From contig CAVTUQ010000019.1 of NCBI GenBank assembly GCA_963737905.1, positions 96,001-160,000 of the forward strand: 64,000 nucleotides of DNA, in the 5' to 3' direction. Every line of letters starts with the position of its first letter. The first letter of the stretch is position 1. The stretch is from an uncultured delta proteobacterium (lineage in GTDB: Bacteria; Desulfobacterota; Binatia; UBA9968). Shown in pieces: positions 1 through 64,000 of the stretch. The position numbers and the translations under genes were made by a program. The notes beneath the pieces were generated by a model. That model was not told the DNA's origin. It did no database searches and worked only from the letters and a program-made list of their open reading frames with translations.

Positions 1-1280
1 AGACGCTTCTCTATCTCCCAGCCGAACAGAGTTGGGTACCGATCCATATCTCCATAACCCAGCCGGTTCTGTGCTTTGGGGCTTTTTGATTTTGAGTTCT
101 AAAGAAATTTTCTCTCTTCCTGGGAAGGCACAGGATGAAGAAACTTCATGAAGAATAAGATCATCACTCTCGCGCTTGGCGCTTTGCTTTTGGCATTTTG
201 GTCCTTCGCTCAGGCGCAGCAGGCGAAGAAAATCCCTCTGATAGGGTATCTATCGCCGTTCGATCCAGTTGCTGAGTCCACCCGTTCCGAGGCAATTCGG
301 CTAGCTCTGCGCGAGTTTGGCTACATAGAAGGACAGAACATCGCCATCGAGTACCGATATTCGGAGGGTAAGGTCAATCGGTTCCCTGAGCTTGCGGCCG
401 AGCTGGTGCGTCTCAAGGTTGATATCATCTTGGTATCAGGAGGGGACAGGCTGATCCTGGCGGCCAAGAATGCGACCAAGACGATTCCCATCGTTATGAC
501 AGGCGGTGGGCTCGATCCTGTTGAGGCAGGCCTGGTTGAAAGCCTTGCCCGTCCCGGCGGCAACGTCACCGGCATTACAAACCTTACCGGAGAACTAGGC
601 GGTAAGCGGCTGGAGCTGCTCAAAGAAGCCGTTCCCAAACTTGCCCGTGTTGCGGTTCTCTACGATCCGACCGGGCCGTCCAATGTACGCGAGGTGAAAG
701 AGGTTCTCCCAGTCGCGGCGCGTGCGCTGCGGTTGACTATTCAGCCTTGGGAGGTACGGGCTGCGGACGGTTTCGAGAAGGTATTCGCTGCGCTAAACAA
801 GCAGCGTCCGGATGGACTCTACGTGTCCGGAGGCCCGCTAATGAATGCTAACCAAAAAAGGATCGCGGACTTTGCGTTAAAGAGCCGATTACCGGTGATG
901 TACCAGAGGAGAGAAGCTGTAGATGCCGGTGGGCTCATGTCCTACGGGGCGCATAGCAGGCAGGTGTCAAGAGGCACAGACATTCCTGTGAGAATATTTC
1001 TTATTCCCTTTTTCAACCCTCGCGGGAATGTGTGATATCCTGATTTGACGCGCCCCTGTTTTCAATCAGCTGGTGTCGGATCCCGCAGGTCCGCACCAGT
1101 CACCCATCAGGTTCAAGGCTTTGGGAGCTGTCCTCTACGGACAGCGATCTCCCGCCCCTGGCAATCTTGATTGCCCCAGAAAACTATCGGTACCACGCCG
1201 CGTCCAAGGTTATAGGATCACAGATCCACTGGCTCTCCCTGTTCGGGGGCCAACCCTATGGTGGCTCACGGCATGGGTAT

Positions 1281-1400
1281 AAAAAAAGATCACAGCACCA
1301 CCGAGTTGTCGATATGTAAAGGGACGGGACAGCGGCCAAATCGGACCATGTGGTTCTAAGCCAACCCCGTGTCAGGCTCACTATCCCATCCCAGCCGTTA
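1281..1400 (-). ncRNA. Putative bridge/seek RNA of the IS1111-type element
   Basis: Lies just 3' of the transposase stop. A 12-bp stem (1381-1392 with 1321-1332, two G-U pairs) encloses ACGGGG (1365-1370) and GGUCCG (1342-1347), which match opposite strands of the reconstructed target. Donor-like UAUCG and UGCUGUG follow, then U7 (1281-1287). Boundaries are estimates. Confidence 0.65.
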
Positions 1401-1410
1401 AAGTGCTCTC

Positions 1411-2429
1411 TCAGGCAAACGCCTTGGTGATATCAAACGCCACCTGATCTTTGATAATGTAGTAGCAAGCCCGGGAGAGCTTGTGCGCCACTGCTTTGAT
1501 GGCCACAATCGCGTGGCTCTTGGATTTCTTTTTCTGATAGAAGCTTTTGATTCTCGAATTAAAGCGGATCGCAAAGTTGGCGGCCTCCACAAACGCCCAG
1601 GCCAAGTACTTGTTGCCATTCTTGGTATTGCCGGTTCCTTTACGTTTGCCGTTGCTGATTTTCTGACTCCCCACACAGCGACAATACGACGCGTAATTTC
1701 CGACACTGGCAAATCGCTCGATCTCTCCGGTCTCCAGCATGATCGTGAGCGCCAGGATCGGCCCGATCCCAGGTACCGTCTTTAGTAACCTTGAACTCAG
1801 GGCGCAGCTTGACTCGCTCCTGAACGGTTTTCTCCAGGATCTCGATCTGGGCATCAGCGCTGTTCATGACCGCCAGATTGGCTTTGAGCGCTAGGACCAG
1901 ATCCGGGTCGGGCAAGACTCCATCGACGCGTTGGATATTGAGCGCTTTGATGTACTTGGCGCTGATCTATGTTCCCCGTGGTGCGGCTTATCAGACTCTG
2001 GATACTGAGAAGGTTGGCCGTCCTCTGATGCACGAGCTGCCCCCGCTTGCGCAACAAGTCCCGCACCGCTCGCTCTTCTTTCGGATAAATGTAGCCCTCG
2101 GGTAAAACCCCCAGCCGCAGCAGATGCGCTAGCCATCGCGCGTCACTGTGGTCATCGGTATACTTCAGCCCATTGTATTGCTGGATTGCCGCGGTGTTCG
2201 CAAGATGAAGTCGGTAGCCCTTCTCCATCAGTCCATCGACCAGCCAGTACCAGTTATAGGTAGATTCCACCACGATACCCTCAAGCGATCTGCGATAGCT
2301 CGACAGTTGCTGCGCGATCAACGAAAGATCGTTCGGCAAGCGCTTTTGATACACCACTTGATCTTGCTCGTTGATCACCACCGTCACGTTATTGGTGGAA
2401 TGCAAGTCAATTGCTCCGTACAATTTCAT
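1411..2429 (-). CDS. IS110-family transposase/recombinase (DEDD RuvC-like + C-terminal serine domain), two +1 frameshifts near 1970 and 1790
   Basis: Motifs GAIDLHS, VVESTYNWYWL, KYTDDHSDARWLA, then TVPGIG, YCRCVGSQKISNGK and AIKAVAHKLSRA across three overlapping frames. Confidence 0.9.
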
Positions 2430-2832
2430 CTCGGTTCCTCCTTTGAGTGGGTGTGGGGTTAGCTTACCCGCACCTTACTGCCTCTCGAAGGAGCCTGCTA
2501 GATGATTATCGGACCTCGCGGCCAGCTACCGGCGCGTCGCATATTACGTGGACAGAATCCTGAAGGGAGCCAAGCCCGCCGACCTGCCGGTCGAGCAACC
2601 GACGAAGTTCGAGTTCGTGATCAATCTCAAGACGGCGAAGCAAATCGGGCTGACGATTCCGCCGAATGTGCTGGCGCGAGCGGACAGAGTGATTCGATGA
2701 CCAAACAATCGAAAATCCAAAATGAGAACGCGGGAGCACAGGGATGAGTAGATGCACGTAAGTGATGAGCGGTAAGAAGTAAGGCGACGAAATTTAGGAC
2801 TCGGCTTGCCGGCTTTGGTTTAGGAGGTAGAA

Positions 2833-3780
2833 ATGAAAAAGAACTTTGTGACCTTGCTCGCACTTTTTCTTCTCCAGACCTCGGTTCATGCGGCGGACAA
2901 GATCAGGATCAGCACGCCAGCAGACGCCGCGCATTTCACCATGCATTTGGCGCAGAAAAAAGGCTTTTTGAAAGAGGAAGGCTTCGACGCGGAGTTGATC
3001 GTGATTTCAGGTCCGGTGGCCAACGTCGCGCTCAGTAACGGCGACACCGACTATTTTAGCGGTTTTGGCTCTGCCCTGCGCGCAATCCTGCAGGGGTTGC
3101 CGCTGCGGATCGTTGCCTGCTACCGGCCGACCCCACATTTCATGCTGCAGAGCCGGCCTGAGTTCAAAACTGTCAAAGATCTCAAGGGCAAGACCATCGG
3201 AGTCAGGGCATTTGGCGGAGGCCCTGATCTGGTCGGGCGGCTGATCATCAAACACTTCGGCCTCGATCCGGACAAGGATGTGAAGTGGGCTGTCGCGGGT
3301 TCAGACGAAGGCCGCTACATCAGAATGCAGCAGGGGTTGCTCGATGCCACGATAGCCACTGTTCCCACCGACTACCTCGGCAGGAAGATGGGCTTTCCGG
3401 TCATCGTGCGGTCGGAGGAGCTCTTTACCTATCCCTTCAGCGGCTTGACGACTCACATCAGGAAGATCAAAGAGAAACCGGACGAGGTCAAGCGAATTAT
3501 TCGGGCGGGAATCAAGGCCAATCGCTACATGAGGGAAAATCGTGATGGAACTATCCCGATACTGATGAGCACTTATAGGATCGACAAAGAGGTTGCCACT
3601 GCGGCCTATGATTCTTTTATCAAAGGCTTCAACCTCGACGGCAGCATGCCGGAGGACGGCTTCCGCCGGCTTCTTGACGACACCAAACGGCTTATGAAAA
3701 TCGATCGTGAGGTCGGGTTTAGTGAAGTCAGTGATTTGTCAATTCTTCGAGAGGCACAACGGGAGCTGGGAATCAAATGA
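2833..3780 (+). CDS. ABC transporter substrate-binding protein, NMT1/TauA-like
   Basis: Signal peptide, motifs KGFLKEEGFDAEL and VKDLKGKTIGV, AGGAGG RBS. Confidence 0.85.
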   Translation: MKKNFVTLLALFLLQTSVHAADKIRISTPADAAHFTMHLAQKKGFLKEEGFDAELIVISGPVANVALSNGDTDYFSGFGSALRAILQGLPLRIVACYRPTPHFMLQSRPEFKTVKDLKGKTIGVRAFGGGPDLVGRLIIKHFGLDPDKDVKWAVAGSDEGRYIRMQQGLLDATIATVPTDYLGRKMGFPVIVRSEELFTYPFSGLTTHIRKIKEKPDEVKRIIRAGIKANRYMRENRDGTIPILMSTYRIDKEVATAAYDSFIKGFNLDGSMPEDGFRRLLDDTKRLMKIDREVGFSEVSDLSILREAQRELGIK

Positions 3781-3795
3781 CCTTCTGATTAGGTG

Positions 3796-3838
3796 ACAGT
3801 GAGCAGGGGGCAGAAAAGCAGTAAGCAGCAAAAACAGG
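3796..3838. repeat. Degenerate heptamer tandem repeat (GCAG-based)
   Basis: acagtga gcagggg gcagaaa agcagta agcagca in an intergenic region. Confidence 0.45.
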
Positions 3839-3917
3839 ATTGGGGGACACCGGTGAAGAATTCGGATTCGCGACGGGAAAGGATAGCCTAAGGTAATAGA
3901 TAATACAGGAGGATGGC

Positions 3918-4922
3918 ATGAGAAATTCTCGTCTGCAGTTAGTCATTATTGCGATAGTCTTTGGCATCGTCGTGGGGTCAACACGAGGGGTAGAGGCAAA
4001 GTCCTATACCGCCTACATCTCCGATGGTCCAGACACTTCCATAGCTTATTGGCTGGCGAAAGAGATGGGGTTCTTTAAGAAACATGGCTTGGACATGGAA
4101 CTAATCTTCATCGACGGCAGTAGTCGCGGTGTCCAGAGCCTTATAGCGGGAGACTTGAGCTTTACGGATGCCGTGGGAACTTCCGCGATCAATGGCCGGC
4201 TGGCTGGCGGGGATATCGCGATCGTAAGTAGCCTGGTCAATACGCTTCCGTATTACATCATTGGCAAGCCAACGATTAGATCGCCGCAGGATCTTAAAGG
4301 GAAGTCCGCTGCCGTGCACATCCCCGGCACATCGGCAGACTTTGCCATGCGCCTTGCGCTGAAAGGCGTCGGTCTTTCTTATAAGGACATTCAGGCCATC
4401 ACCGTCGGGGGCGCCCCGGCGCGCAACGCGGCCGTGATCACGGGCAGGGTGGACTTCACGGTGGCGACCGACTCGGGAAAATTAGAAGGAGAGAAGGCGG
4501 GCCTTAAGGTCATTATAGACATGGCCAAGCTCAAAATCCCTTTTCAGTTTTCTTGCACGGTAACCACGGGAGGGATGATCCGGCAAAATCCTGATATGGT
4601 TCGCAGCATGGTAAAGGCCCTGGCCGAGGCGGTGCACTATTATAAAACCCAGAAAGAAGATGCGATCAAGGTCATGCAGAAATATACCCGTGGACAGAAT
4701 CGGACTGCCCTCGAGGGAACCTATTCCGCTTACAGAGAGCTTCTGGTCGAGGATGGCTATCCCACATTGGAAGGGCTTAAGAATACCTTGGAGATCCAAG
4801 CGTCGTTTGATCCCAAGGCTACCAAAGCCAAGGTAGAGGATTTTGTCGATGTCCGTTTCGTCGATGAACTGAGAAAGAGCGGGTTTATTGATTCACTCTA
4901 TAACCGTGAGCGGGCAAAATGA
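3918..4922 (+). CDS. ABC transporter substrate-binding protein, NMT1/TauA-like
   Basis: Signal peptide, GFFKKHGLDMELI, QDLKGK, C-terminal VDELRKSGFIDSLY. Confidence 0.85.
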   Translation: MRNSRLQLVIIAIVFGIVVGSTRGVEAKSYTAYISDGPDTSIAYWLAKEMGFFKKHGLDMELIFIDGSSRGVQSLIAGDLSFTDAVGTSAINGRLAGGDIAIVSSLVNTLPYYIIGKPTIRSPQDLKGKSAAVHIPGTSADFAMRLALKGVGLSYKDIQAITVGGAPARNAAVITGRVDFTVATDSGKLEGEKAGLKVIIDMAKLKIPFQFSCTVTTGGMIRQNPDMVRSMVKALAEAVHYYKTQKEDAIKVMQKYTRGQNRTALEGTYSAYRELLVEDGYPTLEGLKNTLEIQASFDPKATKAKVEDFVDVRFVDELRKSGFIDSLYNRERAK

Positions 4923-5117
4923 TCACCTATCCTGAGTTTCATAAGCTCACCGCGACACAAGCGAGCAAGACCTCGGCCCAGCAATAAAAAGTTTTCACGG
5001 TCGTCTCGATGGCCGTAGACCTTCACCCCGTTTTTCCTGTACTCTTTCCTGAAGCTCAAGCTCGCCGATAAAACAGCGAGTTCTGCGGTAAATTTCCAAA
5101 CCTCTGGGGAGACAATT

Positions 5118-6713
5118 ATGGGTTATTTCAAGGATCTGAGAGAACATATCGCGGCGTTGGATGAAGCGGGTTTGTTGGTCAAGATCGACGAGCTGATCAA
5201 CAAGGACACAGAGTTGATGCCGTTGGTGCGGTGGCAGTTTCGCGGCCTATCGGAGGAGGAACGGCGGGCGTTTATGTTTACGAACGTGACCGACGTCAAG
5301 GGGAAAAAGTACGATATTCCTGTCGTCGTCGGAACGCTTGCCGCATCGCGGCAGATCTACGGCTTTGGGTTGCAGTGCAAACCCGAGGAGATCGTCGATC
5401 GTTGGAACAAGGCACAGAGTAATCCAATTCCGCCGAAGATCGTCGAAAAAGCCCCGGTTCAGGAAGAAGTTCATAAGGGATCATCTCTGATGGATAAAGG
5501 GGGTCTGGGCGAATTCCCGATTCCCATCTCGACCCCCGGGTACGATTGCGCGCCGTTCACCACGGCCTCGCACTGGTTCACCAAAGATCCGGAGACGGGT
5601 CTCATCAACATCGGCAACTACCGCGGCCATATCAAAAGCCCGACCAGAACCGGTGTTTTTCTCAGCTCCAGCAATCATGGTGGCTATCATTGGCGCAAGT
5701 GCCAGGAGCGGGGGATCCCACTCCAGGCCGCGCTGGTCATCGGCGCGCCGCCGCCGGTATCTTACACGGCGCCAGCACGTATACCGTTCAGCGTGAGCGA
5801 ACTCGACGTTGCCGGCGGGCTCGCCGGCGCGCCCATCGAGGTCGTGAAGTGCATTACGAACGATGTGCTGGTTCCCGCCAATGCCGAGATCGTCATCGAA
5901 GGAGAAATATCAACTGAGTTTCTGGAACCTGAAGCCCCATTCGGCGAGTCCACGGGTTACATTGCCGAGCGGCTGCTCAATCCCTACTTTGAAGTAAAGT
6001 GCATCACGCACCGAAAGAACCCGATCTTTGCCACCATTATCAGCCAAATGCCACCCAGCGAATCGAGCGTGATGCGCCAGGTGGCTGCGGAAGGAAATTA
6101 TCTCCGATTCCTACGAGACCAGTGCAATATTCCAGGCATCGTCGAAGTGGCTTTTCACAGCATCGCCGTCCGTCAGATCTGCGTCATCAAAATGAAAAAG
6201 ATCAATCAGGCCCATGTTTGGCAAGCCTTGCACAGCATGGTGGGTTACAATCCCGCTACGGGTAAGATGGTGATTGCCGTCGATGAAGATATCAACCCGC
6301 GGAATTTGGACTCTCTATTCTGGGCGCTGGCCTTTCGCATGCAGCCGCATCGCGATGTTTTGATCATTCGCAACCGTACGCCCCAAATGGATCCGTCAGC
6401 TTTCCCGCCAGGCAGGGAACTGGAAAATTCGTTGGACGAAATCGCCGGCTGCTCTGCGATGCTCATTGACGCCACGCGTAAGTGGGACTATCCGCCGGTG
6501 TCGCTACCGAAGAAAGAATTTATGGAGCATGCTAAGCAACTATGGGAACGTCTTGAGCTGCCCAAACTCAAACCGCAGGACCCGTGGTTCGGCTACAATC
6601 TCGGCCTGTGGTCCGACGAAGACGAGGAAGAAGCGCAGCTGGCCTTGAAAGGCGAGCACTATCAGACAGGGGAAAAGCGGGCGCAGCAGCGGGTGCCGGC
6701 AAAGAGGAAATAG
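5118..6713 (+). CDS. UbiD-family prFMN-dependent (de)carboxylase
   Basis: DLREHIAAL N-terminus, NIGNYR, VPANAEIVIEGEI, EAPFGE, AVDEDI, LIDATRK. Confidence 0.92.
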   Translation: MGYFKDLREHIAALDEAGLLVKIDELINKDTELMPLVRWQFRGLSEEERRAFMFTNVTDVKGKKYDIPVVVGTLAASRQIYGFGLQCKPEEIVDRWNKAQSNPIPPKIVEKAPVQEEVHKGSSLMDKGGLGEFPIPISTPGYDCAPFTTASHWFTKDPETGLINIGNYRGHIKSPTRTGVFLSSSNHGGYHWRKCQERGIPLQAALVIGAPPPVSYTAPARIPFSVSELDVAGGLAGAPIEVVKCITNDVLVPANAEIVIEGEISTEFLEPEAPFGESTGYIAERLLNPYFEVKCITHRKNPIFATIISQMPPSESSVMRQVAAEGNYLRFLRDQCNIPGIVEVAFHSIAVRQICVIKMKKINQAHVWQALHSMVGYNPATGKMVIAVDEDINPRNLDSLFWALAFRMQPHRDVLIIRNRTPQMDPSAFPPGRELENSLDEIAGCSAMLIDATRKWDYPPVSLPKKEFMEHAKQLWERLELPKLKPQDPWFGYNLGLWSDEDEEEAQLALKGEHYQTGEKRAQQRVPAKRK

Positions 6714-7309
6714 TGCCAACGAGCCAGACCATCTACGTCGATATGGATGATGTGCTGTGCGAAACAGCGCGTGGTTGCCTCGAAATCGTCGAACGCCTAT
6801 TCGGCAAACGGGTAGATTATGAGCAGCTAACAGATTTCGACCTTGGGAATTCCTGCGAGCTGAGTGCCGAAGAAACCGCCGCTCTATACTATATCGTCCA
6901 TCATCCTGACGAGCTGCTGAAGCTGCAACCCGTGGACGGAGCGATTTCAGTATTAAGTCAGTGGATTGCGGCCGGATTTGAGATTGCGATTGTCACCGGC
7001 CGGCCCCCGGCGACGTATGAACCGTCCCTTGATTGGTTGGCACGCGAGCAAGTACCGTATCATTCATTTACCGTGGTCGATAAATATCGACGGTTTACAA
7101 CCGAGAAAACTATTGCCGTCTCGTTGTCGGAATTGGCGGCACGGCAGTTCGTATTTGCAGTAGAAGACTCGGCGACGATGGCCAGGTATCTGGCTGAGGA
7201 AATGAAAGTTCCCGTGAAATTATTCGATCGGCCGTGGAATCGGACGGCTGTCGAGCATCCCAAAATTACGCGTCACAATCATTGGTTCGAGATCGCCGAA
7301 TTGCTTTGA
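6713..7309 (+). CDS. HAD-family 5'(3')-deoxyribonucleotidase-like phosphatase
   Basis: GTG start overlaps the UbiD stop (TAGTG). HAD motif I DMDDVLC, plus VTGRP, VEDS and FDRPWNR. Confidence 0.8.
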   Translation: MPTSQTIYVDMDDVLCETARGCLEIVERLFGKRVDYEQLTDFDLGNSCELSAEETAALYYIVHHPDELLKLQPVDGAISVLSQWIAAGFEIAIVTGRPPATYEPSLDWLAREQVPYHSFTVVDKYRRFTTEKTIAVSLSELAARQFVFAVEDSATMARYLAEEMKVPVKLFDRPWNRTAVEHPKITRHNHWFEIAELL

Positions 7310-7339
7310 AACGGCGCATATCAAAGGGTCGCATGGGGG

Positions 7340-7870
7340 TTGAGTCCTGTGCAACTTTCTATTCGCCAAGCCACAGCCCGGGATACCGACGCGGTGGCGG
7401 GCATCTTAAGGGAAGCCGCCCGCTGGCTAGAGGAGACTGGAATGCCGATGTGGCGTGACGACGAGTTGTTGCCGACTTCGATCGCTGCCGAGGTTGAATC
7501 AGGGCTATTTTTCCTGGCTGAATGTGACGGCGAAGCTGCGGGCACAATCAGGTATCAGCTTGAGGACAGGTTCTTCTGGCCCGATGCACTTCAGGATGAC
7601 TCGGCGTTCATTCATCGACTCGCTGTCAAGCGACGTTTTGCTGGCAGCGAGATTTCTTCGGCGCTGATTCTTTGGGCCATCGCACGTACACACGCGCTCG
7701 GCCGGCGCTATCTCCGCTTGGATTGTGAAGCAGCGCGTATGCGCCTGCGAGCCGTCTACGAGCGCATCGGATTTCGGTTTCACAGCAACCAGCAGGTCGG
7801 GCCCTACTTCGTCGCCAGATATGAGTACGACGTAACGGAAATTTCTCCCTTAACATGGACACCGAAATGA
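7340..7870 (+). CDS. GNAT-family N-acetyltransferase
   Basis: IHRLAVKRRFAG, LRLDC, LRAVYERIGF. Confidence 0.85.
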   Translation: MSPVQLSIRQATARDTDAVAGILREAARWLEETGMPMWRDDELLPTSIAAEVESGLFFLAECDGEAAGTIRYQLEDRFFWPDALQDDSAFIHRLAVKRRFAGSEISSALILWAIARTHALGRRYLRLDCEAARMRLRAVYERIGFRFHSNQQVGPYFVARYEYDVTEISPLTWTPK

Positions 7871-7932
7871 ACAGTGCGGTGGTTGCTGCGGCGGCAAGCG
7901 CGGCTGGGAAGTGAATCCAAGAACGACTTTAA

Positions 7933-7958
7933 CCACGAAGGCCGCGAAGAGCACGAAG
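7933..7958. repeat. Three-copy 9-mer intergenic repeat (CCACGAAGN-like)
   Basis: ccacgaagg ccgcgaaga gcacgaag between convergent genes. Confidence 0.5.
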
Positions 7959-7985
7959 TTTGCAATCCACGGATATAGAGGAGGA

Positions 7986-8969
7986 TTACCGCGCTAACTC
8001 TTTCAACGCTTCGTCCGCCAGAGAGTTGTCCACGACCATCTCGGCGGTAATGTTGGGGGGTATTTGTTTGGCGCTTTTCTCGATGTCTAGCAGCGTCTCG
8101 ACGCCTTCCAGCGGAACTCTTCCGTCGCGGCTGAAGGCGTCGACGACGACGTCGTAAGACTCCCGCGCCAACTTTTCATCCATGTTAAAACGTTTGCGGA
8201 TCACGTCAGTCGTGCCCGCCGGATTGGCACGGACGAAACGCAACGCTTCGATTTCACCGCGCAACAGTTTGCGTGCTTGCGCGCGGTTTTTGCCGATCTT
8301 ATCAAGCGTCGTTCCGAGGCCCGAAAAGGGGAAATTCAAGAGCTCGCCTGTATTCGCTAACAGAGGAAACCCTTCGCGCCTGAGAATCACCGAAAACGGC
8401 GGTGCGACGACTATGGAGTCGACGCGGCCGATTTTGAACGCTTCGTACATGACTTTTTCATCGCCGATGGCGAGGATCTTGACGTCTTTGTCGGGATCGA
8501 GGCCATAGTGACGCAGAGTGAGTCTCGTGCTGACGTAATTGGTTCCGCCAATGGCAGTGACTCCGATCGTGGCCCCTTTGAGGTCTTTAATGGTCTTGAA
8601 TTTACTATTAGCGACGAAGCTAAAAAATGGCGCTTTGATGCTCGTCGAGATCGCTCGGACCGGAGCGCCTTTGGCGGCCGAACGGATGATAGATCCGATA
8701 AGCTCCACATAGTCGATATCGCCGCTCAGCAGGGCAGCCATGGCGACGTTGGGGCGCACCTGAATGAGTTCGGCTTCTATGCCATGCTTGGTGTAAAAGC
8801 CGCGATCCTTTGCGACGAATGGCACCAAAAAGGCCAAGGAGTTGGAGGCGTAGGCGATGCGCACTTTCTCGGCTGTCTGGGCTCGAGAATCAACCGGAAC
8901 GATGAGCAGAGCCGCAATGAGAACGGCTAAAAGGTGCAACTGACAGATTTTGCTTTTCATGAGCTTCAA
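7986..8969 (-). CDS. ABC transporter substrate-binding protein, NMT1/TauA-like
   Basis: Signal peptide, GFYTKHGIEAELI, IKDLKG. Shares GLDPDKDVK and PFSGL with 2833-3780. Start may be the ATG at 8960. Confidence 0.85.
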   Translation of the reverse strand: MKLMKSKICQLHLLAVLIAALLIVPVDSRAQTAEKVRIAYASNSLAFLVPFVAKDRGFYTKHGIEAELIQVRPNVAMAALLSGDIDYVELIGSIIRSAAKGAPVRAISTSIKAPFFSFVANSKFKTIKDLKGATIGVTAIGGTNYVSTRLTLRHYGLDPDKDVKILAIGDEKVMYEAFKIGRVDSIVVAPPFSVILRREGFPLLANTGELLNFPFSGLGTTLDKIGKNRAQARKLLRGEIEALRFVRANPAGTTDVIRKRFNMDEKLARESYDVVVDAFSRDGRVPLEGVETLLDIEKSAKQIPPNITAEMVVDNSLADEALKELAR

Positions 8970-9970
8970 TTTTTTGGCGGACGGCCGTAGAGTTTGTCGA
9001 TGAAGCCGGACTTTTTGATTTCTTCGATGATGCTCGTGTCCATGAGGCTTGCCGGTTTGACGTTGCGCGCGTTGGGATGGGTCAGCGAATCAAGAGCTCC
9101 TTGAATGCCATTAGCCTCCGGGACAGGATACTCCCGCAAGCTTTTGGCCAGCCGCTCGTGGAGATCTTTCTGAACCGCCGGTTCTTTGATGCCTTCTTCT
9201 TCGAAGATCGAGTAAACAAGCTTGGGCCGGGTCTTGAATAAGTAGATCCCTTCAATAGTCGCCTGAAGATATCGCCGCAGCGTTTCGCGTTGAGTCTTAA
9301 TCATGGACAGCGGCACAGTTCCGCCGAAGCGCGCATAATCCAAAGGCAATTCCGAGAGGTCGATCAGCACTCGGCAGCAGCCGGTGGCAAGAATCTTGGC
9401 GATATTGTCCGGGCTGATCAACGCCGCATCGACATGGCCCGCGACCAATGCCGACATCCGCGTGGGCGTGTTGCCGGATTGGAGGATAGTGACCTCCTTC
9501 TCGGGATCGATTTTCCACTGACGTATGACCATCCGGGTCACGATGTCCGATGCCGAGCCTATCCGGCTTACGGCTACCCGTTTTCCCCTCAGTTCTTCCG
9601 GTTTAGCGATATCTTTCCGGGTGACGAAAATGTGTTCGAGCCGGTTAAATGTAATGCTGATGACCTTGAGATCCATGATCCCCGAGACAGATAGACCAAG
9701 CATGGCGGGCACGTCGGAGTCGGAAAGATTGATGTTGCCGCCCGCTATCGCCTGCGTCAAAACGCTGCCGCTGTTAAAATAAATCGCTTTGACGTTGACG
9801 CCGTACTTATCCCATAGTTTTTCCTTCTCGATGACACGGCGGAGATCGGTGCTGATCCCCGCTCCGCTGTAGCCCATGACGATGGAATTTGATTGCGCGA
9901 GAACGCGGTCAATTCGCGGCATCAACATTGCGGCGCAAATGGCTAGTAAAAGAAAAATGGTCTTTTTCAC
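8966..9970 (-). CDS. ABC transporter substrate-binding protein, NMT1/TauA-like
   Basis: Probable GTG start at 9970 before a signal peptide. Motifs EELRGKRVAVSRIGS and EEIKKSGFIDKLY. Confidence 0.85.
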   Translation of the reverse strand: MKKTIFLLLAICAAMLMPRIDRVLAQSNSIVMGYSGAGISTDLRRVIEKEKLWDKYGVNVKAIYFNSGSVLTQAIAGGNINLSDSDVPAMLGLSVSGIMDLKVISITFNRLEHIFVTRKDIAKPEELRGKRVAVSRIGSASDIVTRMVIRQWKIDPEKEVTILQSGNTPTRMSALVAGHVDAALISPDNIAKILATGCCRVLIDLSELPLDYARFGGTVPLSMIKTQRETLRRYLQATIEGIYLFKTRPKLVYSIFEEEGIKEPAVQKDLHERLAKSLREYPVPEANGIQGALDSLTHPNARNVKPASLMDTSIIEEIKKSGFIDKLYGRPPKN

Positions 9971-10032
9971 GTTTGACTCGGGACGATTATACCTCGCCCC
10001 TCTTTCTGTCCCTGGGAGAGGCTTAGAACCAT

Positions 10033-11475
10033 TCAATGCGCCCGCTGCAGAACTTCCTTGAGCACCGAAGCGTACTTCTTGTCGAGCTGATCTTTGAATT
10101 CATCGCTCACGGCGTTGACCGCCGGGAACTTGTCGCGCCACTCAAAGGGCCGGGTGGCGTCAATGATCGCGCGTGAGTTGAATCCTTTGCGCTCCCTGGG
10201 AATGACCGGATCCAACGGCCCGCTCCAGGCGCGCCGGATAATGTCGATATTTTCCGGCTCCGAGCGCGTGGACATTGCCCAGATGACGTCATCGGGGTTG
10301 TAAATGTCGATGTCGTCATCGACGACGATCACGTACCTGCCCAGATAGGCGCCGGGTCGACATTGGCTGGCGATCAGTGCCGCTTGCTTGGCGTGACCTG
10401 GATAGCGTTGCTTGATTTTGATGATCGAGAAGAAACGATAGCCCGCGGGATGAAGCCATACACCTTTCACATCCGGAACCCCGGCGTCCTCCAGCGCATT
10501 CCAGATCAGCGCTGAGCGTTGGATCGAACGATGAAAACCTTGACCGGCGGATGGACGCAGCGGCGGTTCACCGCACAGGACGGGATTGTTCCGATGGTAA
10601 AGCGCTTTGACGCGCACCACCGGTTCCGGCCTTGTGTCGCTGGCGTAGTAGCCGGGCCACTCGCCGAACGGTCCTTCAGGGAGGTTGTCTCCGGGGATCA
10701 TTTCTCCCTCGATAGCGATTTCCGAATAGGCTGGAATCGGCAATCCCGTGTGCGGTCCTCGTACCAGTTGGATCGGTTCGTTCAGCACGCCGCCCGCGTA
10801 GTCGAATTCGCTCATCTTGACCGGCACATCCGTGCATCCTGAGATGAACAAAAGCGGATGGTGGCCGAAGGACATGACGACGGGGCAAGATTTACCCATA
10901 TCGAAGTATTTCTTCCGATGCAGGCCGCCATGTTTTCCCGGCGAGATGTAGAGCGCCACCGCTTGAGGACCCTGGAGCATGACACGATAAGTCCCCGCAT
11001 TGACCCAACCCTCTTCCGGATCTCGGGTGATAACGAGGTCATCGGTGCCGATGTAACGGCCGCCGTCCAGTTCGTGCCAGCGGGGAATTGGAAACGCCTC
11101 CAGATCGATATCTTTTTCGACTCGATTTTCAAAAATCGGGCCGTCCTTAACATATTCCGGTTCCACGGGTTGAAAGTTTCGTACCTTTCGTCTCCAGGCT
11201 TGAATGAAGTCCGTCACTCCGAGCTTGGGGTCATTGCCCATCGCCAACGCGAGTCTCTCGATGCCATCGATCTGACTACAAAGGATTTGCATGTCTTCCC
11301 GCGCGTTCGGAATCTTTTCGAAAAGCAGCGCAGGTGAATGCTTGCTGCGCTCCAGTATCATCTCGACCAAACCGCCCATATCTTTGTCCCAGGGAACCCC
11401 TTGGATGCGGTGGAGCTGATTGATGGACTCCACCTCTTTCATCCAGACGCGTAGATCGTGATTTGCTGGATTCAT
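10033..11475 (-). CDS. UbiD-family prFMN-dependent (de)carboxylase
   Basis: NAGTYR, EIAIEGE, EGPFGEWPGYY, VVDDDID, IIDATRP. Confidence 0.93.
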   Translation of the reverse strand: MNPANHDLRVWMKEVESINQLHRIQGVPWDKDMGGLVEMILERSKHSPALLFEKIPNAREDMQILCSQIDGIERLALAMGNDPKLGVTDFIQAWRRKVRNFQPVEPEYVKDGPIFENRVEKDIDLEAFPIPRWHELDGGRYIGTDDLVITRDPEEGWVNAGTYRVMLQGPQAVALYISPGKHGGLHRKKYFDMGKSCPVVMSFGHHPLLFISGCTDVPVKMSEFDYAGGVLNEPIQLVRGPHTGLPIPAYSEIAIEGEMIPGDNLPEGPFGEWPGYYASDTRPEPVVRVKALYHRNNPVLCGEPPLRPSAGQGFHRSIQRSALIWNALEDAGVPDVKGVWLHPAGYRFFSIIKIKQRYPGHAKQAALIASQCRPGAYLGRYVIVVDDDIDIYNPDDVIWAMSTRSEPENIDIIRRAWSGPLDPVIPRERKGFNSRAIIDATRPFEWRDKFPAVNAVSDEFKDQLDKKYASVLKEVLQRAH

Positions 11476-12416
11476 CCTGGATCTCCTTCAGACCGCTGAA
11501 AAAGGCTCACCTGCGTCGTTGCGCTTGCCCGCCTCGCTACGACGTACTGCGGGGGTACGCTTCCGCTCGTCAACCTGCGCGCGCCTCGCATCTGAACCTT
11601 TTTGATCGGTAAACTCTTCATTGATTTAAGAGAGGTTTGTCGTCTGTTTCCCAGCTCCACGGCGGCCCGGTGCATGATGCCATAGAGATCCACGGCCGCC
11701 GTCGCGCAATATTCCAAATTATAGCCTTCGCGCGTGTCGGCGTAGCCGTCCTCTAAGATGCGCTGCATGACCATACGGTTGAAACTGCCATGGCCCATGA
11801 CGCCGTCATCGTGTTCTTTCAGGTCAGCCTCCTCGTGGGTCGAGAAGTAGATCGCCTGCTGCGGATTGAATCCATAGTTGGTGGTCAACGTTTTAAACCA
11901 AGTTGCGGCCCAGTGGCCGATAGGTTCCTCCGTCAGCATGGAGAACCACCACTCGGCGACCGTGCCTTCCCAAAGCAAACCACGCTTGAAGTCTAGGATC
12001 GCACGCGCTTCCGGCAGCATGGGCTCGCGCAGGATTTGATCCTTCGTCAGCCCCAACGCCTCCGCTGTCTGTAGCATGACCATCACATGGCCGGGCGGCT
12101 TCGGATGAATAAATTCATCGGCGATCTTCGCGCCAAGCGGGCCCATAAGATCCGGGTGACGTTTAAAAAAGCCGATATGTTTGTGATAAGACGCGGCGAT
12201 GAGCGTGTTGATTTCTACAGTAAAGTTGCCCCAGTTCTTGAAGAAGAGCTTGATGGCTGAGATGGGCAGCTTCCCCTCGACGAACTGGGTCATGAATTGC
12301 CCCTTGGTAACCCGTTCATCCCAACGTTGAATGACTTTCTTGTTTAGTCCGTCAACGAAGGCCTTGGCCTCGGCCGGGCTCATCCTTACGCCAAGCTTCG
12401 GTGTTGTCATGCTCAT
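11472..12416 (-). CDS. Heme-oxygenase-like diiron protein (CADD/PqqC/TenA fold), with C-terminal read-through into a repeat
   Basis: Candidate metal ligands DEFIHPKPPGH, LTEE and YFSTHEEADLKEH resemble the CADD E..H / E / HxxxDxxH set. Helical core of about 255 aa. Confidence 0.72.
   Translation of the reverse strand: MSMTTPKLGVRMSPAEAKAFVDGLNKKVIQRWDERVTKGQFMTQFVEGKLPISAIKLFFKNWGNFTVEINTLIAASYHKHIGFFKRHPDLMGPLGAKIADEFIHPKPPGHVMVMLQTAEALGLTKDQILREPMLPEARAILDFKRGLLWEGTVAEWWFSMLTEEPIGHWAATWFKTLTTNYGFNPQQAIYFSTHEEADLKEHDDGVMGHGSFNRMVMQRILEDGYADTREGYNLEYCATAAVDLYGIMHRAAVELGNRRQTSLKSMKSLPIKKVQMRGARRLTSGSVPPQYVVARRASATTQVSLFQRSEGDPG
11492..11610. repeat. MITE/REP-like element with imperfect terminal inverted repeats
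   Basis: ACCGCTGAAAAAGG at the left end and CCTTTTTGATCGGT at the right end (11/14 complementary), about 119 bp. Confidence 0.6.
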
Positions 12417-12445
12417 TGCGTGAGTTCTTGAATACTACATTGCGA

Positions 12446-12530
12446 GTTTCCAGGTGTCAGGTTTCGGGTGTAGGGGGCGTTGAGCTCACGCTCCTTGCCG
12501 TGAACTGAAACCTGAAACCCGACACCCGAC
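12446..12530. repeat. Inverted pair of heptamer arrays (GTKTCRG)n ... (CYGAMAC)n
   Basis: gtttccag gtgtcag gtttcgg gtgtagg (12446-12474) is complementary to ctgaaac ctgaaac ccgacac ccgac (12505-12530). Confidence 0.7.
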
Positions 12531-12540
12531 GTTAACCGGG

Positions 12541-13452
12541 TCACGTTCGGTAGAGATTATCAATGAAGCCGCTGTCGTCAATGCGGCGCAGATAATGGAA
12601 ATCCCACAACGCCATAGGATCGGTCTTCTCGGCCTCTTTGTCCTGCTCTATGGATATCTCATAAACGTTCTTGATCGCCGGGATGCTCGCGTAGGGCTTG
12701 GCCTGCAAAATCATTTTCAGCTCATCATATAGGTGCGTGGCCGTTTCATCGTCCAATTCGCCTTCCTCTTTATATTTGTCTTTGATGATCTTGATGGATT
12801 CGGCCCGATGGGTCTTGAGATAAGCAATGCCCTCACAGATCCCTTTGAGAAACTTGTCCACGATATCGGGGTGCTTCTCAACGAAATTAAGACAAGTGGA
12901 AACTGTGGTGAACCAGACCATCGGCAGGAACTCCACATCGATCACCTTAAGTCCCGCTCTCCGGGCGAAGATATCGCCAGGAGGATTGACAAACGCGGCG
13001 TCGACTTTGCCGTCCCGGACATATTCCCACTGGGCCGTTTCGCCGCGGAAACGCTCAATCTGACATTCTCCCAAGAGGCCGTTCTGCTTGAGAAAGAGCC
13101 AGGTGTTGAGACCTGGATGTTGGCCTTTGCTGGCAACTCGTTTGCCTCTTAGATCCGAAACTCTTGAGATACCCGAATCGGAGCGCACAACCATGCGGTG
13201 GTTGAGCAAGCTGACACTTTGACCGAGGTAGACCCACCGATCGCCCTTGGGTCGTCTAATGTAGGGTGACAGATGGTTGCCGCCGACGAACTCTACGCTG
13301 CCATTGGCGACGTTGTTGTGGGCGTCCTCCGAGCTGATGAAATAATCATACTCCACTTGCAGTCCGTGTTTTTCCCAGCTGCCGGATTCTCCGACAACGT
13401 GAAGAAACGACAAATGGCTTTCCGACCGATAAGGAAAATGTACTTTGTCCAT
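12541..13452 (-). CDS. NMT1/THI5-like SBP-fold protein lacking a signal peptide (probably cytoplasmic)
   Basis: WEKHGLQVE, SDLRGKRV and RRIDDSGFIDNLY match the other SBPs, but the protein starts MDKVHFPYRS right after an AGGAGG RBS with no hydrophobic leader. Confidence 0.75.
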   Translation of the reverse strand: MDKVHFPYRSESHLSFLHVVGESGSWEKHGLQVEYDYFISSEDAHNNVANGSVEFVGGNHLSPYIRRPKGDRWVYLGQSVSLLNHRMVVRSDSGISRVSDLRGKRVASKGQHPGLNTWLFLKQNGLLGECQIERFRGETAQWEYVRDGKVDAAFVNPPGDIFARRAGLKVIDVEFLPMVWFTTVSTCLNFVEKHPDIVDKFLKGICEGIAYLKTHRAESIKIIKDKYKEEGELDDETATHLYDELKMILQAKPYASIPAIKNVYEISIEQDKEAEKTDPMALWDFHYLRRIDDSGFIDNLYRT

Positions 13453-13504
13453 GATGAGTTCCTCCTTGTTTCTGATTAATTGATGTCATTGCGGAAATAT
13501 CACC

Positions 13505-14938
13505 TTACTTCGAGCGAGACAACTGGATTAAATCGCGGCTCCATTTTTCCGCAATTTCTTTTCTTTTTTCTGCGCTGAACTTGTTGGACGCCGGAAAACG
13601 ATCGCGCCAGAAAAAGGGCTTGCAAGCATCGATGAGCATTCGGCTCATGGTGAAATCGCCTTGGTCGCGTTTGTCCGGCGGCAGGCGCGGATCGAGGTCG
13701 GACGTCCAGGATTTGAGAATTTGAATCGACTCCGCCGGATCCACTCGAGTGCACATTGCCCAGATCACCTGTTTCAAATCCACCGGATCGATATCGTCGT
13801 CCACCGCGACATAGTAGCGATACATGCTGGCGCCGGTCTGCATGCCCGCCATAGCGGTGAGCGCGTGCAGGGCATGACCGGAGTGCCGTTGCTTGAGGGA
13901 TACGACGACCATCAACGTGTGACAGTGGCACCAGATGCCCTGAATGTCGGAGATCCCGGATTGCTCCAGGTGATCCCAGATGCGGGCCGCGAAAAGCGGA
14001 ATGCCGTATCGCTCCGTGATCGGAAGCAGAGGAGGATTGCCCAGCAGGATCGGGTCGTTCCGATGCAGGATACGTTTTACCCGAACGACACACTCTTTAC
14101 CGCGATGGGTGTAATAGCCTGGCCACTCGCCGAAAGGTCCCTCCATTTCCGACTCTTCTTCCGGCGTGGGCATTTCGCCTTCGACGACAATTTCAGACGT
14201 TGCCGGAACAGGAAGGCCGGCGAATGGGGTTCGTATCACTTGTACCGGTTCGCCGCGCAGCGCCCCGGCATAGTCATATTCGCTTGCCCCGGCCTTGGCT
14301 GCCGACGGTGCCGCTGTCCAAGTCGCGGGCTCGCAGCCCAAGACGATGGCGACCGGACATGCGCGTTTCGCTTGCCAATACTTTCGCGCTATCTGTTTGC
14401 CATGTTTATGGTCAATGATCCACAACGTGAGTCGATTCTTATCGACGACACAGGCCCGGTAGGTGCCCACATTGATCCACCCGCTGTCCGGGTCTTTGGT
14501 GATGACCATATCGCCGGTGCCGATGTAACGCCCGCCGTCGTGCTCGTGCCATCTCGGTGTGGGAAATATGCCCAGATCGATGCGATCGCTTGCCAAAACA
14601 TTTTCCGTCACCGGGCCGGAGGAAACTTCGACGGGCGAAAACGGCTTGAGACTGCGAGTCTTCTCCCGCCACGCTTTGAGAATTTCCAACTTTGGAAGTT
14701 CCGTGGGAAGACCCAGGGCCAAGGCGAAACGCCGGGCGGTGGCGAGCACGTTGGTTGCGATGCGAAAGCCCTTTGGATAACCGGGTATGTTGTCAAACAG
14801 AAGCAGCGGACCTTCCTGTTCAGCCATCAGCTCCGTCAGGCATCCGATCTCGAGGTTCCAGTGAGCGCCATCGATAGTTCTGGATTCGCCAATGCCGGCC
14901 GCGGCTTCGATAAAGGTTCCGAGATCAGAGAAAGCCAT
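13505..14938 (-). CDS. UbiD-family prFMN-dependent (de)carboxylase
   Basis: NVGTYR, EIVVEGE, EGPFGEWPGYY, AVDDDID, LIDACKP. Confidence 0.93.
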   Translation of the reverse strand: MAFSDLGTFIEAAAGIGESRTIDGAHWNLEIGCLTELMAEQEGPLLLFDNIPGYPKGFRIATNVLATARRFALALGLPTELPKLEILKAWREKTRSLKPFSPVEVSSGPVTENVLASDRIDLGIFPTPRWHEHDGGRYIGTGDMVITKDPDSGWINVGTYRACVVDKNRLTLWIIDHKHGKQIARKYWQAKRACPVAIVLGCEPATWTAAPSAAKAGASEYDYAGALRGEPVQVIRTPFAGLPVPATSEIVVEGEMPTPEEESEMEGPFGEWPGYYTHRGKECVVRVKRILHRNDPILLGNPPLLPITERYGIPLFAARIWDHLEQSGISDIQGIWCHCHTLMVVVSLKQRHSGHALHALTAMAGMQTGASMYRYYVAVDDDIDPVDLKQVIWAMCTRVDPAESIQILKSWTSDLDPRLPPDKRDQGDFTMSRMLIDACKPFFWRDRFPASNKFSAEKRKEIAEKWSRDLIQLSRSK

Positions 14939-14985
14939 TGAATATTTCTCCAGCGTTCTTCTTGTTGCTAGGTTTTCATGCGATC

Positions 14986-15080
14986 TCCTCGCCCTCCTTC
15001 GAAGGGAGAGGAATGAGGTGAGGGTAGTGCGCTTGAGGCGGAGCCCTCACCCTTGCCTCTCCCACTGCGCGGGAGAGGGA
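14986..15080. repeat. REP/BIME-like composite palindrome (CCCTCACCC..CTCTCCC..GGGAGAGG type)
   Basis: Two inverted units: cctcgccctccttcgaagggagagg...ggtgaggg and ccctcacc...cctctcccactgcgcgggagagg. Confidence 0.7.
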
Positions 15081-15198
15081 ATCGGACCGCTCACGTTCTT
15101 GTTCTTCCCGGAAAAAGTCCCAATGCTTCTCAGATCTAAGATTTCAGATTCTGGAATTGCAATCTGAGATATACCATTTAAATCCCGAAGGATACGCG

Positions 15199-15942
15199 TC
15201 AGTGCGTTGCTTTGTAGCAGCCGTCCATCATCAGCGCGTTCAAATCCGCCGGCGTGACGGCGCAATATTCGGCGGAGTAGCCGGGCCGCTCTATAATTCC
15301 TTGCTGAAGCAAGCGTACGAGTACGGTTTGCGTGACCGCGCCGTGGGCCTTGCGATCCAAGTGATCCATCGTGTCGGCTTCGTGGTGTTTGGAGAAATAG
15401 CTCGCTTGCTCCGTGGTGAGACCGTAATGGGTAGTGAGCGCGCGGAACCAATCCAAACAGGTTTCGCCAAAAGCGTGTTCCCACAAGACCGAGAACCAAT
15501 ATTCTTGAATCTGTCCGTCCACCATCAACGTCCGTTGAAAATCGGGCAGCGCCCGTGCTTCGGGCAGCATCGGAGTCAGCAGGACTTCCTCGGCGGTGAG
15601 TCCCAAGGCTTTTCCTGTGCCGATGAGGATCTGGATATGACCGGGAGGGCAGGGATGGCCAAACTCATCGAGGACCTTTTGAGTATAGACCTCCATCAAG
15701 TCGACATTCTTTACAAAGAACCACAGGTGTTTATAGAACGCCGAGGTATAGATGGAGTTGATGACGGGCACGAAGGCTCCCCAATTTTTGTAATACAATT
15801 GAATGGTTTCCTTCTTGAGCTTCCCTTCGCGCAGATCATCCATGAAGCGAGTTCTGTCGACCGTTTGCTTCCAACGGCTCTCCAACTTGGCTTTTCTTTC
15901 TGCGATAAAGTCCTCGGCCTCTCGTTCCGTACACTTGAACAT
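15199..15942 (-). CDS. Heme-oxygenase-like diiron protein (CADD/PqqC/TenA fold), paralog of 11472-12416
   Basis: DEFGHPCPPGH, LWEH, YFSKHHEADTMDH. Shares KNWG, PMLPEARA and LTTHYG with its paralog. Confidence 0.72.
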   Translation of the reverse strand: MFKCTEREAEDFIAERKAKLESRWKQTVDRTRFMDDLREGKLKKETIQLYYKNWGAFVPVINSIYTSAFYKHLWFFVKNVDLMEVYTQKVLDEFGHPCPPGHIQILIGTGKALGLTAEEVLLTPMLPEARALPDFQRTLMVDGQIQEYWFSVLWEHAFGETCLDWFRALTTHYGLTTEQASYFSKHHEADTMDHLDRKAHGAVTQTVLVRLLQQGIIERPGYSAEYCAVTPADLNALMMDGCYKATH

Positions 15943-16152
15943 CCTGGGTTTTCCTTTCTAGACGATGATCTGTAGATATGTGAGGAACCTCCCGGCTGTC
16001 AAGTAAAGCCAACCGGGCGGGGCATGGCATGTCGAGTCGGAAAAGAAGCGCAGGTTGCGATTTGGCGAGCAATCGCGATAAGATTCTAATAGCTGTATAG
16101 GTGCTCTGAACTTAAATGGCCACAATGACGGCTAGCGATGTGAGGTGTCTTT

Positions 16153-16509
16153 ATGGATTTCGTAAATCTCGATGAAATGATGGCGACGAAGAAACGGAAT
16201 ATTCATCTGTTTGGAACGGACAATTTCCGCTCTTGGATGCTCTACTTCGTTCCGGGTGACGGAACCGACATGCATTTTCACGCCAGCCCGGAGACCTTCC
16301 TGGTTCTTTCCGGGCACGGCGTAGTCAAGGGTATCAAAGGCGAGGAGAGAACCATTCAGAAGAACGAGGTAGTGTTTTTCGCGGCCAAGGATTACTACCA
16401 GATTACCAACACCGGAACGGAACCCCTGGTGCTGTTTGGCAATCGCTCGGAGGCCTTTGGCGGCCCGCATATCAAGGCCGACGGGACCGATCGCAACGTT
16501 AGGGTCTAG
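16153..16509 (+). CDS. Cupin-domain protein
   Basis: PGDGTDMHFHASPETFLVLSGHG cupin motif 1, GAGG RBS. Confidence 0.85.
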   Translation: MDFVNLDEMMATKKRNIHLFGTDNFRSWMLYFVPGDGTDMHFHASPETFLVLSGHGVVKGIKGEERTIQKNEVVFFAAKDYYQITNTGTEPLVLFGNRSEAFGGPHIKADGTDRNVRV

Positions 16510-16532
16510 CCCACGGGGCCGGAAGGTATCAA

Positions 16533-16561
16533 TTGACAACGCGCCAGCGAGTGGTTAATTT
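16533..16561 (+). promoter_or_regulatory. Sigma70-type promoter of the FmdB gene
   Basis: TTGACA-17 nt-TAATTT. Confidence 0.55.
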
Positions 16562-16595
16562 TTATCCAGTAAAACCTCTGACTTGAGGGTCTTTC

Positions 16596-16937
16596 ATGCC
16601 TATCTACGAGTATAACTGCCAGAAATGTGGAACATTTGAAACCACCCAAAAGATTACCGAAAAGCCATTGACTAGATGCCCTACGTGTAAGGGTAAGGTC
16701 AAAAAACTAATTTCCAATACGTCCTTTCAGCTGAAGGGTACCGGCTGGTACGTCACCGATTACGCCCGCAAAGAGAACGGTAAAGGAGCCGGCAAAGGCG
16801 AAAACGGAGCCAAATCTTCCACCGAGTCCAAAGAATCCAAAGACACTAAGAGCGGGGCCAAAGCCGAATCCAAAACCGAGAGTTCCTCGGGCAAAAGCGA
16901 AAAGTCCTCTTCCACACCCAGCTCCACGTCGGCTTAA
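16596..16937 (+). CDS. FmdB-family zinc-ribbon protein with a low-complexity Ser/Lys tail
   Basis: [31 protein letters not shown]. Confidence 0.92.
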
Positions 16938-16986
16938 CAGCCTCCAAATTTGGGCCGCACGACGCGGCCTTTTCGAGAGTAAATAA

Positions 16987-17020
16987 ACAAGCGGCGGTTT
17001 CATCCGCCGCTTGTGTTTTT
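16987..17020 (+). terminator. Intrinsic terminator
   Basis: 11-bp stem ACAAGCGGCGG / CCGCCGCTTGT followed by GTTTTT. Confidence 0.8.
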
Positions 17021-17132
17021 CACGCGGGCACACTTTAGCACCTCTCAACAAGCGAAAGGGTGTAGATTTGAATTTTGTTTTTCGCTATAGGTGAGGAGTC
17101 AAGCAAAAAACTGTTGAAGGAGGATTTTTTCG

Positions 17133-17871
17133 ATGGCTCAGACCATAGATCATATTGTCGATCCCAATGATACGAGCCTGACGTCGGAGATGGTGCAGTT
17201 TACGAGCACCGGGGGAAACATCAACGCATATGTATCCCGTCCGAAGGATGGCAAGAATTTGGGCACCGTGGTCGTGATTCACGAGAACCGAGGGACTGGT
17301 AGGGCATATTAAAGACGTCGCGCGGCACTTCGCCAAAGACGGCTTCGCCGCAATTGCTGTCGACTGCATGAGCCGGATAGGCGGCAGCGATAAGTGGAAC
17401 GGCAGCGACGAGGCCACCAAAGAGATTCAAAAGCTGAACGGTGACATGGTGGCGGAGGATCTCACGGCGGCCGTGGCGTATATGAAAAAGCAAAATTACG
17501 TGAACGGTAAATGCGGCGTCGTTGGTTACTGCTGGGGCGGCGGTCAATCACTAAACTTCGCCACCAAGTGTAAAGACCTCAATGCCGCGGTGGTGTACTA
17601 CGGCCGAAATCCCAATCCCCTGGAATCCGTAGCGAACATTCCCTGCGCCGTCATGGGTAACTATGGGGAAGACGATCCGAATATCATGCCCGGTGTCGAG
17701 CCGCTAAAGGCTGCACTGGGAAAGGCCGGCAAGAGTTTTGACGTTAAAGTTTATCCGGGCGCCAAGCATGCGTTTAACAACAATACCAACGCGGACCGCT
17801 ATCATCCAGAGGCGGCGAAGGATGCCTGGGCGAGGACGGTAGGATTTTTTAAGAAGAACTTGGCGGCTTAA
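17133..17871 (+). CDS. Dienelactone hydrolase family protein (+1 frameshift near 17293)
   Basis: AGGAGG RBS. VVVIHENRG in the first frame, then HIKDVARHFA, GYCWGG nucleophile and YPGAKHAF. Confidence 0.85.
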
Positions 17872-17915
17872 GCGAGGATCTGATCGGACATGTGGCCTTA
17901 CTTTCCGCAGCAAGG

Positions 17916-18269
17916 CTACATGTCCGGCTTTGCCTGCTCGTCAGTCTCTGACAGTTCTGGTCGCCTGCCAATCGCTTTTCGAGCCACTTCAGGAGTGATC
18001 AGATAAGGCTCCGCGGTGCTGTATCGCCACATTTGTTGAGTTACCTCGGTATCCCCGCCGGTTAGCACAAAAGACAACGCCCCAAAGAATAAGCCCATCG
18101 AGGTGCTAATGACCTTCGAGGGAAGGAACACCGCATTCCCTGCGGTTACGCCCACGGCGACTCCGGCTTTTTCAATCATATCTTCAGCGCGTAACCAAGA
18201 AGGCGCTGCGCCGACTAGAGTTATGGCGAAGGCAAAGGTTGCGAATCCAGTTCTGATTCGTTTAAGCAT
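17916..18269 (-). CDS. Hypothetical exported or membrane protein
   Basis: ATG after GAGGG, signal-peptide-like N-terminus, glycine-rich hydrophobic helices. Confidence 0.6.
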   Translation of the reverse strand: MLKRIRTGFATFAFAITLVGAAPSWLRAEDMIEKAGVAVGVTAGNAVFLPSKVISTSMGLFFGALSFVLTGGDTEVTQQMWRYSTAEPYLITPEVARKAIGRRPELSETDEQAKPDM

Positions 18270-18273
18270 TGAA

Positions 18274-18720
18274 CTACCCTCTGAGAAAAAATTTCGATCG
18301 GATAGCATTGACGCCATGGGAAGGGTTCCAATAACGCCGCACCCCGAAGTAATAGCAGCAACTCTCATTATCCAGATCGTTGTTAAAACAGCGGAGCTGC
18401 CCATCTTGAAAACGAACACGGGCAAGGCATGTCCCGCCCGGTACCGACGATGTCATGATTTCCGTGACAACTCCCATGCCCCATTCCTCATAGCGAACAT
18501 GGGTCACCTCATCACCGACGCGGAGATAGAGTCGTTTTGCTTCGGTGAATGTTTGCGGTCGCTCCGGACGGTTGAGGTGGCTACGGGAGTCGAGTTGCGT
18601 CGCCGTTTCGGGTGGCTTGGCAACTGTCTCGCAGGTGGACTCTCGCATCCGTTTATTTCGTTCCGTAGTCGGAGAAGCTATGAACTCCGACTTCGCATTA
18701 GATGGCTTGCTACGTTTCAC
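18274..18720 (-). CDS. DUF3553/PcrA C-terminal Tudor-like small protein
   Basis: LRVGDEVTHVRYEEWGMGVV...ARVRFQDG. Start uncertain. Confidence 0.55.
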   Translation of the reverse strand: MKRSKPSNAKSEFIASPTTERNKRMRESTCETVAKPPETATQLDSRSHLNRPERPQTFTEAKRLYLRVGDEVTHVRYEEWGMGVVTEIMTSSVPGGTCLARVRFQDGQLRCFNNDLDNESCCYYFGVRRYWNPSHGVNAIRSKFFLRG

Positions 18721-18856
18721 AAAGTCCTACTTTTTATCGCGTCGTGTTTTAAGTTTTTTCTTCACCGCCAACGTTTCAATTCAACGTCCTGTATAACCCA
18801 TAATCACCGAATTAGGGTATGAGAGTCAAGGCTTGCCGATTCCCGCCTCGAAAAAT

Positions 18857-19741
18857 TTATAGCACTTCTCCTGGATAAAGGAATGGCAAGATTTGGTCGG
18901 CGAGGCCGCCTGGATTGTCCAGGTGGACCATGTGGCCGGCATTATCAACTTCGGCGAATTGTTTGTCTCGGACGACCGCCAACCGTGGTTGTCGGTCGGG
19001 ACGTTGGGAGTGGCGGCTCTGTTTGCCATCGACGACGAGGACAGGGCATTCGATGCGGCGAAAAAACTCAACGGCTTGAGCTGAGTAAAAGGGCTGAGGA
19101 GAGACGGTGCGATGCAGCGGATCAAATTTCCAGACCCACTTGCCTTTGGTATTCTGTTTCATTCCCGAGCGTGCCAAGTCCAATGCCAGCTCGCTGCTCA
19201 GACGCGGATTGGTTTGTTGGAGCTGCCTGGCGCCTGCCTCGACAGTGGTATATTGACGGAAATGATTTCGGCCGCGATCGTGAAGCTCTGTAATCCATTT
19301 TTCCATACGCACCGGGGCGTCCGAAAAATTCATGCCCAGGGCACCGATGCCTTCGATCAACACGAGCTGCTGCACTTTTTTTGGAAAGGTGCCGGAATAG
19401 AGAAAAGAGATCGTGCCGCCCATGGAGTGACCCATGAGTTTGAACCGCTCGACTCCAAGCGAGCGGATCACGCAATCCAGATCGAAAACGTAATCGGGGA
19501 AATGGTAATAACCCCCCGCACCCACCCAGCCACTGTCGCCGTGTCCACGACAGTCCGGCGCGACAACCCACAGAGCTTGTTTAACCTTATTTTGGATCGA
19601 TCGCACAAACGGTTGCCAACTGCCCGCCTGATCCAAAAAGCCGTGGACTAAGATCAGGGGTTCTCCAGCCGGTTCTCCCCATTCCAGATAGTGGATGGCG
19701 AGTCCATGGACGTCGATGAACTTATCGCGGGGCTGGGTCAC
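18857..19741 (-). CDS. Alpha/beta hydrolase
   Basis: HGFLD, PDCRGHGDS, GHSMGG, NAGHMVHLD. Confidence 0.9.
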   Translation of the reverse strand: MTQPRDKFIDVHGLAIHYLEWGEPAGEPLILVHGFLDQAGSWQPFVRSIQNKVKQALWVVAPDCRGHGDSGWVGAGGYYHFPDYVFDLDCVIRSLGVERFKLMGHSMGGTISFLYSGTFPKKVQQLVLIEGIGALGMNFSDAPVRMEKWITELHDRGRNHFRQYTTVEAGARQLQQTNPRLSSELALDLARSGMKQNTKGKWVWKFDPLHRTVSPQPFYSAQAVEFFRRIECPVLVVDGKQSRHSQRPDRQPRLAVVRDKQFAEVDNAGHMVHLDNPGGLADQILPFLYPGEVL

Positions 19742-20217
19742 GCGGACTCGGTCTTTAGAGTGACTTTAGCGAAGTCTTTTTCCTGGTCCGACCAGGCGAA
19801 GGCGCACACTTCCTTGATAGCCCGGTCGTAAACCGCAACGACAATCTGCGCGGTTCCGGGAAACGTGGGCTCGCCAAACGGGCTGGCAAAGGCCTTATCT
19901 TCGTCGGAAAAATAAGCATCATGGTTGGGATGGGAGTGATAGAAAGCTTTAAGCCTAGCGCCGTTCCTTTTGGCCTCGTCAATCACGAGCTCCAGTTCTT
20001 TGTAATCCATCGCGTAGGCGATGGCCGCCGTGCGCGGGTAGGTTTGCGGATCAAGGGCGTGCAACTGATTCTGGATATTTTTCAAGCGGTGGACTCGATC
20101 AATGGCGCCATCGGATAAGATCACACCGCAGCACTCTTCGGGAAAAGTCTCCAGTGCGTGTTGAGCCATCTCTTCCAAGGCGTTTTCAGATAGGAACAAC
20201 TCTATGGGATTATTCAT
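19738..20217 (-). CDS. JAB/MPN (M67 family) metallopeptidase
   Basis: PEECCG and FYHSHPNHDAYFSDED (JAMM motif). Confidence 0.88.
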   Translation of the reverse strand: MNNPIELFLSENALEEMAQHALETFPEECCGVILSDGAIDRVHRLKNIQNQLHALDPQTYPRTAAIAYAMDYKELELVIDEAKRNGARLKAFYHSHPNHDAYFSDEDKAFASPFGEPTFPGTAQIVVAVYDRAIKEVCAFAWSDQEKDFAKVTLKTESA

Positions 20218-20297
20218 GGCTTTCCGCAATCAGCTGCTCACGATATTTAACACTGGATAGTCACGAATTACTATCGCACAGGCCGAATTCAGTTGGC

Positions 20298-21254
20298 TTA
20301 TTGACACTTCCTTTCACTCGCCCAAATGAGCCGCGTCATGATCTCATTGCAGGGAGTTGGAATTCCGAGTTCTTGTCCATCGCGCCAGATCGCACCGTTA
20401 ATGGCGTCGATCTCGGTGCGCCGGCCGCGTTGCAAATCTTGGAGCATCGAGCTCTGGTGATGGTACGTGGAAGGGAGCAGGTGACTATAGAAAAGCGCGC
20501 GATAGTCATCCACCGTGCTCCACAAGCATTCGACGCCTTTTCTTTCGGCCACGAGGAAAGCCTCGTCAATGATGCGATCCATAATTTGCCGCAATTCGGC
20601 TGCGTCCCCGAGGACACCGTAATGGACGTGAAGTAGCGCTCCCAGCGCATTGAGCGGAGCATTGTAGAACATTTTGGCCCAAAGATAGGCAAGGATTCTC
20701 ACTGTGGCCTCGCACGGGATGTCGGCGCGCTTGAAAGCCCTGATCCAGTAATGAACCCGTTCCAACATCACACAATCAGAAACCTCGAGAGGACCGATAA
20801 TAATCGGCGCAGCCTGTACGGTGACGGTAACTCTCCCGGCCTCCGGAATGATTGCGCCGACAAGAACATTTGCGCCCAAACTTCGCTCCGGGCCGAAGCT
20901 CTTGGCCAGGGTTTCGATGTTGCCGAGACCATTCTGCAAAGAGAGGACGAGCCCGTCACGGTCGATGACTGCGAAGATGTCTTGAGCCATCGACTCGGTG
21001 TCGTAAGCTTTTACCGAGATCAAAACGAGATCGTAGACGCCGGACAAGTCGGTGGTTTTTGTAGCGAGTTCAAAACCGTCCGCGCAGTGATTGCCCCAGA
21101 TGCCATCCAGACGGAGACCGCCGCTGCGGATAGCGCTCAAATGGTTCTCACGGCCGAGGAGAGCGACCGTGTGTCCTGCTTCTCTAAGTAAACAACCGAA
21201 AACCGATCCAATGGCGCCACATCCCGCAACAAGAATTCTTGAGTTGCTGTACAT
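20298..21254 (-). CDS. panE: 2-dehydropantoate 2-reductase
   Basis: GCGAIG, SVKAYD, LQNGLG, WAKMFYN, SSMLQDL...TEIDAING. Confidence 0.88.
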   Translation of the reverse strand: MYSNSRILVAGCGAIGSVFGCLLREAGHTVALLGRENHLSAIRSGGLRLDGIWGNHCADGFELATKTTDLSGVYDLVLISVKAYDTESMAQDIFAVIDRDGLVLSLQNGLGNIETLAKSFGPERSLGANVLVGAIIPEAGRVTVTVQAAPIIIGPLEVSDCVMLERVHYWIRAFKRADIPCEATVRILAYLWAKMFYNAPLNALGALLHVHYGVLGDAAELRQIMDRIIDEAFLVAERKGVECLWSTVDDYRALFYSHLLPSTYHHQSSMLQDLQRGRRTEIDAINGAIWRDGQELGIPTPCNEIMTRLIWASERKCQ

Positions 21255-21285
21255 TCGGCGAGCGCTGGGAGGTGATATCGACTCG

Positions 21286-21989
21286 TCAAAAAGTGGATGG
21301 GTTTGTTTTACCGTTCTTGTATTGGTGGTATGCGGCCAGCACCAGAGTGGAATATTCTTCGGGAATCTCCATGTCGTTTTCCAGGCGGTTCTTGGTTTCG
21401 GTGGGTCCCATGTTATAGGCAGATCAGAGCGTGGGTGAGGTTACGAAAACTTTTTCTTCAGATCATGGAGGTAGTAAACGCCAAGCTTTATATTGAGAAC
21501 AGGGTCATCCAAGAACTCCGGTCTAAAAGAGTTGGAATTTGGCGGTTGATGCAGACCAACTTTCTGGACTAGGGATTTTGCCACATAGGGAAGGATCTGC
21601 ATGATGCCTCTCGCTCCGGCGGGTGAAACCGCGCCATACTGAAATTTACTTTCCACATCAATCACCGCCAACACAAGCATCGGGTCAAGCCCGTAGCCTG
21701 AACTCTCCTTGAATATGACGTCTGCGAGCTCCCATGTTTCTGCCTCCGTGATGTCGGGCCGATGCGCCCTTACAATGGAATAGATCCTCGTCAGTTCTCT
21801 CGGTGGTGGCTTCTGGGCCACAGGGACCGGGACCAAAGCGGGGGACTCTGCGGCGACGTTTTCTCGCTGCGACGGGTACTCCACGGCCAGAAGAAAAGGG
21901 ATAAATAAAGCGCCGACGAGAAGCAATTTGGTGCAAACAATCGTCAAAGTTAAAGTACGAGCGAGCGTTGTTTTATGACGTTTCTCCAT
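21286..21989 (-). CDS. Lytic transglycosylase (SLT domain), two +1 frameshifts near 21447 and 21421
   Basis: VIDVESKF, SPAGARGIMQI, NIKLGVYYL. The expected AYNMGP appears out of frame downstream, with a stop at 21286. Confidence 0.8.
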
Positions 21990-22218
21990 ACTATAGACCT
22001 CAGGTATTCTATTAGTTGTGGTGATGAGCTGCGGTAGCTACAAAGGCTTTGGTTTAGCTATCAAAGAGCGGGAGGGATGTCAACGAAAAAATCAGGAAAA
22101 AAACTCTAAGCCGCGTATCTCGGGAAGAAAACGTTCGCGATACTCGCTTTCGCGGGTATGACGGTGGGGCGCGTGCTGATTTATTTTGTGAACTTTAGTT
22201 CCAGGACACTGGCCGCTT

Positions 22219-23442
22219 TTAGTAAATAACTTCTGCTTCGACGAGCTGGTTATATTCCTGCTGGCTCAAACCGAGCAGATCACGATAGAAGTATTCGTTG
22301 TGCTCCGCCAAGAGCGGGTCCCGCTTCGACGGGCCGGGTGGTGTCTTGGTGAGTAAGAAAGGCGGGCGTTGGTAGTGCATCGCGCCGATTTCCGGATGTT
22401 CCAGTTCGACCCATTGCGGTCGCTGGGACAGCTGGGGATCGCTGTAGACGTCTTTCATGGTGTTGACGATAGCGCCTTTGACGCCCGCCGATTGAAGTTT
22501 CTCCATCACTTCCCGAGGGGTGAACCCGCTGGTCCACTCGCCGATTCTGCGATCGAGATCGTCTTCGTTGGCCTTGCGTGATGCGTGGGAAGAGAATTTC
22601 GCATCAGTGGCCCAGCCTGGATTGCCCATGACGCTGCAGAGCGCTTTCCATTCGGATTCAGAGTGAACGCTCAAAGCACACCAGTTGTCATCGCCTTGGC
22701 AGGGATAGGCGCCATGCGGCGATGCGTAGGGATCGCGGTTCGCGTTGCGGCCGGCAACCGTCCCGTTGACTTTATAGTCCAAGAGAATCGGCGCCAGGTA
22801 CTGGAGGCCCGTTTCGTATTGGGCTGTGTCTATGTGGTTGCCCCTACCGGTGCGCCGCCTGTAGTCCAACGCGGCCAAAATCGCGACGGCGCCGTAGGCC
22901 ACGGCGATGTAGTCGATGTAAGGTCCATAGAGAATCTGTGGAGAGCCATCGGGGTATCCCGTGAGATGCGTGAAGCCCGCCAACGAAGACAGCTGGGAAC
23001 CAAAGCCCGCGTGATGGGCGTGAGGCCCGGTTTGACCTAGATTCGAGGTGCTCAGCATGACGATGTCAGGTTTTATCTTCTTGAGACTTTGATAATCGAG
23101 ACCCAGCCGCGCCATGGTTCCCGGGCTAAAGTTTTCTATGACCACATCGGACCAAGCCACAATCTTTTTGGCCAGCTCGGTTGCTTGCGGCGACTTTTTT
23201 AGATTCAGAGTGATATCCAGTTTGTCGTTGTTGCAAAGAGCGAAGAGGCCGGAGCGGTTGAGGCCGTGAATATTGTCTTTGTAGGGCGGATAATGAGTAC
23301 GGAAGCCGTCGGGGCGGACTCTGGATTCGATATGCACCACGGTTGCGCCGTGGTCAGCCAGGTGCTTGCCGACGGCGGGCCCGGCGGCGAAGGCGGCGAA
23401 TTCGACGACCTTGACACCTTTGAGCGACTGCATGGCGATCAA
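22219..23442 (-). CDS. Class III CoA-transferase (CaiB/BaiF), probable catalytic subunit
   Basis: AGPAVGKHLADHGA, VIENFSPG, GPYIDY (candidate catalytic Asp). Confidence 0.9.
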   Translation of the reverse strand: MIAMQSLKGVKVVEFAAFAAGPAVGKHLADHGATVVHIESRVRPDGFRTHYPPYKDNIHGLNRSGLFALCNNDKLDITLNLKKSPQATELAKKIVAWSDVVIENFSPGTMARLGLDYQSLKKIKPDIVMLSTSNLGQTGPHAHHAGFGSQLSSLAGFTHLTGYPDGSPQILYGPYIDYIAVAYGAVAILAALDYRRRTGRGNHIDTAQYETGLQYLAPILLDYKVNGTVAGRNANRDPYASPHGAYPCQGDDNWCALSVHSESEWKALCSVMGNPGWATDAKFSSHASRKANEDDLDRRIGEWTSGFTPREVMEKLQSAGVKGAIVNTMKDVYSDPQLSQRPQWVELEHPEIGAMHYQRPPFLLTKTPPGPSKRDPLLAEHNEYFYRDLLGLSQQEYNQLVEAEVIY

Positions 23443-24704
23443 ATAACTCCCTGCGTTTGTAACTCGGCGATTTGCGCCGGTGATATTCCAAGCTCCTGAC
23501 CGTAGATCTCCCGGTTATGCTCGCCGATTAACGGAGCGCGACGCCAGATCTGACAAGCTCCCTCAGAGAACTTCGCGAAGCCTCCGGGATAGTCGATCGA
23601 AGTGTGCAGTTCGGGATGCTCGATCGTCTGCCAGAAGTTACGCGCTTGGTGCTGAGGATCGGCAAAAATCTCTGTCACGGCGGCCACGGGGTAGCCGAGC
23701 ATTTGTCGCTTAACGACTTCTTTAAAGAACTCGGTTTTAGTGATGCCCTGAAAAAAGCTTTCGATGGGCTCTTCCATGCGATCGATTTCTTCCTGGGTGA
23801 CCTGGGCGATGTCAAAAGTTTTCCAATCTTTTTGCTTCAGGAAATCCGGCGCCATGCCTTTGCTGTCCATCCATTCGACCAGCGCCTGATTCGTTCGTCT
23901 GCCGGCTTCACCGCCGTAAATGATAAAGTTCAAATAGCCATCCTGGCAGGGCCAGAAAACTCTCATCTTTGCCCCGGTAATACTGCGCCCGGTCATGAAC
24001 GAACCGGCGCGTTTTTCCACGTGGCGGTTGAGATCCCAAAATACATGGGCATGGGAAAACGCCCACAACAAGCAAGCCTGCGCCGAAACGTCGACTTGCT
24101 GCCCCTCTCCGGTAAGTTCGCGATGGGTGTGCGCTATCAACGCTCCCATGGCGGCGTAGGAACCCGTCCAGCCATAAGACTGTGGAAAAGTCACGCGCAG
24201 CGGCGGGCGATCTGGATCGCCGGTCAGTGACATACAGCCGCTCAGCGCCATGATTTCGATATCGGAAGCTTTAAACTTGCTGTAGGGTCCGGTCTGACCA
24301 AAGGGCGTAATGGAGGTGACGACGAGGCGAGGATTGATCTTGGCCAACGCTCCGTAGGCCAGGTTTAGACCGTCTAGATAGCCGGGTGTGAAAGTCTCAA
24401 CGACGAAATCCGCTTTGGCAACAAGTTGAGAAAAGAGCTCCCGTCCCTTGGCGGATTCCAGATTGAGCGTGATGCCGCGCTTGTTGTTGTTAAAGCCGAA
24501 CCAGAACAGGCTCTTTTCCGGGTCCGGCTGATCACCATAATAGGGACCGAGTCTTCGTGCCGGGTCGCCTCCGGGCTGTTCGATCTTGATAACATCCGCG
24601 CCGAGATCCCCCAAGATCTTGCCGCACAAAAACCCCAGCTCGTTCGTAAGATCGAGCACTCGGTAGGGAGAGAGGATTCCCGCGTTTCTATCCGTAGAAG
24701 CCAT
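23439..24704 (-). CDS. Class III CoA-transferase (CaiB/BaiF), probable second subunit
   Basis: RVLDLT, LGDLGADVIKIE, NNNKRGITLNL, ITPFGQTGP. No Asp in the corresponding segment (FPQSYGW). Overlaps the next gene by 4 nt. Confidence 0.9.
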   Translation of the reverse strand: MASTDRNAGILSPYRVLDLTNELGFLCGKILGDLGADVIKIEQPGGDPARRLGPYYGDQPDPEKSLFWFGFNNNKRGITLNLESAKGRELFSQLVAKADFVVETFTPGYLDGLNLAYGALAKINPRLVVTSITPFGQTGPYSKFKASDIEIMALSGCMSLTGDPDRPPLRVTFPQSYGWTGSYAAMGALIAHTHRELTGEGQQVDVSAQACLLWAFSHAHVFWDLNRHVEKRAGSFMTGRSITGAKMRVFWPCQDGYLNFIIYGGEAGRRTNQALVEWMDSKGMAPDFLKQKDWKTFDIAQVTQEEIDRMEEPIESFFQGITKTEFFKEVVKRQMLGYPVAAVTEIFADPQHQARNFWQTIEHPELHTSIDYPGGFAKFSEGACQIWRRAPLIGEHNREIYGQELGISPAQIAELQTQGVI

Positions 24705-24714
24705 CGTGGTTCTG

Positions 24715-24746
24715 AAAAAAAAGGGCAGGGAGGCAAACCCTGCCCT
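24715..24746 (-). terminator. Intrinsic terminator between the UbiD and CoA-transferase genes
   Basis: Minus strand reads AGGGCAGGG-TTTGCCT-CCCTGCCCT-TTTTTTT. Confidence 0.75.
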
Positions 24747-24775
24747 CTAACTAACTATGCAGGCGCGGTCCGAAG

Positions 24776-26350
24776 TTATCTTCCGGTGCGGGCCAACGAG
24801 TGCACCCAGCCGTGCATGCGCGACTTGGCATTCTGAATATCCTGGTCGCTAAACCATTTCTTCAAATCAATCTTATCGACAGGATAGACCGGACGCATAA
24901 AATCGCTCTCGTATCCGAAGGGGACCGTGGCATCGATGCCCATGCCGCCTTCAAACATGGTGTTGGAGGCGGTCCATTCTCTCTCACCGGCGGTCATGCG
25001 TTCGGCGGGCATGAAGGTCTGTCCACGTCCGCCGGGAAGCGGATTGATGATATCGGTCTTCGGATTGACGCGGGTGGTGAGACACCACATGACGTCGTCC
25101 ATATCGTAGGGATCGGTGTCTTCGCTGACGGCAATGCACAGCCGCGAACCTTGCGAGGTCGCCAGGATAGCCGCCATGAAATTCCGCTGCCAGCCTTCCT
25201 CGATTCGGTTGCGCTTCTTGACCTGAATGATTGCCCCTCCCCAATCGGTCATGCAATAGGGAATGTTGACATCCATGATGATGCCCGGCTGCATCCGCTC
25301 GCAAAGCTCGAACATGGCGGCCTCGCGCACCGTGGTGTCGATGTTATGGTCATCGAGGGTGTGGACGCCGAGCGTGAAGATAATTGGCTTCGATTCGCGT
25401 TGGCGCGTGGTAACGGCGGTGACATGAAAGGTTGGGGCCTTATAGGCTTTGCCCATGTAACCGGCCCATTCCGGATGAAAATGGAACCGGCCCTGAATGC
25501 CGGCCTTCTCCGACTCTGCGGTTTCGAAGCGGCGATCCCGTGGGTTAACGTAGCCTTCTAAAACCACTTCGGCGTCGGCGAGAGCCATGGCGTCAACCGT
25601 GCGAGCTTTGACCAGGCGCATGGGCGCCCCTTGGACTGCGCCGGCAATACCCACCTCATCGCAGCCCTGCGGCAGGATGACATAATCGAATCCGGCGCCG
25701 GCCAATAGCGAGCCAGCCGGCGGCAAACCGAAGTTCATGGTGATGGGCACGAGTTTGTTGCCTTTGTAATACTTGCTGACGACTTGCCACATGTGGGAAC
25801 CGGGTGAGATCTGGAAGGTTCCGACGTTGCCCCAGCGGAAGTTCATGCGGTTATAGCCAAGGTCTGTTCCGCCATCGAAATATTCACCGGAGATAAGACG
25901 GTTACCGGAACCCACGGTCAGCTCAGGCTCAACGTCCGTGTGACGAATCGGCACGACAAATTCATTGGCTTCGGCCGGCTTTTCGTAAACCTCTTCCTGA
26001 ACCGGCGCATCTTTTTGATCGACGATGACAGGCGGAATAGGATGGGTCAGAGCATAGGCCAGCTTGCGCGTACGGTCCGTGTGGTCTTTCCAACCGAACA
26101 TCTTGTTGATGACGTTCATGTCACCAAAAAGGTTGGTGATGCAGCGATGTTTCGGTTTGCCCTTGATATGACTGAAAAGTATCGGGCAACCGCCATCCAG
26201 TTGCTTTTGGATGCCGGTTATCTCCAAATTGGGGTCGACCTCTTTGTCGGTTAGGAGCAGGTCGCCTTCTTTTTTCAGCCACTCGATAGCGCCGCGTAAG
26301 TCCCTAATCTCCGCGGGTGCCACGCTGTCTTTTTTTGCAGCTTTTGCCAT
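24776..26350 (-). CDS. UbiD-family decarboxylase, phthaloyl-CoA decarboxylase (PhtDa/Pcd)-like
   Basis: GYNRMNFRWGNVGTFQISPGSHMWQV, GRFHFHPEWAGYMGKAYKAPTFHVTA and C-terminal SLARTGR match my recollection of betaproteobacterial phthaloyl-CoA decarboxylases. Adjacent to two class III CoA-transferases. Confidence 0.8.
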   Translation of the reverse strand: MAKAAKKDSVAPAEIRDLRGAIEWLKKEGDLLLTDKEVDPNLEITGIQKQLDGGCPILFSHIKGKPKHRCITNLFGDMNVINKMFGWKDHTDRTRKLAYALTHPIPPVIVDQKDAPVQEEVYEKPAEANEFVVPIRHTDVEPELTVGSGNRLISGEYFDGGTDLGYNRMNFRWGNVGTFQISPGSHMWQVVSKYYKGNKLVPITMNFGLPPAGSLLAGAGFDYVILPQGCDEVGIAGAVQGAPMRLVKARTVDAMALADAEVVLEGYVNPRDRRFETAESEKAGIQGRFHFHPEWAGYMGKAYKAPTFHVTAVTTRQRESKPIIFTLGVHTLDDHNIDTTVREAAMFELCERMQPGIIMDVNIPYCMTDWGGAIIQVKKRNRIEEGWQRNFMAAILATSQGSRLCIAVSEDTDPYDMDDVMWCLTTRVNPKTDIINPLPGGRGQTFMPAERMTAGEREWTASNTMFEGGMGIDATVPFGYESDFMRPVYPVDKIDLKKWFSDQDIQNAKSRMHGWVHSLARTGR

Positions 26351-26512
26351 TGCCGTCCTCCCAAAAAAATCTGGCCTTTTAACTATTATGATTGAGGCGG
26401 AAACACTCCAACCCGCTAATAAATCGTGAGATTCCTAGGCCCAATCGGATTACAGATTTGGGGAGAGAATTCTCTAATTCGGGATGCCCAAACGGAGTTT
26501 ATGCTTATCTAA

Positions 26513-26532
26513 CATTGACTCAAAAGTCAATG
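26513..26532. promoter_or_regulatory. Palindromic operator-like site in the divergent promoter region
   Basis: CATTGACT-CAAA-AGTCAATG, perfect 8-bp arms. Confidence 0.5.
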
Positions 26533-26707
26533 AAGCTGGGACGTGCGGAAACCGTCTAAGGATTATCCTTGAGTCGCAAAAGGTCACAACAGGCAAGCTA
26601 CGGCGCCGGCTTCTCGATTCCGAGCTGAAGGACGGCTCTTTACAGTTGAGATACGGCTTGCTATCAGTGCTTGAATTGTCTTGCGGAGGTCGTTTCGCGT
26701 GAATTAT

Positions 26708-29700
26708 ATGACGGAAAGTTTTCAGCGCTCCAAGCAGGATTGGCTCCTTGGGGTCGGTCTTTTTTGTTTCTTCTTTTCCGGCGCAGCGGGTCTAATCTAC
26801 CAGGTTGTATGGACCCGGATGCTTACCCAGATCTTCGGCAACACGACCTACGCTATCGCCACGGTCTTGTCCGCGTTCATGGCCGGATTGGCGATCGGCA
26901 GCTATCTCTTTGGAAAAATCGCCGACCGCGGCAAGAACGACTTCCTGCTATACGGGGTTCTTGAGGCGGGAGTGGGAATCTATGGATTTGCCGTACCTTG
27001 GATTTTCCACATGGCGCAAAAGATCTACGGCCCAATTTTCGGCCTCAATGAGTCGTATCCATTTATTTTCAATTTGGTGCTCTTTTCTCTTTGCTTTGTC
27101 TTGCTCGTGTTTCCGACCCTGCTCATGGGTGCTACCTTGCCGGTCCTGAGCCGCTTCTTCGTGCGCAGCTTTGCCCAGTTCGGCCGGCGGGTGGGAGACC
27201 TGTACGCCACCAACACCCTGGGCGCGGTGATCGGTTGCGCGGCCGGCGGTTTCCTTCTCATTCCCACTCTCGGAATGCGCGCTACCGTCTTTGTGGCAGC
27301 GACGGTCAATCTGTTGATCGCGGCGCTGATTTTGATTGTCGATCGCCTGCGGGATAAAGAACCAACGGAGTTCGCGGCCGAAACTGCTGCGGAAGCGGTC
27401 GAAAGAACAGAAAGAGAAGCCGCGCCATCATGGCTGCTTTGGGTTTTGTTGATCTCCTTCGGGCTCTCGGGATTTGCCTCCCTGGTCTATGAGAATGCCT
27501 GGACTCGTGCTTTGACACTGGTGATTGGCAGCTCGATCTATGCGTTCACGACGATGCTGGTGACTTTCCTCATCGGTCTCTCTCTCGGTGGGTTTATCTA
27601 CGCGCGCTTCCTGGGGAGGCGTGAGGCTCGCCTGAGCACGTTCGGGTTGATCGAGCTCGGGGTAGGCTTGGCCGCCCTGGCGACCATTCCTCTTTTCGAA
27701 CGGTTGCCATTGATCTTTGTTCGATTGCTGCAAGGCTTTGGGGATACGTTTACCGTCTTTCTCTACCTCCAAATATTTTTGTCGGCGCTGGTGATGTTCG
27801 TGCCTACGGTGCTCCTGGGCATGACGTTTCCATTGGTTGCGCGATTGTTTACGCAAAGTCTGTATCGCGTCGGTAGCGGTGTCGGTAGCTCCTATGCCGC
27901 CAATACCGTGGGCGCGGTTCTTGGCGCCTTTGCGGGCGGGTTTATTTTAATACCGAATATCGGCGTGCAGAATGCCATCCTATTCGCCGTGGTCATGAAT
28001 CTTTTGATCGGTTGCCTGCTCGTGTGGACGGATCCGCGAATGTCTATGGTGCCGCGATTTGCACTGGGTTTAGTTGTGTTGGTCCTGGCGGTTTTAATTC
28101 CCTTCCGAGTGCCGCGCTGGGATCCGCATATTCTCACCAGCGGTGTTACCATCTATTTCGATCGCTACGAGGGCCTGCCGACCAACTCCCTGCGGTTGGA
28201 AGAAATGAAGCGCGACGACGTCCTTTACTACCGCGAGGGGTTGACGACCACGGTGAGTGTTCATCGCATTCCTGGTAGCGAATACATGTACTTCAAGTCA
28301 AACGGTAAAATCGATGGTTCCTACGGCGATGCGCTCAGCCAGCTCATGACCAGCTACATTCCCATGTTGCTCCATCCCAAGGCTGAGTACGCGCTCACGA
28401 TCGGCTTGGGAACCGGCATGTCGACGAAGGCGTTGGCGACCTTCGATACCTTGAAGGAAATTGAGGTCATCGAGATCGAGCCGGCGATGATCGAAGCCAG
28501 CAAGTTCTTCGATCGAGCCTCTGTGAGAATGGACACACTGCCCGTGGGCGTCAGTTTCCCCGCTGACGATGGGAAAAGCAGAGTCTGGTACGACAAAAGC
28601 AAGAAACTCCTCTTCTACAAAGGCGTCATGAAAGACGAAGAACGGTCCAGGCTGATGAAACTTTCGGAGGACCTCGAATATCGGGGGTCCATCGATACGC
28701 TTCATCGGCGCGCACGTAACTCCCGTCATAGCAGTGTCCTCGAAGACAAGCGGGTGCGCGTGATTCCGACGGACGGCCGGAACTATATTCTCGCGACGCC
28801 AAAGTATTACGACGTGATCACCGCCGAGCCGTCGAATCCCTGGATCGCGGGTATCGCCAATCTGTACACGAGGGAATTCTACCAGGTGATCAAGTCAAAG
28901 ATTAAGGAGGACGGGATCTTCGCGCAGTGGTTTCACAATTACTCCATGTCGCCGGACGATTTCCGCATGGTGTTTCGGACTTTCGTCGAGGCTTTCCCGT
29001 ACGTATCGCTCTGGAGCATGAAGGAAAGCGATTTCCTGCTGGTCGGCAGCAAGCAGGAACATCCCTTCGATTACGCCGCAGTGAAGAAAATCTATGACAG
29101 TAATTGGATGCTGAGGTCGGATCTCGACTATCTAGGGTTATCGGATGTTTATGCGGTGCAGGGGTTTTATCGTATGGGAAGAGAAAACCTATTGACCTTT
29201 TCCAAGGGCGCTGACATCAACACGGACGACGGCGCGCAGCTGGAGTTCTCCGCGCCCAAAAGCCTTCGCCGCGCGACAACGGAGCTCAATCGGAAAATTA
29301 TGGTCCCCTACATCGTTGATTCGCCGCCGTGGTTGAAAAACAAATCGCTGCCGGTCCCGGAAGCCATGCATCACTATTATATGGCGCAGTCCTACGTGGC
29401 GAGCGTTGCCAACAATCGGGCTTTAGATGAATTGGAACAAGCCATCCGTTTGGATCCAACGAATCCAAGGTTCTATGTTTTGCAAACCAAAATTCTGTTG
29501 GATCAAGACAAGAGCGTTGAGGCGGCCAAAACCGCCTTCGCTGCCATGGAACGGTCGCGCGATACCGTTTCGGATATTTTGGCGCTGAGTGACGAGTTCT
29601 ATTTGCCGGAAGCCAAGACCGTCTATTCCAAAGCTATTGCGCTGGGCAACCGTGAGGTTCTTCCCTATCTGGGTTTGGGAAATATCGCGCTCCACTCGGG

Positions 29701-30142
29701 AGACATCCACGAAGCGGAAAAATGGTTTATGCAGGCACGTGAGATTCAGGCGGACCATCCCGCGGTATTGCTGGCGTTGGGTCGCCTCGCCTTGGTAAAA
29801 GGCAATCGTGAAAAGGATAATGAGGCGGCCACAAGTCTTTTTCAGGAAGCCAGGGGACAGCTGGAAAAATCCAAAGCGAAGGGCGAGGACTCGGCCACGC
29901 TTTATTCGGAATTGGGAGAGGTCTATGTCAAACTGAACATGTGGGACAAAGCCGCCGAATCCTACAAAGAAGCGTTACGAATGCGGCGGAGAAGAAACGA
30001 TTGGCGGCGCTCTCTGGGCGAAGCCTACGCGAAGCTCGGCAAAGTGGGGGAGGCGGAACAGAAATACCGCGAGGTTTTGGCTTTAAGCCCCGACGACGAC
30101 CAAGCCTTCTACGGTCTTCAAGCTTTGGGAAAGAGGTACTGA
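26708..30142 (+). CDS. Fused multi-TM (MFS-like)/spermidine-synthase-like SAM-fold protein with C-terminal TPRs
   Basis: Two repeated TM blocks (SGAAGLIYQVVW / SGFASLVYENAW, LYATNTLGA / YAANTVGA), then IGLGTG, IEIEP, DGRNY, YDVITAEPSNPW and TPR helices. Confidence 0.85.
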   Translation: MTESFQRSKQDWLLGVGLFCFFFSGAAGLIYQVVWTRMLTQIFGNTTYAIATVLSAFMAGLAIGSYLFGKIADRGKNDFLLYGVLEAGVGIYGFAVPWIFHMAQKIYGPIFGLNESYPFIFNLVLFSLCFVLLVFPTLLMGATLPVLSRFFVRSFAQFGRRVGDLYATNTLGAVIGCAAGGFLLIPTLGMRATVFVAATVNLLIAALILIVDRLRDKEPTEFAAETAAEAVERTEREAAPSWLLWVLLISFGLSGFASLVYENAWTRALTLVIGSSIYAFTTMLVTFLIGLSLGGFIYARFLGRREARLSTFGLIELGVGLAALATIPLFERLPLIFVRLLQGFGDTFTVFLYLQIFLSALVMFVPTVLLGMTFPLVARLFTQSLYRVGSGVGSSYAANTVGAVLGAFAGGFILIPNIGVQNAILFAVVMNLLIGCLLVWTDPRMSMVPRFALGLVVLVLAVLIPFRVPRWDPHILTSGVTIYFDRYEGLPTNSLRLEEMKRDDVLYYREGLTTTVSVHRIPGSEYMYFKSNGKIDGSYGDALSQLMTSYIPMLLHPKAEYALTIGLGTGMSTKALATFDTLKEIEVIEIEPAMIEASKFFDRASVRMDTLPVGVSFPADDGKSRVWYDKSKKLLFYKGVMKDEERSRLMKLSEDLEYRGSIDTLHRRARNSRHSSVLEDKRVRVIPTDGRNYILATPKYYDVITAEPSNPWIAGIANLYTREFYQVIKSKIKEDGIFAQWFHNYSMSPDDFRMVFRTFVEAFPYVSLWSMKESDFLLVGSKQEHPFDYAAVKKIYDSNWMLRSDLDYLGLSDVYAVQGFYRMGRENLLTFSKGADINTDDGAQLEFSAPKSLRRATTELNRKIMVPYIVDSPPWLKNKSLPVPEAMHHYYMAQSYVASVANNRALDELEQAIRLDPTNPRFYVLQTKILLDQDKSVEAAKTAFAAMERSRDTVSDILALSDEFYLPEAKTVYSKAIALGNREVLPYLGLGNIALHSGDIHEAEKWFMQAREIQADHPAVLLALGRLALVKGNREKDNEAATSLFQEARGQLEKSKAKGEDSATLYSELGEVYVKLNMWDKAAESYKEALRMRRRRNDWRRSLGEAYAKLGKVGEAEQKYREVLALSPDDDQAFYGLQALGKRY

Positions 30143-30180
30143 ACTAGGGCATTTCCTTGTTGTCCGTTATTTCCGCAGGG

Positions 30181-30214
30181 GGCCTTCGGTGATGCGCCGA
30201 AGGCCTTTTGTTTT
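30181..30214 (+). terminator. Intrinsic terminator
   Basis: GGCCTTCGG-7 nt-CCGAAGGCC-TTTTGTTTT. Confidence 0.75.
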
Positions 30215-30292
30215 GGACGAGGCGCTTTGCAGTTCCGGTCTCAAGGCTTTATTGTGTGGGACGAGCGTAAAGGACGGGCGAGGGAGCACCTG

Positions 30293-31108
30293 ATGTTGAA
30301 GGAAAAAATCGGAATTATTGGGGCAGGGAAGATCGGCTCGGCGATCGTGCGTGGAATCATTGGGGCCGGTCTCGTGGCCAGAGATCAAGTCATGGCGGGC
30401 GATGTAAGCGACGCATTGCGGCAGTCCATTGCCAAAGAGCTCGGCATCCAAGTCACGGCGGACAACGGCAGAGTCTGTGATTTCGCCGACAGCGTTATTC
30501 TCGCAGTCAAACCCCAGATCGTGGACTCGGTGGTCAAGGAAATCGCAGAGAAGCTGGGCAAAGCCAAGCTTTTGGTCTCGGTTGCCGCGGGTGTTCCTCT
30601 TGTCCGCCTGGAGGCCAATTTGTCGCAAGAGGCTCGCGTTGTACGGGTCATGCCCAATATTCCCTGTGTCGTGGGTGCCGGAGCAGCCGGCTATGCCGGC
30701 GGGGCATACGCGACGGCCGAGGATATGGAGAAAGTCGGCTTGATTCTCAACAGTTTTGGCATCGCCCTGCCCGTGGAAGAAAAATATTTGGACGCGGTGA
30801 CCGGGCTCAGCGGCAGCGGGCCGGCGTATGTGTTTCTCTTTATTGAGTCGTTGGCAGACGGCGGAGTTCAAATGGGTCTATCCCGAGAAGTCGCGCTGAA
30901 ACTAGCGCTCCACACGGTATACGGCTCCGCGCGCATGGCACTCGAAAGCGGCAAACACCTCGGGGAACTGAGGGACGAAGTCACCTCGCCAGGGGGGACG
31001 ACGATCGCGGGACTCTACGCGCTGGAGCAAAAGGGATTTCGCGGAACTGTCATGGAAGCCGTCGTTAGCGCCACGCGGCGGTCCCAAGAGCTGGGAAAGG
31101 GACAATAG
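30293..31108 (+). CDS. proC: Pyrroline-5-carboxylate reductase
   Basis: IGAGKIG, LAVKPQ, RVMPN, TGLSGSGPAY, VTSPGGTT. Confidence 0.95.
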   Translation: MLKEKIGIIGAGKIGSAIVRGIIGAGLVARDQVMAGDVSDALRQSIAKELGIQVTADNGRVCDFADSVILAVKPQIVDSVVKEIAEKLGKAKLLVSVAAGVPLVRLEANLSQEARVVRVMPNIPCVVGAGAAGYAGGAYATAEDMEKVGLILNSFGIALPVEEKYLDAVTGLSGSGPAYVFLFIESLADGGVQMGLSREVALKLALHTVYGSARMALESGKHLGELRDEVTSPGGTTIAGLYALEQKGFRGTVMEAVVSATRRSQELGKGQ

Positions 31109-31124
31109 GCATTGAAGCGTTGCC

Positions 31125-31706
31125 TCATTTCTTTTTCCAATTTCCTTGAGCGTCTTGGATCCACCAACCCGGTTGCGCCTGTTCAATCCAACTCCTGGCG
31201 AAAATACTTTTGATTTTTGTCACGGATTCCTTGGGAAAATTATTCGCCTTCGCTATCTCAAGATACAGGGATTCGCGATCCCGGTTCTCCGCGTCTACGA
31301 GCTGTTGCACCTCCGCCCGTTCCTTAAGGCTAAGGCCGTCTGCGGTTCGGATCGTCAGCAGGCCATCTTTTGTGAGCCCCACATTGCCGCGATCCATAAA
31401 CGGCTTGATGGATCCGCTTCGATTCTTGATCGAATCTTTCAAAGCGCGAATGGCGGGATTGGAAATATTGATGTCCGCTTCTTGGGCGAAAACTGAGTCG
31501 ACAAAACCGACAGATGCGATCTTCCACCCCGGAGTCGAAAGCAGACTGCGGGGTTGCTCTTTGGGAACCGATTCGACTCGGCTTCCCCAGGTTTCTTTGA
31601 CAATCTCATCCGCCGCGCGCTCCACCGCTGCGGCCGGAAAATAGATATTCACTGTCACGCAGGAGTTCACTAAGAATGCTATGAGAACAGCAATCCGTTT
31701 CAACAT
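31125..31706 (-). CDS. YnbE-like lipoprotein fused to a YdbL (DUF1318) domain
   Basis: Lipobox-like VNSC then VTVNIYFP. C-terminal LVDAENRDRESLY and PGWWIQDAQGNW. Confidence 0.78.
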   Translation of the reverse strand: MLKRIAVLIAFLVNSCVTVNIYFPAAAVERAADEIVKETWGSRVESVPKEQPRSLLSTPGWKIASVGFVDSVFAQEADINISNPAIRALKDSIKNRSGSIKPFMDRGNVGLTKDGLLTIRTADGLSLKERAEVQQLVDAENRDRESLYLEIAKANNFPKESVTKIKSIFARSWIEQAQPGWWIQDAQGNWKKK

Positions 31707-31718
31707 AATGCCTCCATG

Positions 31719-34661
31719 TCACTTGATTTGCGGCTTGTCTGATTTCTGGATTTGTTCTAATCGCTTCATAAGGTCACTAAAAGCAATCTCCCGTGTGTGG
31801 CTGATGACGTTGACGGTCGGCGGAAAAAAGCTGCCGACGACGAGAAATTCTTTTCCTCCATCGCTCTCGATGCCACGGAGGGTCAGTTTGTCGTTTCTCA
31901 GGGTGGCCTTGAATCCCATCTTGCTATAACGGAATTCGTCAAAAAGACCGGCGATCCCTCCATAGACCAGACTCCCATCCTCACCGGAGCTTAATACCGT
32001 GATCTTGTCGAGCGCTTCGACACTGATCCATTGACTGCTGCCGGGCCTCTCCACGGTGTGAATGTCGGCCTGCATCTCGGAAGGCTGCCCGTCGGCGATG
32101 ATCAAATCGCTAATCGTTCCCTCTAAAATGCCCGAGATGCGTCCGAATGCGAACGTCTCGGATGCTTGTTCGAGATGAATTCCGTGAAAGCGAGCATCTA
32201 ACTTGATCGCCGGCAGCGAAGAGAACGGGTTTTCGATTTCCGTCTTGCTCACCTCCACCTGCCCACCAAAGACGTCGATCTGGATTTGGCCCTCACTGCG
32301 AAGAACGTTCCCCGTCATCTCCACTTTTGGAATAGAGCCGCTGAGGGTGCCGCCGAAACGATACCAACCTAAGCTTTCGGTCACCCTTTGAAGCTGGAGA
32401 TCTTTCGTATCGATAGCGAGCGAAAACGCCTGGGGATCTCCGATGATATCGGGCCACGCAAACTTGCGGATTTCAATCGTGCCGCCATACATGCGGACCG
32501 AAATGGGTTGATCAAATTTTAGCGTGTTGTTCCACAAGGAGACCGGTGTCTTAATCTCCGGAATCGACTCAGGGCCGAAACGGAGCGACTCGATGGTCAA
32601 TGTTCCGTTCAGAACGCCTGCAGGTGCTTCGCTTGTGGCTGCAGGCAAATGCACGCGGAAGGGCAGAGCGAGATTTACGGGACCGATTTGCCATTTTCCG
32701 GACTTAACGCGCAGGCTGCCGCGGCGCACCTGGAGATTTCCCTTCACGAACAGATCATCCAAAGCCCCGGATGCTTCGGCGGTCAAATCAACACGGCCGT
32801 CGAGGATTAGCTGATCCAGGAGCGGGTAGCTCCGGCTCAGGGTTTCACGAACGAAGAGGTCAAAAGCGGTTGAAGGTTGGATGCCGTTACTTTTAATCTG
32901 AATGTGGGCTATTGGCTTTTGGGAGATTGGTTGCACCGTTCCAATAAGTTCCACTTTGCCGACGTTGGCGAGTGAAAGGTCGAGCCTTCGCAGTTGCAGC
33001 GCGTCTTGGCTGGCGAGGTAATCGCCGTCAAAGTCAATCGAAGCCTCGCGGGATTTCAAATCTCCGAAAAATTTTCCCCAAAGAATCTCACCTTCTTCGA
33101 TATTTAATTTGCCGGCCAGGGAAATCATCTGCGTATCTCTGGCCGTCATGACTAAATGACCGGCGAGGGTCAAATGCTCTCCCATCTTGGAACCGTCCGT
33201 ACTGGCGTAGTGGGCGCCGAGAAGCCGGAGCTTCGCCGTGGTCTTCAGCGGTTCGTTGGGTCTTAATTCCAGCGTGCCATCGAGCTCTAGCTCGTCAGCT
33301 GCGAGCTTGAGGTGGCTCCCGATCAGTGCCGAAGGTCTACCCTGCAGGCGGACATCACCGGCGCGTAAGGTTGAATGGGTCCACGAAAACGGTGCCGTCA
33401 GGTTGAGTTGCTGCAGCGAAAACGCATCGTTTTTTAGCTCCGCTCCATTCGTTCGGGCGACTCCTTTGATATCGATAGCGTTCCAAGGCCCCTCGATTTC
33501 CAAATCGGCGTCAGCAGTACCGCGGACGGTCCAGGCTTTGGTGGTTTCGGGAAGGAATGCTTTGATGGTTTCCGCGGGGATCCTGCGAAGGTTCGCTCGC
33601 GCCTTCGCCACAGTCGGCTCGGGAACGAAGAAAATCATGCCTTTGCCTTCAGCCGTTCCGGATGCGGAAATGAGATGAAGTGCATTGAAGGTCAGAGCGT
33701 TTTCCGGGAAAGAGTAGGTGCCTTCAAGGTTTCCGACGGCGCCGCCGGGAATCGTCGGGAGCTTAACGGAACCGATTTGAGCAGGGAGATCGGTCGCGAC
33801 AATCTTCACCGATAGGGCGGCGTTCTTGAAGCCGGGATCGATGTCGGCGCGCGATTCGAAGCGGCCATTTATCTTTTCAGCGCCGATGGCCAATCCATCA
33901 AACTGTCCCGACGCCGACAGCGTCAATGCCTGGCTCTGAGTCTTTTGCAAGTTTATTTTGACATCTAGAGCGTCACGGGAAGGAGTTTTCTGTGACAGCA
34001 CATGGGGCAGATCCCGGGCGGGCGCCTGCTGGACCTTGATCTCGGCCTCCTGCTGATCCTTCTTGCTTCGAATCGAGATCTCCGCCGAACCTTGGAGCCA
34101 CGGAAGATCCGTCCGTAGAGTCATTCCGCTCGTTTGTCCCAGGTTGACGTTCTCTGCGTTCAAATTGACGGCGCGAAAATCCAAATTTTGGCCTTCCATT
34201 GTTTTTAAGATGATCGTGCCGTCCTCAACATTCAAATGGCGAACCCCGATCTCCATTGAACTTTTTGCTGAAGAGTCGAACAGTTTTTGAAGGTCAACGT
34301 GAAAGATGGGTTTTTGGAGTTTGATTCGGTAGATGCTCTTGGAGAAGAGATCAATAAAACCGAAAGTAACGGTAATGTGCTCTCCCTGCAGAAGGGTTTC
34401 CGAGTCATTCGAAACCTCCAGGGTCGAGGCAGTTAGGCCGAAGGGAAATGTTAGTCTCAGATTGCTCAGGTCAATTTTGTGACCGGTTCTCTGGGTGGCT
34501 TCGGCTTTGAGCCACTGCTGAAAACGAACCGAGCGAACGAAGAAAAAAAGCGAGAGATAGGCCACGGCTAGAACCGCCGTGGAGAAGAATGCTGCTTTGA
34601 ACGCGAATCTCTTCAAAGCGGTCACTTTTGTAACGATACACTCTGATGGTTTGACGAGCAA
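31719..34661 (-). CDS. AsmA-like/YdbH-like intermembrane lipid-bridge protein
   Basis: 980 aa, single N-terminal TM anchor, repetitive beta-rich body, directly upstream of the YdbL-type gene. Confidence 0.7.
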   Translation of the reverse strand: MLVKPSECIVTKVTALKRFAFKAAFFSTAVLAVAYLSLFFFVRSVRFQQWLKAEATQRTGHKIDLSNLRLTFPFGLTASTLEVSNDSETLLQGEHITVTFGFIDLFSKSIYRIKLQKPIFHVDLQKLFDSSAKSSMEIGVRHLNVEDGTIILKTMEGQNLDFRAVNLNAENVNLGQTSGMTLRTDLPWLQGSAEISIRSKKDQQEAEIKVQQAPARDLPHVLSQKTPSRDALDVKINLQKTQSQALTLSASGQFDGLAIGAEKINGRFESRADIDPGFKNAALSVKIVATDLPAQIGSVKLPTIPGGAVGNLEGTYSFPENALTFNALHLISASGTAEGKGMIFFVPEPTVAKARANLRRIPAETIKAFLPETTKAWTVRGTADADLEIEGPWNAIDIKGVARTNGAELKNDAFSLQQLNLTAPFSWTHSTLRAGDVRLQGRPSALIGSHLKLAADELELDGTLELRPNEPLKTTAKLRLLGAHYASTDGSKMGEHLTLAGHLVMTARDTQMISLAGKLNIEEGEILWGKFFGDLKSREASIDFDGDYLASQDALQLRRLDLSLANVGKVELIGTVQPISQKPIAHIQIKSNGIQPSTAFDLFVRETLSRSYPLLDQLILDGRVDLTAEASGALDDLFVKGNLQVRRGSLRVKSGKWQIGPVNLALPFRVHLPAATSEAPAGVLNGTLTIESLRFGPESIPEIKTPVSLWNNTLKFDQPISVRMYGGTIEIRKFAWPDIIGDPQAFSLAIDTKDLQLQRVTESLGWYRFGGTLSGSIPKVEMTGNVLRSEGQIQIDVFGGQVEVSKTEIENPFSSLPAIKLDARFHGIHLEQASETFAFGRISGILEGTISDLIIADGQPSEMQADIHTVERPGSSQWISVEALDKITVLSSGEDGSLVYGGIAGLFDEFRYSKMGFKATLRNDKLTLRGIESDGGKEFLVVGSFFPPTVNVISHTREIAFSDLMKRLEQIQKSDKPQIK

Positions 34662-34780
34662 CCAATCATAAAATGATACGCCCGGCCGCCGGTTCTGCTC
34701 GTGGCCATGGGCCGCTGAAAAGGAGTGAGAGATGACGCGAAGACGGTAGCGAAATATCGCTAAAGAAATCTGACCGGACG

Positions 34781-35818
34781 CTAGCTCGCCATTCGCAGCA
34801 CGACTTTGCCGAATTGCTTGGCCTCTTCAAGGTGCCGCTGAGCTGCGGCGGCCTCCTTTAGCGGAAAGACGCTATCGACGGTCGGGTTGATTTTTTTCAC
34901 AGCCATGAAGCTCAAAAGCTGGCGGAATTCTTCTCGGCTCCCCAGAGTTGACCCATAAATTTTCAAGTGCTTGGAAAAAATCGATGTCAGGTTGTCCCTG
35001 GGTTGACCGCCGGCGGTGGCGCCGCAAGTCACCAGGCGACCTCCTCTGGCCAACGCGGCGAGGCTTTTTTGCCATACCTCCCCTGCTACAGAATCGATCA
35101 CCACATCCACACCCCTATTCCCGGTGAGTCCGTTGACCTCTTGAAGAAAATCCTTTTTACGATGGTTGATTCCATGATCGGCGCCCAGGTTTTTTGCCCG
35201 TTCCAGTTTTTCATCGCTGCCCGAGGTGACGATAACCTCTGCGCCGATGTTTTTGGCGACTTGCAGCGCGGCGCTGGCCACTCCCCCGCCGATGCCTATA
35301 ATCAGCAGAGTTTCTCCAGGTTTCAATTGAGCGTTGGTGATCAACATTCGCCAAAGCGTAATGCACACCAGGGGAAAAGCCGCAGCTTCCTCGAAGGATA
35401 AGCCGGCTGGAATCGGAAAGCAGTTTTCCGCGGCTACTTTCACGTATTCGGCATAGGTGCCCTCCAACCTCTCGCCGAGGACGCGCAAATGAACGCACAT
35501 GAAATCCCGCCCGGTTAAACAAAACTCGCAGCGACCGCAGCCAGTTCCGGGATAGAGGCAAACCGCATCCCCTTCTTTCACATTTTCGACTTCCGTTCCA
35601 AGTTCAACGACCACTCCGGCGCCGTCTGCACCAAGGATGTGAGGCATTTGAACCACGATGCCGGTGGCTCCCAGACGATTCCAGATATCGATGTGATTGA
35701 GCGAAGCGGCCTTCAGTTTGACGATAACCTCGTTGGGTTGCGTCAATCGAGGCTTGTCCGCGGCCTCGTAGAAGAGTTGCTCGACGCCGCCATATCCGTG
35801 CATCCGAACCGCTTTCAA
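34781..35818 (-). CDS. Zinc-binding alcohol dehydrogenase/quinone oxidoreductase (MDR family)
   Basis: SLNHID, LGADGAG, CGRCEFC...C, GIGGGVA, FGKVVL. TTG start inferred after GAGGAA. Confidence 0.88.
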   Translation of the reverse strand: MKAVRMHGYGGVEQLFYEAADKPRLTQPNEVIVKLKAASLNHIDIWNRLGATGIVVQMPHILGADGAGVVVELGTEVENVKEGDAVCLYPGTGCGRCEFCLTGRDFMCVHLRVLGERLEGTYAEYVKVAAENCFPIPAGLSFEEAAAFPLVCITLWRMLITNAQLKPGETLLIIGIGGGVASAALQVAKNIGAEVIVTSGSDEKLERAKNLGADHGINHRKKDFLQEVNGLTGNRGVDVVIDSVAGEVWQKSLAALARGGRLVTCGATAGGQPRDNLTSIFSKHLKIYGSTLGSREEFRQLLSFMAVKKINPTVDSVFPLKEAAAAQRHLEEAKQFGKVVLRMAS

Positions 35819-36046
35819 AGATTCTTCCTCGATGCTTATGGGCGTAGCAACCCCTGTCATCGTTGTCAATTCAGTCGTTGCGTGATCTCCCTATGGGGAT
35901 CCGAACGGCACGGGAGCCACCCATGCGGATTGTCTACACGCTGTCTAAGTTCTATTCAAAAGCAGCGGGACAAATTTACGCGGCGAAAAGTTATGACCTT
36001 TCCGAGCGCCCGCGCAGCCGTGAAATCCAGGGTCGATTTTTGGGGG

Positions 36047-36080
36047 AGGGGGTGTCCCCTGAGGGGAGGGGACACCCCCT
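36047..36080. other. Perfect 14-bp GC-rich hairpin of unknown role
   Basis: AGGGGGTGTCCCCT-GAGGGG-AGGGGACACCCCCT. Confidence 0.6.
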
Positions 36081-36180
36081 TGGGTTGGTAGCCGCAAACC
36101 CGAACCGTAACGCCGAAAATGTTCGAGCTTGCGCTCGTGAAACACTGGTTGGCCGGCCCTTATCCGGCGATAGTTAAGGC

Positions 36181-36381
36181 TTATCTCATTCGTGCCATGG
36201 CGAACTGTAATTTTTTTAATTCACCCTCAAGATAAAGATCTTTCAACTGATGGCGGTCCAAGTGTGCCTCGAGATGCTCCGCCGGGTAGATCTTGGTGCC
36301 ACACCGATGACATACCGCCGCGTGATAAGTTGCGTCCTCGTATCGAATGTCACTCAGTTCGGATGGGATAGTTGTTTCCAT
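36181..36381 (-). CDS. Small protein with a classical C2H2 zinc finger
   Basis: CHRC-GTKIYPAEHLEA-H-LDR-H fits C-x2-C-x12-H-x3-H. GAGGGA RBS. Confidence 0.7.
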   Translation of the reverse strand: METTIPSELSDIRYEDATYHAAVCHRCGTKIYPAEHLEAHLDRHQLKDLYLEGELKKLQFAMARMR

Positions 36382-36426
36382 ATGTCCCTCTCTGTCTTTG
36401 TTTTGCAGCGCGAGTCAACGTGAGAC

Positions 36427-36443
36427 AGCAATTGACATGCCAA
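36427..36443 (-). promoter_or_regulatory. Sigma54 (-24/-12) promoter
   Basis: TTGGCATGTCAATTGCT fits GG-N10-GC, about 45 nt upstream of the zinc-finger ATG. Confidence 0.7.
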
Positions 36444-36565
36444 GGTTTTCACTTACCCCGATATTCTAGAAATACTGTGATTTTCCCGTGTCTTATTCGC
36501 TCATTCTGGAAGTAAATTTAGTGGTTCAGGATCAATAGGAATGATAGTTTGCTAACAAAAGTACA

Positions 36566-36602
36566 GTTTTGTACAACGTAAACGTATTTTCTTGTACAAA
36601 AC
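36566..36602. promoter_or_regulatory. Candidate enhancer (bEBP upstream activating site)
   Basis: Perfect 11-bp inverted repeat GTTTTGTACAA ... TTGTACAAAAC, about 125-160 bp upstream of the sigma54 box, with AT-rich DNA between. Confidence 0.55.
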
Positions 36603-36783
36603 GGTCAGTTGCTTCCTATCTGTTTTCCAGAGCGTTCGCTTTGTGTTTTATTGGGAAATCGCGAGCCGACAACTATGAGGGAGTCGGAAAGTTGACGACG
36701 CCGTAGTTGTCAAGGTAACAATCCAAATGGACGGCGTGCGGCGATGTAACGCCGCCTGCTTTGCATGCCGGGAATCTTGAGAG

Positions 36784-37923
36784 ATGGTTACAGGAAACGA
36801 TAAAGCCACCACCATTGTCTTTTCGGAAGAAAAATCCGGCCGGTTCAAAGTCGGCTATATCGCGCTTAATAATCCCCGAGCCCTCAATGCTCTGGATCTA
36901 GGGATGCTACAGCAGATGGAGGGTAAGCTTCTTGAGTGGCGGCAGGATGAAGATCTGGCCTGCGTAGTTGTCTACGCGGAATCGGAAAAGGCCTTCTGTG
37001 CTGGCGGCGATGTAAAGTCACTTGTCCTGGCGCTGCAGAGAGACAGAACGATCGCGACAGCCCGCGACTACTTCACCACGGAGTACTTTGTCGATTATCT
37101 CATCCACGTCTATCCCAAACCTATTCTTTGTTGGGCCGACGGCATTACGATGGGCGGCGGCATAGGCATTATGAACGGGGCATCGTCTCGTGTGGTGACT
37201 GAACGCACGGTCATGGCGATGCCGGAGATCGGCATTGGTTTATTTCCGGACGTCGGCGCTACCTATTTCCTCAACCGGCTGCCTGCTGGCCTAGGTTTGT
37301 TCCTCGGTTTAACCGGCGCGCGCTTCGGCGGCTATGACGCGGCCGCCCTTGGAATGGCGGATGGCATCATGCGCTCGGAAAAGAAAGGAGAGATCTTCGC
37401 CGGACTATCCCGCCTCAGTTGGAGTCCGGGGCCTCGAAAGAACAAGCAAACACTACGGGACTATGTCGCTTCAGCCGCCGAACCCACTCCATCCGATGGA
37501 TCGGATCTCCTCAAACGACTCGACATCATCAAGGAACTGACGATTAAAGCAACCGTCGAAGAGGTCGACAGCGCATTTCGAGGCTGGATCGGAAACGACG
37601 AATGGATCAGGAGCGGCATTGACGGCTACCAGAGCGGTTCACCGACGTCCGCGAAGGCGATCTATCAACAACTGACAAGCGGGAGGGAATTGCCTTTGAA
37701 ACAGATTTTCCTTCGCGAGTGGGACATGGCGCTCAATTTTTGCGCGGGCTCCGACTTCTGCGAAGGCGTAAGATCCCGCTTGATCGACAAAGACCAGAAG
37801 CCTCAGTGGGACCCGTCTACGTTAGCGGACGTCAGAAGCGAGGAGGTCGAGCGCTTGTTCTCCAAACAGCATGGCCAGGTCGATCTTCTTGCCCAAAAGT
37901 TTGCCGAGCTGGAGCTTGGCTAA
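36784..37923 (+). CDS. 3-hydroxyisobutyryl-CoA hydrolase-like crotonase
   Basis: [52 protein letters not shown]. Confidence 0.9.
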
Positions 37924-38011
37924 GCGGCTGACGTGATCCCATGCATGCTCTTGACAGTGACAAACCGTCCGCGCAATGGTAATTGGGTCAAAGCGGAGCT
38001 CGAAGACTGCC

Positions 38012-38986
38012 ATGACTACCCACCCGCTATTAGAAATTGAATTTCCCGTGATGCGCTATGACATCACGATGCCGATTCTCGAAGGGCGGGTCGCTGTTGA
38101 CGGGGTCAAGCTCAAGCCCGTCAAGTCCTCATCGATGATCCATAAGGAAGACCCGAAAATGAAAGCCGGCGAGTTCGGCCTCTGCGACCTCAATATCGGG
38201 TATTGGCTACCGGCCATCGAAGCGGGGTGGGAGATCGTCGGCTTACCGGTTTTCTCCAAGCGCAAACCCGTCTATCAGCTGATATTCACTCATGCCGATT
38301 CCGGCATTCGCTCTCCCAAAGATTTGGAGGGCAAGAAAGTAGGCTCGCGCACCTACCGAACCGCGCTAACCGTCTGGGCGCGGGGTCTCTTGCATGAACG
38401 CTACGGTGTCGATCTTTCAAAAGTTCAGTGGGTCGTTCAAGCCAAAGAAGTCTTTGCCGTTCATGACCCGGCTGCGAAAATCGAATACGTTGATGACCAG
38501 AAAAACATGGTGGAACGATTGATCGGTGGCGAGCTGGACGCGATGATCACCGATATCTCCGACACCAAGCTGTTCGAAACCCTCGAGAATCATCCCAAAG
38601 TGGATCGACTGTTTCCCGATTACCTCGGCGAAGATAAAAAACTTTACAGGGAAACCGGCATCTATACTCCCGTGCACATGATCGTCATGAGCCGAAAACT
38701 CGACCGACAGCGTCCCGATCTTGCGGCCAAGTTTTACGCCGCTTTCGAGCAAGCGAAGCAAATCGCCTGTGACGATATTCTCAGCGACCGAGGGGGCTTC
38801 TCGGTTGTATACCTGAGAGAGAGAATGAAAGAGCAGCTCGCAGCCTGGGGCGACCCGTGGCAATACGGGCTCACAGCGAATAAATCGACCATCGACGCCT
38901 TCGTCAAATACAATGTCGAACAAGGCATGGTTCGCTCTCAATTTTTTTACGGTGACCTTTTCGCGGCGGGAACGCTCGATACCTGA
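38012..38986 (+). CDS. 4,5-dihydroxyphthalate decarboxylase (OphC/Pht5)-like SBP-fold protein
   Basis: YDITMPILEGRV, LPVF, TALTVWARGLL, RETGIYTPVH, GDPWQYG. No signal peptide. Confidence 0.7.
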   Translation: MTTHPLLEIEFPVMRYDITMPILEGRVAVDGVKLKPVKSSSMIHKEDPKMKAGEFGLCDLNIGYWLPAIEAGWEIVGLPVFSKRKPVYQLIFTHADSGIRSPKDLEGKKVGSRTYRTALTVWARGLLHERYGVDLSKVQWVVQAKEVFAVHDPAAKIEYVDDQKNMVERLIGGELDAMITDISDTKLFETLENHPKVDRLFPDYLGEDKKLYRETGIYTPVHMIVMSRKLDRQRPDLAAKFYAAFEQAKQIACDDILSDRGGFSVVYLRERMKEQLAAWGDPWQYGLTANKSTIDAFVKYNVEQGMVRSQFFYGDLFAAGTLDT

Positions 38987-39009
38987 TCCGTCATGCAGAG
39001 GATGATTTT

Positions 39010-40309
39010 ATGCTTTCCAAAGAAGACAACGAATTGTTAACCCAGACCCACCCGGGTACACCCATGGGCAATTTGATTCGGCGCTATTGGGTTCCCGGGC
39101 TTTTGTCTGAAGAGATTCCCGAACCGGACTGCCCGCCTGTCCGCGTGCGCTTGCTGGGCGAAGCGCTGGTGGCCTTTCGCGATAGCCAGGGGCGCATCGG
39201 CTTGCTGGGTGAGCGTTGTGCGCATCGCGGAACCTCGCTTTTCTACGGCCGCAACGAAGAGTGCGGCTTGCGCTGCGTCTACCACGGCTGGAAATACGAC
39301 GTGAACGGCAATGTGCTCGATACGCCAGCGGAGCCCGGCGACAGCGACTTCAGGAAGAAACTGCGTCACACCGCTTACCCCACGCATGAAGCCGGAGGTG
39401 TGGTCTATGCTTACCTCGGGCCACAGCGACAAGATGCCTCTGTTTCCCAACTATGAATGGACCCAAGTGCCGGTGGATCAAACCTATGTCACCAAGTGTC
39501 TTCTGGAATGCAATTATCTCCAAGGACTCGAAGGCGAGTGCGATTCCTCGCATCTTTCTTTTCTTCATCGCGCGTTTACCAACGAGCGCAATCAGTCGCT
39601 TTACAAGAGCGACACCGCACCCGTCTATGAAACGGAGGAGACGGACTTCGGCGTCCGGTTAATCGCCACCCGAAACTTCGCTGACAACCAACACTACGTT
39701 CGATTTTCCGCCTTTGTCATGCCCGTTTACGGCTGCGTTCCCGCCGGTCGACCGACGAACGAGCTCGATGGCTACGAAATCCATACCTACGTTCCGGCCG
39801 ACGACATCCATTGCTGGCGCTATGATATCGGGTTTCGCCGTACCCGTCCGGTGCAGGAAGACGAAGTTCATCGGCGCAAACAGATCAAGCCGGACTACAC
39901 ACGAATTCGGCACGCGCGCAATAATTATTTGCAGGATCGACAGATGCAGAAGACGGTTAACTTTACGGGCATCGAGGACTTTCTTAACCATGATGCCTGC
40001 GCCACCGAGAGCATGGGGCCGATTTTCGATCGAAGCAAGGAACATCTCGGGGTCAGCGACAAAGCGGTTATCGCCGTGAGAAAATTTCTCTTGAGCAGCG
40101 TGAAAGCCCTCCGGGAGGGAGGGGAACCCCCCCACATCGTCCGCGAAGCACAGTGCAATTGGTTTCCCCATATGGATTGTTTCGCCTGCTTGTTGCCCGA
40201 GGCCGTTCCTTGGCTCCAGCGCTTCGACTATCTGACGCCTTCGGCGGAGAAGGAAAACCCGGCCGGTTTCATGGCGACGCGGAAAAGCGCATCATGGATC
40301 GCTGGCTAG
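39010..40309 (+). CDS. Rieske oxygenase alpha subunit, phthalate 4,5-dioxygenase-like (+1 frameshift near 39424)
   Basis: Rieske motif CAHRG...CVYHGW and mononuclear Fe ligands EGECDSSHLSFLH and HDACATESMG, split across two frames. Confidence 0.85.
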
Positions 40310-40343
40310 GTTTCTCGCAGTGATCCGCGACAACCGAAAAGAC

Positions 40344-41102
40344 ATGAAACGGAACAAGGCTGCGGGTAACGGGAAACTGCGCGTCGCCATCAAGCGCACG
40401 GAGGAAGAGCTTAGAATCGGCGCCAAGATTTTAGAGTGGGAGATCGGAGATATTTGGGGCCATGTTGGCGCGCGGCTATTGGGAGACAACGGCATTGCGG
40501 TGCAAATGTTCCGCCCGCCGGAACAGGGAAACAAGAATTGGCTCGTACGCTTCGACCATTCCCTCAACAAGCTCTCAGGCGTCGGTACGATTCCCCGCGA
40601 GGGAGTGATCTATCCCGCGATTTTTAAACTGCGTCCGGATGTGAATGCCGTCGTGCATTGCCACGCTGCCATGTGCGTCGCTCTCAGCCTGGCCGATCAG
40701 CCCATCGATTGGATACACATGCAATCCTCCCGTTTCAAGGGCGGCACGCCGATCTTTCCGCGGCCGATCTATATCTTGGATCAGTCCGAAGGCATGGCGC
40801 TGGCCGAAACTTTGGGTAGCGCGTCGGCGGTAATGATCAAGGGCCACGGCATTGTGACGGTCGGTGCGACCATCGACGAGGCCTGCATCAATGCGCTTTA
40901 TATGGAGCGCACGGCAAAAATCATGGCGATCGCGCGGCTGCACGGCTACCAGGGACCGACGAAGGAATCGATTCAAATTTTGAGCGCCAGCAAGAAGAAG
41001 CTTTTCACTCGGCCCAGAGCCAATATGCCTCACTCCGCTGAATGGCATTACTACGCCGACAAGATCAAGAAGGGGGAGCGTTGGACGAGAGGCTGGACCT
41101 GA
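40344..41102 (+). CDS. Class II aldolase/adducin family protein
   Basis: WGHVGAR, RPDVNAVVHCH, IKGHGIV. Confidence 0.85.
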   Translation: MKRNKAAGNGKLRVAIKRTEEELRIGAKILEWEIGDIWGHVGARLLGDNGIAVQMFRPPEQGNKNWLVRFDHSLNKLSGVGTIPREGVIYPAIFKLRPDVNAVVHCHAAMCVALSLADQPIDWIHMQSSRFKGGTPIFPRPIYILDQSEGMALAETLGSASAVMIKGHGIVTVGATIDEACINALYMERTAKIMAIARLHGYQGPTKESIQILSASKKKLFTRPRANMPHSAEWHYYADKIKKGERWTRGWT

Positions 41103-41184
41103 TTGGCGCGAGAGTCTCGAGTTGCAGATACGAGTCTCGTGTTAGGCAGCTCCTCTTATCACACCCAAAGAACGGAGAGCTGGT

Positions 41185-42173
41185 ATGATTTTGAATAGGT
41201 GGTTGATTGCCGTCCTTCTTCTGCTGGCCTTGCCGGGCGACCTCGTCGCGCAGGAGCCCTACCTTGTTGCCTATGCGGGGTTTGCGGGTTTTCAAGCGCC
41301 GGTTTGGGCGCCGAAAGATCTCGGACTAATGGCCAAATATGGTTTCAACGGCGACGTCATTTTGGTGCCCGGCTCCGTCCGGCAGATTCAAGCCCTCCAG
41401 GGCGGTAGCATTCACTTTGCCCAGGTGGATGCGGCGACGGCCATCAATGCGATCAATCAGGGGGCGGACCTCGTGATGCTATCCGGTTCGCTCAATTCTT
41501 TTCCCTATAGCTTTATGGCCCAAAAGGAGATCCGCAAGCCCGAAGATTTAGTCGGAAAGAAGATCGGTATTCTGGCCGTGGGCGGGGCCACGGAGACGGC
41601 GACGATTCTGGCGCTCAAGGCCTGGAACGTGCCGCGCCAATCGGTCACGATCTTTCCCGCCGGTGACCCGGTGGCTCGAATCGCCGCACTTTCAACCAAG
41701 GCGATTGATGCCACCGTGCTCTCTTACCCCGATATCAATGAGGCGATTCGCGTGGGCATGCATGCGCTCGCGGACATGAGCGAAATGAAAGAAGCGTCGT
41801 TCCCTATGAACGTGATGGCTGCGCGCCGCTCGTTCGTGGAAAAGAACCGGGACACGGTTAAGCGGTTACAACAAGCCTACGCCGAGGGAACTTACCTGTT
41901 CATAAACAACAAGGAGAAGGGGCTCTCCGTGCTATCGAAGCGTCTCAGGCAAAAAAACCCAAAGGCGCTTGAAGAAACCTATCAATATTTTGCCAAAAAG
42001 TTTTCATTCCCCACGCGCGTATCCCAAGTCGGTCTGCGCAATACCCTGGAGCTGCTCTCGCAGCGAACTTCCGGAGCCAAGATCGATATGAACGTGAACA
42101 AATACCTCGACGAAAGCACCCTCGACGAGCTGGAGCGTGAAGGTTTCTTTAAGCGGTTGGGGGGAAAAGCTGA
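41185..42173 (+). CDS. ABC transporter substrate-binding protein, NMT1/TauA-like (terminal indel likely; ORF as given runs to 42312)
   Basis: Signal peptide and family-typical end LDELEREGFFKRL, followed by a G/A homopolymer and an off-frame TGA at 42171-42173. Confidence 0.8.
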
Positions 42174-42344
42174 GGACACCTGCCAGAGCTTACGGGGTGG
42201 TTTGTCAAACGAATCCAGATTCTTCACCCTGCGGGTTCAGAATGACAGTTGTTGCGATCGCAAGTTGACGCGGCAGGAATCGCCGCAATATAAATTCAGC
42301 CAGGGTGTCTGACACTCACCCAAACTAGAAAAGGAGTCTTCCCT

Positions 42345-43352
42345 ATGCTCAGGCTTTCGGTTTTGTTGTTTGGATGGCTACTCATCTTGGTGGCGCCGCC
42401 CGCCTTCGGGCAAACTACGGCACTCATCGAAGCCGCCAAAAAAGAAGGCGGGAAAGTAATCGTCTATACCTCCATGGAGACGTTTACGGCAGACGCGCTC
42501 CAAAAGGCCTTTCAATCGAAGACCGGCCTGCAAATGGAGTACTGGCGCGGCGGTTCTACCGAGGTCATCGATCGTGTTCTGAGCGAGCACCGCGTCGGCA
42601 AACCAACCTTCGATGTCGTGGCCACCACCGGCGATCACATGCACTTGATGGCGAAGGAAGGTGCCTTCATCAAATACGAATCGCCCTCGTTGAAAGGATT
42701 TGCCAAGGAGGCCATCGATCCGACCCTGGGCGCCCGTTACCGCAACGTCTTGTACGGCGTCATTTATAATAAAAATGGCATCAAAGCATCGGAAGCACCG
42801 AAGACCCTGGAAGATGTAGTCAAACCGGAGTACCGCGGCAAGCTCGTCATGCCCCATCCGGTCAATCACACCCTGACAACGCAATGGCTTGCGAGCCTCG
42901 ACAAGATTATGCCGAAGCCGCGCGCGGAGAAATTTATCCGCGATCTGGCGGCTGCAAAACCCATCTTCGTGGAGTCCATCGTACCGGCGGCCGATCGCGT
43001 CGGCACCGGGGAAACGCCGGTCGGAATCACTTTCGTGCGCTTCGTGTTAACGTACAACAAACAGGGCGCCAATCTTGATTACGTCCGTGACTATAACATG
43101 CTTGGCGACGGGCAATACATCGCCCTGGGAGCCAAGGCGCCCCGAGCCAATGCCGGCAAAGCTTTCATCGACTTCTTCCTCGACGACGAGAGCATGAAAA
43201 TTCAGGCGAACACCGGTGAGTTCGTGAATCGAAAAGGCATCTATCCGCCGCTGGCCGACGCGGACAAAATCAAGTTCGTGCAGATGTATCAGTTTGGGAA
43301 AGAAGATTACGAGATTAAGAAAAAAGAATATCAGAAGATTTTTCTACAGTAG
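42345..43352 (+). CDS. Extracellular solute-binding protein (Fe3+/thiamine-like class)
   Basis: Signal peptide, LIEAAKKEGGKVIVY, APKTLEDVVKPEYRGKL, KAFIDFFL. Confidence 0.82.
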   Translation: MLRLSVLLFGWLLILVAPPAFGQTTALIEAAKKEGGKVIVYTSMETFTADALQKAFQSKTGLQMEYWRGGSTEVIDRVLSEHRVGKPTFDVVATTGDHMHLMAKEGAFIKYESPSLKGFAKEAIDPTLGARYRNVLYGVIYNKNGIKASEAPKTLEDVVKPEYRGKLVMPHPVNHTLTTQWLASLDKIMPKPRAEKFIRDLAAAKPIFVESIVPAADRVGTGETPVGITFVRFVLTYNKQGANLDYVRDYNMLGDGQYIALGAKAPRANAGKAFIDFFLDDESMKIQANTGEFVNRKGIYPPLADADKIKFVQMYQFGKEDYEIKKKEYQKIFLQ

Positions 43353-43369
43353 GTATTCAGGAGAGAACG

Positions 43370-44443
43370 ATGTCAGGATTCGTTATTGATGCCGACGGGC
43401 ATGTGATGGAGCAACACCAGGACCTCTTCGCTCACATCAAAGGAAATTTTGGCGAAATGAATTGGCATTCCACCTGGCCCATGTTCGATGCCGACGGCTG
43501 GCAGCGGGGTCTGTCGCGCAAGGGAAAGCGCGAAGATCCGGATGCCGAGGCGTGGATTCGTTTTCAGAACGAGAACGGCATCGACTGTGCCGTGCTTTAC
43601 CCAACCTCGGCCCTCGCGTTGGGGATGATCCAGCTACCCGCCTGGGCGTCCGCTCTCGCGCAAGGCTATAACGACTGGCTGCACCATCGCTTCATCAGCC
43701 AGACGCCCCGCCTAAAAGGAGTCGCGCTGCTGGCACCGCAGGATCCCAAAGCCGCGGCCGGGGAACTTAGGCGGTCAGTGAAAGAACTCGGCTTCGCTGG
43801 CGGACTGTTGCCCTCGGTGACGAACAATCGCCTCCCCCTGTATGGCTCATCCGTCTTTCACGAAATCTACGATGAGGCTCAACGATTGGATGTGCCCCTC
43901 GCCATCCATGGGGGAGTCAGCCAAAATCTCGGCCTCGACCGCGTCTGCAGTTTTTTGGAGGCGCACATGCTGGAACACCCGGTGGGGTTGTTCCTGCAAA
44001 TTACCAATATGATGTTTCAAGGGGTTTTTCAGGAATTTCCCAGGCTGCGCGTCGCATTTCTGGAAGCCGGGGCCGGCTGGGTGCCGTTCATGATGGACCG
44101 GATGGAGGAAGACTACGAAAAATTCGCCGCCCGTCTGGCGCCGCATCTAAAGAACCCGCCGAGTCATTTTTTTAAAAGCGGCAACATTTTCGTCACGATG
44201 GAAGTTGAGGAACGTACCGCCCCCTATGTCGTCGACCTGCTCCGCCCTGACGTCATCATGTGGGCCTCGGACTTTCCCCACGAGCGCGAGCGCGACCAAT
44301 TCGGCGGCGACCTGCCTCATCTGATGGGACGGAAAGATCTTTCCGACGAGATCAAACAAAAGATGCTCTTCGACAATCCGGTCCGTTTCTATCGGTTCAG
44401 CGAAGGCGATATCGCCGCGGTGAAAAATGCGAAAGGGGATTAG
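43370..44443 (+). CDS. Amidohydrolase_2 family protein (decarboxylase/hydratase type)
   Basis: IDADGH, LAIH, VAFLEAGAGW, WASDFPH, DNPVRFY. Confidence 0.88.
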   Translation: MSGFVIDADGHVMEQHQDLFAHIKGNFGEMNWHSTWPMFDADGWQRGLSRKGKREDPDAEAWIRFQNENGIDCAVLYPTSALALGMIQLPAWASALAQGYNDWLHHRFISQTPRLKGVALLAPQDPKAAAGELRRSVKELGFAGGLLPSVTNNRLPLYGSSVFHEIYDEAQRLDVPLAIHGGVSQNLGLDRVCSFLEAHMLEHPVGLFLQITNMMFQGVFQEFPRLRVAFLEAGAGWVPFMMDRMEEDYEKFAARLAPHLKNPPSHFFKSGNIFVTMEVEERTAPYVVDLLRPDVIMWASDFPHERERDQFGGDLPHLMGRKDLSDEIKQKMLFDNPVRFYRFSEGDIAAVKNAKGD

Positions 44444-44514
44444 GACAACGATCAGTAGCCGATCTCGTCGGAAGGAAGATCGGCTGGCGGCCCATCTTGG
44501 TTGCGAGGTTTATC

Positions 44515-45495
44515 CTACCGGCCCAACAGCTTCCGCACGAAACCCTCTTCTTCCAGCTTCTTCAGATAGCGATCGGTGACATAGTTATTGGCGTTGACTT
44601 TAGCCAATTTTGGCTCGCGCTCGATGAGGGGATCGATTACGGCTTGCATGGCCGTCGCAGAGGGATACGGCACGTCGGGGATGCGCGCTTTGTTGTATTC
44701 GTAAGCTTCTTTCAACAATTCCTGGTCGTTGACGCGGCTAAACTGCGCCAGCGCTTTCAAGGTATATTCCGGCTCGGTCTTGAAAATTTTGATCGCTTCC
44801 AGGTAAGCGCGGAGAAAATTCAAAGTCTTGCTCTCATGCTTTTGCAGCAACTTCGCGCTTCCGCAGATCCCGGTGTTAAAATACGGGATGCCCAGCGCAG
44901 CGGCATCGGCGAGGATATTGAAGTTAAATTTCTTTGCCTCCGAGCCGAAAGGGGCGTTAAAAACCGACGCGTCGATGTTGCCTGATTTGAGAGCGACCAG
45001 CCGCTCCGTTTCGTTACCGATCTGTAGAATCGTTACTTCCTTTGGATCGATACCAACTTTCTTTAGAAGAGTCCGCACTCCGAATTCCGACGACGAACCG
45101 AAGCGGCTGATACCGAAACGTTTGCCTTTTAGCTCCGCTACGCTCTTAATTTGAGATCCCGTTACCAGTTGGTACCCCATGCGATCGTCCGACATGGCGA
45201 TATAGAGGATATCGGCGCCCCGCAAATTGGCGGTTACGCCCGGGGCGCCGGTAAGCTGAGCCACGTCCGCGTCTCCCGAGATCAGGGCTTGAACCGCCGT
45301 ACTGCCACCCGGAACGTAAACCAGAACGGACGACAAGCCGTACTTTGCATAAAGCCCGCGTTTTTCTGCGATCGACGCCAGAAGAGCGTGGGGATTGACC
45401 GAACTATAAATGATCCGCAGGCTTTCTTGGGCGCGAGCATTGGGCTCCGCGAACAGACTCAAGCAGAAACAAAATAGTAGAATCGCAGGCTTCAT
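44515..45495 (-). CDS. ABC transporter substrate-binding protein, NMT1/TauA-like
   Basis: Signal peptide from ATG 45495, GLYAKYGL, ELKGKRFGISRFGSSS, LEEEGFVRKL. Confidence 0.85.
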   Translation of the reverse strand: MKPAILLFCFCLSLFAEPNARAQESLRIIYSSVNPHALLASIAEKRGLYAKYGLSSVLVYVPGGSTAVQALISGDADVAQLTGAPGVTANLRGADILYIAMSDDRMGYQLVTGSQIKSVAELKGKRFGISRFGSSSEFGVRTLLKKVGIDPKEVTILQIGNETERLVALKSGNIDASVFNAPFGSEAKKFNFNILADAAALGIPYFNTGICGSAKLLQKHESKTLNFLRAYLEAIKIFKTEPEYTLKALAQFSRVNDQELLKEAYEYNKARIPDVPYPSATAMQAVIDPLIEREPKLAKVNANNYVTDRYLKKLEEEGFVRKLLGR

Positions 45496-45612
45496 CTTTG
45501 CCTCTCCATCGTCTGCCCCGCAACATCGATAGCTAGAATTTGCGCCATAGCATCCTCCTCGTCGTTTCAATTACGCTTCTACTCGTTTCGTCGGATGGCT
45601 GTCAACGAGGAA

Positions 45613-45683
45613 TGGAGTGATGGAGTATTGGAGTGTTGGACTTTCCAGCGACTTGAGACTCGGAACGCGGAAAATCGAGACTT
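45613..45683. repeat. Short intergenic tandem repeats (8-mer TGGAGTRW x3.5, then degenerate 7-mers)
   Basis: tggagtga tggagtat tggagtgt tgga, then cgacttg agactcg gaacgcg. Confidence 0.55.
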
Positions 45684-45690
45684 GGGTCCG

Positions 45691-46542
45691 CTATGTTCTC
45701 GCGTAGTCCGCGAGGGCGGCACGCCAGTCTCGCATCGGGGACAGACCAAGCTCTTCAGAGAGTACACAGCGCATCGGGGTGTAGCGGGGTCGAACGGCGG
45801 CTCTTTGCATATCCGCTTCCTTCACCACTTCGATGAGAGGGTCGAGCTGCTCTCGACTCAAACCGCCGAGACGTCCCGCTTCCAGGGCGAATTCATAATA
45901 GGAGCAAACACCCTCGTTAACGATATGGTAGGTGCCGTAACGACCTTTGCCCAGAATTTGGAGTATACGCTTGATCAGATCTTCGACGTACGTCGTGCTG
46001 GACCAGATATCGACGATGGCGCGAACCCGTTTCCCGGCGCACAGGTCGTCGTGCACGGTGCAGAGAAAACTATTTTTGCCGCTGCCATAAACCCACGAAG
46101 TGCGAATGATATAGCTCCGACCACAAGCATCCCGTACTGCTTCCTCGCTCGCGACTTTTGTTCTGCCGTATCCATTGACCGGTCGCGGCTCGTCCTTAAT
46201 TGTGTACGGCGGCCGGCCGATGGGCTCGCCGTCAAAGGCATACTGGGTGCTGAAGTGAATGATCTCCGCGTCCAGCCGGGTGGCCGCTGCCGAGAGAAAT
46301 CGCGGTCCCTCGACGTTAACCGCCCGAGCTTTGCCCGGATTTTGTTCGGCCTCGTCGACCTGTATCACTGCACAATTGACGATCAAAGACGGTCTAATGG
46401 AGAGCGCACAACGATTGACGGCATCGCGATCCGTGATATCGAGGTCGCCATGCCTCAGCGCCCATAGGTCGTGATCACCGGCCAATGCGCGTGCCAGATG
46501 GCTGCCCACGAGCCCCTCCGCGCCTGTGACAAGAATTCTCAC
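45691..46542 (-). CDS. rfbD: dTDP-4-dehydrorhamnose reductase-like SDR
   Basis: ILVTGAEGLVG, VNCA, HFSTQYAFDG, YGRTK, RTSWVY. GTG start inferred. Confidence 0.78.
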   Translation of the reverse strand: MRILVTGAEGLVGSHLARALAGDHDLWALRHGDLDITDRDAVNRCALSIRPSLIVNCAVIQVDEAEQNPGKARAVNVEGPRFLSAAATRLDAEIIHFSTQYAFDGEPIGRPPYTIKDEPRPVNGYGRTKVASEEAVRDACGRSYIIRTSWVYGSGKNSFLCTVHDDLCAGKRVRAIVDIWSSTTYVEDLIKRILQILGKGRYGTYHIVNEGVCSYYEFALEAGRLGGLSREQLDPLIEVVKEADMQRAAVRPRYTPMRCVLSEELGLSPMRDWRAALADYART

Positions 46543-46602
46543 TGTGACGACGACTTTAAAACGAACGGGCGCGGTCATCAAGGACGTGAAAAACACCGTT
46601 AA

Positions 46603-47466
46603 TTAACGATTCAGCAACGCGACCGCTATCAGTCCCACGATTAGTCCGAAAGTCTTCAAACGAGAGAGTTGCTCCTTGAACAGGATCATCGCGAGTAATG
46701 AGCTCACGCCAACGACGCCAACGCTGTAGATAGGGAACAATTGCGAGCTCTGCCAACCTTCCAGACTCAGGACTTTGACGAGACAGTAAATCGCACCGTA
46801 GTTTATCAAGCCTAGAAGTCCACCCCATATGAAGTCTCCGGCGTGAACTCCGACTTTATTAAGAATCTGCGCGAGCCCAATGGCAATACTTGTTGCAAAG
46901 GCAAAGAAAAAAGACGTCGTCACGTAGAGGTGGTAGGAAGAACTGTCGAGATAGCGCGCCTGCGTGAACTTCAGCAACGTGAAGTGACAGCCGAACATGA
47001 AGAACACGAGAATCGGCAGGATTCGACGCAACCCTACATGAGTAACGCCCAAGTCCTGCCCGGTCACCGTGCAAAGATAAAGCGACGAGAGCGCGGTTGC
47101 CAACCCGACGATCTTCACGCTGTTCAACGAGTCGCCGTAGAGGAGGAAAGCCAGGATCGCCGGGATAGCCACCGACAACCGACTCGCCAGAGCCGCAACC
47201 GAGACACCCGCGCGCTGGGCGGTATAGGCCAACAAGTAAAAGTTCACGGCGAGAATGAATCCTTGCAGCAGCGCAAACAAAAACCACGGCCGTGATACAA
47301 GCTCGAAAACGTCACGCGACGCCGGGTCGAAGATTGCTCCCACCACCATGCAGGTGAAGTAGTTTATCGGGATTGCCCAGAAGAGATTCACCCGCCAATC
47401 GCCGAACGCCCGGAATAACAACGGCAACGAAGCCGAGCAAAGAATCGCGAGCAACAGGAAAATCAT
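46603..47466 (-). CDS. DMT/EamA-family membrane transporter
   Basis: About 10 TM segments in two repeats, LFKEQLSR..GL end motif. Confidence 0.75.
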   Translation of the reverse strand: MIFLLLAILCSASLPLLFRAFGDWRVNLFWAIPINYFTCMVVGAIFDPASRDVFELVSRPWFLFALLQGFILAVNFYLLAYTAQRAGVSVAALASRLSVAIPAILAFLLYGDSLNSVKIVGLATALSSLYLCTVTGQDLGVTHVGLRRILPILVFFMFGCHFTLLKFTQARYLDSSSYHLYVTTSFFFAFATSIAIGLAQILNKVGVHAGDFIWGGLLGLINYGAIYCLVKVLSLEGWQSSQLFPIYSVGVVGVSSLLAMILFKEQLSRLKTFGLIVGLIAVALLNR

Positions 47467-47472
47467 CGAGGG

Positions 47473-48825
47473 CTAGAAACGCAGCGCGCTTAAGCGAGTC
47501 ATGAGATCGAGGTTTGCTTTTCTCGCCTCTTCCAAGACCTTTCCCTCTTCCGCGAGTTGGAGCTGGCGGTCTCTCATTATGACCCGCCCATCAACGATGA
47601 CTGTTTGAACATCGCTCGCCTTGGCGCAGTGCACGAGCTGGCTAAAGAGATCATTGACAGGTTGGTTGTGGATCGTATCCAAGTCCACCAGTATCAGATC
47701 CGCCCGCTTCCCGACGTCGATGGTTCCACAGAGGGACGCGAGCCCCAAAGCGCGAGCGCCGCCCGCGGTGGCCATGCGAAGAACCGTATACGGATCGATA
47801 ACTCCCGCATCCAGGTGATGCACCTTTTGCAGCAAAGAGGCGGTTTTCATGGTTTCGAAAAGGTCCTGGGAATGATTGCTGGCCGCCCCATCGGTGCCAA
47901 GCGCAACGTTGACCCCGTGACGCAGCATCGCGACCACAGGCGCAACACCGTCGCCCAGTATCATGTTGCTCACGGGATTGTGGGAGACCGACGTGCCGCG
48001 CTCCTCGAGAATCTGAATCTCGGCGTCTGAAATATGAACGCAGTGGGCAAACAGGGAGGTTTTGGCAGGAATGCCAAAATCGTCGAGAAATTTCACGACT
48101 CCGGATTTCCCGTGCTTCTCCTCGGTGAATTCGACCACGGACTTGGACTCCGCAACGTGAGCGCTGATGCCGATTCTCTTATCGTCCGCGAAACGCCGGA
48201 TGTCCCTCAGCAACTCCGGCGTCGTGTTGAGCGGCGGTGTGTTGGGGCCGGTCATAAATGAAAAAAGCTCGTTTTGTTTATTCCCATCGATAATCGTTTC
48301 GATATGCCGAAAGGCTTGATCCGAGTTTTCTTTTACGCAGTCGGGAACCATCTCCCCGGTGTCCATGATGGTTCTGGCAAACACCGCGCGCAACCCGGAG
48401 TCTCGTATCGCGCGAACCGTTTCAAACGCACACCCAGGGTGAGGATTGAGAAAATTATGCTCGCAAAGCGTGGTGACGCCGCTTCGGATGGCTTCAATGC
48501 AGCCCAGCCTTGTTCCGGCGTAGAAGTGCTCCGGGCGAAGGACCTGCGCCGCGCCGTAGATTCGTTTGAGCCACGGCAAGAGGGGGAGATCTTCCCACAC
48601 CGCGCGCAGTAAAACCTGGTAGAGATGCGTGTGGGCGTTCACTAGACCCGGCATCAAGACCGAGCCGGATGCGTCGATGATGTCTGGGTCAGTGCCGGTT
48701 TGGTTCGCTGAGCCTTCGCTTACTTCCGTGATGACGCCGTCTTGGACGCGCACGTAGCCGGAGAACGACTTGCGCTCTTCCGTCATCGGAACAACAAGGG
48801 CATTGGCGAGGGTCAGGCGGCTCAC
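47473..48825 (-). CDS. Metal-dependent deaminase-type amidohydrolase (MtaD/AtzA-like)
   Basis: PGLVNAHTH, HVAES, AHCVH, HNPVSN, LGTDG, GKRADL. Confidence 0.88.
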   Translation of the reverse strand: MSRLTLANALVVPMTEERKSFSGYVRVQDGVITEVSEGSANQTGTDPDIIDASGSVLMPGLVNAHTHLYQVLLRAVWEDLPLLPWLKRIYGAAQVLRPEHFYAGTRLGCIEAIRSGVTTLCEHNFLNPHPGCAFETVRAIRDSGLRAVFARTIMDTGEMVPDCVKENSDQAFRHIETIIDGNKQNELFSFMTGPNTPPLNTTPELLRDIRRFADDKRIGISAHVAESKSVVEFTEEKHGKSGVVKFLDDFGIPAKTSLFAHCVHISDAEIQILEERGTSVSHNPVSNMILGDGVAPVVAMLRHGVNVALGTDGAASNHSQDLFETMKTASLLQKVHHLDAGVIDPYTVLRMATAGGARALGLASLCGTIDVGKRADLILVDLDTIHNQPVNDLFSQLVHCAKASDVQTVIVDGRVIMRDRQLQLAEEGKVLEEARKANLDLMTRLSALRF

Positions 48826-48845
48826 TCTAGATTCCTGGTCCTAAG

Positions 48846-49835
48846 TTAGCTCGCTTTGCCGTAAAGCCGGTCGATAAAGCCGCTCTTCTTGATCTCCTCC
48901 ATCAAGCTCGTGTCCATGAAACTTTCTGCTCGCGCGCCGCGGGCTTTGGGAGTCAAGAGCGCATCGATCGCCGTCTGAATACCCTTGGCTTCGGGAAGCG
49001 GATATGGATTCATGCTCTTTACGAGCCGCTCGTAAACCGGCTCGACTTCCGGTTCGTCGATGCTTTGTCGTAGCACGGCTTTGGCAATTTCCGGCTTGGT
49101 CTTGAACACGTAGATCCCTTCCGTCAAGGCCTCAAGGAAGCGGCGGATATTCGGCCTTTGGGTTCTCAGCAATGAACCATCAACAACGACTCCGTAGTTC
49201 GCGTAGTCCAGCGGCAGTTCAGCAAGGTCGGCAAAAACCCGACAGCATCCGCTGGCTAAGATTTTTTGCACCTGGGTAGAGCTGACGATGGCCGCGTCCA
49301 TATGACCGCCCATCAAGGCGGCGATTCGAGTCGGTGTATTGCCGGATTGCAGTATGCGTACGTCTTTATCGGGATCGAGTTTCCAGTAACGCAGGATGAC
49401 GCGGGTGATAATGTCTGATCCTGAACCGTAGCGGCTGATGGCGACCGTTTTCCCTTTGAGGTCGGCTGGAGTGTTGATGGCTTTACGTACGACGAAAAAG
49501 GGCTCCAAACGGTTGATCATGACCGATATGACTTTGATGTCGGTGGCGCCGGAAACACCCAGGCTTAAGAGCGCTGTCACATCGAAGCCTGCCAAACCGA
49601 TATCGCCGGCTGAAAGCGTCTGGGCCATTAACGTTCCGCTGGTCAGGTAGATCGGTCTCACATCGACGCCGTGTTTGCGCCAGAGATTAGCGCGCTCGGT
49701 TACCCTGATGAGATCAGCGCCAACTCCACTGCCGCTGAAACCCAAATTCAAAACCGGGATAGTCTGCGCGCTCGTCTTAACGGAGCAGGTCAGAACTAGC
49801 GCAATGGAAACCCAGAGTGTGAAGCGCTTTATCAT
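48846..49835 (-). CDS. ABC transporter substrate-binding protein, close paralog of 8966-9970
   Basis: GGAGG RBS and signal peptide. Shares ILQSGNTPTR, GCCRV, ELPLDYA and EEIKKSGFID with the paralog. Confidence 0.85.
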   Translation of the reverse strand: MIKRFTLWVSIALVLTCSVKTSAQTIPVLNLGFSGSGVGADLIRVTERANLWRKHGVDVRPIYLTSGTLMAQTLSAGDIGLAGFDVTALLSLGVSGATDIKVISVMINRLEPFFVVRKAINTPADLKGKTVAISRYGSGSDIITRVILRYWKLDPDKDVRILQSGNTPTRIAALMGGHMDAAIVSSTQVQKILASGCCRVFADLAELPLDYANYGVVVDGSLLRTQRPNIRRFLEALTEGIYVFKTKPEIAKAVLRQSIDEPEVEPVYERLVKSMNPYPLPEAKGIQTAIDALLTPKARGARAESFMDTSLMEEIKKSGFIDRLYGKAS

Positions 49836-50017
49836 AAAGCTCCTCCTTGCCGTCATCTTACCGGACCTGCGACTAATTGATACAGTGACAAGGGTGAAGT
49901 TAACAAGTCGTCTCGTTGCCCCAGGAGTCCGCCTTGGCCTTGACGATCTATCCCCGACAGGATTAAAGTAAAAAGGCTTGGTGATGCAAGCAAATTTAAT
50001 GGAAAAGAGGTAGCCCC

Positions 50018-50425
50018 ATGGCGCAGGAAGCGAAAATCTTCAAATATCAGACTCCCGAATTCGAGGGCGTCAAGAAGTCGATGATTGTGTGCAACAGCGA
50101 TCTCATGAAAGTCATGGTCCAGGTCGTGAAGGACGGGGGCGAAAACAACCTCCATACCCACACCGGCGACGATGCCTTCTGGTATGTGATGAACGGCGCC
50201 GTGAAATTCTACGGCGAGGGCGACAAGTTGATCGGCGAATTCAACAAAGGCGAGGGAATCTTGATTCCTCGGGGATTCAAATATTGGTTTGAAAGCTGTG
50301 CCGGCGAGCCGCTTGAAATTCTCCGCGTGACCGCGAAAGACCAGACCGTCGAAAACAAGCGGGTCAATCTCACAGCGCCCAAGCAGTGGATGATCGATCA
50401 AGGCACGCCTGGCGTCACGGCGTAG
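50018..50425 (+). CDS. Cupin-domain protein
   Basis: GGENNLHTHTGDDAFWYVMNG, ILIPRGFKYWF. Confidence 0.85.
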   Translation: MAQEAKIFKYQTPEFEGVKKSMIVCNSDLMKVMVQVVKDGGENNLHTHTGDDAFWYVMNGAVKFYGEGDKLIGEFNKGEGILIPRGFKYWFESCAGEPLEILRVTAKDQTVENKRVNLTAPKQWMIDQGTPGVTA

Positions 50426-50617
50426 TCTCACCTTCCCTCTAAGCGATTCATCGATCGGACTTCATGACGACAGTCGCGAAGTCCGATTTCTTTTTGTTTG
50501 CGTGCTCCGGCCAAAGATTAACCCTGTTCCGAACATTAGTTCGAGCATTGAAGTGACTCTTTCCTGGGTAACGAAGTGTTTGTCGGAGCAGGGTTAATTC
50601 GTCTTCGCGGGGCCCGT

Positions 50618-51652
50618 CTACAGGAACCAGTGCAATATCTTAAGCGCCCCCTGCTCCACTGCGGACCGGTGATAGCTGACGGCGCTCTTATCGGCGAGTA
50701 CGGCGGCACGATGGGCGAGATACCATTCGTAGCTTTCGACGAACATCTCGTTGTTCGAATAGCGGGGAACCCATCCCAGCTTCGTGCGTGCCTTGGCAAT
50801 GTCAAAGTAAAAGGATCGTCCGTACATCGAGGCGTGATAGGCACCCAACGGTGAGATTCCCAGGCCGGAGGAGAGATTCATCGCAGCCACCATGGGCCAC
50901 ATCGGCAGAGACTTTACCTTGGATCCCGTACGCGCATAGTTGCAGAGATGCTCCAGCGCCTCGCGCATGGTCCCGAACCGGTTGGTGCCGCAATTAAAAG
51001 CGTCGCTACCCTTCAAGATACTTGCCCGTATACACCCTTCAGCAAAATCATCCGCATGCACGAATTGATAGATGTTTTTCCCGTCATCGAGCACAGGAAT
51101 ATTCTTCCCCTGATAAATCCATTCGAAAAGAATCTGAAAAATGCCCATTCGGCCGTGCCCCAAGATGGTACAGGGCCGGACAATGGACACATCCAGACCT
51201 TGCCGCGCATATTCGTGGCACAAGTCCTCTCCCGCTAGTTTGGTTTTTCCATACTCTTCCGCGGGAGCTGGCACAGCGTCCTCCGTTACCGGATTCGATT
51301 TAGGAATTCCGTACACCGCGCTCGAAGAGGTGTAGACCACCTTCTTTACCGCTCCGCGTGCGCAGGACTCTAGCAGGTTCTTTGTCCCGTCGCGGTTAAC
51401 ACTCCAGAGCAACGGTTTGTTTATGGCTATAGCCACCTGCGCTGCGTTATGGAAGACGACATCGATTCCCTCACAGGCTGACAGAACCGTATCAGGGTCG
51501 CGAATGTCCGCTTGCACCATCTCGGTTCCGGGATACTTATCCGCAGGCAGATTGATATCGAGGATGCGGACGAAGTAGCCGCGCTCCAAGAGCTTTCGAG
51601 TGAGCAGGTCACCGAAATAACCTGCGCCGCCAGTAACTAGAGACTTGATCAT
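50618..51652 (-). CDS. NAD-dependent epimerase/dehydratase (extended SDR)
   Basis: TGGAGYFG, HNAA, YTSSSAVYG, YGKTK. Confidence 0.88.
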   Translation of the reverse strand: MIKSLVTGGAGYFGDLLTRKLLERGYFVRILDINLPADKYPGTEMVQADIRDPDTVLSACEGIDVVFHNAAQVAIAINKPLLWSVNRDGTKNLLESCARGAVKKVVYTSSSAVYGIPKSNPVTEDAVPAPAEEYGKTKLAGEDLCHEYARQGLDVSIVRPCTILGHGRMGIFQILFEWIYQGKNIPVLDDGKNIYQFVHADDFAEGCIRASILKGSDAFNCGTNRFGTMREALEHLCNYARTGSKVKSLPMWPMVAAMNLSSGLGISPLGAYHASMYGRSFYFDIAKARTKLGWVPRYSNNEMFVESYEWYLAHRAAVLADKSAVSYHRSAVEQGALKILHWFL

Positions 51653-51686
51653 TTTTAGCCGAGACTAAGCCGATGGTTCCATCGCG

Positions 51687-53177
51687 TCACGGCTTGAATA
51701 TCGCGAAATCAAAGGTGGCGGCGAGCAACACCAGGATGGCCAAGAATGCCGCGCCATACGTCGAAGGTTCGCGGGCAGTGTACTGGATCGGGTCTTCCGT
51801 TAGTTCACCTCTCCTGCAGATCACCCATAGACGGCTGATATAATATAACAGGATGGGTTGCAGGCCCCAAAGGAAGATCGGCTGTCGATAGAGCAATTGT
51901 ACGGTCTCACTGTTGATGTAGAGGGCGAGTACCAGGGACGACAAGAATCCGCTGCACATGCCGGCAATACAGACCGCGTCCAGATCGGTTGTCACATACC
52001 CCCGTCCCGGGATGACTTTTCGATTATCCTGCTGGTGCTGAATCAAATCGGCGGCACGTTTGCTGAAGGCCAGACTGAGGAACAGAAAAAAAGCGAAGGA
52101 CAACAGCCACGGTGAGAGAACGATCCCAGTAGCCGCGCTGCCGGCGACGACCCGCAACGTGTACAGAAGAGCCAGAGTGAGCACGTCCACTACAAGGAGA
52201 CGCTTCAAGAAGAGCGAGTACACGCAGGTCAGCACGAGGTAAGCGATCAACGCGCTCACGAACGCGCGTGGAACCCAGGTGGCTATCGCCGCGCTAGCCG
52301 AAAGCGATGCGATTGTGAGCAAAATACCGGAACCGATGGCCGCCCGGCCCGAAGCGAAAGGGCGTTGCTTTTTGATAGGATGGCGGCGGTCCTCCTCCAG
52401 GTCCAGCAAGTCGTTCAGAATATAGCCGGCGGAAGCCGCAAATCCGAAGGAGAGAAATGCCAGTGTCGCGTTGCCGGCAACAGATAAATCGAAAACGGTG
52501 TGCGAGGTGATCGCTGGAACGAAGAGCAGCAAATTCTTCACCCATTGGTAAAAACGCATCGAGCGGAGGGCCTCGCGGAGGTGGGTGAGCGGGCGGGGAA
52601 AGACGCGCACCACGTTCCCTGCACGGCGGGCCGAGCGTTCCACGCGCCCGGAGGTATTCACCAGAATCGCATGCCGGCAGCCGCGCCAGATCTCCAGGTC
52701 TGCGCTTGAATTGCCGACGTAGTCAAACTTTTCTCCGCAGACTTCCATGATGGTTTCGAGCTTTTTTCGTCCCTTCAAATTGCGTTGTCCATCGCTCCCC
52801 AGCACCGTGTCGAAAAGGGCGAGCGGTTCGACTACCGAGCACGCTTGGTGATAATCGGACGCTGTCGCGAGTACCAAACGTCTGCCGCGTGCCTTCTCAT
52901 CTCTCAGCCACGCCAACAGTTCCTTATGGGAGGGTAGGAGTGAGACGTCAATCCGAACCCGCTGGAAAATTCTGTGCTTCAGATAGGCCCGCCCGCGCAA
53001 CAGCCAAAGAGGCACAAACAGAACCCGCCACGGCGTCTGCTTGATGAGTCGTAACGCGGACTCGAGGAGGAGATCGGTGCGGAGCAGTGTTCCATCCAGG
53101 TCCACCACTAACGGAGGAGCCTCCGAGCAAGACTCGCTCCGATTACACACGGCTTCCACTGGCCAATGTTGAGTCAT
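51687..53177 (-). CDS. HAD-UbiA fusion, polyprenyl-phosphate phosphoribosyltransferase-like
   Basis: N-terminal VVDLDGTL HAD motif, then QWVKNLL and YILNDLLDLEEDRRHPIKKQRPFASG. Confidence 0.85.
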   Translation of the reverse strand: MTQHWPVEAVCNRSESCSEAPPLVVDLDGTLLRTDLLLESALRLIKQTPWRVLFVPLWLLRGRAYLKHRIFQRVRIDVSLLPSHKELLAWLRDEKARGRRLVLATASDYHQACSVVEPLALFDTVLGSDGQRNLKGRKKLETIMEVCGEKFDYVGNSSADLEIWRGCRHAILVNTSGRVERSARRAGNVVRVFPRPLTHLREALRSMRFYQWVKNLLLFVPAITSHTVFDLSVAGNATLAFLSFGFAASAGYILNDLLDLEEDRRHPIKKQRPFASGRAAIGSGILLTIASLSASAAIATWVPRAFVSALIAYLVLTCVYSLFLKRLLVVDVLTLALLYTLRVVAGSAATGIVLSPWLLSFAFFLFLSLAFSKRAADLIQHQQDNRKVIPGRGYVTTDLDAVCIAGMCSGFLSSLVLALYINSETVQLLYRQPIFLWGLQPILLYYISRLWVICRRGELTEDPIQYTAREPSTYGAAFLAILVLLAATFDFAIFKP

Positions 53178-53380
53178 TTTCAGGAGCTGTTGGGCTGTAA
53201 TCTACCATGTACCAATAGCACACGACGCGCTTCCTAGCGGATTTAGGCCATTTTTAGGAGTTGTAGCCCTGGAAAATACCAATATCTTCCAGCACCGGCA
53301 AGTGGATACCACGTTTAAGAAAATTTTCACGCATCGGGCAACCGTAACGGCAATCGGAATACCGGGGGTTCGGCGCCATC

Positions 53381-53969
53381 CTATGCCCGCACTAGTACGT
53401 AAGTTACTCGCCTCAGGAGACCCAGCGAGCGGGAGTAGAGTGCCGCACTGACATCCAAGCGCAGGCCCTGGAAGGCCTGCCGCCAGCCCGTGTCAGTACG
53501 GTTCGAGCGCGGATGATTGAAAAACTCAAAGTTGAACAGACTGTCTATTGCGTAGGTACAGTACTTTTCGTACACATTTTCATATATCTCTTCAATGACG
53601 ATGATACGCTCTCGCTACTCTCCTAGCTTCCGCGAGAATAGCGTCGGGATCTCGAACGTGGTGTAACACCGTGATGATCAGAGCGACGTCGAAACTATCG
53701 TCGCCGAAGGGAAGTGTCGTGCCGTCGTAAGCCACAGGCACGATCTCGTCGACAAAGCTGAGGTTCTTGAGGTCAACCGGGACGACATTGTATCCAAGCC
53801 GTAGAAGCTCCTGGCAGAGAATACAGTTCCCGGCTCCCACGTCCAGGACACGATCGTCCGGGGCCAGATGGGAGCCGATCTCCGCTAGTTTCTCTCGCAC
53901 GCGCCAGAGGGCCAGGCGGCAAAGAGCCTGGCGCAGCGCGCTTATTTTCAAGAACGCTTTGAAGGACAT
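53381..53969 (-). CDS. Class I SAM-dependent methyltransferase (+1 frameshift near 53610)
   Basis: VLDVGAG, LPFGDDSFDV, VLHH. RIIVIEE continues in the frame of ORF 53381-53575. Confidence 0.78.
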
Positions 53970-53983
53970 GGAGCAGCAAGCTC

Positions 53984-54013
53984 TTGACAATTATTTTACA
54001 GAATCCCTATCCT
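53984..54013 (+). promoter_or_regulatory. Sigma70-type promoter candidate for the TMTC-like gene
   Basis: TTGACA-18 nt-TATCCT. Confidence 0.45.
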
Positions 54014-54129
54014 GATCCTATCTTATTCTTATCACGTCGCACGAAATCCAAATCAGTGAGTTCTGCCGAAGACCGTCCCGGCCACAGGATCGGGCAGCGA
54101 CGGTATAGCGCCAAAACGCTGAAACGCTT

Positions 54130-56269
54130 GTGGTAGACGCGAAGTCCAGGCAAAAGGCTAGGTCGGGGCGAGCCACGAAAACCGGAGTTGACCCGGTCTC
54201 TTCGGCGATTACATCGGCCCGACCGCTGTCTGTCCCTTGGCTTATTCCTGCGTTAATCGCCCTTATTACTTTCATCGTTTTTCTTCCCACCCTGCAAAAT
54301 GGTTTTGTCAATTGGGATGACGACTCACATCTAATCAACAATCCCCTTTACAGAGGCCTGGGATGGGAGCAGCTTCGCTGGATGTTTAGCACGTGCCTCA
54401 ATGGCTCTTGCATGCCCTTGAACTGGGTGACGTATGGTTTGGATTATGTTCTCTGGGGCATGAATCCCAGAGGATATCATTTCACGAGTTTACTCGTTCA
54501 CGTCGCCAACGGCGTGCTCTTTTATTTTCTGAGCCTGCGACTCCTCCGACTTGGTTTCGGAACTATTTTATCGAATCTGCCAATCCGGCTGGCGGCAGGT
54601 TTCTCTGCTCTTTTCTTTTCTCTCCATCCCTTGCAAGTTGAAGTCGTGGCATGGGCGACTGGCCGGGAAATAGCCATTGCCGGCTTTTTCTTCATTTTGA
54701 CCTTGATTTGTTACTTGAAGGCGGCTGAGAACGAGTCGGCGGGCTTGTCTCGCCGCGGATGGATGATTGGAGCCTGGGGCCTTTACGCCCTGTCTCTTTT
54801 GGGTAAAGAGATGGCGCTGACCTTGCCTTTCGCTCTTTTGGTTTTGGACATTTATCCCTTGAGGCGGCTCGGGGGCGGTCATGGGAGGTGGTTCGGACCA
54901 CAAGTTCGTCAGGTATGGTGGGAGAAAATACCATTCCTGCTTTTAGCCCTGGCGGCCGGCGTCAGAGCAACCTTAGAAAAGCAGCAAGCGGGAAGCATTT
55001 ATCCCATCGCAGATTATGGCTTGCTGCCCAGGGGCGCCCAGGTACTGTATAGCGTAGCATTTTACCCGTGGAAAACGCTCATGCCCGCCGGGCTATCTCC
55101 CCTCTACCCGTTGCATCCTTTCACCGGTCTTTGGAGCTTGCCCGTGCTGCTCAGCGGTGGGGTCGTGTTTGTGCTCAGTGTATCGTTTTTTATCGCCAGG
55201 CGTCGCTGGCCTGTCGGTTTAGCGGCGTGGCTGTTTTATGTTTTACTACTCGCACCGGTGAGCGGTATCCTTGCGTTTGGTCCCTATCGCGCCGCTGATC
55301 GGTTTAGCTATCTGCCCTCCCTCGGCTGGGCCGTCTTGGCGGGAGCAGCGTTATTTTATTTCTGGCAACTTTGGGCCGGCGGTCGTATCGGACGACGAAT
55401 ATGGTTTTTGGCGCCGTCTTTTTCCGTCCTGCTCTTAATTGCTTTAGCGGCTTTGACTTGGGGTCAAACGCAAATTTGGCATGACTCTGAGAGGCTGTGG
55501 AGGCATGCGCTGGCTGTTGATGAAAGGTCAAGTATCGCACATAACAATTTGGGCCTTGTCCTCGCCGAACGCGGTAGCCTTGAAGAAGCGATTGATGAGT
55601 TCCGGCGGGCCGTGGAAATCGATCCCTTGTTCGTGGAAGGGCAGACAAATCTGGGAAATTTTCTTGCGCAGCGGGGTTCAACAGAGGAAGCGATCTCTCA
55701 TCTGCGAAAGGCTTTAGCGATCGATCCGGCGTTTGCCAACGCGCACAATACGCTGGGCAATATTCTTGACTGATAGAGGCGAATCGGATCGGGCAATTGA
55801 GCACTTTCGCCAGGCGCTGCAAACAAACCCAAAATCCGCAATGACGTACTATAACTTGGGGCGGGCCCTTGCCAAGCGTGGAGATCTCACAGAGGCCACA
55901 GAAAGCTATCGCAAGGCCGCGGAACTTAACCCGAGTGATCCCGACGTGTACAACAACTTGGGTCTGGTTTTGCAAAGCCAGGGCAGGCTGCCGGAAGCCG
56001 CCGAGCAATTTCACAATGCTTTACGAATCGACCCGAAATACGTGAAGGCATATTTTAACCTTGGAAAGACTTTTGCCGGGCAAGGAAAGTTTGATGAGGC
56101 GGTGGAAAACTTCCGTAGGGCGGTACGGATTCAGCCCGGATCAGCCGAGATTCACGAGCAGCTGGCGCGCGCTCTTGCGCAAGAGGGAAAGAAAGAGGAA
56201 GCGCTTCAGCACTATCAAGAAGCGCTAAGACTCGTGAAAGCCCGGCAAGGAGTGCGTCCTGGCAATTAG
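54130..56269 (+). CDS. TMTC-like GT-C glycosyltransferase with C-terminal TPRs (+1 frameshift near 55768)
   Basis: FVNWDD luminal acidic pair, HPLQVEVVAW, GKE, ADRFSYLP, W.DSERLW, then TPR repeats in two frames. Confidence 0.82.
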
Positions 56270-56362
56270 GGTGTCCAGTCGACCTCGTTAAAAGTTGCAC
56301 AGGGGCACCGATTTTCACCGGCCCGATGTGTGAACTACTTTGCCTTGTAATACTTCTGGGCT

Positions 56363-56566
56363 TCAGGTAACCCCCGCTTTTCGAGTCCCGTCGCTCGGGT
56401 GCGTGTATAGGAACTCGGGGGGCTTCTCATCTTGTTGGAGCTTGGACATCCTTTCCCAAAACCCCACGGCGGCGGAAAGATCACAACCTGCCTTGGCCAT
56501 CAAGATAGACAGGCTGAAAGACCCCAGTAGGAGTAAGACGCCAAAACTAAGCCATTTTGTGTACAC
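56363..56566 (-). pseudogene. Internally deleted M48 peptidase remnant
   Basis: A signal-like N-terminus joins directly to ILMAKAG...AVGFWERM...PEFLYTHPS. No HEXXH region. Confidence 0.6.
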
Positions 56567-56782
56567 TATCTTTTATGTGTTCCGACGTGTTTTCAGTTAC
56601 ATTTCCGGTCGCTTGCCAAGTCGCAGGCCGAAGGGAGATTGTTTAGACAGTACCTAGCGGACCCGATGGCTTGTGTCAAATCTGGCCTTAGATTGAATCC
56701 CAATACTAGATGTTGTGGGCTGGTTCCTGCTGATCGGCTGGAACGGCGGGGAAAAATGTGCTGAAATTTCCCGATTTTTTCC

Positions 56783-56811
56783 TTGACAAGGAAAACCGCT
56801 TGTACTACTTT
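56783..56811 (+). promoter_or_regulatory. Sigma70-type promoter of the OmpA-family gene
   Basis: TTGACA-17 nt-TACTTT. Confidence 0.6.
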
Positions 56812-56848
56812 GGGCGAAAATTTGTAAATTTTTTTCTGGGAGGGAGCG

Positions 56849-57559
56849 ATGGAGAAAAACAAATACCTAGCCATCAGCACGCTTGGTTTTTTCCTGACGG
56901 GTTGTGCGGGGATGACTAAGTGGCAAGCTGCAACAGTGGGTGCTATCACCTGTGGAGCGGCCGGAGCAGCGGGTGGAGGAGTGGCCGCAAACAATGGTGT
57001 GGAAGGTCATAAGAGAAACATAGGCGCTGGGGTGGCGATCGGCATGACGACCGGCGCTTTGCTTTGCGGCGGTCTGGGGTACTTGCTAGCGCAGGAGCCC
57101 AAACCTAAGCCACCACCGCCACCGCCGCCACCACCGCCACCGCCACCACCACCGCCGCCACCACCGCCACCAAAACCAAAGCCGCCACCGCCGCCACCGC
57201 CGCCACCGGCGCCGAAGGTCGAGCGGACGATCATCCTGGATGACGTGTTGTTCGATTTTGACAAGAGCACGATCAAGCCTGAAGCGGCGAAGATTCTCGA
57301 TCGGCTGGTAGCGTTCATGAACGAGAACAAAGATAAGAAAGTCGCTTTATCGGGTTTCACGGACAGCATCGGGACGGAGGCCTACAATTTGAAGCTATCC
57401 GATCGACGCTGGATGTCGGTTAGGGATTATGTGGTGAAACATGGTGTGGAGGGCGGCCGGGTCTCGGGTCAGGGATTCGGAGAATCCAAACCGATCGCTG
57501 ACAACAAGACTGCGGAGGGCCGTAGCAAGAACCGCAGGGTCGAAATAAAAGTGGACTAG
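56849..57559 (+). CDS. OmpA-family lipoprotein with glycine zipper and polyproline linker
   Basis: Lipobox FLTGC, VLFDFDKS, GFTDSIG, YNLKLS, GFGESKP, NRRVEI. Confidence 0.92.
   Translation: MEKNKYLAISTLGFFLTGCAGMTKWQAATVGAITCGAAGAAGGGVAANNGVEGHKRNIGAGVAIGMTTGALLCGGLGYLLAQEPKPKPPPPPPPPPPPPPPPPPPPPPKPKPPPPPPPPPAPKVERTIILDDVLFDFDKSTIKPEAAKILDRLVAFMNENKDKKVALSGFTDSIGTEAYNLKLSDRRWMSVRDYVVKHGVEGGRVSGQGFGESKPIADNKTAEGRSKNRRVEIKVD
57110..57208 (+). repeat. (CCR)n coding repeat: 21 Pro + KPK + 9 Pro
   Basis: Uninterrupted CCA/CCG codons at 57110-57172 and 57182-57208. Confidence 0.95.
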
Positions 57560-57584
57560 ACGGATCACTGAAGGGGGAACAGCA

Positions 57585-57977
57585 ATGCGGAACAGACAAA
57601 AAGCAGCGGCCATTGTCCTGGTATTCGGGTTGCTGTTCCCTGTATTATCCTCAGCTCAGAGTTTGAGTTTTAAGGAGATTCAATCTCGCGTATCTGAGTA
57701 CAAAAGCTGGCTGGATAAGCTCGGTGCCAATGGGTTGCATTACTGGCTTAGAGTCGACGGTACCAAAAGACCTCATCGGCTTTACGTGGGAGAAGGGTTC
57801 ATGCAGGCTACCACGGGTGAGAAAGAGGAATTTATAGAAATCTTCTCCCGCTACCTTGCCGGTCATCCGGAGAAAAACATGCTCATCGATATCTATGACG
57901 GGTCCACCGGCAAGGAAATTGGTGAATATGGATTCGGCGGCTTTAAGCTTTTCACTGTAACGGCTCCCCCTCGATAG
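57585..57977 (+). CDS. Hypothetical exported protein
   Basis: Signal peptide ending SSA, 130 aa, lies between the OmpA gene and a terminator. Confidence 0.7.
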   Translation: MRNRQKAAAIVLVFGLLFPVLSSAQSLSFKEIQSRVSEYKSWLDKLGANGLHYWLRVDGTKRPHRLYVGEGFMQATTGEKEEFIEIFSRYLAGHPEKNMLIDIYDGSTGKEIGEYGFGGFKLFTVTAPPR

Positions 57978-58006
57978 TTTCCTTTCACGAAAGCAAACTG
58001 CTCTCG

Positions 58007-58045
58007 AACCAGGAGGTCCGGAAATCGGGCTTCCTGGTTTTTTTT
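58007..58045 (+). terminator. Intrinsic terminator
   Basis: AACCAGGAGGTCCG-GAAA-TCGGGCTTCCTGGTT followed by a T tract. Confidence 0.8.
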
Positions 58046-58098
58046 CTTTGGTTTTCTAAATTCAAGAGAACGCGATCGGTGCCTAGTTATTAAAAACC

Positions 58099-59430
58099 AT
58101 GCGCTCTTTGCAACAGCAACGGCAAGACGCACGCAGCATATTTGAAGCGGGCCTCGAAGCGTCCGACCCCATGGTGTTGATACGAAGGGGTGTGCGAGTG
58201 GACGGGCAGATTCTTCGCGCCGGCGAACGTCTTTACGATTTGGCAACCTACGGTCATCTCTTTGTGGTCGGCGCGGGCAAGGCGACAGCGAAAATGGCTC
58301 TCGCCGTCGAAGATCTGTTGGGGGAAAGGATTAGCGGAGGAATCGTCATTGTCAAGCGAGGACATACCGTTCCGCTGAGGAAACTAGAGGTTGTCGAAGC
58401 CGCCCACCCGCTCCCGGATCAAGCAGGAGTTGACGCTACTGAGACCATTATCGGGTTGCTGAGACGGGCTCAAAAAACGGATTTCATTCTTTGTCTCATT
58501 TCCGGGGGCGCGTCTGCGCTGCTGTCGTCTCCCGCGATGAGTCTAAGCTTGCACGATAAGCAACAAACCACGCAGGCGTTTCTGAACTGTGGTGCGAGGA
58601 TTCAAGAAATCAACGCGATCCGTAAGCATATTTCCAAAGTCAAAGGAGGTCGACTTGCGCAGCTGGCCCATCCTTCGACTGTTCTATCGCTGATTCTATC
58701 GGATGTGATCGACGACTCCATTGACTCCATTGGTTCGGGACCGACGGCTCCTGACTCGAGCACGTTTGCCGATTGTCTGTCTGCTATTGATCGCTATCGT
58801 GTTGGAGAAATGATTCCCGTCGCCGTGACCCGCTTGCTGAAAAAGGGAGCCGCAGGAGAAATCATAGAAACTCCCAAAGCGGGCGATCCAATCTTTCATA
58901 AAGTCCAAAATCTCATTGTCGGCGATAACCAGTTAGCCTTGTTAGCCGCCAAAGAAAAAGCCGAGACGTTGGGATATGACACGCGAGTTCTTTCGAGCTC
59001 GATTGAAGGCGAAGCGAGGGAGGTGGCGACCGAGCACGCGGTTATGGCAAGAGATATCCTGTCGGATTCCAGTCGGATTCGCCGTCCCGCTTGTATTATT
59101 TCCGGTGGAGAGACGACGGTAACAATCCAAGGTGATGGCTTGGGCGGCCGGAACCAAGAATTCGCGCTCGCGGCGGCCATCGAAATTGACGGGCTGGAGG
59201 GCGTTGTGGTTCTAAGTGGAGGCACGGACGGCACGGACGGGCCGACGGATGCGGCGGGCGGAATCGTTGACGGGACAACGGTTCAGCGCGCACGGGACCA
59301 GGGACTCGATGCACGAGGGTATCTCAGAACAAACGATTCGTACCCTTTTCTAAAGACCGTCGGCGATTTGCTCGTGACGGGACCGACACTGACAAACGTC
59401 ATGGACCTCCGGATGGTCCTCATTGCCTGA
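58099..59430 (+). CDS. Glycerate kinase type 2 (DUF4147 + MOFRL)
   Basis: GAGKA, HPLPD, ISGGASAL, GGETTV, GGRNQE, GTDGTDG, TGPTLTNVMD. Confidence 0.92.
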   Translation: MRSLQQQRQDARSIFEAGLEASDPMVLIRRGVRVDGQILRAGERLYDLATYGHLFVVGAGKATAKMALAVEDLLGERISGGIVIVKRGHTVPLRKLEVVEAAHPLPDQAGVDATETIIGLLRRAQKTDFILCLISGGASALLSSPAMSLSLHDKQQTTQAFLNCGARIQEINAIRKHISKVKGGRLAQLAHPSTVLSLILSDVIDDSIDSIGSGPTAPDSSTFADCLSAIDRYRVGEMIPVAVTRLLKKGAAGEIIETPKAGDPIFHKVQNLIVGDNQLALLAAKEKAETLGYDTRVLSSSIEGEAREVATEHAVMARDILSDSSRIRRPACIISGGETTVTIQGDGLGGRNQEFALAAAIEIDGLEGVVVLSGGTDGTDGPTDAAGGIVDGTTVQRARDQGLDARGYLRTNDSYPFLKTVGDLLVTGPTLTNVMDLRMVLIA

Positions 59431-59586
59431 AGGCGAAAGCAGTCTTCTCCATTCGCCTCCTTCCCGCACCGTCATCCGTGCCCACCCGGGTAGTTGATTT
59501 CGTAAACCATCCGTGATTAAAGTTCTGGCTTTCGGAAGCATTTGTTTTGAACCCATAACATAACCGACGTCGGATGGAGTGAGGAA

Positions 59587-59802
59587 ATGATTGACGTCAG
59601 CTTGCGAGGAGTTCGCTGTCGGGCGGCCCAAGAAATTCTCGATCTCGATGGAACCATTGGCGCTGCCACCGAGGGCACGATTGTCTATGAACTCGAGGGA
59701 GAAGGGGGACAACTGGTACACGTTCAGTGGGACAATGGGACGAGCTCCCTTGTTTCCGCGGAGGAGATTGAGATCACCGACCGCGCCGTGATCTGGCAAT
59801 AA
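59587..59802 (+). CDS. Small SH3-like hypothetical protein (DUF4314-like)
   Basis: GAGG RBS, TEGTIV...VHVQWDNGTSSL. Confidence 0.55.
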   Translation: MIDVSLRGVRCRAAQEILDLDGTIGAATEGTIVYELEGEGGQLVHVQWDNGTSSLVSAEEIEITDRAVIWQ

Positions 59803-59851
59803 CAGAGCTGCAGCTGGGTGGGTCCGCGCAGAGTGAAAACATTTTGGGGAG

Positions 59852-62275
59852 TTAACTAACCTTGACCGCAAGCTTCTGGCCTAACGCCCGGATGTCTTTC
59901 AGCCACGTCTCGGCTGCTTTATCACCCTGCTCCTTCTCCCGTTGCATCTTTGGATAGACGTTTTCGAGAAGGCGGTAGTAGCTGTTTTGGATTTTCCACA
60001 GGTCCACGGGAAAGGGGAGGATTTGAATGATGCTGACGGCAGTGTCCAGCTTCTTTAATTGATTCTCGCTCGGATCTGATGCCAGACGCTCCGCCAGTCG
60101 TTCGAGATTGTGCCGATAGGCGAATTCCAAGGTAGCCGCATCGACGGACACGCCTTCGAGCCAGGCGGTCTCAAGCAGCCCGCGAATTCGGTCTACGTCT
60201 ACATCGTCTTTTTCGAGTGCTTCGCGCAGGTAGCCGTTGAGCACGAATTCCGCCGCCGAGTGAAAAGCTTTGGGCAGCGGGATATGAAGGTTGGTGAGAA
60301 AGCGCATCATGGGCGCGCGGTGTTCATAGATCTGCCGGTAGAGCGCCTCGGCTTCCCGCAAGGTGGACTCGAGTATCACGTTTAGCACTTTGCGCTGCTC
60401 ATCGCGAAACAGCCAGCTGATCGAATAATTCGACTCGCCAAAGCGCCGGTTCATGATGCGGATGACTTCCGCGAAATCGGCGTGCATGAACGGCTCGACT
60501 TCTTCCCGCGTCAATTCTTGGTAAGCATCGGTCCCCTGAAACCTGCGCACGCCTCCGTTAACGTTGTGATCACCCATGTGCAGCACACCAAAACTCAGCA
60601 TTTCCGATTCTTGAGTGATTTCCGATGTGAGCTTTACCCGGCCCACAGCCATTTTGGCTAAGCCGGCGCTGAAAACTTGGTAGTCCTCACGCTCTGCCTT
60701 GAAACAATAGAGCTTCGTTCGCTCCGAATAATCTTCGAAGAGAGAGCTCACCGCGTAGTGTGCGCCGACCCGTTCAAAATCGACCCGGGCGGGCTTCACA
60801 AAGTTTTCATAGATACGCCCGCCGTCGCGGTGTTCCGGGATGTTGCTCTTGGCCTTTGCCAGCCGCTCAACGAATTGTTCTTCCAGGGAGTCGCCGAACA
60901 GGTTTTGGGCCAATTGGACGGCGCGCCCAGCGTATTGGATGATCTGCACGGTTTCGAGGCCTGAGATTTCATCGAAGAACCAGCCGCAGCTCGTATACAT
61001 AAGCATGGCGTGGCGTTGCATTTCGAGCAGCTTCAGCGCTTGGATCAATTCTTTTTCGGTCAAAGGGCGGGCGCGATGGCGGGCGAGAAACGCGTCGACA
61101 TTTGCCGCGGAACGGTCGAGCACCACGCCCACGTAGTCGTCCCGTGCCGCCCACGGATTTTTTAAATATCGCGCGCCGAGTTCTTGATAGCGCGCCGCCA
61201 CCGAGTCGCGCAGCCAATCCAAGGCGTTCCGAAGCGGTACGCGCCATTCTTGGTTCCAACTTGGGTGGCCTCCCGAGTTGCAACCGCAGTTGCTCCACCA
61301 CCTGTCGATGCCGTGGAAACAGCTCCAGGAGGTTCCGTCGATGATCTCGACTTGGTAGGTCGGGGGATGCCGTTCGAGATATTCGCCATAGTTCGTAAGT
61401 CGGGCTAATTGATTAGACTCGATGGTGTTCAAGGCGTAGGCCAATGCCATGTCGCCAAAGCGATGGTGATGGCCATAGCTCTCTCCGTCGGTGGCGATAT
61501 GCACCAGTTCAGGCCAGTCGCGCTCCTCGGAGAAAGCGCCCGCAAGGCGGTGGGCGAAATTCTCGCCGCTGGACAATAAATTCTCAAACGCGACGGCTCG
61601 GGAAACCGGCCCGTCGTAAAAGAACAGCGCGATTGTGCGACCCGAAGGCAGCCGTTGCTCGTAGGCCTGGGTCGGATCGATGTACCCGCCTTTAACGTCG
61701 CGCCATGCGCGGCCGCCGAGCCGCCGGACGCGCCCGGCCTGGTGCGGTGCGAGGATGGTAAATTTGATCCCCATCTCAGCGAGAATTTCCAGCGTTGCTA
61801 GATCCACGGCGGTTTCCGGAAGCCACATTCCTTCCGGCTGCCGTTGGAAACGACGCTCGAAGTCGGAGATGCCCCAGAGGATTTGGGTGCGCTGGTCGCG
61901 GCCGTTAGCCAGCGGAAGGATCATATGATTGTACGCCTGAGCCAATGCGGAGCCGTGACCGGAATAATTCCTTTGACTTTCCCGGTCCGCCTCCAGAACC
62001 GCGCCATAAACATCCGGCGCTTTCGCCTCCAGCCAAGAGAGCAAGGTGGGGCCGAAATTAAAACTGATCTTGGAGTAGTTGTTGACGAGCCGGATGATTT
62101 GGTTGTCGCCGTCGAGAATCCGCGACACGGAATTCGGCGCATAGCACTCCGCTGCAATGCGCTCGTTCCAATCGTGATAGGGGTATGCCGAATCCTGCAG
62201 TTCGACGCTTTCGAGCCAAGGGTTCTCGCGGGGAGGTTGGTAGAAATGGCCGTGAATGCAAATGTAGCGTTCCAT
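59852..62275 (-). CDS. Glycoside hydrolase family 57 + DUF3536
   Basis: HGHFYQPPRENPW, GMWLPET, ATDGESYGHH, MYTSCGWFFD. Confidence 0.93.
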   Translation of the reverse strand: MERYICIHGHFYQPPRENPWLESVELQDSAYPYHDWNERIAAECYAPNSVSRILDGDNQIIRLVNNYSKISFNFGPTLLSWLEAKAPDVYGAVLEADRESQRNYSGHGSALAQAYNHMILPLANGRDQRTQILWGISDFERRFQRQPEGMWLPETAVDLATLEILAEMGIKFTILAPHQAGRVRRLGGRAWRDVKGGYIDPTQAYEQRLPSGRTIALFFYDGPVSRAVAFENLLSSGENFAHRLAGAFSEERDWPELVHIATDGESYGHHHRFGDMALAYALNTIESNQLARLTNYGEYLERHPPTYQVEIIDGTSWSCFHGIDRWWSNCGCNSGGHPSWNQEWRVPLRNALDWLRDSVAARYQELGARYLKNPWAARDDYVGVVLDRSAANVDAFLARHRARPLTEKELIQALKLLEMQRHAMLMYTSCGWFFDEISGLETVQIIQYAGRAVQLAQNLFGDSLEEQFVERLAKAKSNIPEHRDGGRIYENFVKPARVDFERVGAHYAVSSLFEDYSERTKLYCFKAEREDYQVFSAGLAKMAVGRVKLTSEITQESEMLSFGVLHMGDHNVNGGVRRFQGTDAYQELTREEVEPFMHADFAEVIRIMNRRFGESNYSISWLFRDEQRKVLNVILESTLREAEALYRQIYEHRAPMMRFLTNLHIPLPKAFHSAAEFVLNGYLREALEKDDVDVDRIRGLLETAWLEGVSVDAATLEFAYRHNLERLAERLASDPSENQLKKLDTAVSIIQILPFPVDLWKIQNSYYRLLENVYPKMQREKEQGDKAAETWLKDIRALGQKLAVKVS

Positions 62276-62354
62276 GGGGAGCTAAATCACGGCGCGACTC
62301 TGATCGTGAACTTTTCCAAAAGATGCCGCTGTCGTCCGAACGTGCTATCCGACT

Positions 62355-63620
62355 TCAGAATCCTTGCGGCGGTTGACCGGTCATAACCCAGCTGGTTCTT
62401 CGCTCGCCGCGGCCGATCACCACAATCCCGCTTTCGGAGACAAAATAGCGTTGGCGGTCTTGTTCGATATTGTATCCAATTTCGGTTCCTGGAGGGATCA
62501 CGTTCGATTTGTCGATAATGGCTCGGCGAATTTTGCAACCCCGGCCGATTTCCGCCCAGTCCATAATCACGGAGCCTTCGATCTGGCTGTAACTATGAAT
62601 TCTGACATTGCGGCCGACGACGCAGTTCTTGACCGCACTGCCGCTAATGATGGTTCCTTGAGCGACAATGGAGTCCACGGCCATACCCTTGCGATCATAC
62701 CAGTCAAAGACGAACTTGGCCGGCGGGTCGCCAAAGTCCGTCGTTCGAAGCGGCCAGCCGCGATTATATAAATTGAACGAAGGATCCACGGAACACAGAT
62801 CCATGTTGGCTTCGTAGTAGGCTTCGATGGTTCCGATATCGCGCCAGTAACTCGGCTCTTCCCCTTTCTGCGTAGACGGAACGCGGTTTTTGCGAAAGTC
62901 GTAGGCGTAGACTGCTTTTTTATTGATCAGCGATGGAAGGATATCGCGGCCAAAGTCATGGTTGCTTGATTCTAGTTTTGCGTCCTGAATCATAGCCTCA
63001 ATCACGCTATCGGTATTAAAAAGGTAGTTGCCCATAGAGACCAGCACCGAATCAGGTTCGCCGGGAATAGGTTTCGGCAGGCCCGGTTTCTCGTCGAAGC
63101 CGACGATACGCCAATCGGGGTCGACTTCTATGACCCCAAACTGGCTCGCCTCTTCGATTTTCACCGGCAACGCCGCGACGGTGACATCGGCGCCTTTTTT
63201 TTGGTGCTCGTCAATCATCTGGCGAATGTTCATTCGGTAGATATGGTCCGCGCCGAAGACAGCCACGAGCCGGGGTCTGTGTCGCTCAATCAAATACAAG
63301 TTCTGATAAACAGAGTCGGCGGTACCCTGATACCAATCCTTGCCCATGCGCATCTGGGCCGGAACCGGCGTGATGAAGTGATCTCCCAAGAAATCAGTGG
63401 TTCGCCAGCCCTTTTCCAGATGCTCCAATAACGATTGCGCTTTGAATTGTGTCAGAACGTAGATCGAAAGGATGCCGGAATTCACGAAATTGGAAAGGAC
63501 GAAATCGACAATTCTGTACCGGCCTCCGAACGGTACTGCGGGCTTCGCTCGGTGTGCCGTCAAGGGATAGAGACGCTCGCCCCTACCGCCCGCGAGGACA
63601 ATTCCCAAGACATACATCAT
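62355..63620 (-). CDS. glgC: Glucose-1-phosphate adenylyltransferase
   Basis: LAGGRGERLYPLT..RAKPAVPFGG, WYQGTAD, ADHIY, DEKP, SMGNY, YWRDIG. Confidence 0.96.
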   Translation of the reverse strand: MMYVLGIVLAGGRGERLYPLTAHRAKPAVPFGGRYRIVDFVLSNFVNSGILSIYVLTQFKAQSLLEHLEKGWRTTDFLGDHFITPVPAQMRMGKDWYQGTADSVYQNLYLIERHRPRLVAVFGADHIYRMNIRQMIDEHQKKGADVTVAALPVKIEEASQFGVIEVDPDWRIVGFDEKPGLPKPIPGEPDSVLVSMGNYLFNTDSVIEAMIQDAKLESSNHDFGRDILPSLINKKAVYAYDFRKNRVPSTQKGEEPSYWRDIGTIEAYYEANMDLCSVDPSFNLYNRGWPLRTTDFGDPPAKFVFDWYDRKGMAVDSIVAQGTIISGSAVKNCVVGRNVRIHSYSQIEGSVIMDWAEIGRGCKIRRAIIDKSNVIPPGTEIGYNIEQDRQRYFVSESGIVVIGRGERRTSWVMTGQPPQGF

Positions 63621-63641
63621 TGCACCTCTACTGTTACCTCC

Positions 63642-64000
63642 TCAATGTAAAAGCTTCTCGTATAGGTTGCTGTACGCTTGAGCTGAGCGAGCCCATGAAA
63701 AGTCCATGCGCATCGCTCGATGGATCAGCGCGGTCCAGGACCGCTTCTCGGTGAAAACCTGTAATGCCCTTTCAATGCTTTCCCATAGCGCGGGCGGCTC
63801 GTATCTGTCAAAAACAAAACCGGTACCCTTGCCGGGCTCGGCGTCATAGTCGATCACCGTATCTTTTAGCCCGCCGATTGCCCGGACGATCGGCATTGTA
63901 CCATACTTCAAGCTGAACATCTGGTTGAGGCCGCAGGGTTCGTACAGGGACGGCATCAGAAAAATGTCCGCGCCCGCTTCGATGCGATGGGCTAAGGCCT
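63642..64000 (-). CDS. glgA: Glycogen synthase, C-terminal part (truncated by the window edge)
   Basis: HRIEAGADIFLMPSLYEPCGLNQM, GGLKDTV, DFSW. Confidence 0.93.
   Translation of the reverse strand, partial: ALAHRIEAGADIFLMPSLYEPCGLNQMFSLKYGTMPIVRAIGGLKDTVIDYDAEPGKGTGFVFDRYEPPALWESIERALQVFTEKRSWTALIHRAMRMDFSWARSAQAYSNLYEKLLH

Follow-up and report, generated by a model that had tools for sequence, protein, structure and literature searches.

The window analysed here, a stretch of 64,000 nucleotides from a contig of an uncultured delta proteobacterium, carries in its first 2.7 kb an ABC transporter substrate-binding gene (PF04392) that is broken at 950/951 and resumes at 2512. An insertion sequence occupies the gap, having inserted at TCCTACGGGG-CG-GACCTC within the gene (Table 1). 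Eight uninterrupted homologues from related genomes show the empty site as ...ATGTCCTAC GGGG CG GACCTCG... or near variants of it, and one of them (L086) is identical to the window flank at 30 out of 30 positions before the insertion site. Together with the CG present at both junctions, these homologues confirm the target tcctACGGGG-CG-GACCtc that the original prediction had reconstructed.

In the 6.7-Mb assembly from which the window comes, positions 952 to 2509 are the sole full copy of the element. The only other trace of it there is a 105-bp fragment (L002; G000:C9:23376-23480) that is 94% identical to window positions 2172 to 2276, in the N-terminal part of the transposase. Compared to the 338-amino-acid proteins of the relatives, the transposase frame is split by two extra bases, one near 1970 and one at about 1791-1792, and soil RNA-library contigs that match the region have no extra bases at 1970 and 1791. 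The right end, GCCTGCTATG, is 3 nt shorter than the family end, GCCTGCTAATGGG, and a 12-nt stretch that differs from that of the relatives carries a run of seven U residues (U7). The element is a decayed copy that is unable to move by itself: two frameshifts interrupt its transposase, 3 nt are missing from its right end, and one stem in the linker of the RNA region has been destroyed.

The 12-mer target has five perfect unoccupied copies in the same genome (G000), while the reversed control has one. Four of the five are found at the corresponding position of paralogous ABC substrate-binding genes. The guide is thus directed at a codon stretch (YGADL) that is conserved in a large gene family; by comparison, other IS1111 elements target REP or attC repeats.

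Table 1. Features of the element and of its RNA region in the window, and unoccupied targets elsewhere in genome G000
Feature	Position	Strand	Description
CG core copy, right-end junction (transposase orientation)	950-951	.	Host flank ...CCTACGGGG stops at 949
Insertion sequence body	952-2509	-	1,558 nt plus one CG; IS110 family, IS1111 layout
Right end GCCUGCUAUG (transposase orientation)	952-961	-	Holds subterminal inverted repeat GCCTGCTA
Multi-branched 3' domain	1045-1192	-	Helix 1184-1179/1063-1058, hairpin 1175-1160, helix 1158-1154/1119-1115, hairpin 1098-1071
Junction strand GAUGGG-UG-AC, candidate donor-side guide	1099-1108	-	Mirrors right end, core, and right-flank bases 1-2
Second loop module	1193-1276	-	Closing stem 1276-1267/1202-1193, GAGCC, UGG...CCA hairpin, UUGGAC; architecture as in the first module
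Linker with the proposed second module of the original prediction	1281-1320	-	U7 stretch in place of TTCGATGGTACG of the relatives
Predicted target-binding (first) module	1321-1392	-	Outer stem 1392-1379/1334-1321 plus 1377-1375/1337-1335 closing an internal loop
3' guide UGGUC-CG-AU	1340-1348	-	Same sense as left flank, core, and left-end bases 1-2; predicted to pair with the bottom strand
Central hairpin UGG-CUUAGAA-CCA	1351-1363	-	Between both guides
5' guide ACACGGGGU	1364-1372	-	ACGGGG predicted to pair with right-flank top strand CCCCGT; U1364 opposite core G
Transposase pseudogene	1411-2429	-	PF01548 and PF02371 halves; two extra bases compared with the intact L003, L004, and L005 genes
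Left end ATAATCATC, then subterminal inverted repeat TAGCAGGC	2493-2509	-	
CG core copy, left-end junction	2510-2511	.	Host gene restarts with GACCTCG at 2512
Unoccupied 12-mer targets, G000	C7:402023-402034; C27:21757-21768; C29:43268-43279; C29:90794-90805; C32:62010-62021		

Family placement and relatives

Relatives were collected by a scan of one genome per species, which gave 371 stretches encoding a relative of the C-terminal half of the transposase; the best 80 were kept, and the counts given below over 81 sources and the loci derived from them draw on these best 80 of 371. The compared loci are kin and not independent of one another. Among the best 80 of 371, the closest relatives (L003, L004, and L005) are ∼89 to 92% identical to the window over the whole element and encode an intact protein of 338 amino acids, that of L004 being 95% identical to the window over the C-terminal part.

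As the mark of the IS110 family we took an N-terminal DEDD/RuvC-like and a C-terminal Tnp domain in one protein of ∼315 to 450 amino acids that reaches the curated score. Both domains are found in the window, PF01548 with 51.7 bits (in 1854-2429) and PF02371 with 70.4 bits (in 1411-1854). The intact L004 protein scores 183.5 bits against the NCBIfam model NF033542, "IS110 family RNA-guided transposase," for which the cut-off is 140. The two pieces from the window reach 70.6 and 97.3 bits, each below that cut-off, because the gene is split by frameshifts. The domains of the window and the score of the intact L004 protein place the element among the IS110 family RNA-guided transposases.

The IS1111 group is characterized by subterminal inverted repeats of 7 to 17 bp, as described in parts of PMC11208160, and by a longer noncoding region downstream of a transposase of 330 to 350 amino acids, as described in parts of PMC11187229. 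In our element, TAGCAGGC begins 10 nt inside the left end and GCCTGCTA ends 2 nt inside the right end (5 nt inside in the relatives), and these subterminal repeats covary between loci, as in CCGGC/GCCGG and CCTTC/GAAGG. The noncoding region measures 459 nt downstream and 80 nt upstream of the transposase, which in the relatives has 338 amino acids. An IS110/IS1111-type element with a guide RNA downstream of its transposase, as originally proposed, is thus borne out by the domains, by this layout, and by the conserved module described below.

The nearest named annotation that we encountered is the ISGsu4 family, at 53.6% identity, and a literature search on ISGsu4 returned nothing related. The ISGsu4-like IS1111 subfamily may be undescribed, unless it or its predicted RNA already appears in the supplementary tables of PMC11208160 and PMC11187229.

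Residues 186 to 306 of the L004 protein (L004:163-1176), in its C-terminal domain, show a weak similarity to NF052498, "TIGR-Tas system RNA-guided endonuclease" (E value of 1.1e-6; 28.8 bits against a cut-off of 100). A TTGAC motif is kept 15 to 20 nt inside the right end in nearly all loci (TTGACA at 966-971 on the minus strand of the window), and the left end (2501-2509) begins with ATAAT. Joining the ends in a circle could give a putative -35/-10 pair, which we liken to the junction promoter known for IS1111-type elements from parts of PMC11187229.

A conserved stem-closed loop downstream of the transposase

The original prediction named five strings on the minus strand, ACGGGG (1370-1365), GGUCCG (1347-1342), UAUCG (1314-1310), UGCUGUG (1297-1291), and U7 (1287-1281), and all five are present there. 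The stem said to enclose the first two is likewise found in the fold, with 1392-1379 pairing with 1334-1321. The window alone folds with a z-score of -1.84, 9 of 200 shuffles folding at least as well, and it contains an excess of chance six-mers; judging the guides from the window alone was therefore uninformative. A scan of positions 800 to 2700 against Rfam 15 at an E value of ≤10 gave no matching family; the sole hit, the S-element, had 17.9 bits where the gathering score is 47 and is irrelevant to this RNA.

Ten sequences were used to build a covariance model, which detected the module in 51 of the 81 sources; a second model, made from the sequences so detected, raised this to 77 of 81. 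The module always lies immediately downstream of the transposase stop codon and in the orientation of the transposase. At least some of the 4 sources without the module at an E value of ≤0.01, and of the 8 without the junction strand described below, are loci cut by a contig end. In the 77-row alignment, 91.7% of the cells are paired, compared to 34.8 to 47.2% when the partners are slid by one to three columns, all 17 pairs of the outer stem have changed on both sides, and the covariation score was reached by none of 500 shuffles. The alignments used for these pair counts were fitted to the structure of the model, which favors that structure; the stem is nonetheless secure, given the controls with slid partners and how many types of pair occur. 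A conserved secondary structure in the noncoding end, one of the marks of a bridge RNA or seekRNA, is therefore present. Between the two guides, the conserved pairing is UGG/CCA and not the GGUU/AACC hairpin initially read from the window, which we rejected because the L077/L050 clade cannot form it.

The loop strands follow the flanks of each element

The scaffold of the module is nearly invariant, and its most variable columns are the two loop strands, exactly at ACGGGG and GGUCCG. We placed the element ends at each locus by conserved motifs, using a fuzzy motif search, and then compared the loops with the flanks. Some rows were dropped by hand, and loci cut by a contig end provided no flank. 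For the first flank comparison, the rows dropped were four right-end calls (L019, L022, L025, and L037) and one left-end call (L037), in which the motif was not at an end-like place; for the later permutation tests, they were left ends that departed from the family motif at more than 3 of 12 positions, right ends that departed from AATGGG at more than 2 of 6 positions, and the right-end calls of L019 and L075.

Over the six bases beside the core, the 3' guide has 4.26 of 6 identities with its own left flank and 2.13 with the left flanks of other loci (54 nonredundant loci), and the total over these 54 loci was reached by none of 5,000 permutations. In 55 of 56 loci, its core is the same dinucleotide as that at the left junction. 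Beyond the core, the guide extends by 2 nt, which equal bases 1 and 2 of the left end in 58 of 60 loci (AT in 46 and AA in 12) and bases 1 and 2 of the right flank in 0 of 60. The 5' guide, compared with its own right flank, scores 6.75 of 9 versus 5.16 (59 nonredundant loci; 0 of 5,000 permutations), with a longest exact run of 5.92 versus 3.77 in the 59 nonredundant loci. This right-guide test is weakened by the fact that many loci share the target type AGRCC-TG-ACCCC. At loci with targets unlike this common one, the right side matches at 10/10 positions in L050 and at 9/10 in both L077 and L052, and on the left side guide and flank match at 10/10 positions in L049. Positions 6 to 10 of the 5' guide taken alone give 2.11 versus 1.84, a value reached by 480 of 10,000 permutations.

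The 5' guide requires two registers, the window, L010, and L006 being without the A after the core. Loci that fit poorly are L006 and L075, with 3/8 left identities, and L009, with 1 to 2 of 10 right identities. At L009:3815-3850, a partial tandem self-copy (GCTAATGGGTG CTAATAGGTG ACCC) comes after the right end, so that the true junction is ambiguous; the right-guide score of this locus is poor.

Both sides thus follow their own flanks, with 0/5,000 permutations each, which supports the claim that the two 6-mers are target guides on opposite strands. The check suggested with that claim, a covariance model together with guide-target covariation across homologues, yields a conserved module with loop strands that are complementary to both target strands and covary with the target. 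Relatives with different targets, which would have spoken against the original prediction had their loops been the same, have different loops that match their own flanks, in favor of the prediction. The CG core named in that prediction holds for the copy in the window; across the subfamily the core is YG, mostly TG.

The right-junction dinucleotide differs from the guide core in 8 of 60 loci (L050, L052, L059, L035, L046, L078, and others). The differing junctions mostly have CG on the right and TG on the left and in the guide, only the G being always shared. This suggests a tolerance of a mismatch at the Y, with a heteroduplex whose resolution differs between the left and right junctions.

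Taken by itself, the 459-nt noncoding region of the window shares 16 six-mers with the 28-bp empty site, versus 6.4 in shuffles. Among these hits is an 8-nt run, GCGGACCT, at 1094-1087. This run on the minus strand (GCGGACCU; 1087-1094) is complementary to the left half of the target and the core and is longer than either true guide. It lies in the conserved hairpin 1098-1071, which is unrelated to the target and the same in relatives with other targets, and it illustrates how single-copy matches can mislead. The two target 6-mers are lifted well above chance by the relatives and not by the window alone.

The linker between the modules

UAUCG and UGCUGUG had been interpreted as a second module that reads the circle junction, followed by U7 as a terminator. 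In the relatives, AUAUCGA pairs with a downstream UCGAU (TCGAT in the DNA), and both strands are changed in L007 and L008; UAUCG is a strand of this stem, and UGCUGUG ignores the right end, so the interpretation does not hold. Circle-junction 5-mers number 12 in the noncoding region, where 21.4 are expected from shuffles, and no column of the stretch 1281-1320 follows the element ends. U7 is missing from all nine aligned relatives, which read TTCGATGGTACG in its place; since only the copy in the window has it, it is not a terminator of the family. Its replacement of TTCGATGGTACG in the window means that the stem partner of AUAUCGA has been lost. Two soil RNA libraries have contigs whose match to the window reaches 1277 and which then carry the sequence of the relatives and not a U run.

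The element at L030 is otherwise typical and carries an insertion of ∼200 nt in the linker between both modules. That such an insertion is tolerated argues against the linker as a functional guide region.

Downstream modules and a candidate junction strand

Conservation continues for ∼230 nt beyond the region of the original prediction, to about 1045. The RNA had been described as compact, with ∼120 nt; the conserved structured region instead comprises ∼350 nt, from 1392 to ∼1045, and includes a second loop module and a multi-branched 3' domain. The closing stem of the second module has compensatory changes in 8 of its 10 pairs. Its loops were tried as guides and rejected: the 3' loop gave a weak signal as a left-flank guide (2.64 versus 2.05; 4 of 10,000 permutations), which may reflect kinship, and the 5' loop as a right-flank guide gave 5.37 versus 5.27 (2,893 of 10,000 permutations). 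No readable match of the second-module loops to any flank or end was found.

The helices of the multi-branched domain covary across the relatives. Unpaired between two of these covarying helices, the junction strand is found in 73 of the 81 sources. In 60 of 64 loci, its last 3 nt are identical to those of the right end, with GAG, GGC, and GGA among the variants so matched. Its 2-nt extension is the same as bases 1 and 2 of the right flank in 52 of 60 loci (AC in 43, TC in 5, GC in 3, and TT in 1) and bases 1 and 2 of the left end in 0 of 55; the AA, TC, GC, and TT variants may each represent one or two events, so that the junction covariation may amount to perhaps four to eight independent changes. 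In the window, where the right end is shortened, the match between the junction strand and the right end of the element has been lost.

Mutual-information, offset, and sliding scans across the RNA region revealed no guide for the left end past bases 1 and 2, and the mutual-information scans showed no diagonal. The offset scans had two top candidates. One was the junction strand itself, with 6.4 of 9 pairs counting G-U, and it was rejected for having no covariation with left-end variants; the other, GAYAGUUUU, was rejected as one strand of the helix 1184-1179/1063-1058. Against the left end, the strand of the multi-loop that joins the last hairpin to the closing helix scored 2.94 versus 2.71 in shuffles and the 3' loop of the second module gave 3.28 versus 3.48, and the second-module loops slid along both ends gave nothing above 0.56 identity. 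On the donor side, the right end and core are mirrored by 1108-1099 with covariation, and the left end is mirrored only through its first two bases.

Comparison with known systems

The IS1111 seekRNAs of ISEc11, ISPa11, ISKpn4, and ISPst6, as presented by Siddiquee et al. (2024) in parts of PMC11187229, share with our element a noncoding region downstream of a transposase of ∼340 amino acids, subterminal inverted repeats, and a stem-closed RNA of 70 to 100 nt with two short stretches, one for each target strand. In both, close relatives are naturally reprogrammed, with the stem kept and the loops changed, and the flanks of the donor equal the target. The guide that pairs with the top strand lies 5' of the bottom-strand guide, as it does here if the top strand is that of the transposase orientation. 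The first module, with 72 nt, resembles the short seekRNA of 70 to 100 nt that is sufficient for ISEc11 according to the same parts of that paper. Our element differs in belonging to another subfamily, for which ISGsu4 is the nearest named family (53.6%), and is described here from sequence; the right-end strand far downstream and the 2-nt cross-junction extensions are features absent from sections 6, 8, 9, 10, 13, and 14 of PMC11187229.

The bridge RNA of IS621, as described by Durrant et al. (2024) and Hiraizumi et al. (2024, 2026) in parts of PMC11208160, PMC11208158, and PMC13626964, likewise serves an RNA-guided DEDD/Tnp recombinase. In parts of the first two of these, the strands of an internal loop read opposite strands flanking a 2-nt core, as here. 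In the IS621 sections covered, a dinucleotide adjacent to the guide matches the noncognate partner, the counterparts here being bases 1 and 2 of the left end and of the right flank, and a second module of similar architecture is also present. In contrast to IS621 as described there, the RNA of our element lies 3' and not 5' of the gene, the order of the guides is reversed, and the core is YG and not CT. Moreover, the cross-junction dinucleotides are on the guides that would pair with the bottom strand and not beside the top-strand-pairing RTG and RDG, and the candidate donor-side strand sits in a multi-loop, with no left-end guide readable. The handshake guides of IS621 pair with noncognate DNA after strand exchange (parts of PMC11208158 and PMC13626964), and our two putative junction-reading strands would, by analogy, resemble them. 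For IS1111 orthologues, donor-binding bases have been placed in a multi-loop (parts of PMC11208160).

Discussion

We consider it highly probable that positions 952 to 2509 are a dead IS1111-type copy whose downstream region encodes a bridge or seek RNA, with 1392-1321 as the target-binding loop and with 1108-1099 reading the right junction. The 5' loop strand, ACACGGGGU, would pair with CCCCGT on the top strand in the right half of the target. The partner of the 3' loop strand, UGGUC-CG-AU, would be the bottom strand across the left half of the target and the CG core, with up to two further bases of the guide reaching into the left end of the element itself. Jointly, the two strands would specify GGTC-CG-CCCCGT, the occupied site in the ABC substrate-binding gene. 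Some 230 nt downstream, the unpaired GAUGGG-UG-AC (1108-1099) would read from the right end through the core into the first two right-flank bases. Two strands of the same sense would then each read across one junction of the integrated element. The existence of the transcript and its binding by the transposase are presumed here; the soil RNA-library contigs (runs X15 to X18, with small shares of 0.08 to 0.12), which cover parts of the region in relatives and which we used for the sequence that relatives have in place of U7, for the uninterrupted site, and for the frame without the extra bases, do not prove transcription and reveal neither a start nor an end of a transcript. The junction strand may act as RNA and may play a handshake role, with few independent changes behind the counts.

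Two explanations keep the RNA shorter. The model originally proposed, an RNA of ∼120 nt (1400-1281) with a target module, a donor module made of UAUCG and UGCUGUG, and a U7 terminator, gains from the presence of every string that it names and from the 82-nt RNA that suffices in ISEc11 (parts of PMC11187229). We regard it as very improbable as a whole, as U7 is absent from the nine aligned relatives and is replaced by TTCGATGGTACG in the contigs of two soil RNA libraries too, the supposed donor guide pairs within a stem that changed on both strands in L007 and L008, circle-junction 5-mers are fewer than expected, no column of the stretch tracks the ends, and conservation runs on for ∼230 nt. 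It is less far-fetched, though still unlikely in our view, that the first module alone is the functional seekRNA, with ∼72 to 90 nt, the rest serving processing, stability, or regulation and the right-end-like strand being a DNA-level feature such as an internal end-like or protein-binding site. Parts of PMC11187229 report that an 82-nt seekRNA of ISEc11 supported transposition better than a 154-nt form, and in our data the second-module loops track no flank or end, no left-end partner strand was found, and CUUGAUCCUG before the junction strand resembles TTGACCTG of the right end minus the inverted repeat. What speaks against a DNA site is that the extension of the junction strand tracks host sequence beyond the element (in 52 of 60 loci, with four variant classes), which an internal site has no obvious reason to do, and that the strand is unpaired in a covarying multi-loop, like the donor-binding bases that parts of PMC11208160 describe for IS1111 orthologues.

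It could also be argued that the stem-loop is an ordinary 3' mRNA structure or terminator and that loop and flank match through a shared ancestral target or by chance. The matches in the window span just 6 plus 6 nt, the noncoding region contains 16 six-mer hits, and a similar target is common to many relatives, all of which would agree with such an origin. Yet the loops vary on a fixed scaffold and follow the flanks across clades with unlike targets, GTCCGCTGTC, GTTGCAATA, and ATCGAGTCTG match over 9 to 10 nt, none of the 5,000 permutations reached the observed values on either side, and the transposase family is an RNA-guided one, which leaves this explanation with an almost negligible probability.

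RNA-guided IS110/IS1111 recombinases are under development as programmable DNA-insertion tools, and the IS1111 branch is much less understood than IS621. The system described here is of a known kind, and the window adds no new principle. The gain lies in 77 related elements from many phyla (out of the best 80 of 371) in which target guides, core, and cross-junction dinucleotides can be read, and in a candidate donor-side strand in the multi-loop, so that the recognition by IS1111 elements of their own ends becomes testable with a handful of constructs. For the host genome, the element accounts for the disrupted ABC substrate-binding gene.

Beyond the reading of the right junction by 1108-1099, we tentatively raise the possibility, to be held with some reserve, that the RNA of ISGsu4-like IS1111 elements reads not a target and a donor duplex but two junctions, left flank-core-left end and right end-core-right flank, the left end being left to the protein and the subterminal repeats. 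If this is true, the handshake would be built differently from that of IS621, which could explain why IS1111 donors need target-like flanks, and the subfamily would yield rules for designing a second type of programmable recombinase RNA, one of independent evolutionary origin.

Follow-up and report, generated by a model that had tools for sequence, protein, structure and literature searches.

CADD-like heme-oxygenase-fold proteins paired with UbiD enzymes: a candidate undescribed route of aromatic-acid breakdown

What could a protein of the heme-oxygenase fold contribute beside a prenylated-flavin (de)carboxylase, and why do the genes for two such pairs lie next to each other? The question is raised by a region within a 64,000-nucleotide stretch of DNA from an uncultured delta proteobacterium (contig CAVTUQ010000019.1), the stretch here called the window. 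A first-pass annotation of the sequence had described seven co-directional genes with a divergent cupin gene. All of these are present at the positions it gave, the seven on the minus strand (Table 1), but the neighbourhood is wider than that gene set, as UbiD3 and two further NMT1-type binding-protein genes also belong to it. The spacer between HDO1 and UbiD1 is rich in palindromes as judged by eye, and a tblastn search of it found no remnant of a bicupin gene. Beyond the 3' end of the Zn-ribbon gene there is a hairpin with a T run after it (16987–17014). The profile match of the DLH gene falls on an open reading frame at 17368–17871 and begins at profile position 64, while the N-terminal frame from 17134 runs into a stop; base 17295 is missing from the contigs of all four DNA runs compared.

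Table 1. Features of the HDO-UbiD region, with positions in the window.
Feature	Position	Strand	Remarks
HDO1, CADD-like heme-oxygenase-fold protein, putative diiron (or Fe/Mn) oxidase/oxygenase	15199..15942	-	247 aa ORF
Spacer HDO1/UbiD1, 260 bp	14939..15198	.	Site of bicupin gene in many orthologous loci
UbiD1, prFMN-type (de)carboxylase, PhdA-like	13505..14938	-	477 aa; UbiD N, core and C domains
SBPc, leaderless (cytoplasmic) NMT1/THI5-like protein, type II binding-protein fold	12541..13452	-	303 aa; NMT1 41.8 bits
HDO2, paralog of HDO1	11472..12416	-	314 aa; ligand set as HDO1
UbiD2, prFMN-type (de)carboxylase	10033..11475	-	480 aa; Pfam UbiD domains
SBP2, NMT1/SsuA-like solute-binding protein, hydrophobic N-terminal leader	8966..10036	-	NMT1 38.8 bits
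SBP3, NMT1/SsuA-like solute-binding protein with leader	7986..8969	-	NMT1 64 bits, NMT1_2 64.4 bits
Small single-domain cupin, divergent from HDO1	16153..16509	+	118 aa; Cupin_2 43.8 bits
FmdB-type zinc-ribbon protein, CxxC...CxxC, Ser/Lys-rich tail	16596..16937	+	113 aa; Zn_ribbon_8 57.9, TIGR02605 71.6 bits
Dienelactone-hydrolase (DLH) family gene, frameshifted in assembly	17134..17871	+	DLH 125.9 bits
UbiD3, third UbiD paralog	5118..6713	+	Profile match; best solved chains 6h6x, 6h6v
HAD/NT5C-like hydrolase adjoining UbiD3	6584..7309	+	NT5C 40 bits
Two more NMT1-type SBP genes upstream of UbiD3	2833..4922	+	NMT1 53.8 and 81.1 bits

The two modules consist of clearly diverged paralogs, as the annotation had claimed, with an identity of 42% between HDO1 and HDO2 (238 aa) and of 40% between UbiD1 and UbiD2 (479 aa). 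Both HDOs score slightly below the Pfam Haem_oxygenas_2 cut-off (26.2–26.3 versus 28.9 bits) and the NCBIfam CADD model gives 19 bits versus a cut-off of 200, so the label HDO refers to fold and ligands and not to a curated family hit. In a search of solved chains CADD was the best match of HDO1 by sequence (E 5e-4), and it also headed the Foldseek list for the HDO1 AF2 model (pLDDT 93.8; TMq 0.72–0.73, TMt 0.82–0.83), with PqqC and TenA chains ranking after it. The possibility that the HDOs are plain TenA-like proteins, raised by the annotation itself, therefore found less support than the CADD likeness, both in sequence and in structure.

Six HDO1 residues (E93, H102, E155, H186, D190, and H194) are invariant in an alignment of 23 homologs that reaches down to 39% identity with HDO1. 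A HMMER alignment with CADD (1rcw) pairs the first five with CADD 81, 88, 142, 174, and 178, and CADD 181 with HDO1 D193, one residue before the invariant H194. The CADD-like ligand set ascribed to both HDOs is thus kept, with the sixth position shifted by one residue. Judged from the sequences, these residues would form a metal site at which O2 is used. The last ~57 residues of HDO2 (~11472–11645) are missing in the other 22 aligned sequences and represent a non-conserved tail; the contigs of two DNA runs skip 151–171 bases here (from ~11476–11495 to 11647–11648) and carry 29 or 76 different letters there instead. Double-HDO fusions of ~510 aa occur naturally (five cluster representatives), the N-terminal half having most or all of the ligands and the C-terminal half lacking most of them.

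UbiD1 and UbiD2 have all three Pfam UbiD domains (core domain 202 and 209 bits), and UbiD1 exceeds the TIGR00148 cut-off (276.6 versus 244.85 bits). The nearest solved relative of UbiD1 is PhdA, the phenazine-1-carboxylate decarboxylase of Mycolicibacterium fortuitum (PDB 7PDA; 598.9 bits, E 8e-179, residues 5–468), whose substrate is a tricyclic heteroaromatic acid. UbiD2 matches the same chain with 339.4 bits, and the best solved chains for UbiD3 score 171 bits. Among 23 aligned UbiDs, including UbiD2 and UbiD3, residues N156, R161, H179, E220, E266, and E271 are invariant; equating them via Fdc1, we take these to be the metal and prFMN ligands and the catalytic Arg and Glu residues. The predicted active-site residue sets of UbiD1 and UbiD2 are full and intact.

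All three of the binding-protein-like products are assigned to Pfam NMT1. SBPc and its orthologs begin MDKV..F with no hydrophobic leader, in agreement with its description as leaderless, and the N-termini of SBP2 and SBP3 are hydrophobic by eye, suggestive of leaders. SBP2 also scores 56.9 bits with SsuA_fam, which is below the cut-off. No solved chain matched SBPc by sequence at E ≤ 0.01; the top Foldseek matches of its AF2 model (pLDDT 90.1) were 3qsl, Thi5, ThiY, SsuA, and PqqT.

To what extent HDO and UbiD genes keep company elsewhere was assessed with 101 HDO genes (≥200 bits) from 80 public loci, 66 of which have at least 2 kb on both flanks. A UbiD gene was found within 400 bp in 34 of the 66, within 2 kb in 53 and within 8 kb in 58, although these counts do not represent independent events because many of the loci duplicate each other as syntenic orthologs, with roughly five distinct arrangement types among the 80. 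Random 750-bp positions in this genome (43 UbiD ORFs of ≥100 bits) have a UbiD at those distances in 1.9, 3.7, and 8.9% of cases. The enrichment beside UbiD on which the annotation had pinned its proposal is seen in these loci (53/66 within 2 kb versus 3.7%). Its view that the pairing is no fresh copy likewise holds. The pairing is old and conserved, in that matching clades exist for HDO1 and UbiD1, for HDO2 and UbiD2, and for a third HDO clade and UbiD3-type proteins. Members of this third clade directly follow UbiD3 orthologs in other genomes, in the order UbiD3-type, HDO, Zn-ribbon in six loci (L060, L063, L071, L072, L075, and L078), and NT5C adjoins UbiD3 in three (L015, L028, and L029). 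The pairing was also found in MAGs labelled Alphaproteobacteria. In the literature, judged by titles and abstract starts, we found no published description of an HDO-UbiD pairing and no characterized partnership of the two, as the annotation had supposed, and the cluster differs from phdABC, the operon of the nearest characterized relative of UbiD1. It looks like an undescribed route of aromatic-acid breakdown.

The neighboring genes of orthologous loci indicate what that route may involve. Many have a gentisate-dioxygenase-like bicupin gene between HDO1 and UbiD1, as in L002 and L011, whose bicupins score 277–300 bits with the gentisate and 5-aminosalicylate 1,2-dioxygenase models, less than the 442 and 650 bits that these equivalog models require. 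In L011, TctC, TctA, and TctB precede HDO2. Upstream of HDO1 orthologs, the cupin, Zn-ribbon and DLH genes are conserved, and a Zn-ribbon gene adjoins HDO genes of two distant clades, the HDO1-type and the UbiD3-linked. The cluster in the window has neither the bicupin nor a Tct transporter, the bicupin having been either lost or never present.

HDO paralogs lacking a UbiD are still in aromatic-acid contexts. In L039 a Rieske oxygenase, HDO, bicupin, and TctA/B are found together with LigB and Amidohydro_2 nearby; contig C12 of the present genome has HDO, SBP, and bicupin; and in eight loci HDO is accompanied by DLH, an arylmalonate-decarboxylase-like gene and SBP. On contig C15 of the same genome the arrangement is Amidohydro_2, UbiD, HDO. 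This genome, which is that of a soil bacterium, encodes ~45 UbiD paralogs and ~300 NMT1-type SBPs, making two UbiDs in 6 kb less remarkable, along with at least 11 strong copies of the bicupin, a PF02441 match of UbiX-like size, two haem-copper oxidases and seven HDO paralogs, three of which have a UbiD within 8 kb. Up to 10 HDO paralogs occur per genome, in catabolic contexts. Each of the six genomes sampled from a sister family within the order has 23 or more UbiD matches, yet HDO is absent from four of them and present once in the other two.

The likeness to PhdA, the bicupin, TctCAB and DLH context, the HDOs lacking a UbiD and the UbiD-rich genomes lacking an HDO together lead us to favor, at about an even chance, an O2-dependent oxidation acting on an imported aromatic acid and coupled to decarboxylation and ring cleavage. 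The region would then belong to an aerobic catabolic island that handles imported aromatic or heteroaromatic carboxylic acids, these being captured by the periplasmic NMT1-type binding proteins and, in orthologous clusters, also by a TctCAB transporter. The PhdA-like prFMN enzymes UbiD1 and UbiD2 would remove the ring carboxylate, the reverse reaction being possible but less likely. Each CADD-like HDO would be a dinuclear-metal, O2-activating oxidase or oxygenase acting on the same small molecule as the adjacent UbiD, and would hydroxylate or otherwise oxidize the ring or a substituent. The product could become the substrate of the gentisate-dioxygenase-like bicupin, whose gene separates HDO1 from UbiD1 in many orthologous clusters and is found elsewhere in this genome, and a dienelactone-hydrolase-type enzyme would act downstream. 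The two modules are diverged paralogs that probably serve either two related substrates or two consecutive steps. Of the readings offered by the annotation, oxidation of an imported acid by the HDO with (de)carboxylation by UbiD thus fits the context best, while metal binding, use of O2, the substrate class and the order of steps are what we infer, from a pathway pieced together across orthologous loci since the window's own cluster has no bicupin or Tct genes. Other points also weigh against it. The nearby genes include none for a reductase or another obvious electron donor that could serve a diiron oxygenase, and to cast the Zn-ribbon protein in this role would be a guess. No characterized HDO is known to act on arenes in catabolism; the substrates of the known ones are amino acids, fatty acids or the protein itself. 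Finally, linkage to UbiD (53/66) far exceeds that to the bicupin (15/66 within 400 bp of HDO), which would also suit a UbiD-directed role.

Such a role might be that of an O2-dependent maturase or repair enzyme, a non-homologous analog of PhdC that converts prFMNH2 or a dead-end prFMN radical to the active iminium. The tight, conserved adjacency to UbiD would suit it, as would the fact that an oxidative step fits an O2-activating metal site; the genome has four Flavin_Reduct genes, and not one of them adjoins a UbiD. According to one source (PMC13040415), PhdA is the one UbiD shown to require a dedicated maturase, PhdC. We nevertheless consider this role, also put forward in the annotation, rather unlikely, because some HDOs keep company with bicupins, DLH and Amdase-like genes and lack a UbiD within 8 kb, and some UbiD-rich genomes lack HDOs: only three of the seven HDOs here are near any of the ~45 UbiDs, and the sister family is richer in UbiDs than in HDOs in all six genomes. 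Several paralogs with clade-specific partners also suit substrate specificity better than a shared cofactor. Unlikely, too, is a single hetero-oligomeric enzyme in which HDO and UbiD, and perhaps also the two HDOs or the two UbiDs, come together as subunits, along the lines of the multi-subunit UbiD-type carboxylases of anaerobes. The best NCBIfam match of both UbiDs is indeed phenylphosphate carboxylase beta, HDO and UbiD reading frames are close or overlapping in several arrangements (the frames having been measured stop to stop, the gaps are underestimated), and the double-HDO fusions point to paired HDO domains as a possible working unit. However, the match scores (281 and 296 bits) are far below the cut-offs of 469 and 565 bits, the bicupin gene splits the HDO1-UbiD1 adjacency in many loci, HDOs exist without UbiD, both UbiDs have a complete set of catalytic residues, and PhdA is a homo-hexamer according to PMC10850782.

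Two further alternatives concern the chemistry of the HDO itself. Rather than a metal-dependent oxygenase, it could be a cofactorless hydrolase or oxidase of the TenA/PqqC kind, with, for instance, a ring-fission product, pyrimidine or quinone as substrate and with the His and carboxylates in acid-base or binding roles. Many HDO homologs are named "PQQ biosynthesis protein C" in public sources, PqqC and TenA chains come next after CADD in Foldseek, HDO2 has a weak match to Pfam TENA_THI-4 (16.5 bits), and in thiamin salvage TenA is known to have NMT1-type binding proteins as partners. That match is below the cut-off, though, CADD outperforms both TenA and PqqC, and the invariance of the six CADD-type positions is a pattern typical of a metal site, making a cofactorless enzyme very unlikely. 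With CADD the nearest solved relative in sequence and fold, one may also imagine a self-sacrificial synthase of an aminobenzoate-like metabolite that UbiD processes. This we regard as highly improbable given the NCBIfam CADD score, the presence of W165 in HDO1 at CADD position 152, presumably the amine-donor lysine, and the many paralogs in catabolic contexts, an ill fit to a single-turnover vitamin synthase.

O2-dependent oxidation of an imported acid remains our preferred reading, and comparison with known systems shows where it would depart from them. HDO1 shares the heme-oxygenase-like helical fold of CADD/CT610, the HO-like dimetal 4-aminobenzoate synthase of Chlamydia trachomatis (PDB 1rcw, 8va9), and five of six ligand positions align exactly; it differs in its identity of only ~16%, in a two-residue insertion (PxPPGH loop) between the first Glu and His, in having Trp in place of Lys152, and in the multi-copy, catabolic setting of its genes. 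The fold family is also common to UndA, BesC, and FlcD (Foldseek E 1e-4 to 1e-3), and a 3-His/3-carboxylate site is presumed as in these, FlcE and SznF, although a solved-chain search detected no sequence similarity to any of them. UndA, BesC, FlcD/FlcE, and SznF are biosynthetic enzymes whose substrates are amino acids or fatty acids, and none was reported beside a UbiD in the literature found. Phenylphosphate carboxylase, a multi-subunit UbiD-type carboxylase of anaerobes, has two UbiD-like subunits and a HAD-type phosphatase subunit; two UbiD paralogs in one operon and the HAD/NT5C-like gene beside UbiD3 recall it, whereas the low model scores and the haem-copper oxidases of this organism do not. 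UbiD1 and UbiD2 are, like PhdA, prFMN-type UbiD enzymes. In the phdA-phdB-phdC operon, the decarboxylase is accompanied by a UbiX (PhdB) and by PhdC, a maturase with an HpaC-like flavin-reductase fold reported there only from Actinomycetota (PMC13040415); here, in contrast, UbiX and PhdC-type genes are not adjacent, and an HO-like and a cytoplasmic NMT1-like protein are encoded there instead. Gentisate and salicylate pathways differ in that their flavin or Rieske hydroxylase, isomerase and FAH-type hydrolase are not seen in the cluster and the bicupin scores fall short of their equivalogs, but orthologous clusters resemble these pathways, with gentisate 1,2-dioxygenase or the 5-aminosalicylate dioxygenase MabB, in having a bicupin directly after HDO1.

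The seven co-directional ORFs of the minus strand and the divergent cupin, in which the first-pass annotation had seen an HDO (a CADD-like heme-oxygenase-fold protein) followed by a UbiD twice over and a candidate undescribed pathway, lie exactly where it had placed them. Its description of the paralogs as diverged was also accurate, with the two HDOs being 42% and the two UbiDs 40% identical, and both sets of paralogs are old. The neighborhood exceeds that finding, as there are plus-strand genes on both sides (see table).

Features of the window and of related loci (plain positions are those of the window; C8, C12 and C15 are contigs of G000, the genome that contains it; L-numbers are locus handles)
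Feature	Location	Strand	Remarks
IS110-family transposase	1411-2429	-	split into two ORFs
Upstream block: two more NMT1 SBPs, UbiD3, HAD/NT5C-like gene, GNAT		+	profile matches
UbiD3	5118-6713	+	third UbiD
UbiD3 with HAD/NT5C-like hydrolase gene	5118-7309	+	overlapping pair
SBP3	7986-8969	-	binding protein
SBP2	8966-10036	-	binding protein
UbiD2	10033-11475	-	
HDO2	11472-12416	-	
Stretch skipped in related contigs	11476-11648	-	between conserved HDO2 end and UbiD2 start
SBPc	12541-13452	-	binding protein
UbiD1	13505-14938	-	
HDO1	15199-15942	-	
Cupin	16153-16509	+	divergent
FmdB-type four-cysteine zinc-ribbon gene	16596-16937	+	beyond cupin
Strong hairpin, 11-bp stem	16987-17014		3' of zinc-ribbon gene
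Dienelactone-hydrolase (DLH) gene	17134-17871	+	beyond zinc-ribbon gene; frameshifted in this assembly
CoA-transferase genes with fourth UbiD	22219-26350	-	two family III genes
Fourth, more divergent UbiD	24776-26350	-	UbiD core 96.5 bits
PF02441 match	C8:221289-221801		in 252-aa open frame; size similar to UbiX
HDO, NMT1 SBP, bicupin, EutA-like, two Haem_oxygenas_2 genes	G000:C12:107333-113600 (L097:8067-14336)		no UbiD
Amidohydro_2, UbiD, HDO	C15 of G000		
Rieske oxygenase, then HDO, bicupin, TctA/B; LigB and Amidohydro_2 nearby	L039		no UbiD neighbor
HDO, DLH, arylmalonate-decarboxylase-like gene, SBP	eight loci		

To explore the HDO-UbiD link we used the best 80 of 239 loci from a one-genome-per-species scan that returned 239 relatives, calling ORFs in these loci and scoring them against the proteins of the window. 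Most of the best 80 come from MAGs that carry the label Candidatus Binatia or Deltaproteobacteria, and about seventeen from MAGs labelled Alphaproteobacteria; together they contained 101 HDO genes scoring 200 bits or more, 66 of which had at least 2 kb of DNA on each side. A UbiD was present within 400 bp for 34 of these 66, and the number rises to 53 at 2 kb and 58 at 8 kb. Random 750-bp positions in G000, which has 43 UbiD ORFs scoring 100 bits or more, gave 1.9, 3.7 and 8.9%, respectively. The HDO counts are inflated by shared ancestry, with at least four or five distinct arrangements carrying the link. The enrichment beside UbiD by which the first-pass annotation had proposed to judge the pairing is present in these loci. 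A maximum-likelihood tree of 98 HDOs revealed clade-to-clade pairing with UbiD types: UbiD1-type genes come next after HDO in the HDO1 clade and UbiD2-type genes in the HDO2 clade, members of a third, distant clade have a UbiD3-type gene immediately ahead of them and the zinc-ribbon gene behind, and in the clade of the Alphaproteobacteria-labelled MAGs the HDO either has a UbiD on each side or is followed by SBPc and a UbiD.

UbiD is not the only recurring neighbor. Many HDO1 loci have a bicupin of ~350 aa between HDO1 and UbiD1, as at L002:2986-4068, with sub-cut-off scores of 277-300 bits for the models of gentisate and 5-aminosalicylate 1,2-dioxygenase. In the window, this site is occupied only by a spacer of 260 bp that is rich in palindromes. 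The cupin, zinc-ribbon and DLH genes are kept upstream of HDO1 in related loci, while TctC, TctA and TctB precede HDO2 in one relative (L011), with phmmer matches upstream of HDO2 also in L013, L023 and L031. HDO paralogs that have no UbiD neighbor still sit in contexts that, by their gene content, appear to be those of aromatic acids, as in L039 and the C12 cluster; the two further Haem_oxygenas_2 proteins of the latter are in tandem and more distant in sequence. Based on this survey, the recurring partners are three unrelated decarboxylase families, a gentisate-type ring-cleavage enzyme, a hydrolase and components for carboxylate uptake.

The AF2 model of HDO1, built on 23 homologs, is all-helical (pLDDT 93.8, pTM 0.90) and has the heme-oxygenase-like fold that defines the HDO superfamily, with CADD as its top Foldseek match (TMq 0.72-0.73), followed by PqqC, FlcD, TenA, UndA and BesC. 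By sequence, the only solved chains matched at E ≤ 0.001 were two CADD chain sets, from Chlamydia (E 5e-4). The CADD-like ligand set that had been read in both HDOs holds in an alignment of 23 sequences, with members down to 39% identity with HDO1, in which E93, H102, E155, H186, D190 and H194 (HDO1 numbering) are unchanged in all 23, giving the three histidines and three carboxylates on core helices expected for the superfamily. Five of these positions correspond to residues 81, 88, 142, 174 and 178 of CADD, which we take to be its metal ligands, and the sixth is shifted by one residue; CADD position 152, presumably its amine-donor lysine, is a tryptophan in HDO1. Neither protein reached the threshold of PF14518 (Haem_oxygenas_2; 26.3 bits for HDO1 and 26.2 for HDO2 vs. 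a gathering score of 28.9), although some paralogs and homologs passed it (L097:8067-8843, 32.7 bits; L099:8080-8823, 37.3 bits) and PF14518 matches are precomputed for most database homologs. Both were far below the cut-off of the CADD family model TIGR04305 (18.9 and 19 bits vs. 200), and for TenA/thiaminase II (PF03070, 22 bits) HDO2 scored 16.5 bits and HDO1 had no match. As judged from sequence, HDO1 and HDO2 form an uncharacterized clade of the HO-like dimetal superfamily, with putative use of metal and O2.

This family is small: of 1.84 billion cluster representatives searched with a profile, 297 matched at E ≤ 0.001, with 58 of them reaching E ≤ 1e-30. Five representatives (P0116, P0120, P0126, P0140, and P0209) are natural two-HDO-domain proteins of about 480-520 aa, in which most or all of the ligands are kept in the N-terminal domain and most are gone from the C-terminal one, so that they look like pseudo-dimeric HDOs. 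The existence of double-domain proteins with one degenerate half suggests that a pair of HDO domains is the working unit. In the protein atlas, all clusters matched are either unnamed or named automatically and indicate no function, with Candidatus Binatota the commonest phylum, and a tblastn search of the plasmid collection with HDO1 returned no match.

UbiD1 (276.6 bits) and UbiD2 (250.6 bits) are both above the TIGR00148 cut-off of 244.85 and have complete UbiD_N, UbiD and UbiD_C domains, while UbiD3 is slightly below it (241.6 bits). The solved chains nearest to UbiD3 are 6h6x and 6h6v (171 bits), which we take to be the furandicarboxylate decarboxylase HmfF. Six residues, N156, R161, H179, E220, E266, and E271, are unchanged across the UbiD1 orthologs, UbiD2 and UbiD3 (alignment A2); these are presumably the Fdc1-type metal and prFMN ligands and the catalytic Arg and Glu, and based on their invariance UbiD1-3 look catalytically competent, unlike degenerate subunits. 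UbiD1 matched PDB 7PDA with 598.9 bits (E 8e-179) and UbiD2 matched the same chain with 339.4 bits; a JBC paper assigns 7PDA to PhdA, which decarboxylates phenazine-1-carboxylate in M. fortuitum. According to PMC13040415, the phdA operon has three genes, the others encoding a UbiX (PhdB) and PhdC, a prFMN maturase with an HpaC-like flavin-reductase fold that is reported from Actinomycetota only. The cluster in the window is not such an operon, as no PF02441 or PF01613 gene is inside or beside it; the genome has two PF02441 matches, of which the one similar to UbiX in size lies outside the window, and none of its four Flavin_Reduct genes adjoins a UbiD.

All three binding proteins are NMT1/SsuA-like and matched the Pfam NMT1 model. 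SBPc, the middle one, has no leader, as had been noted for it, and for this reason it is probably not a transport receptor, whereas leaders were read by eye in SBP2 and SBP3. The AF2 model of SBPc has a type II binding-protein fold, with Foldseek matches to generic SsuA, ThiY, Thi5, and PqqT binding-protein folds that indicate no specific function, and by sequence it had no match to solved chains at E ≤ 0.01. No permease or ATPase gene adjoins the SBPs within the window. A scan of 7700-17200 found three promoter-like sites (5.4 expected) and 13 terminator-like sites (11.4 expected), the sole standout being the stem 3' of the zinc-ribbon gene.

Two HDO clades that are far apart in phylogeny share a link to the zinc-ribbon protein, in the window and in loci L060, L063, L071, L072, L075 and L078 of relatives; the zinc-ribbon gene is divergent from HDO1 and directly 3' of the UbiD3-linked HDO. 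It is possible that this protein is a redox or regulatory partner of HDO. The pair formed by UbiD3 and the HAD/NT5C-like gene is kept in three relatives (L015, L028, and L029), and the HAD gene recalls what we take to be the HAD-type phosphatase subunit of phenylphosphate carboxylase. The split transposase, with matches to DEDD_Tnp_IS110 and Transposase_20, lies a short way upstream of the SBP/UbiD3 block. The two CoA-transferase genes directly adjoin the fourth UbiD, a layout resembling what are presumably succinyl-CoA:phthalate CoA-transferase/phthaloyl-CoA decarboxylase modules.

Details of the assembly bear on two of these genes. In the contigs of two DNA runs, 151-171 bases are skipped between HDO2 and UbiD2, with 29 or 76 other letters in their place. 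The skipped stretch continues the reading frame of HDO2 without a stop and adds to it a low-complexity tail of 57 aa, absent from the other 22 aligned sequences, and the C-terminal tail of HDO2 is therefore encoded by a stretch missing in close relatives. A single surplus base at 17295 disrupts the DLH gene: its N-terminal frame runs into a stop at ~17311, and the ORF that follows matches the Pfam profile only from position 64 on. Since this base is missing from the contigs of all four public runs compared, the frameshift is either an assembly error or strain-specific. Two soil metatranscriptome runs from one study have contigs that are 90-99% similar to parts of SBP3, UbiD2, SBPc, UbiD1, the zinc-ribbon gene and DLH and none that cover HDO1 or HDO2; these contigs are from relatives and so are silent on expression or its absence.

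The 6.7-Mb genome (87% complete) encodes ~45 UbiD ORFs, ~300 NMT1-type SBPs, 51 TctC-like and 59 Amidohydro_2-like proteins and 23 bicupin matches, and the inventory of UbiD, NMT1 SBP, TctC and bicupin genes suggests a specialist in aromatic carboxylates. It has seven full HDO paralogs, three of which are within 8 kb of a UbiD. The UbiD family is expanded throughout the order, with at least 23 matches in all 15 sampled genomes (26-72 candidates each) versus only two of 106 other genomes of the class, with one and three matches. HDO was found in 11 of the 15 genomes of the order and in none of 106 others of the class or 150 others of the phylum. In one sister family, all six genomes have at least 23 UbiDs, while four have no HDO and two a single copy. 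A phenylphosphate-carboxylase-like anaerobic carboxylase was set aside because scores of 296.4 (beta) and 183.7 bits (alpha) are below the cut-offs of 468.95 and 564.6 (TIGR02724/TIGR02723) and the genome has two haem-copper oxidases.

Several HDO paralogs are each tied to one enzyme clade in clusters for transport and ring cleavage, and on this basis we favor a substrate-specific pathway enzyme. The HDO would catalyze the O2-dependent oxidation of an aromatic substrate, before or after decarboxylation, and the resulting product would feed gentisate-type ring cleavage, a reading that we prefer and hold with middling confidence. The tightness of the HDO linkage to UbiD, much greater than to anything else, could instead reflect a cofactor-directed UbiD accessory that matures or repairs prFMN, or a subunit working with UbiD. 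Both ideas gain from the fact that PhdA, the nearest characterized UbiD, requires a dedicated maturase which is missing here, and that no electron donor for an oxygenase is evident. However, most UbiDs, and indeed whole UbiD-rich genomes, have no HDO, and HDO also partners bicupins and non-UbiD decarboxylases; this distribution argues against a general accessory of UbiD or prFMN, and we consider the cofactor-directed role rather unlikely. The subunit role we consider quite improbable; predictions of a UbiD1-HDO1 complex, with both proteins as alignments and without controls, gave an ipSAE of 0.00 in both runs and have no bearing on it either way.

A dedicated O2-dependent partner of PhdA-like decarboxylases, either as a non-homologous PhdC-like enzyme of prFMN maturation or repair or as a true subunit, seems unlikely to us. 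If it were true, heme-oxygenase-like dimetal chemistry would for the first time be connected with the cofactor system of UbiD and UbiX. The resemblance of the fold to TenA and PqqC raises the prospect of a metal-free role like theirs, but the invariance of six ligand positions makes such a role very improbable. A self-sacrificial synthase like CADD agrees so badly with the absence of the lysine, with the number of copies and with their context that we find it barely credible.

No description of the HDO-UbiD pairing was found in the open full-text literature, as far as it was accessible (subscription-only papers and bioRxiv supplements fall outside it), nor any paper there on UbiD in Binatia or on a heme oxygenase-like protein with gentisate and a decarboxylase. 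For UbiD, gentisate and prFMN together, phthaloyl-CoA decarboxylase was the only topic in that literature. Among the papers listed, the titles and abstract openings of work on UbiD with PqqC, prFMN with diiron, and HO-like diiron genome neighborhoods do not address the pairing. What is new is an uncharacterized HO-like dimetal clade in a conserved partnership with prFMN decarboxylases and gentisate-type dioxygenases.

For soil carbon cycling, the suggested aromatic-carboxylate specialist is of interest; parts of the window are present in soil and freshwater metagenome runs. To our knowledge, almost all characterized HO-like dimetal enzymes function in biosynthesis, and the present clade, which is small and has clear bounds, would through its ties to prFMN decarboxylases and gentisate-type cleavage extend the superfamily into aromatic catabolism, with a defined set of partner enzymes to examine. 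For the UbiD field, a lineage with 26-72 UbiD candidates per genome represents a large untapped pool of (de)carboxylases, and HDO is a candidate for an accessory of PhdA-like enzymes, which according to PMC13040415 pose a practical problem of activation. In comparison with the PhdA system, genes of the PhdB and PhdC types are missing from this cluster, although the sequence of UbiD1 is highly similar to that of PhdA itself.
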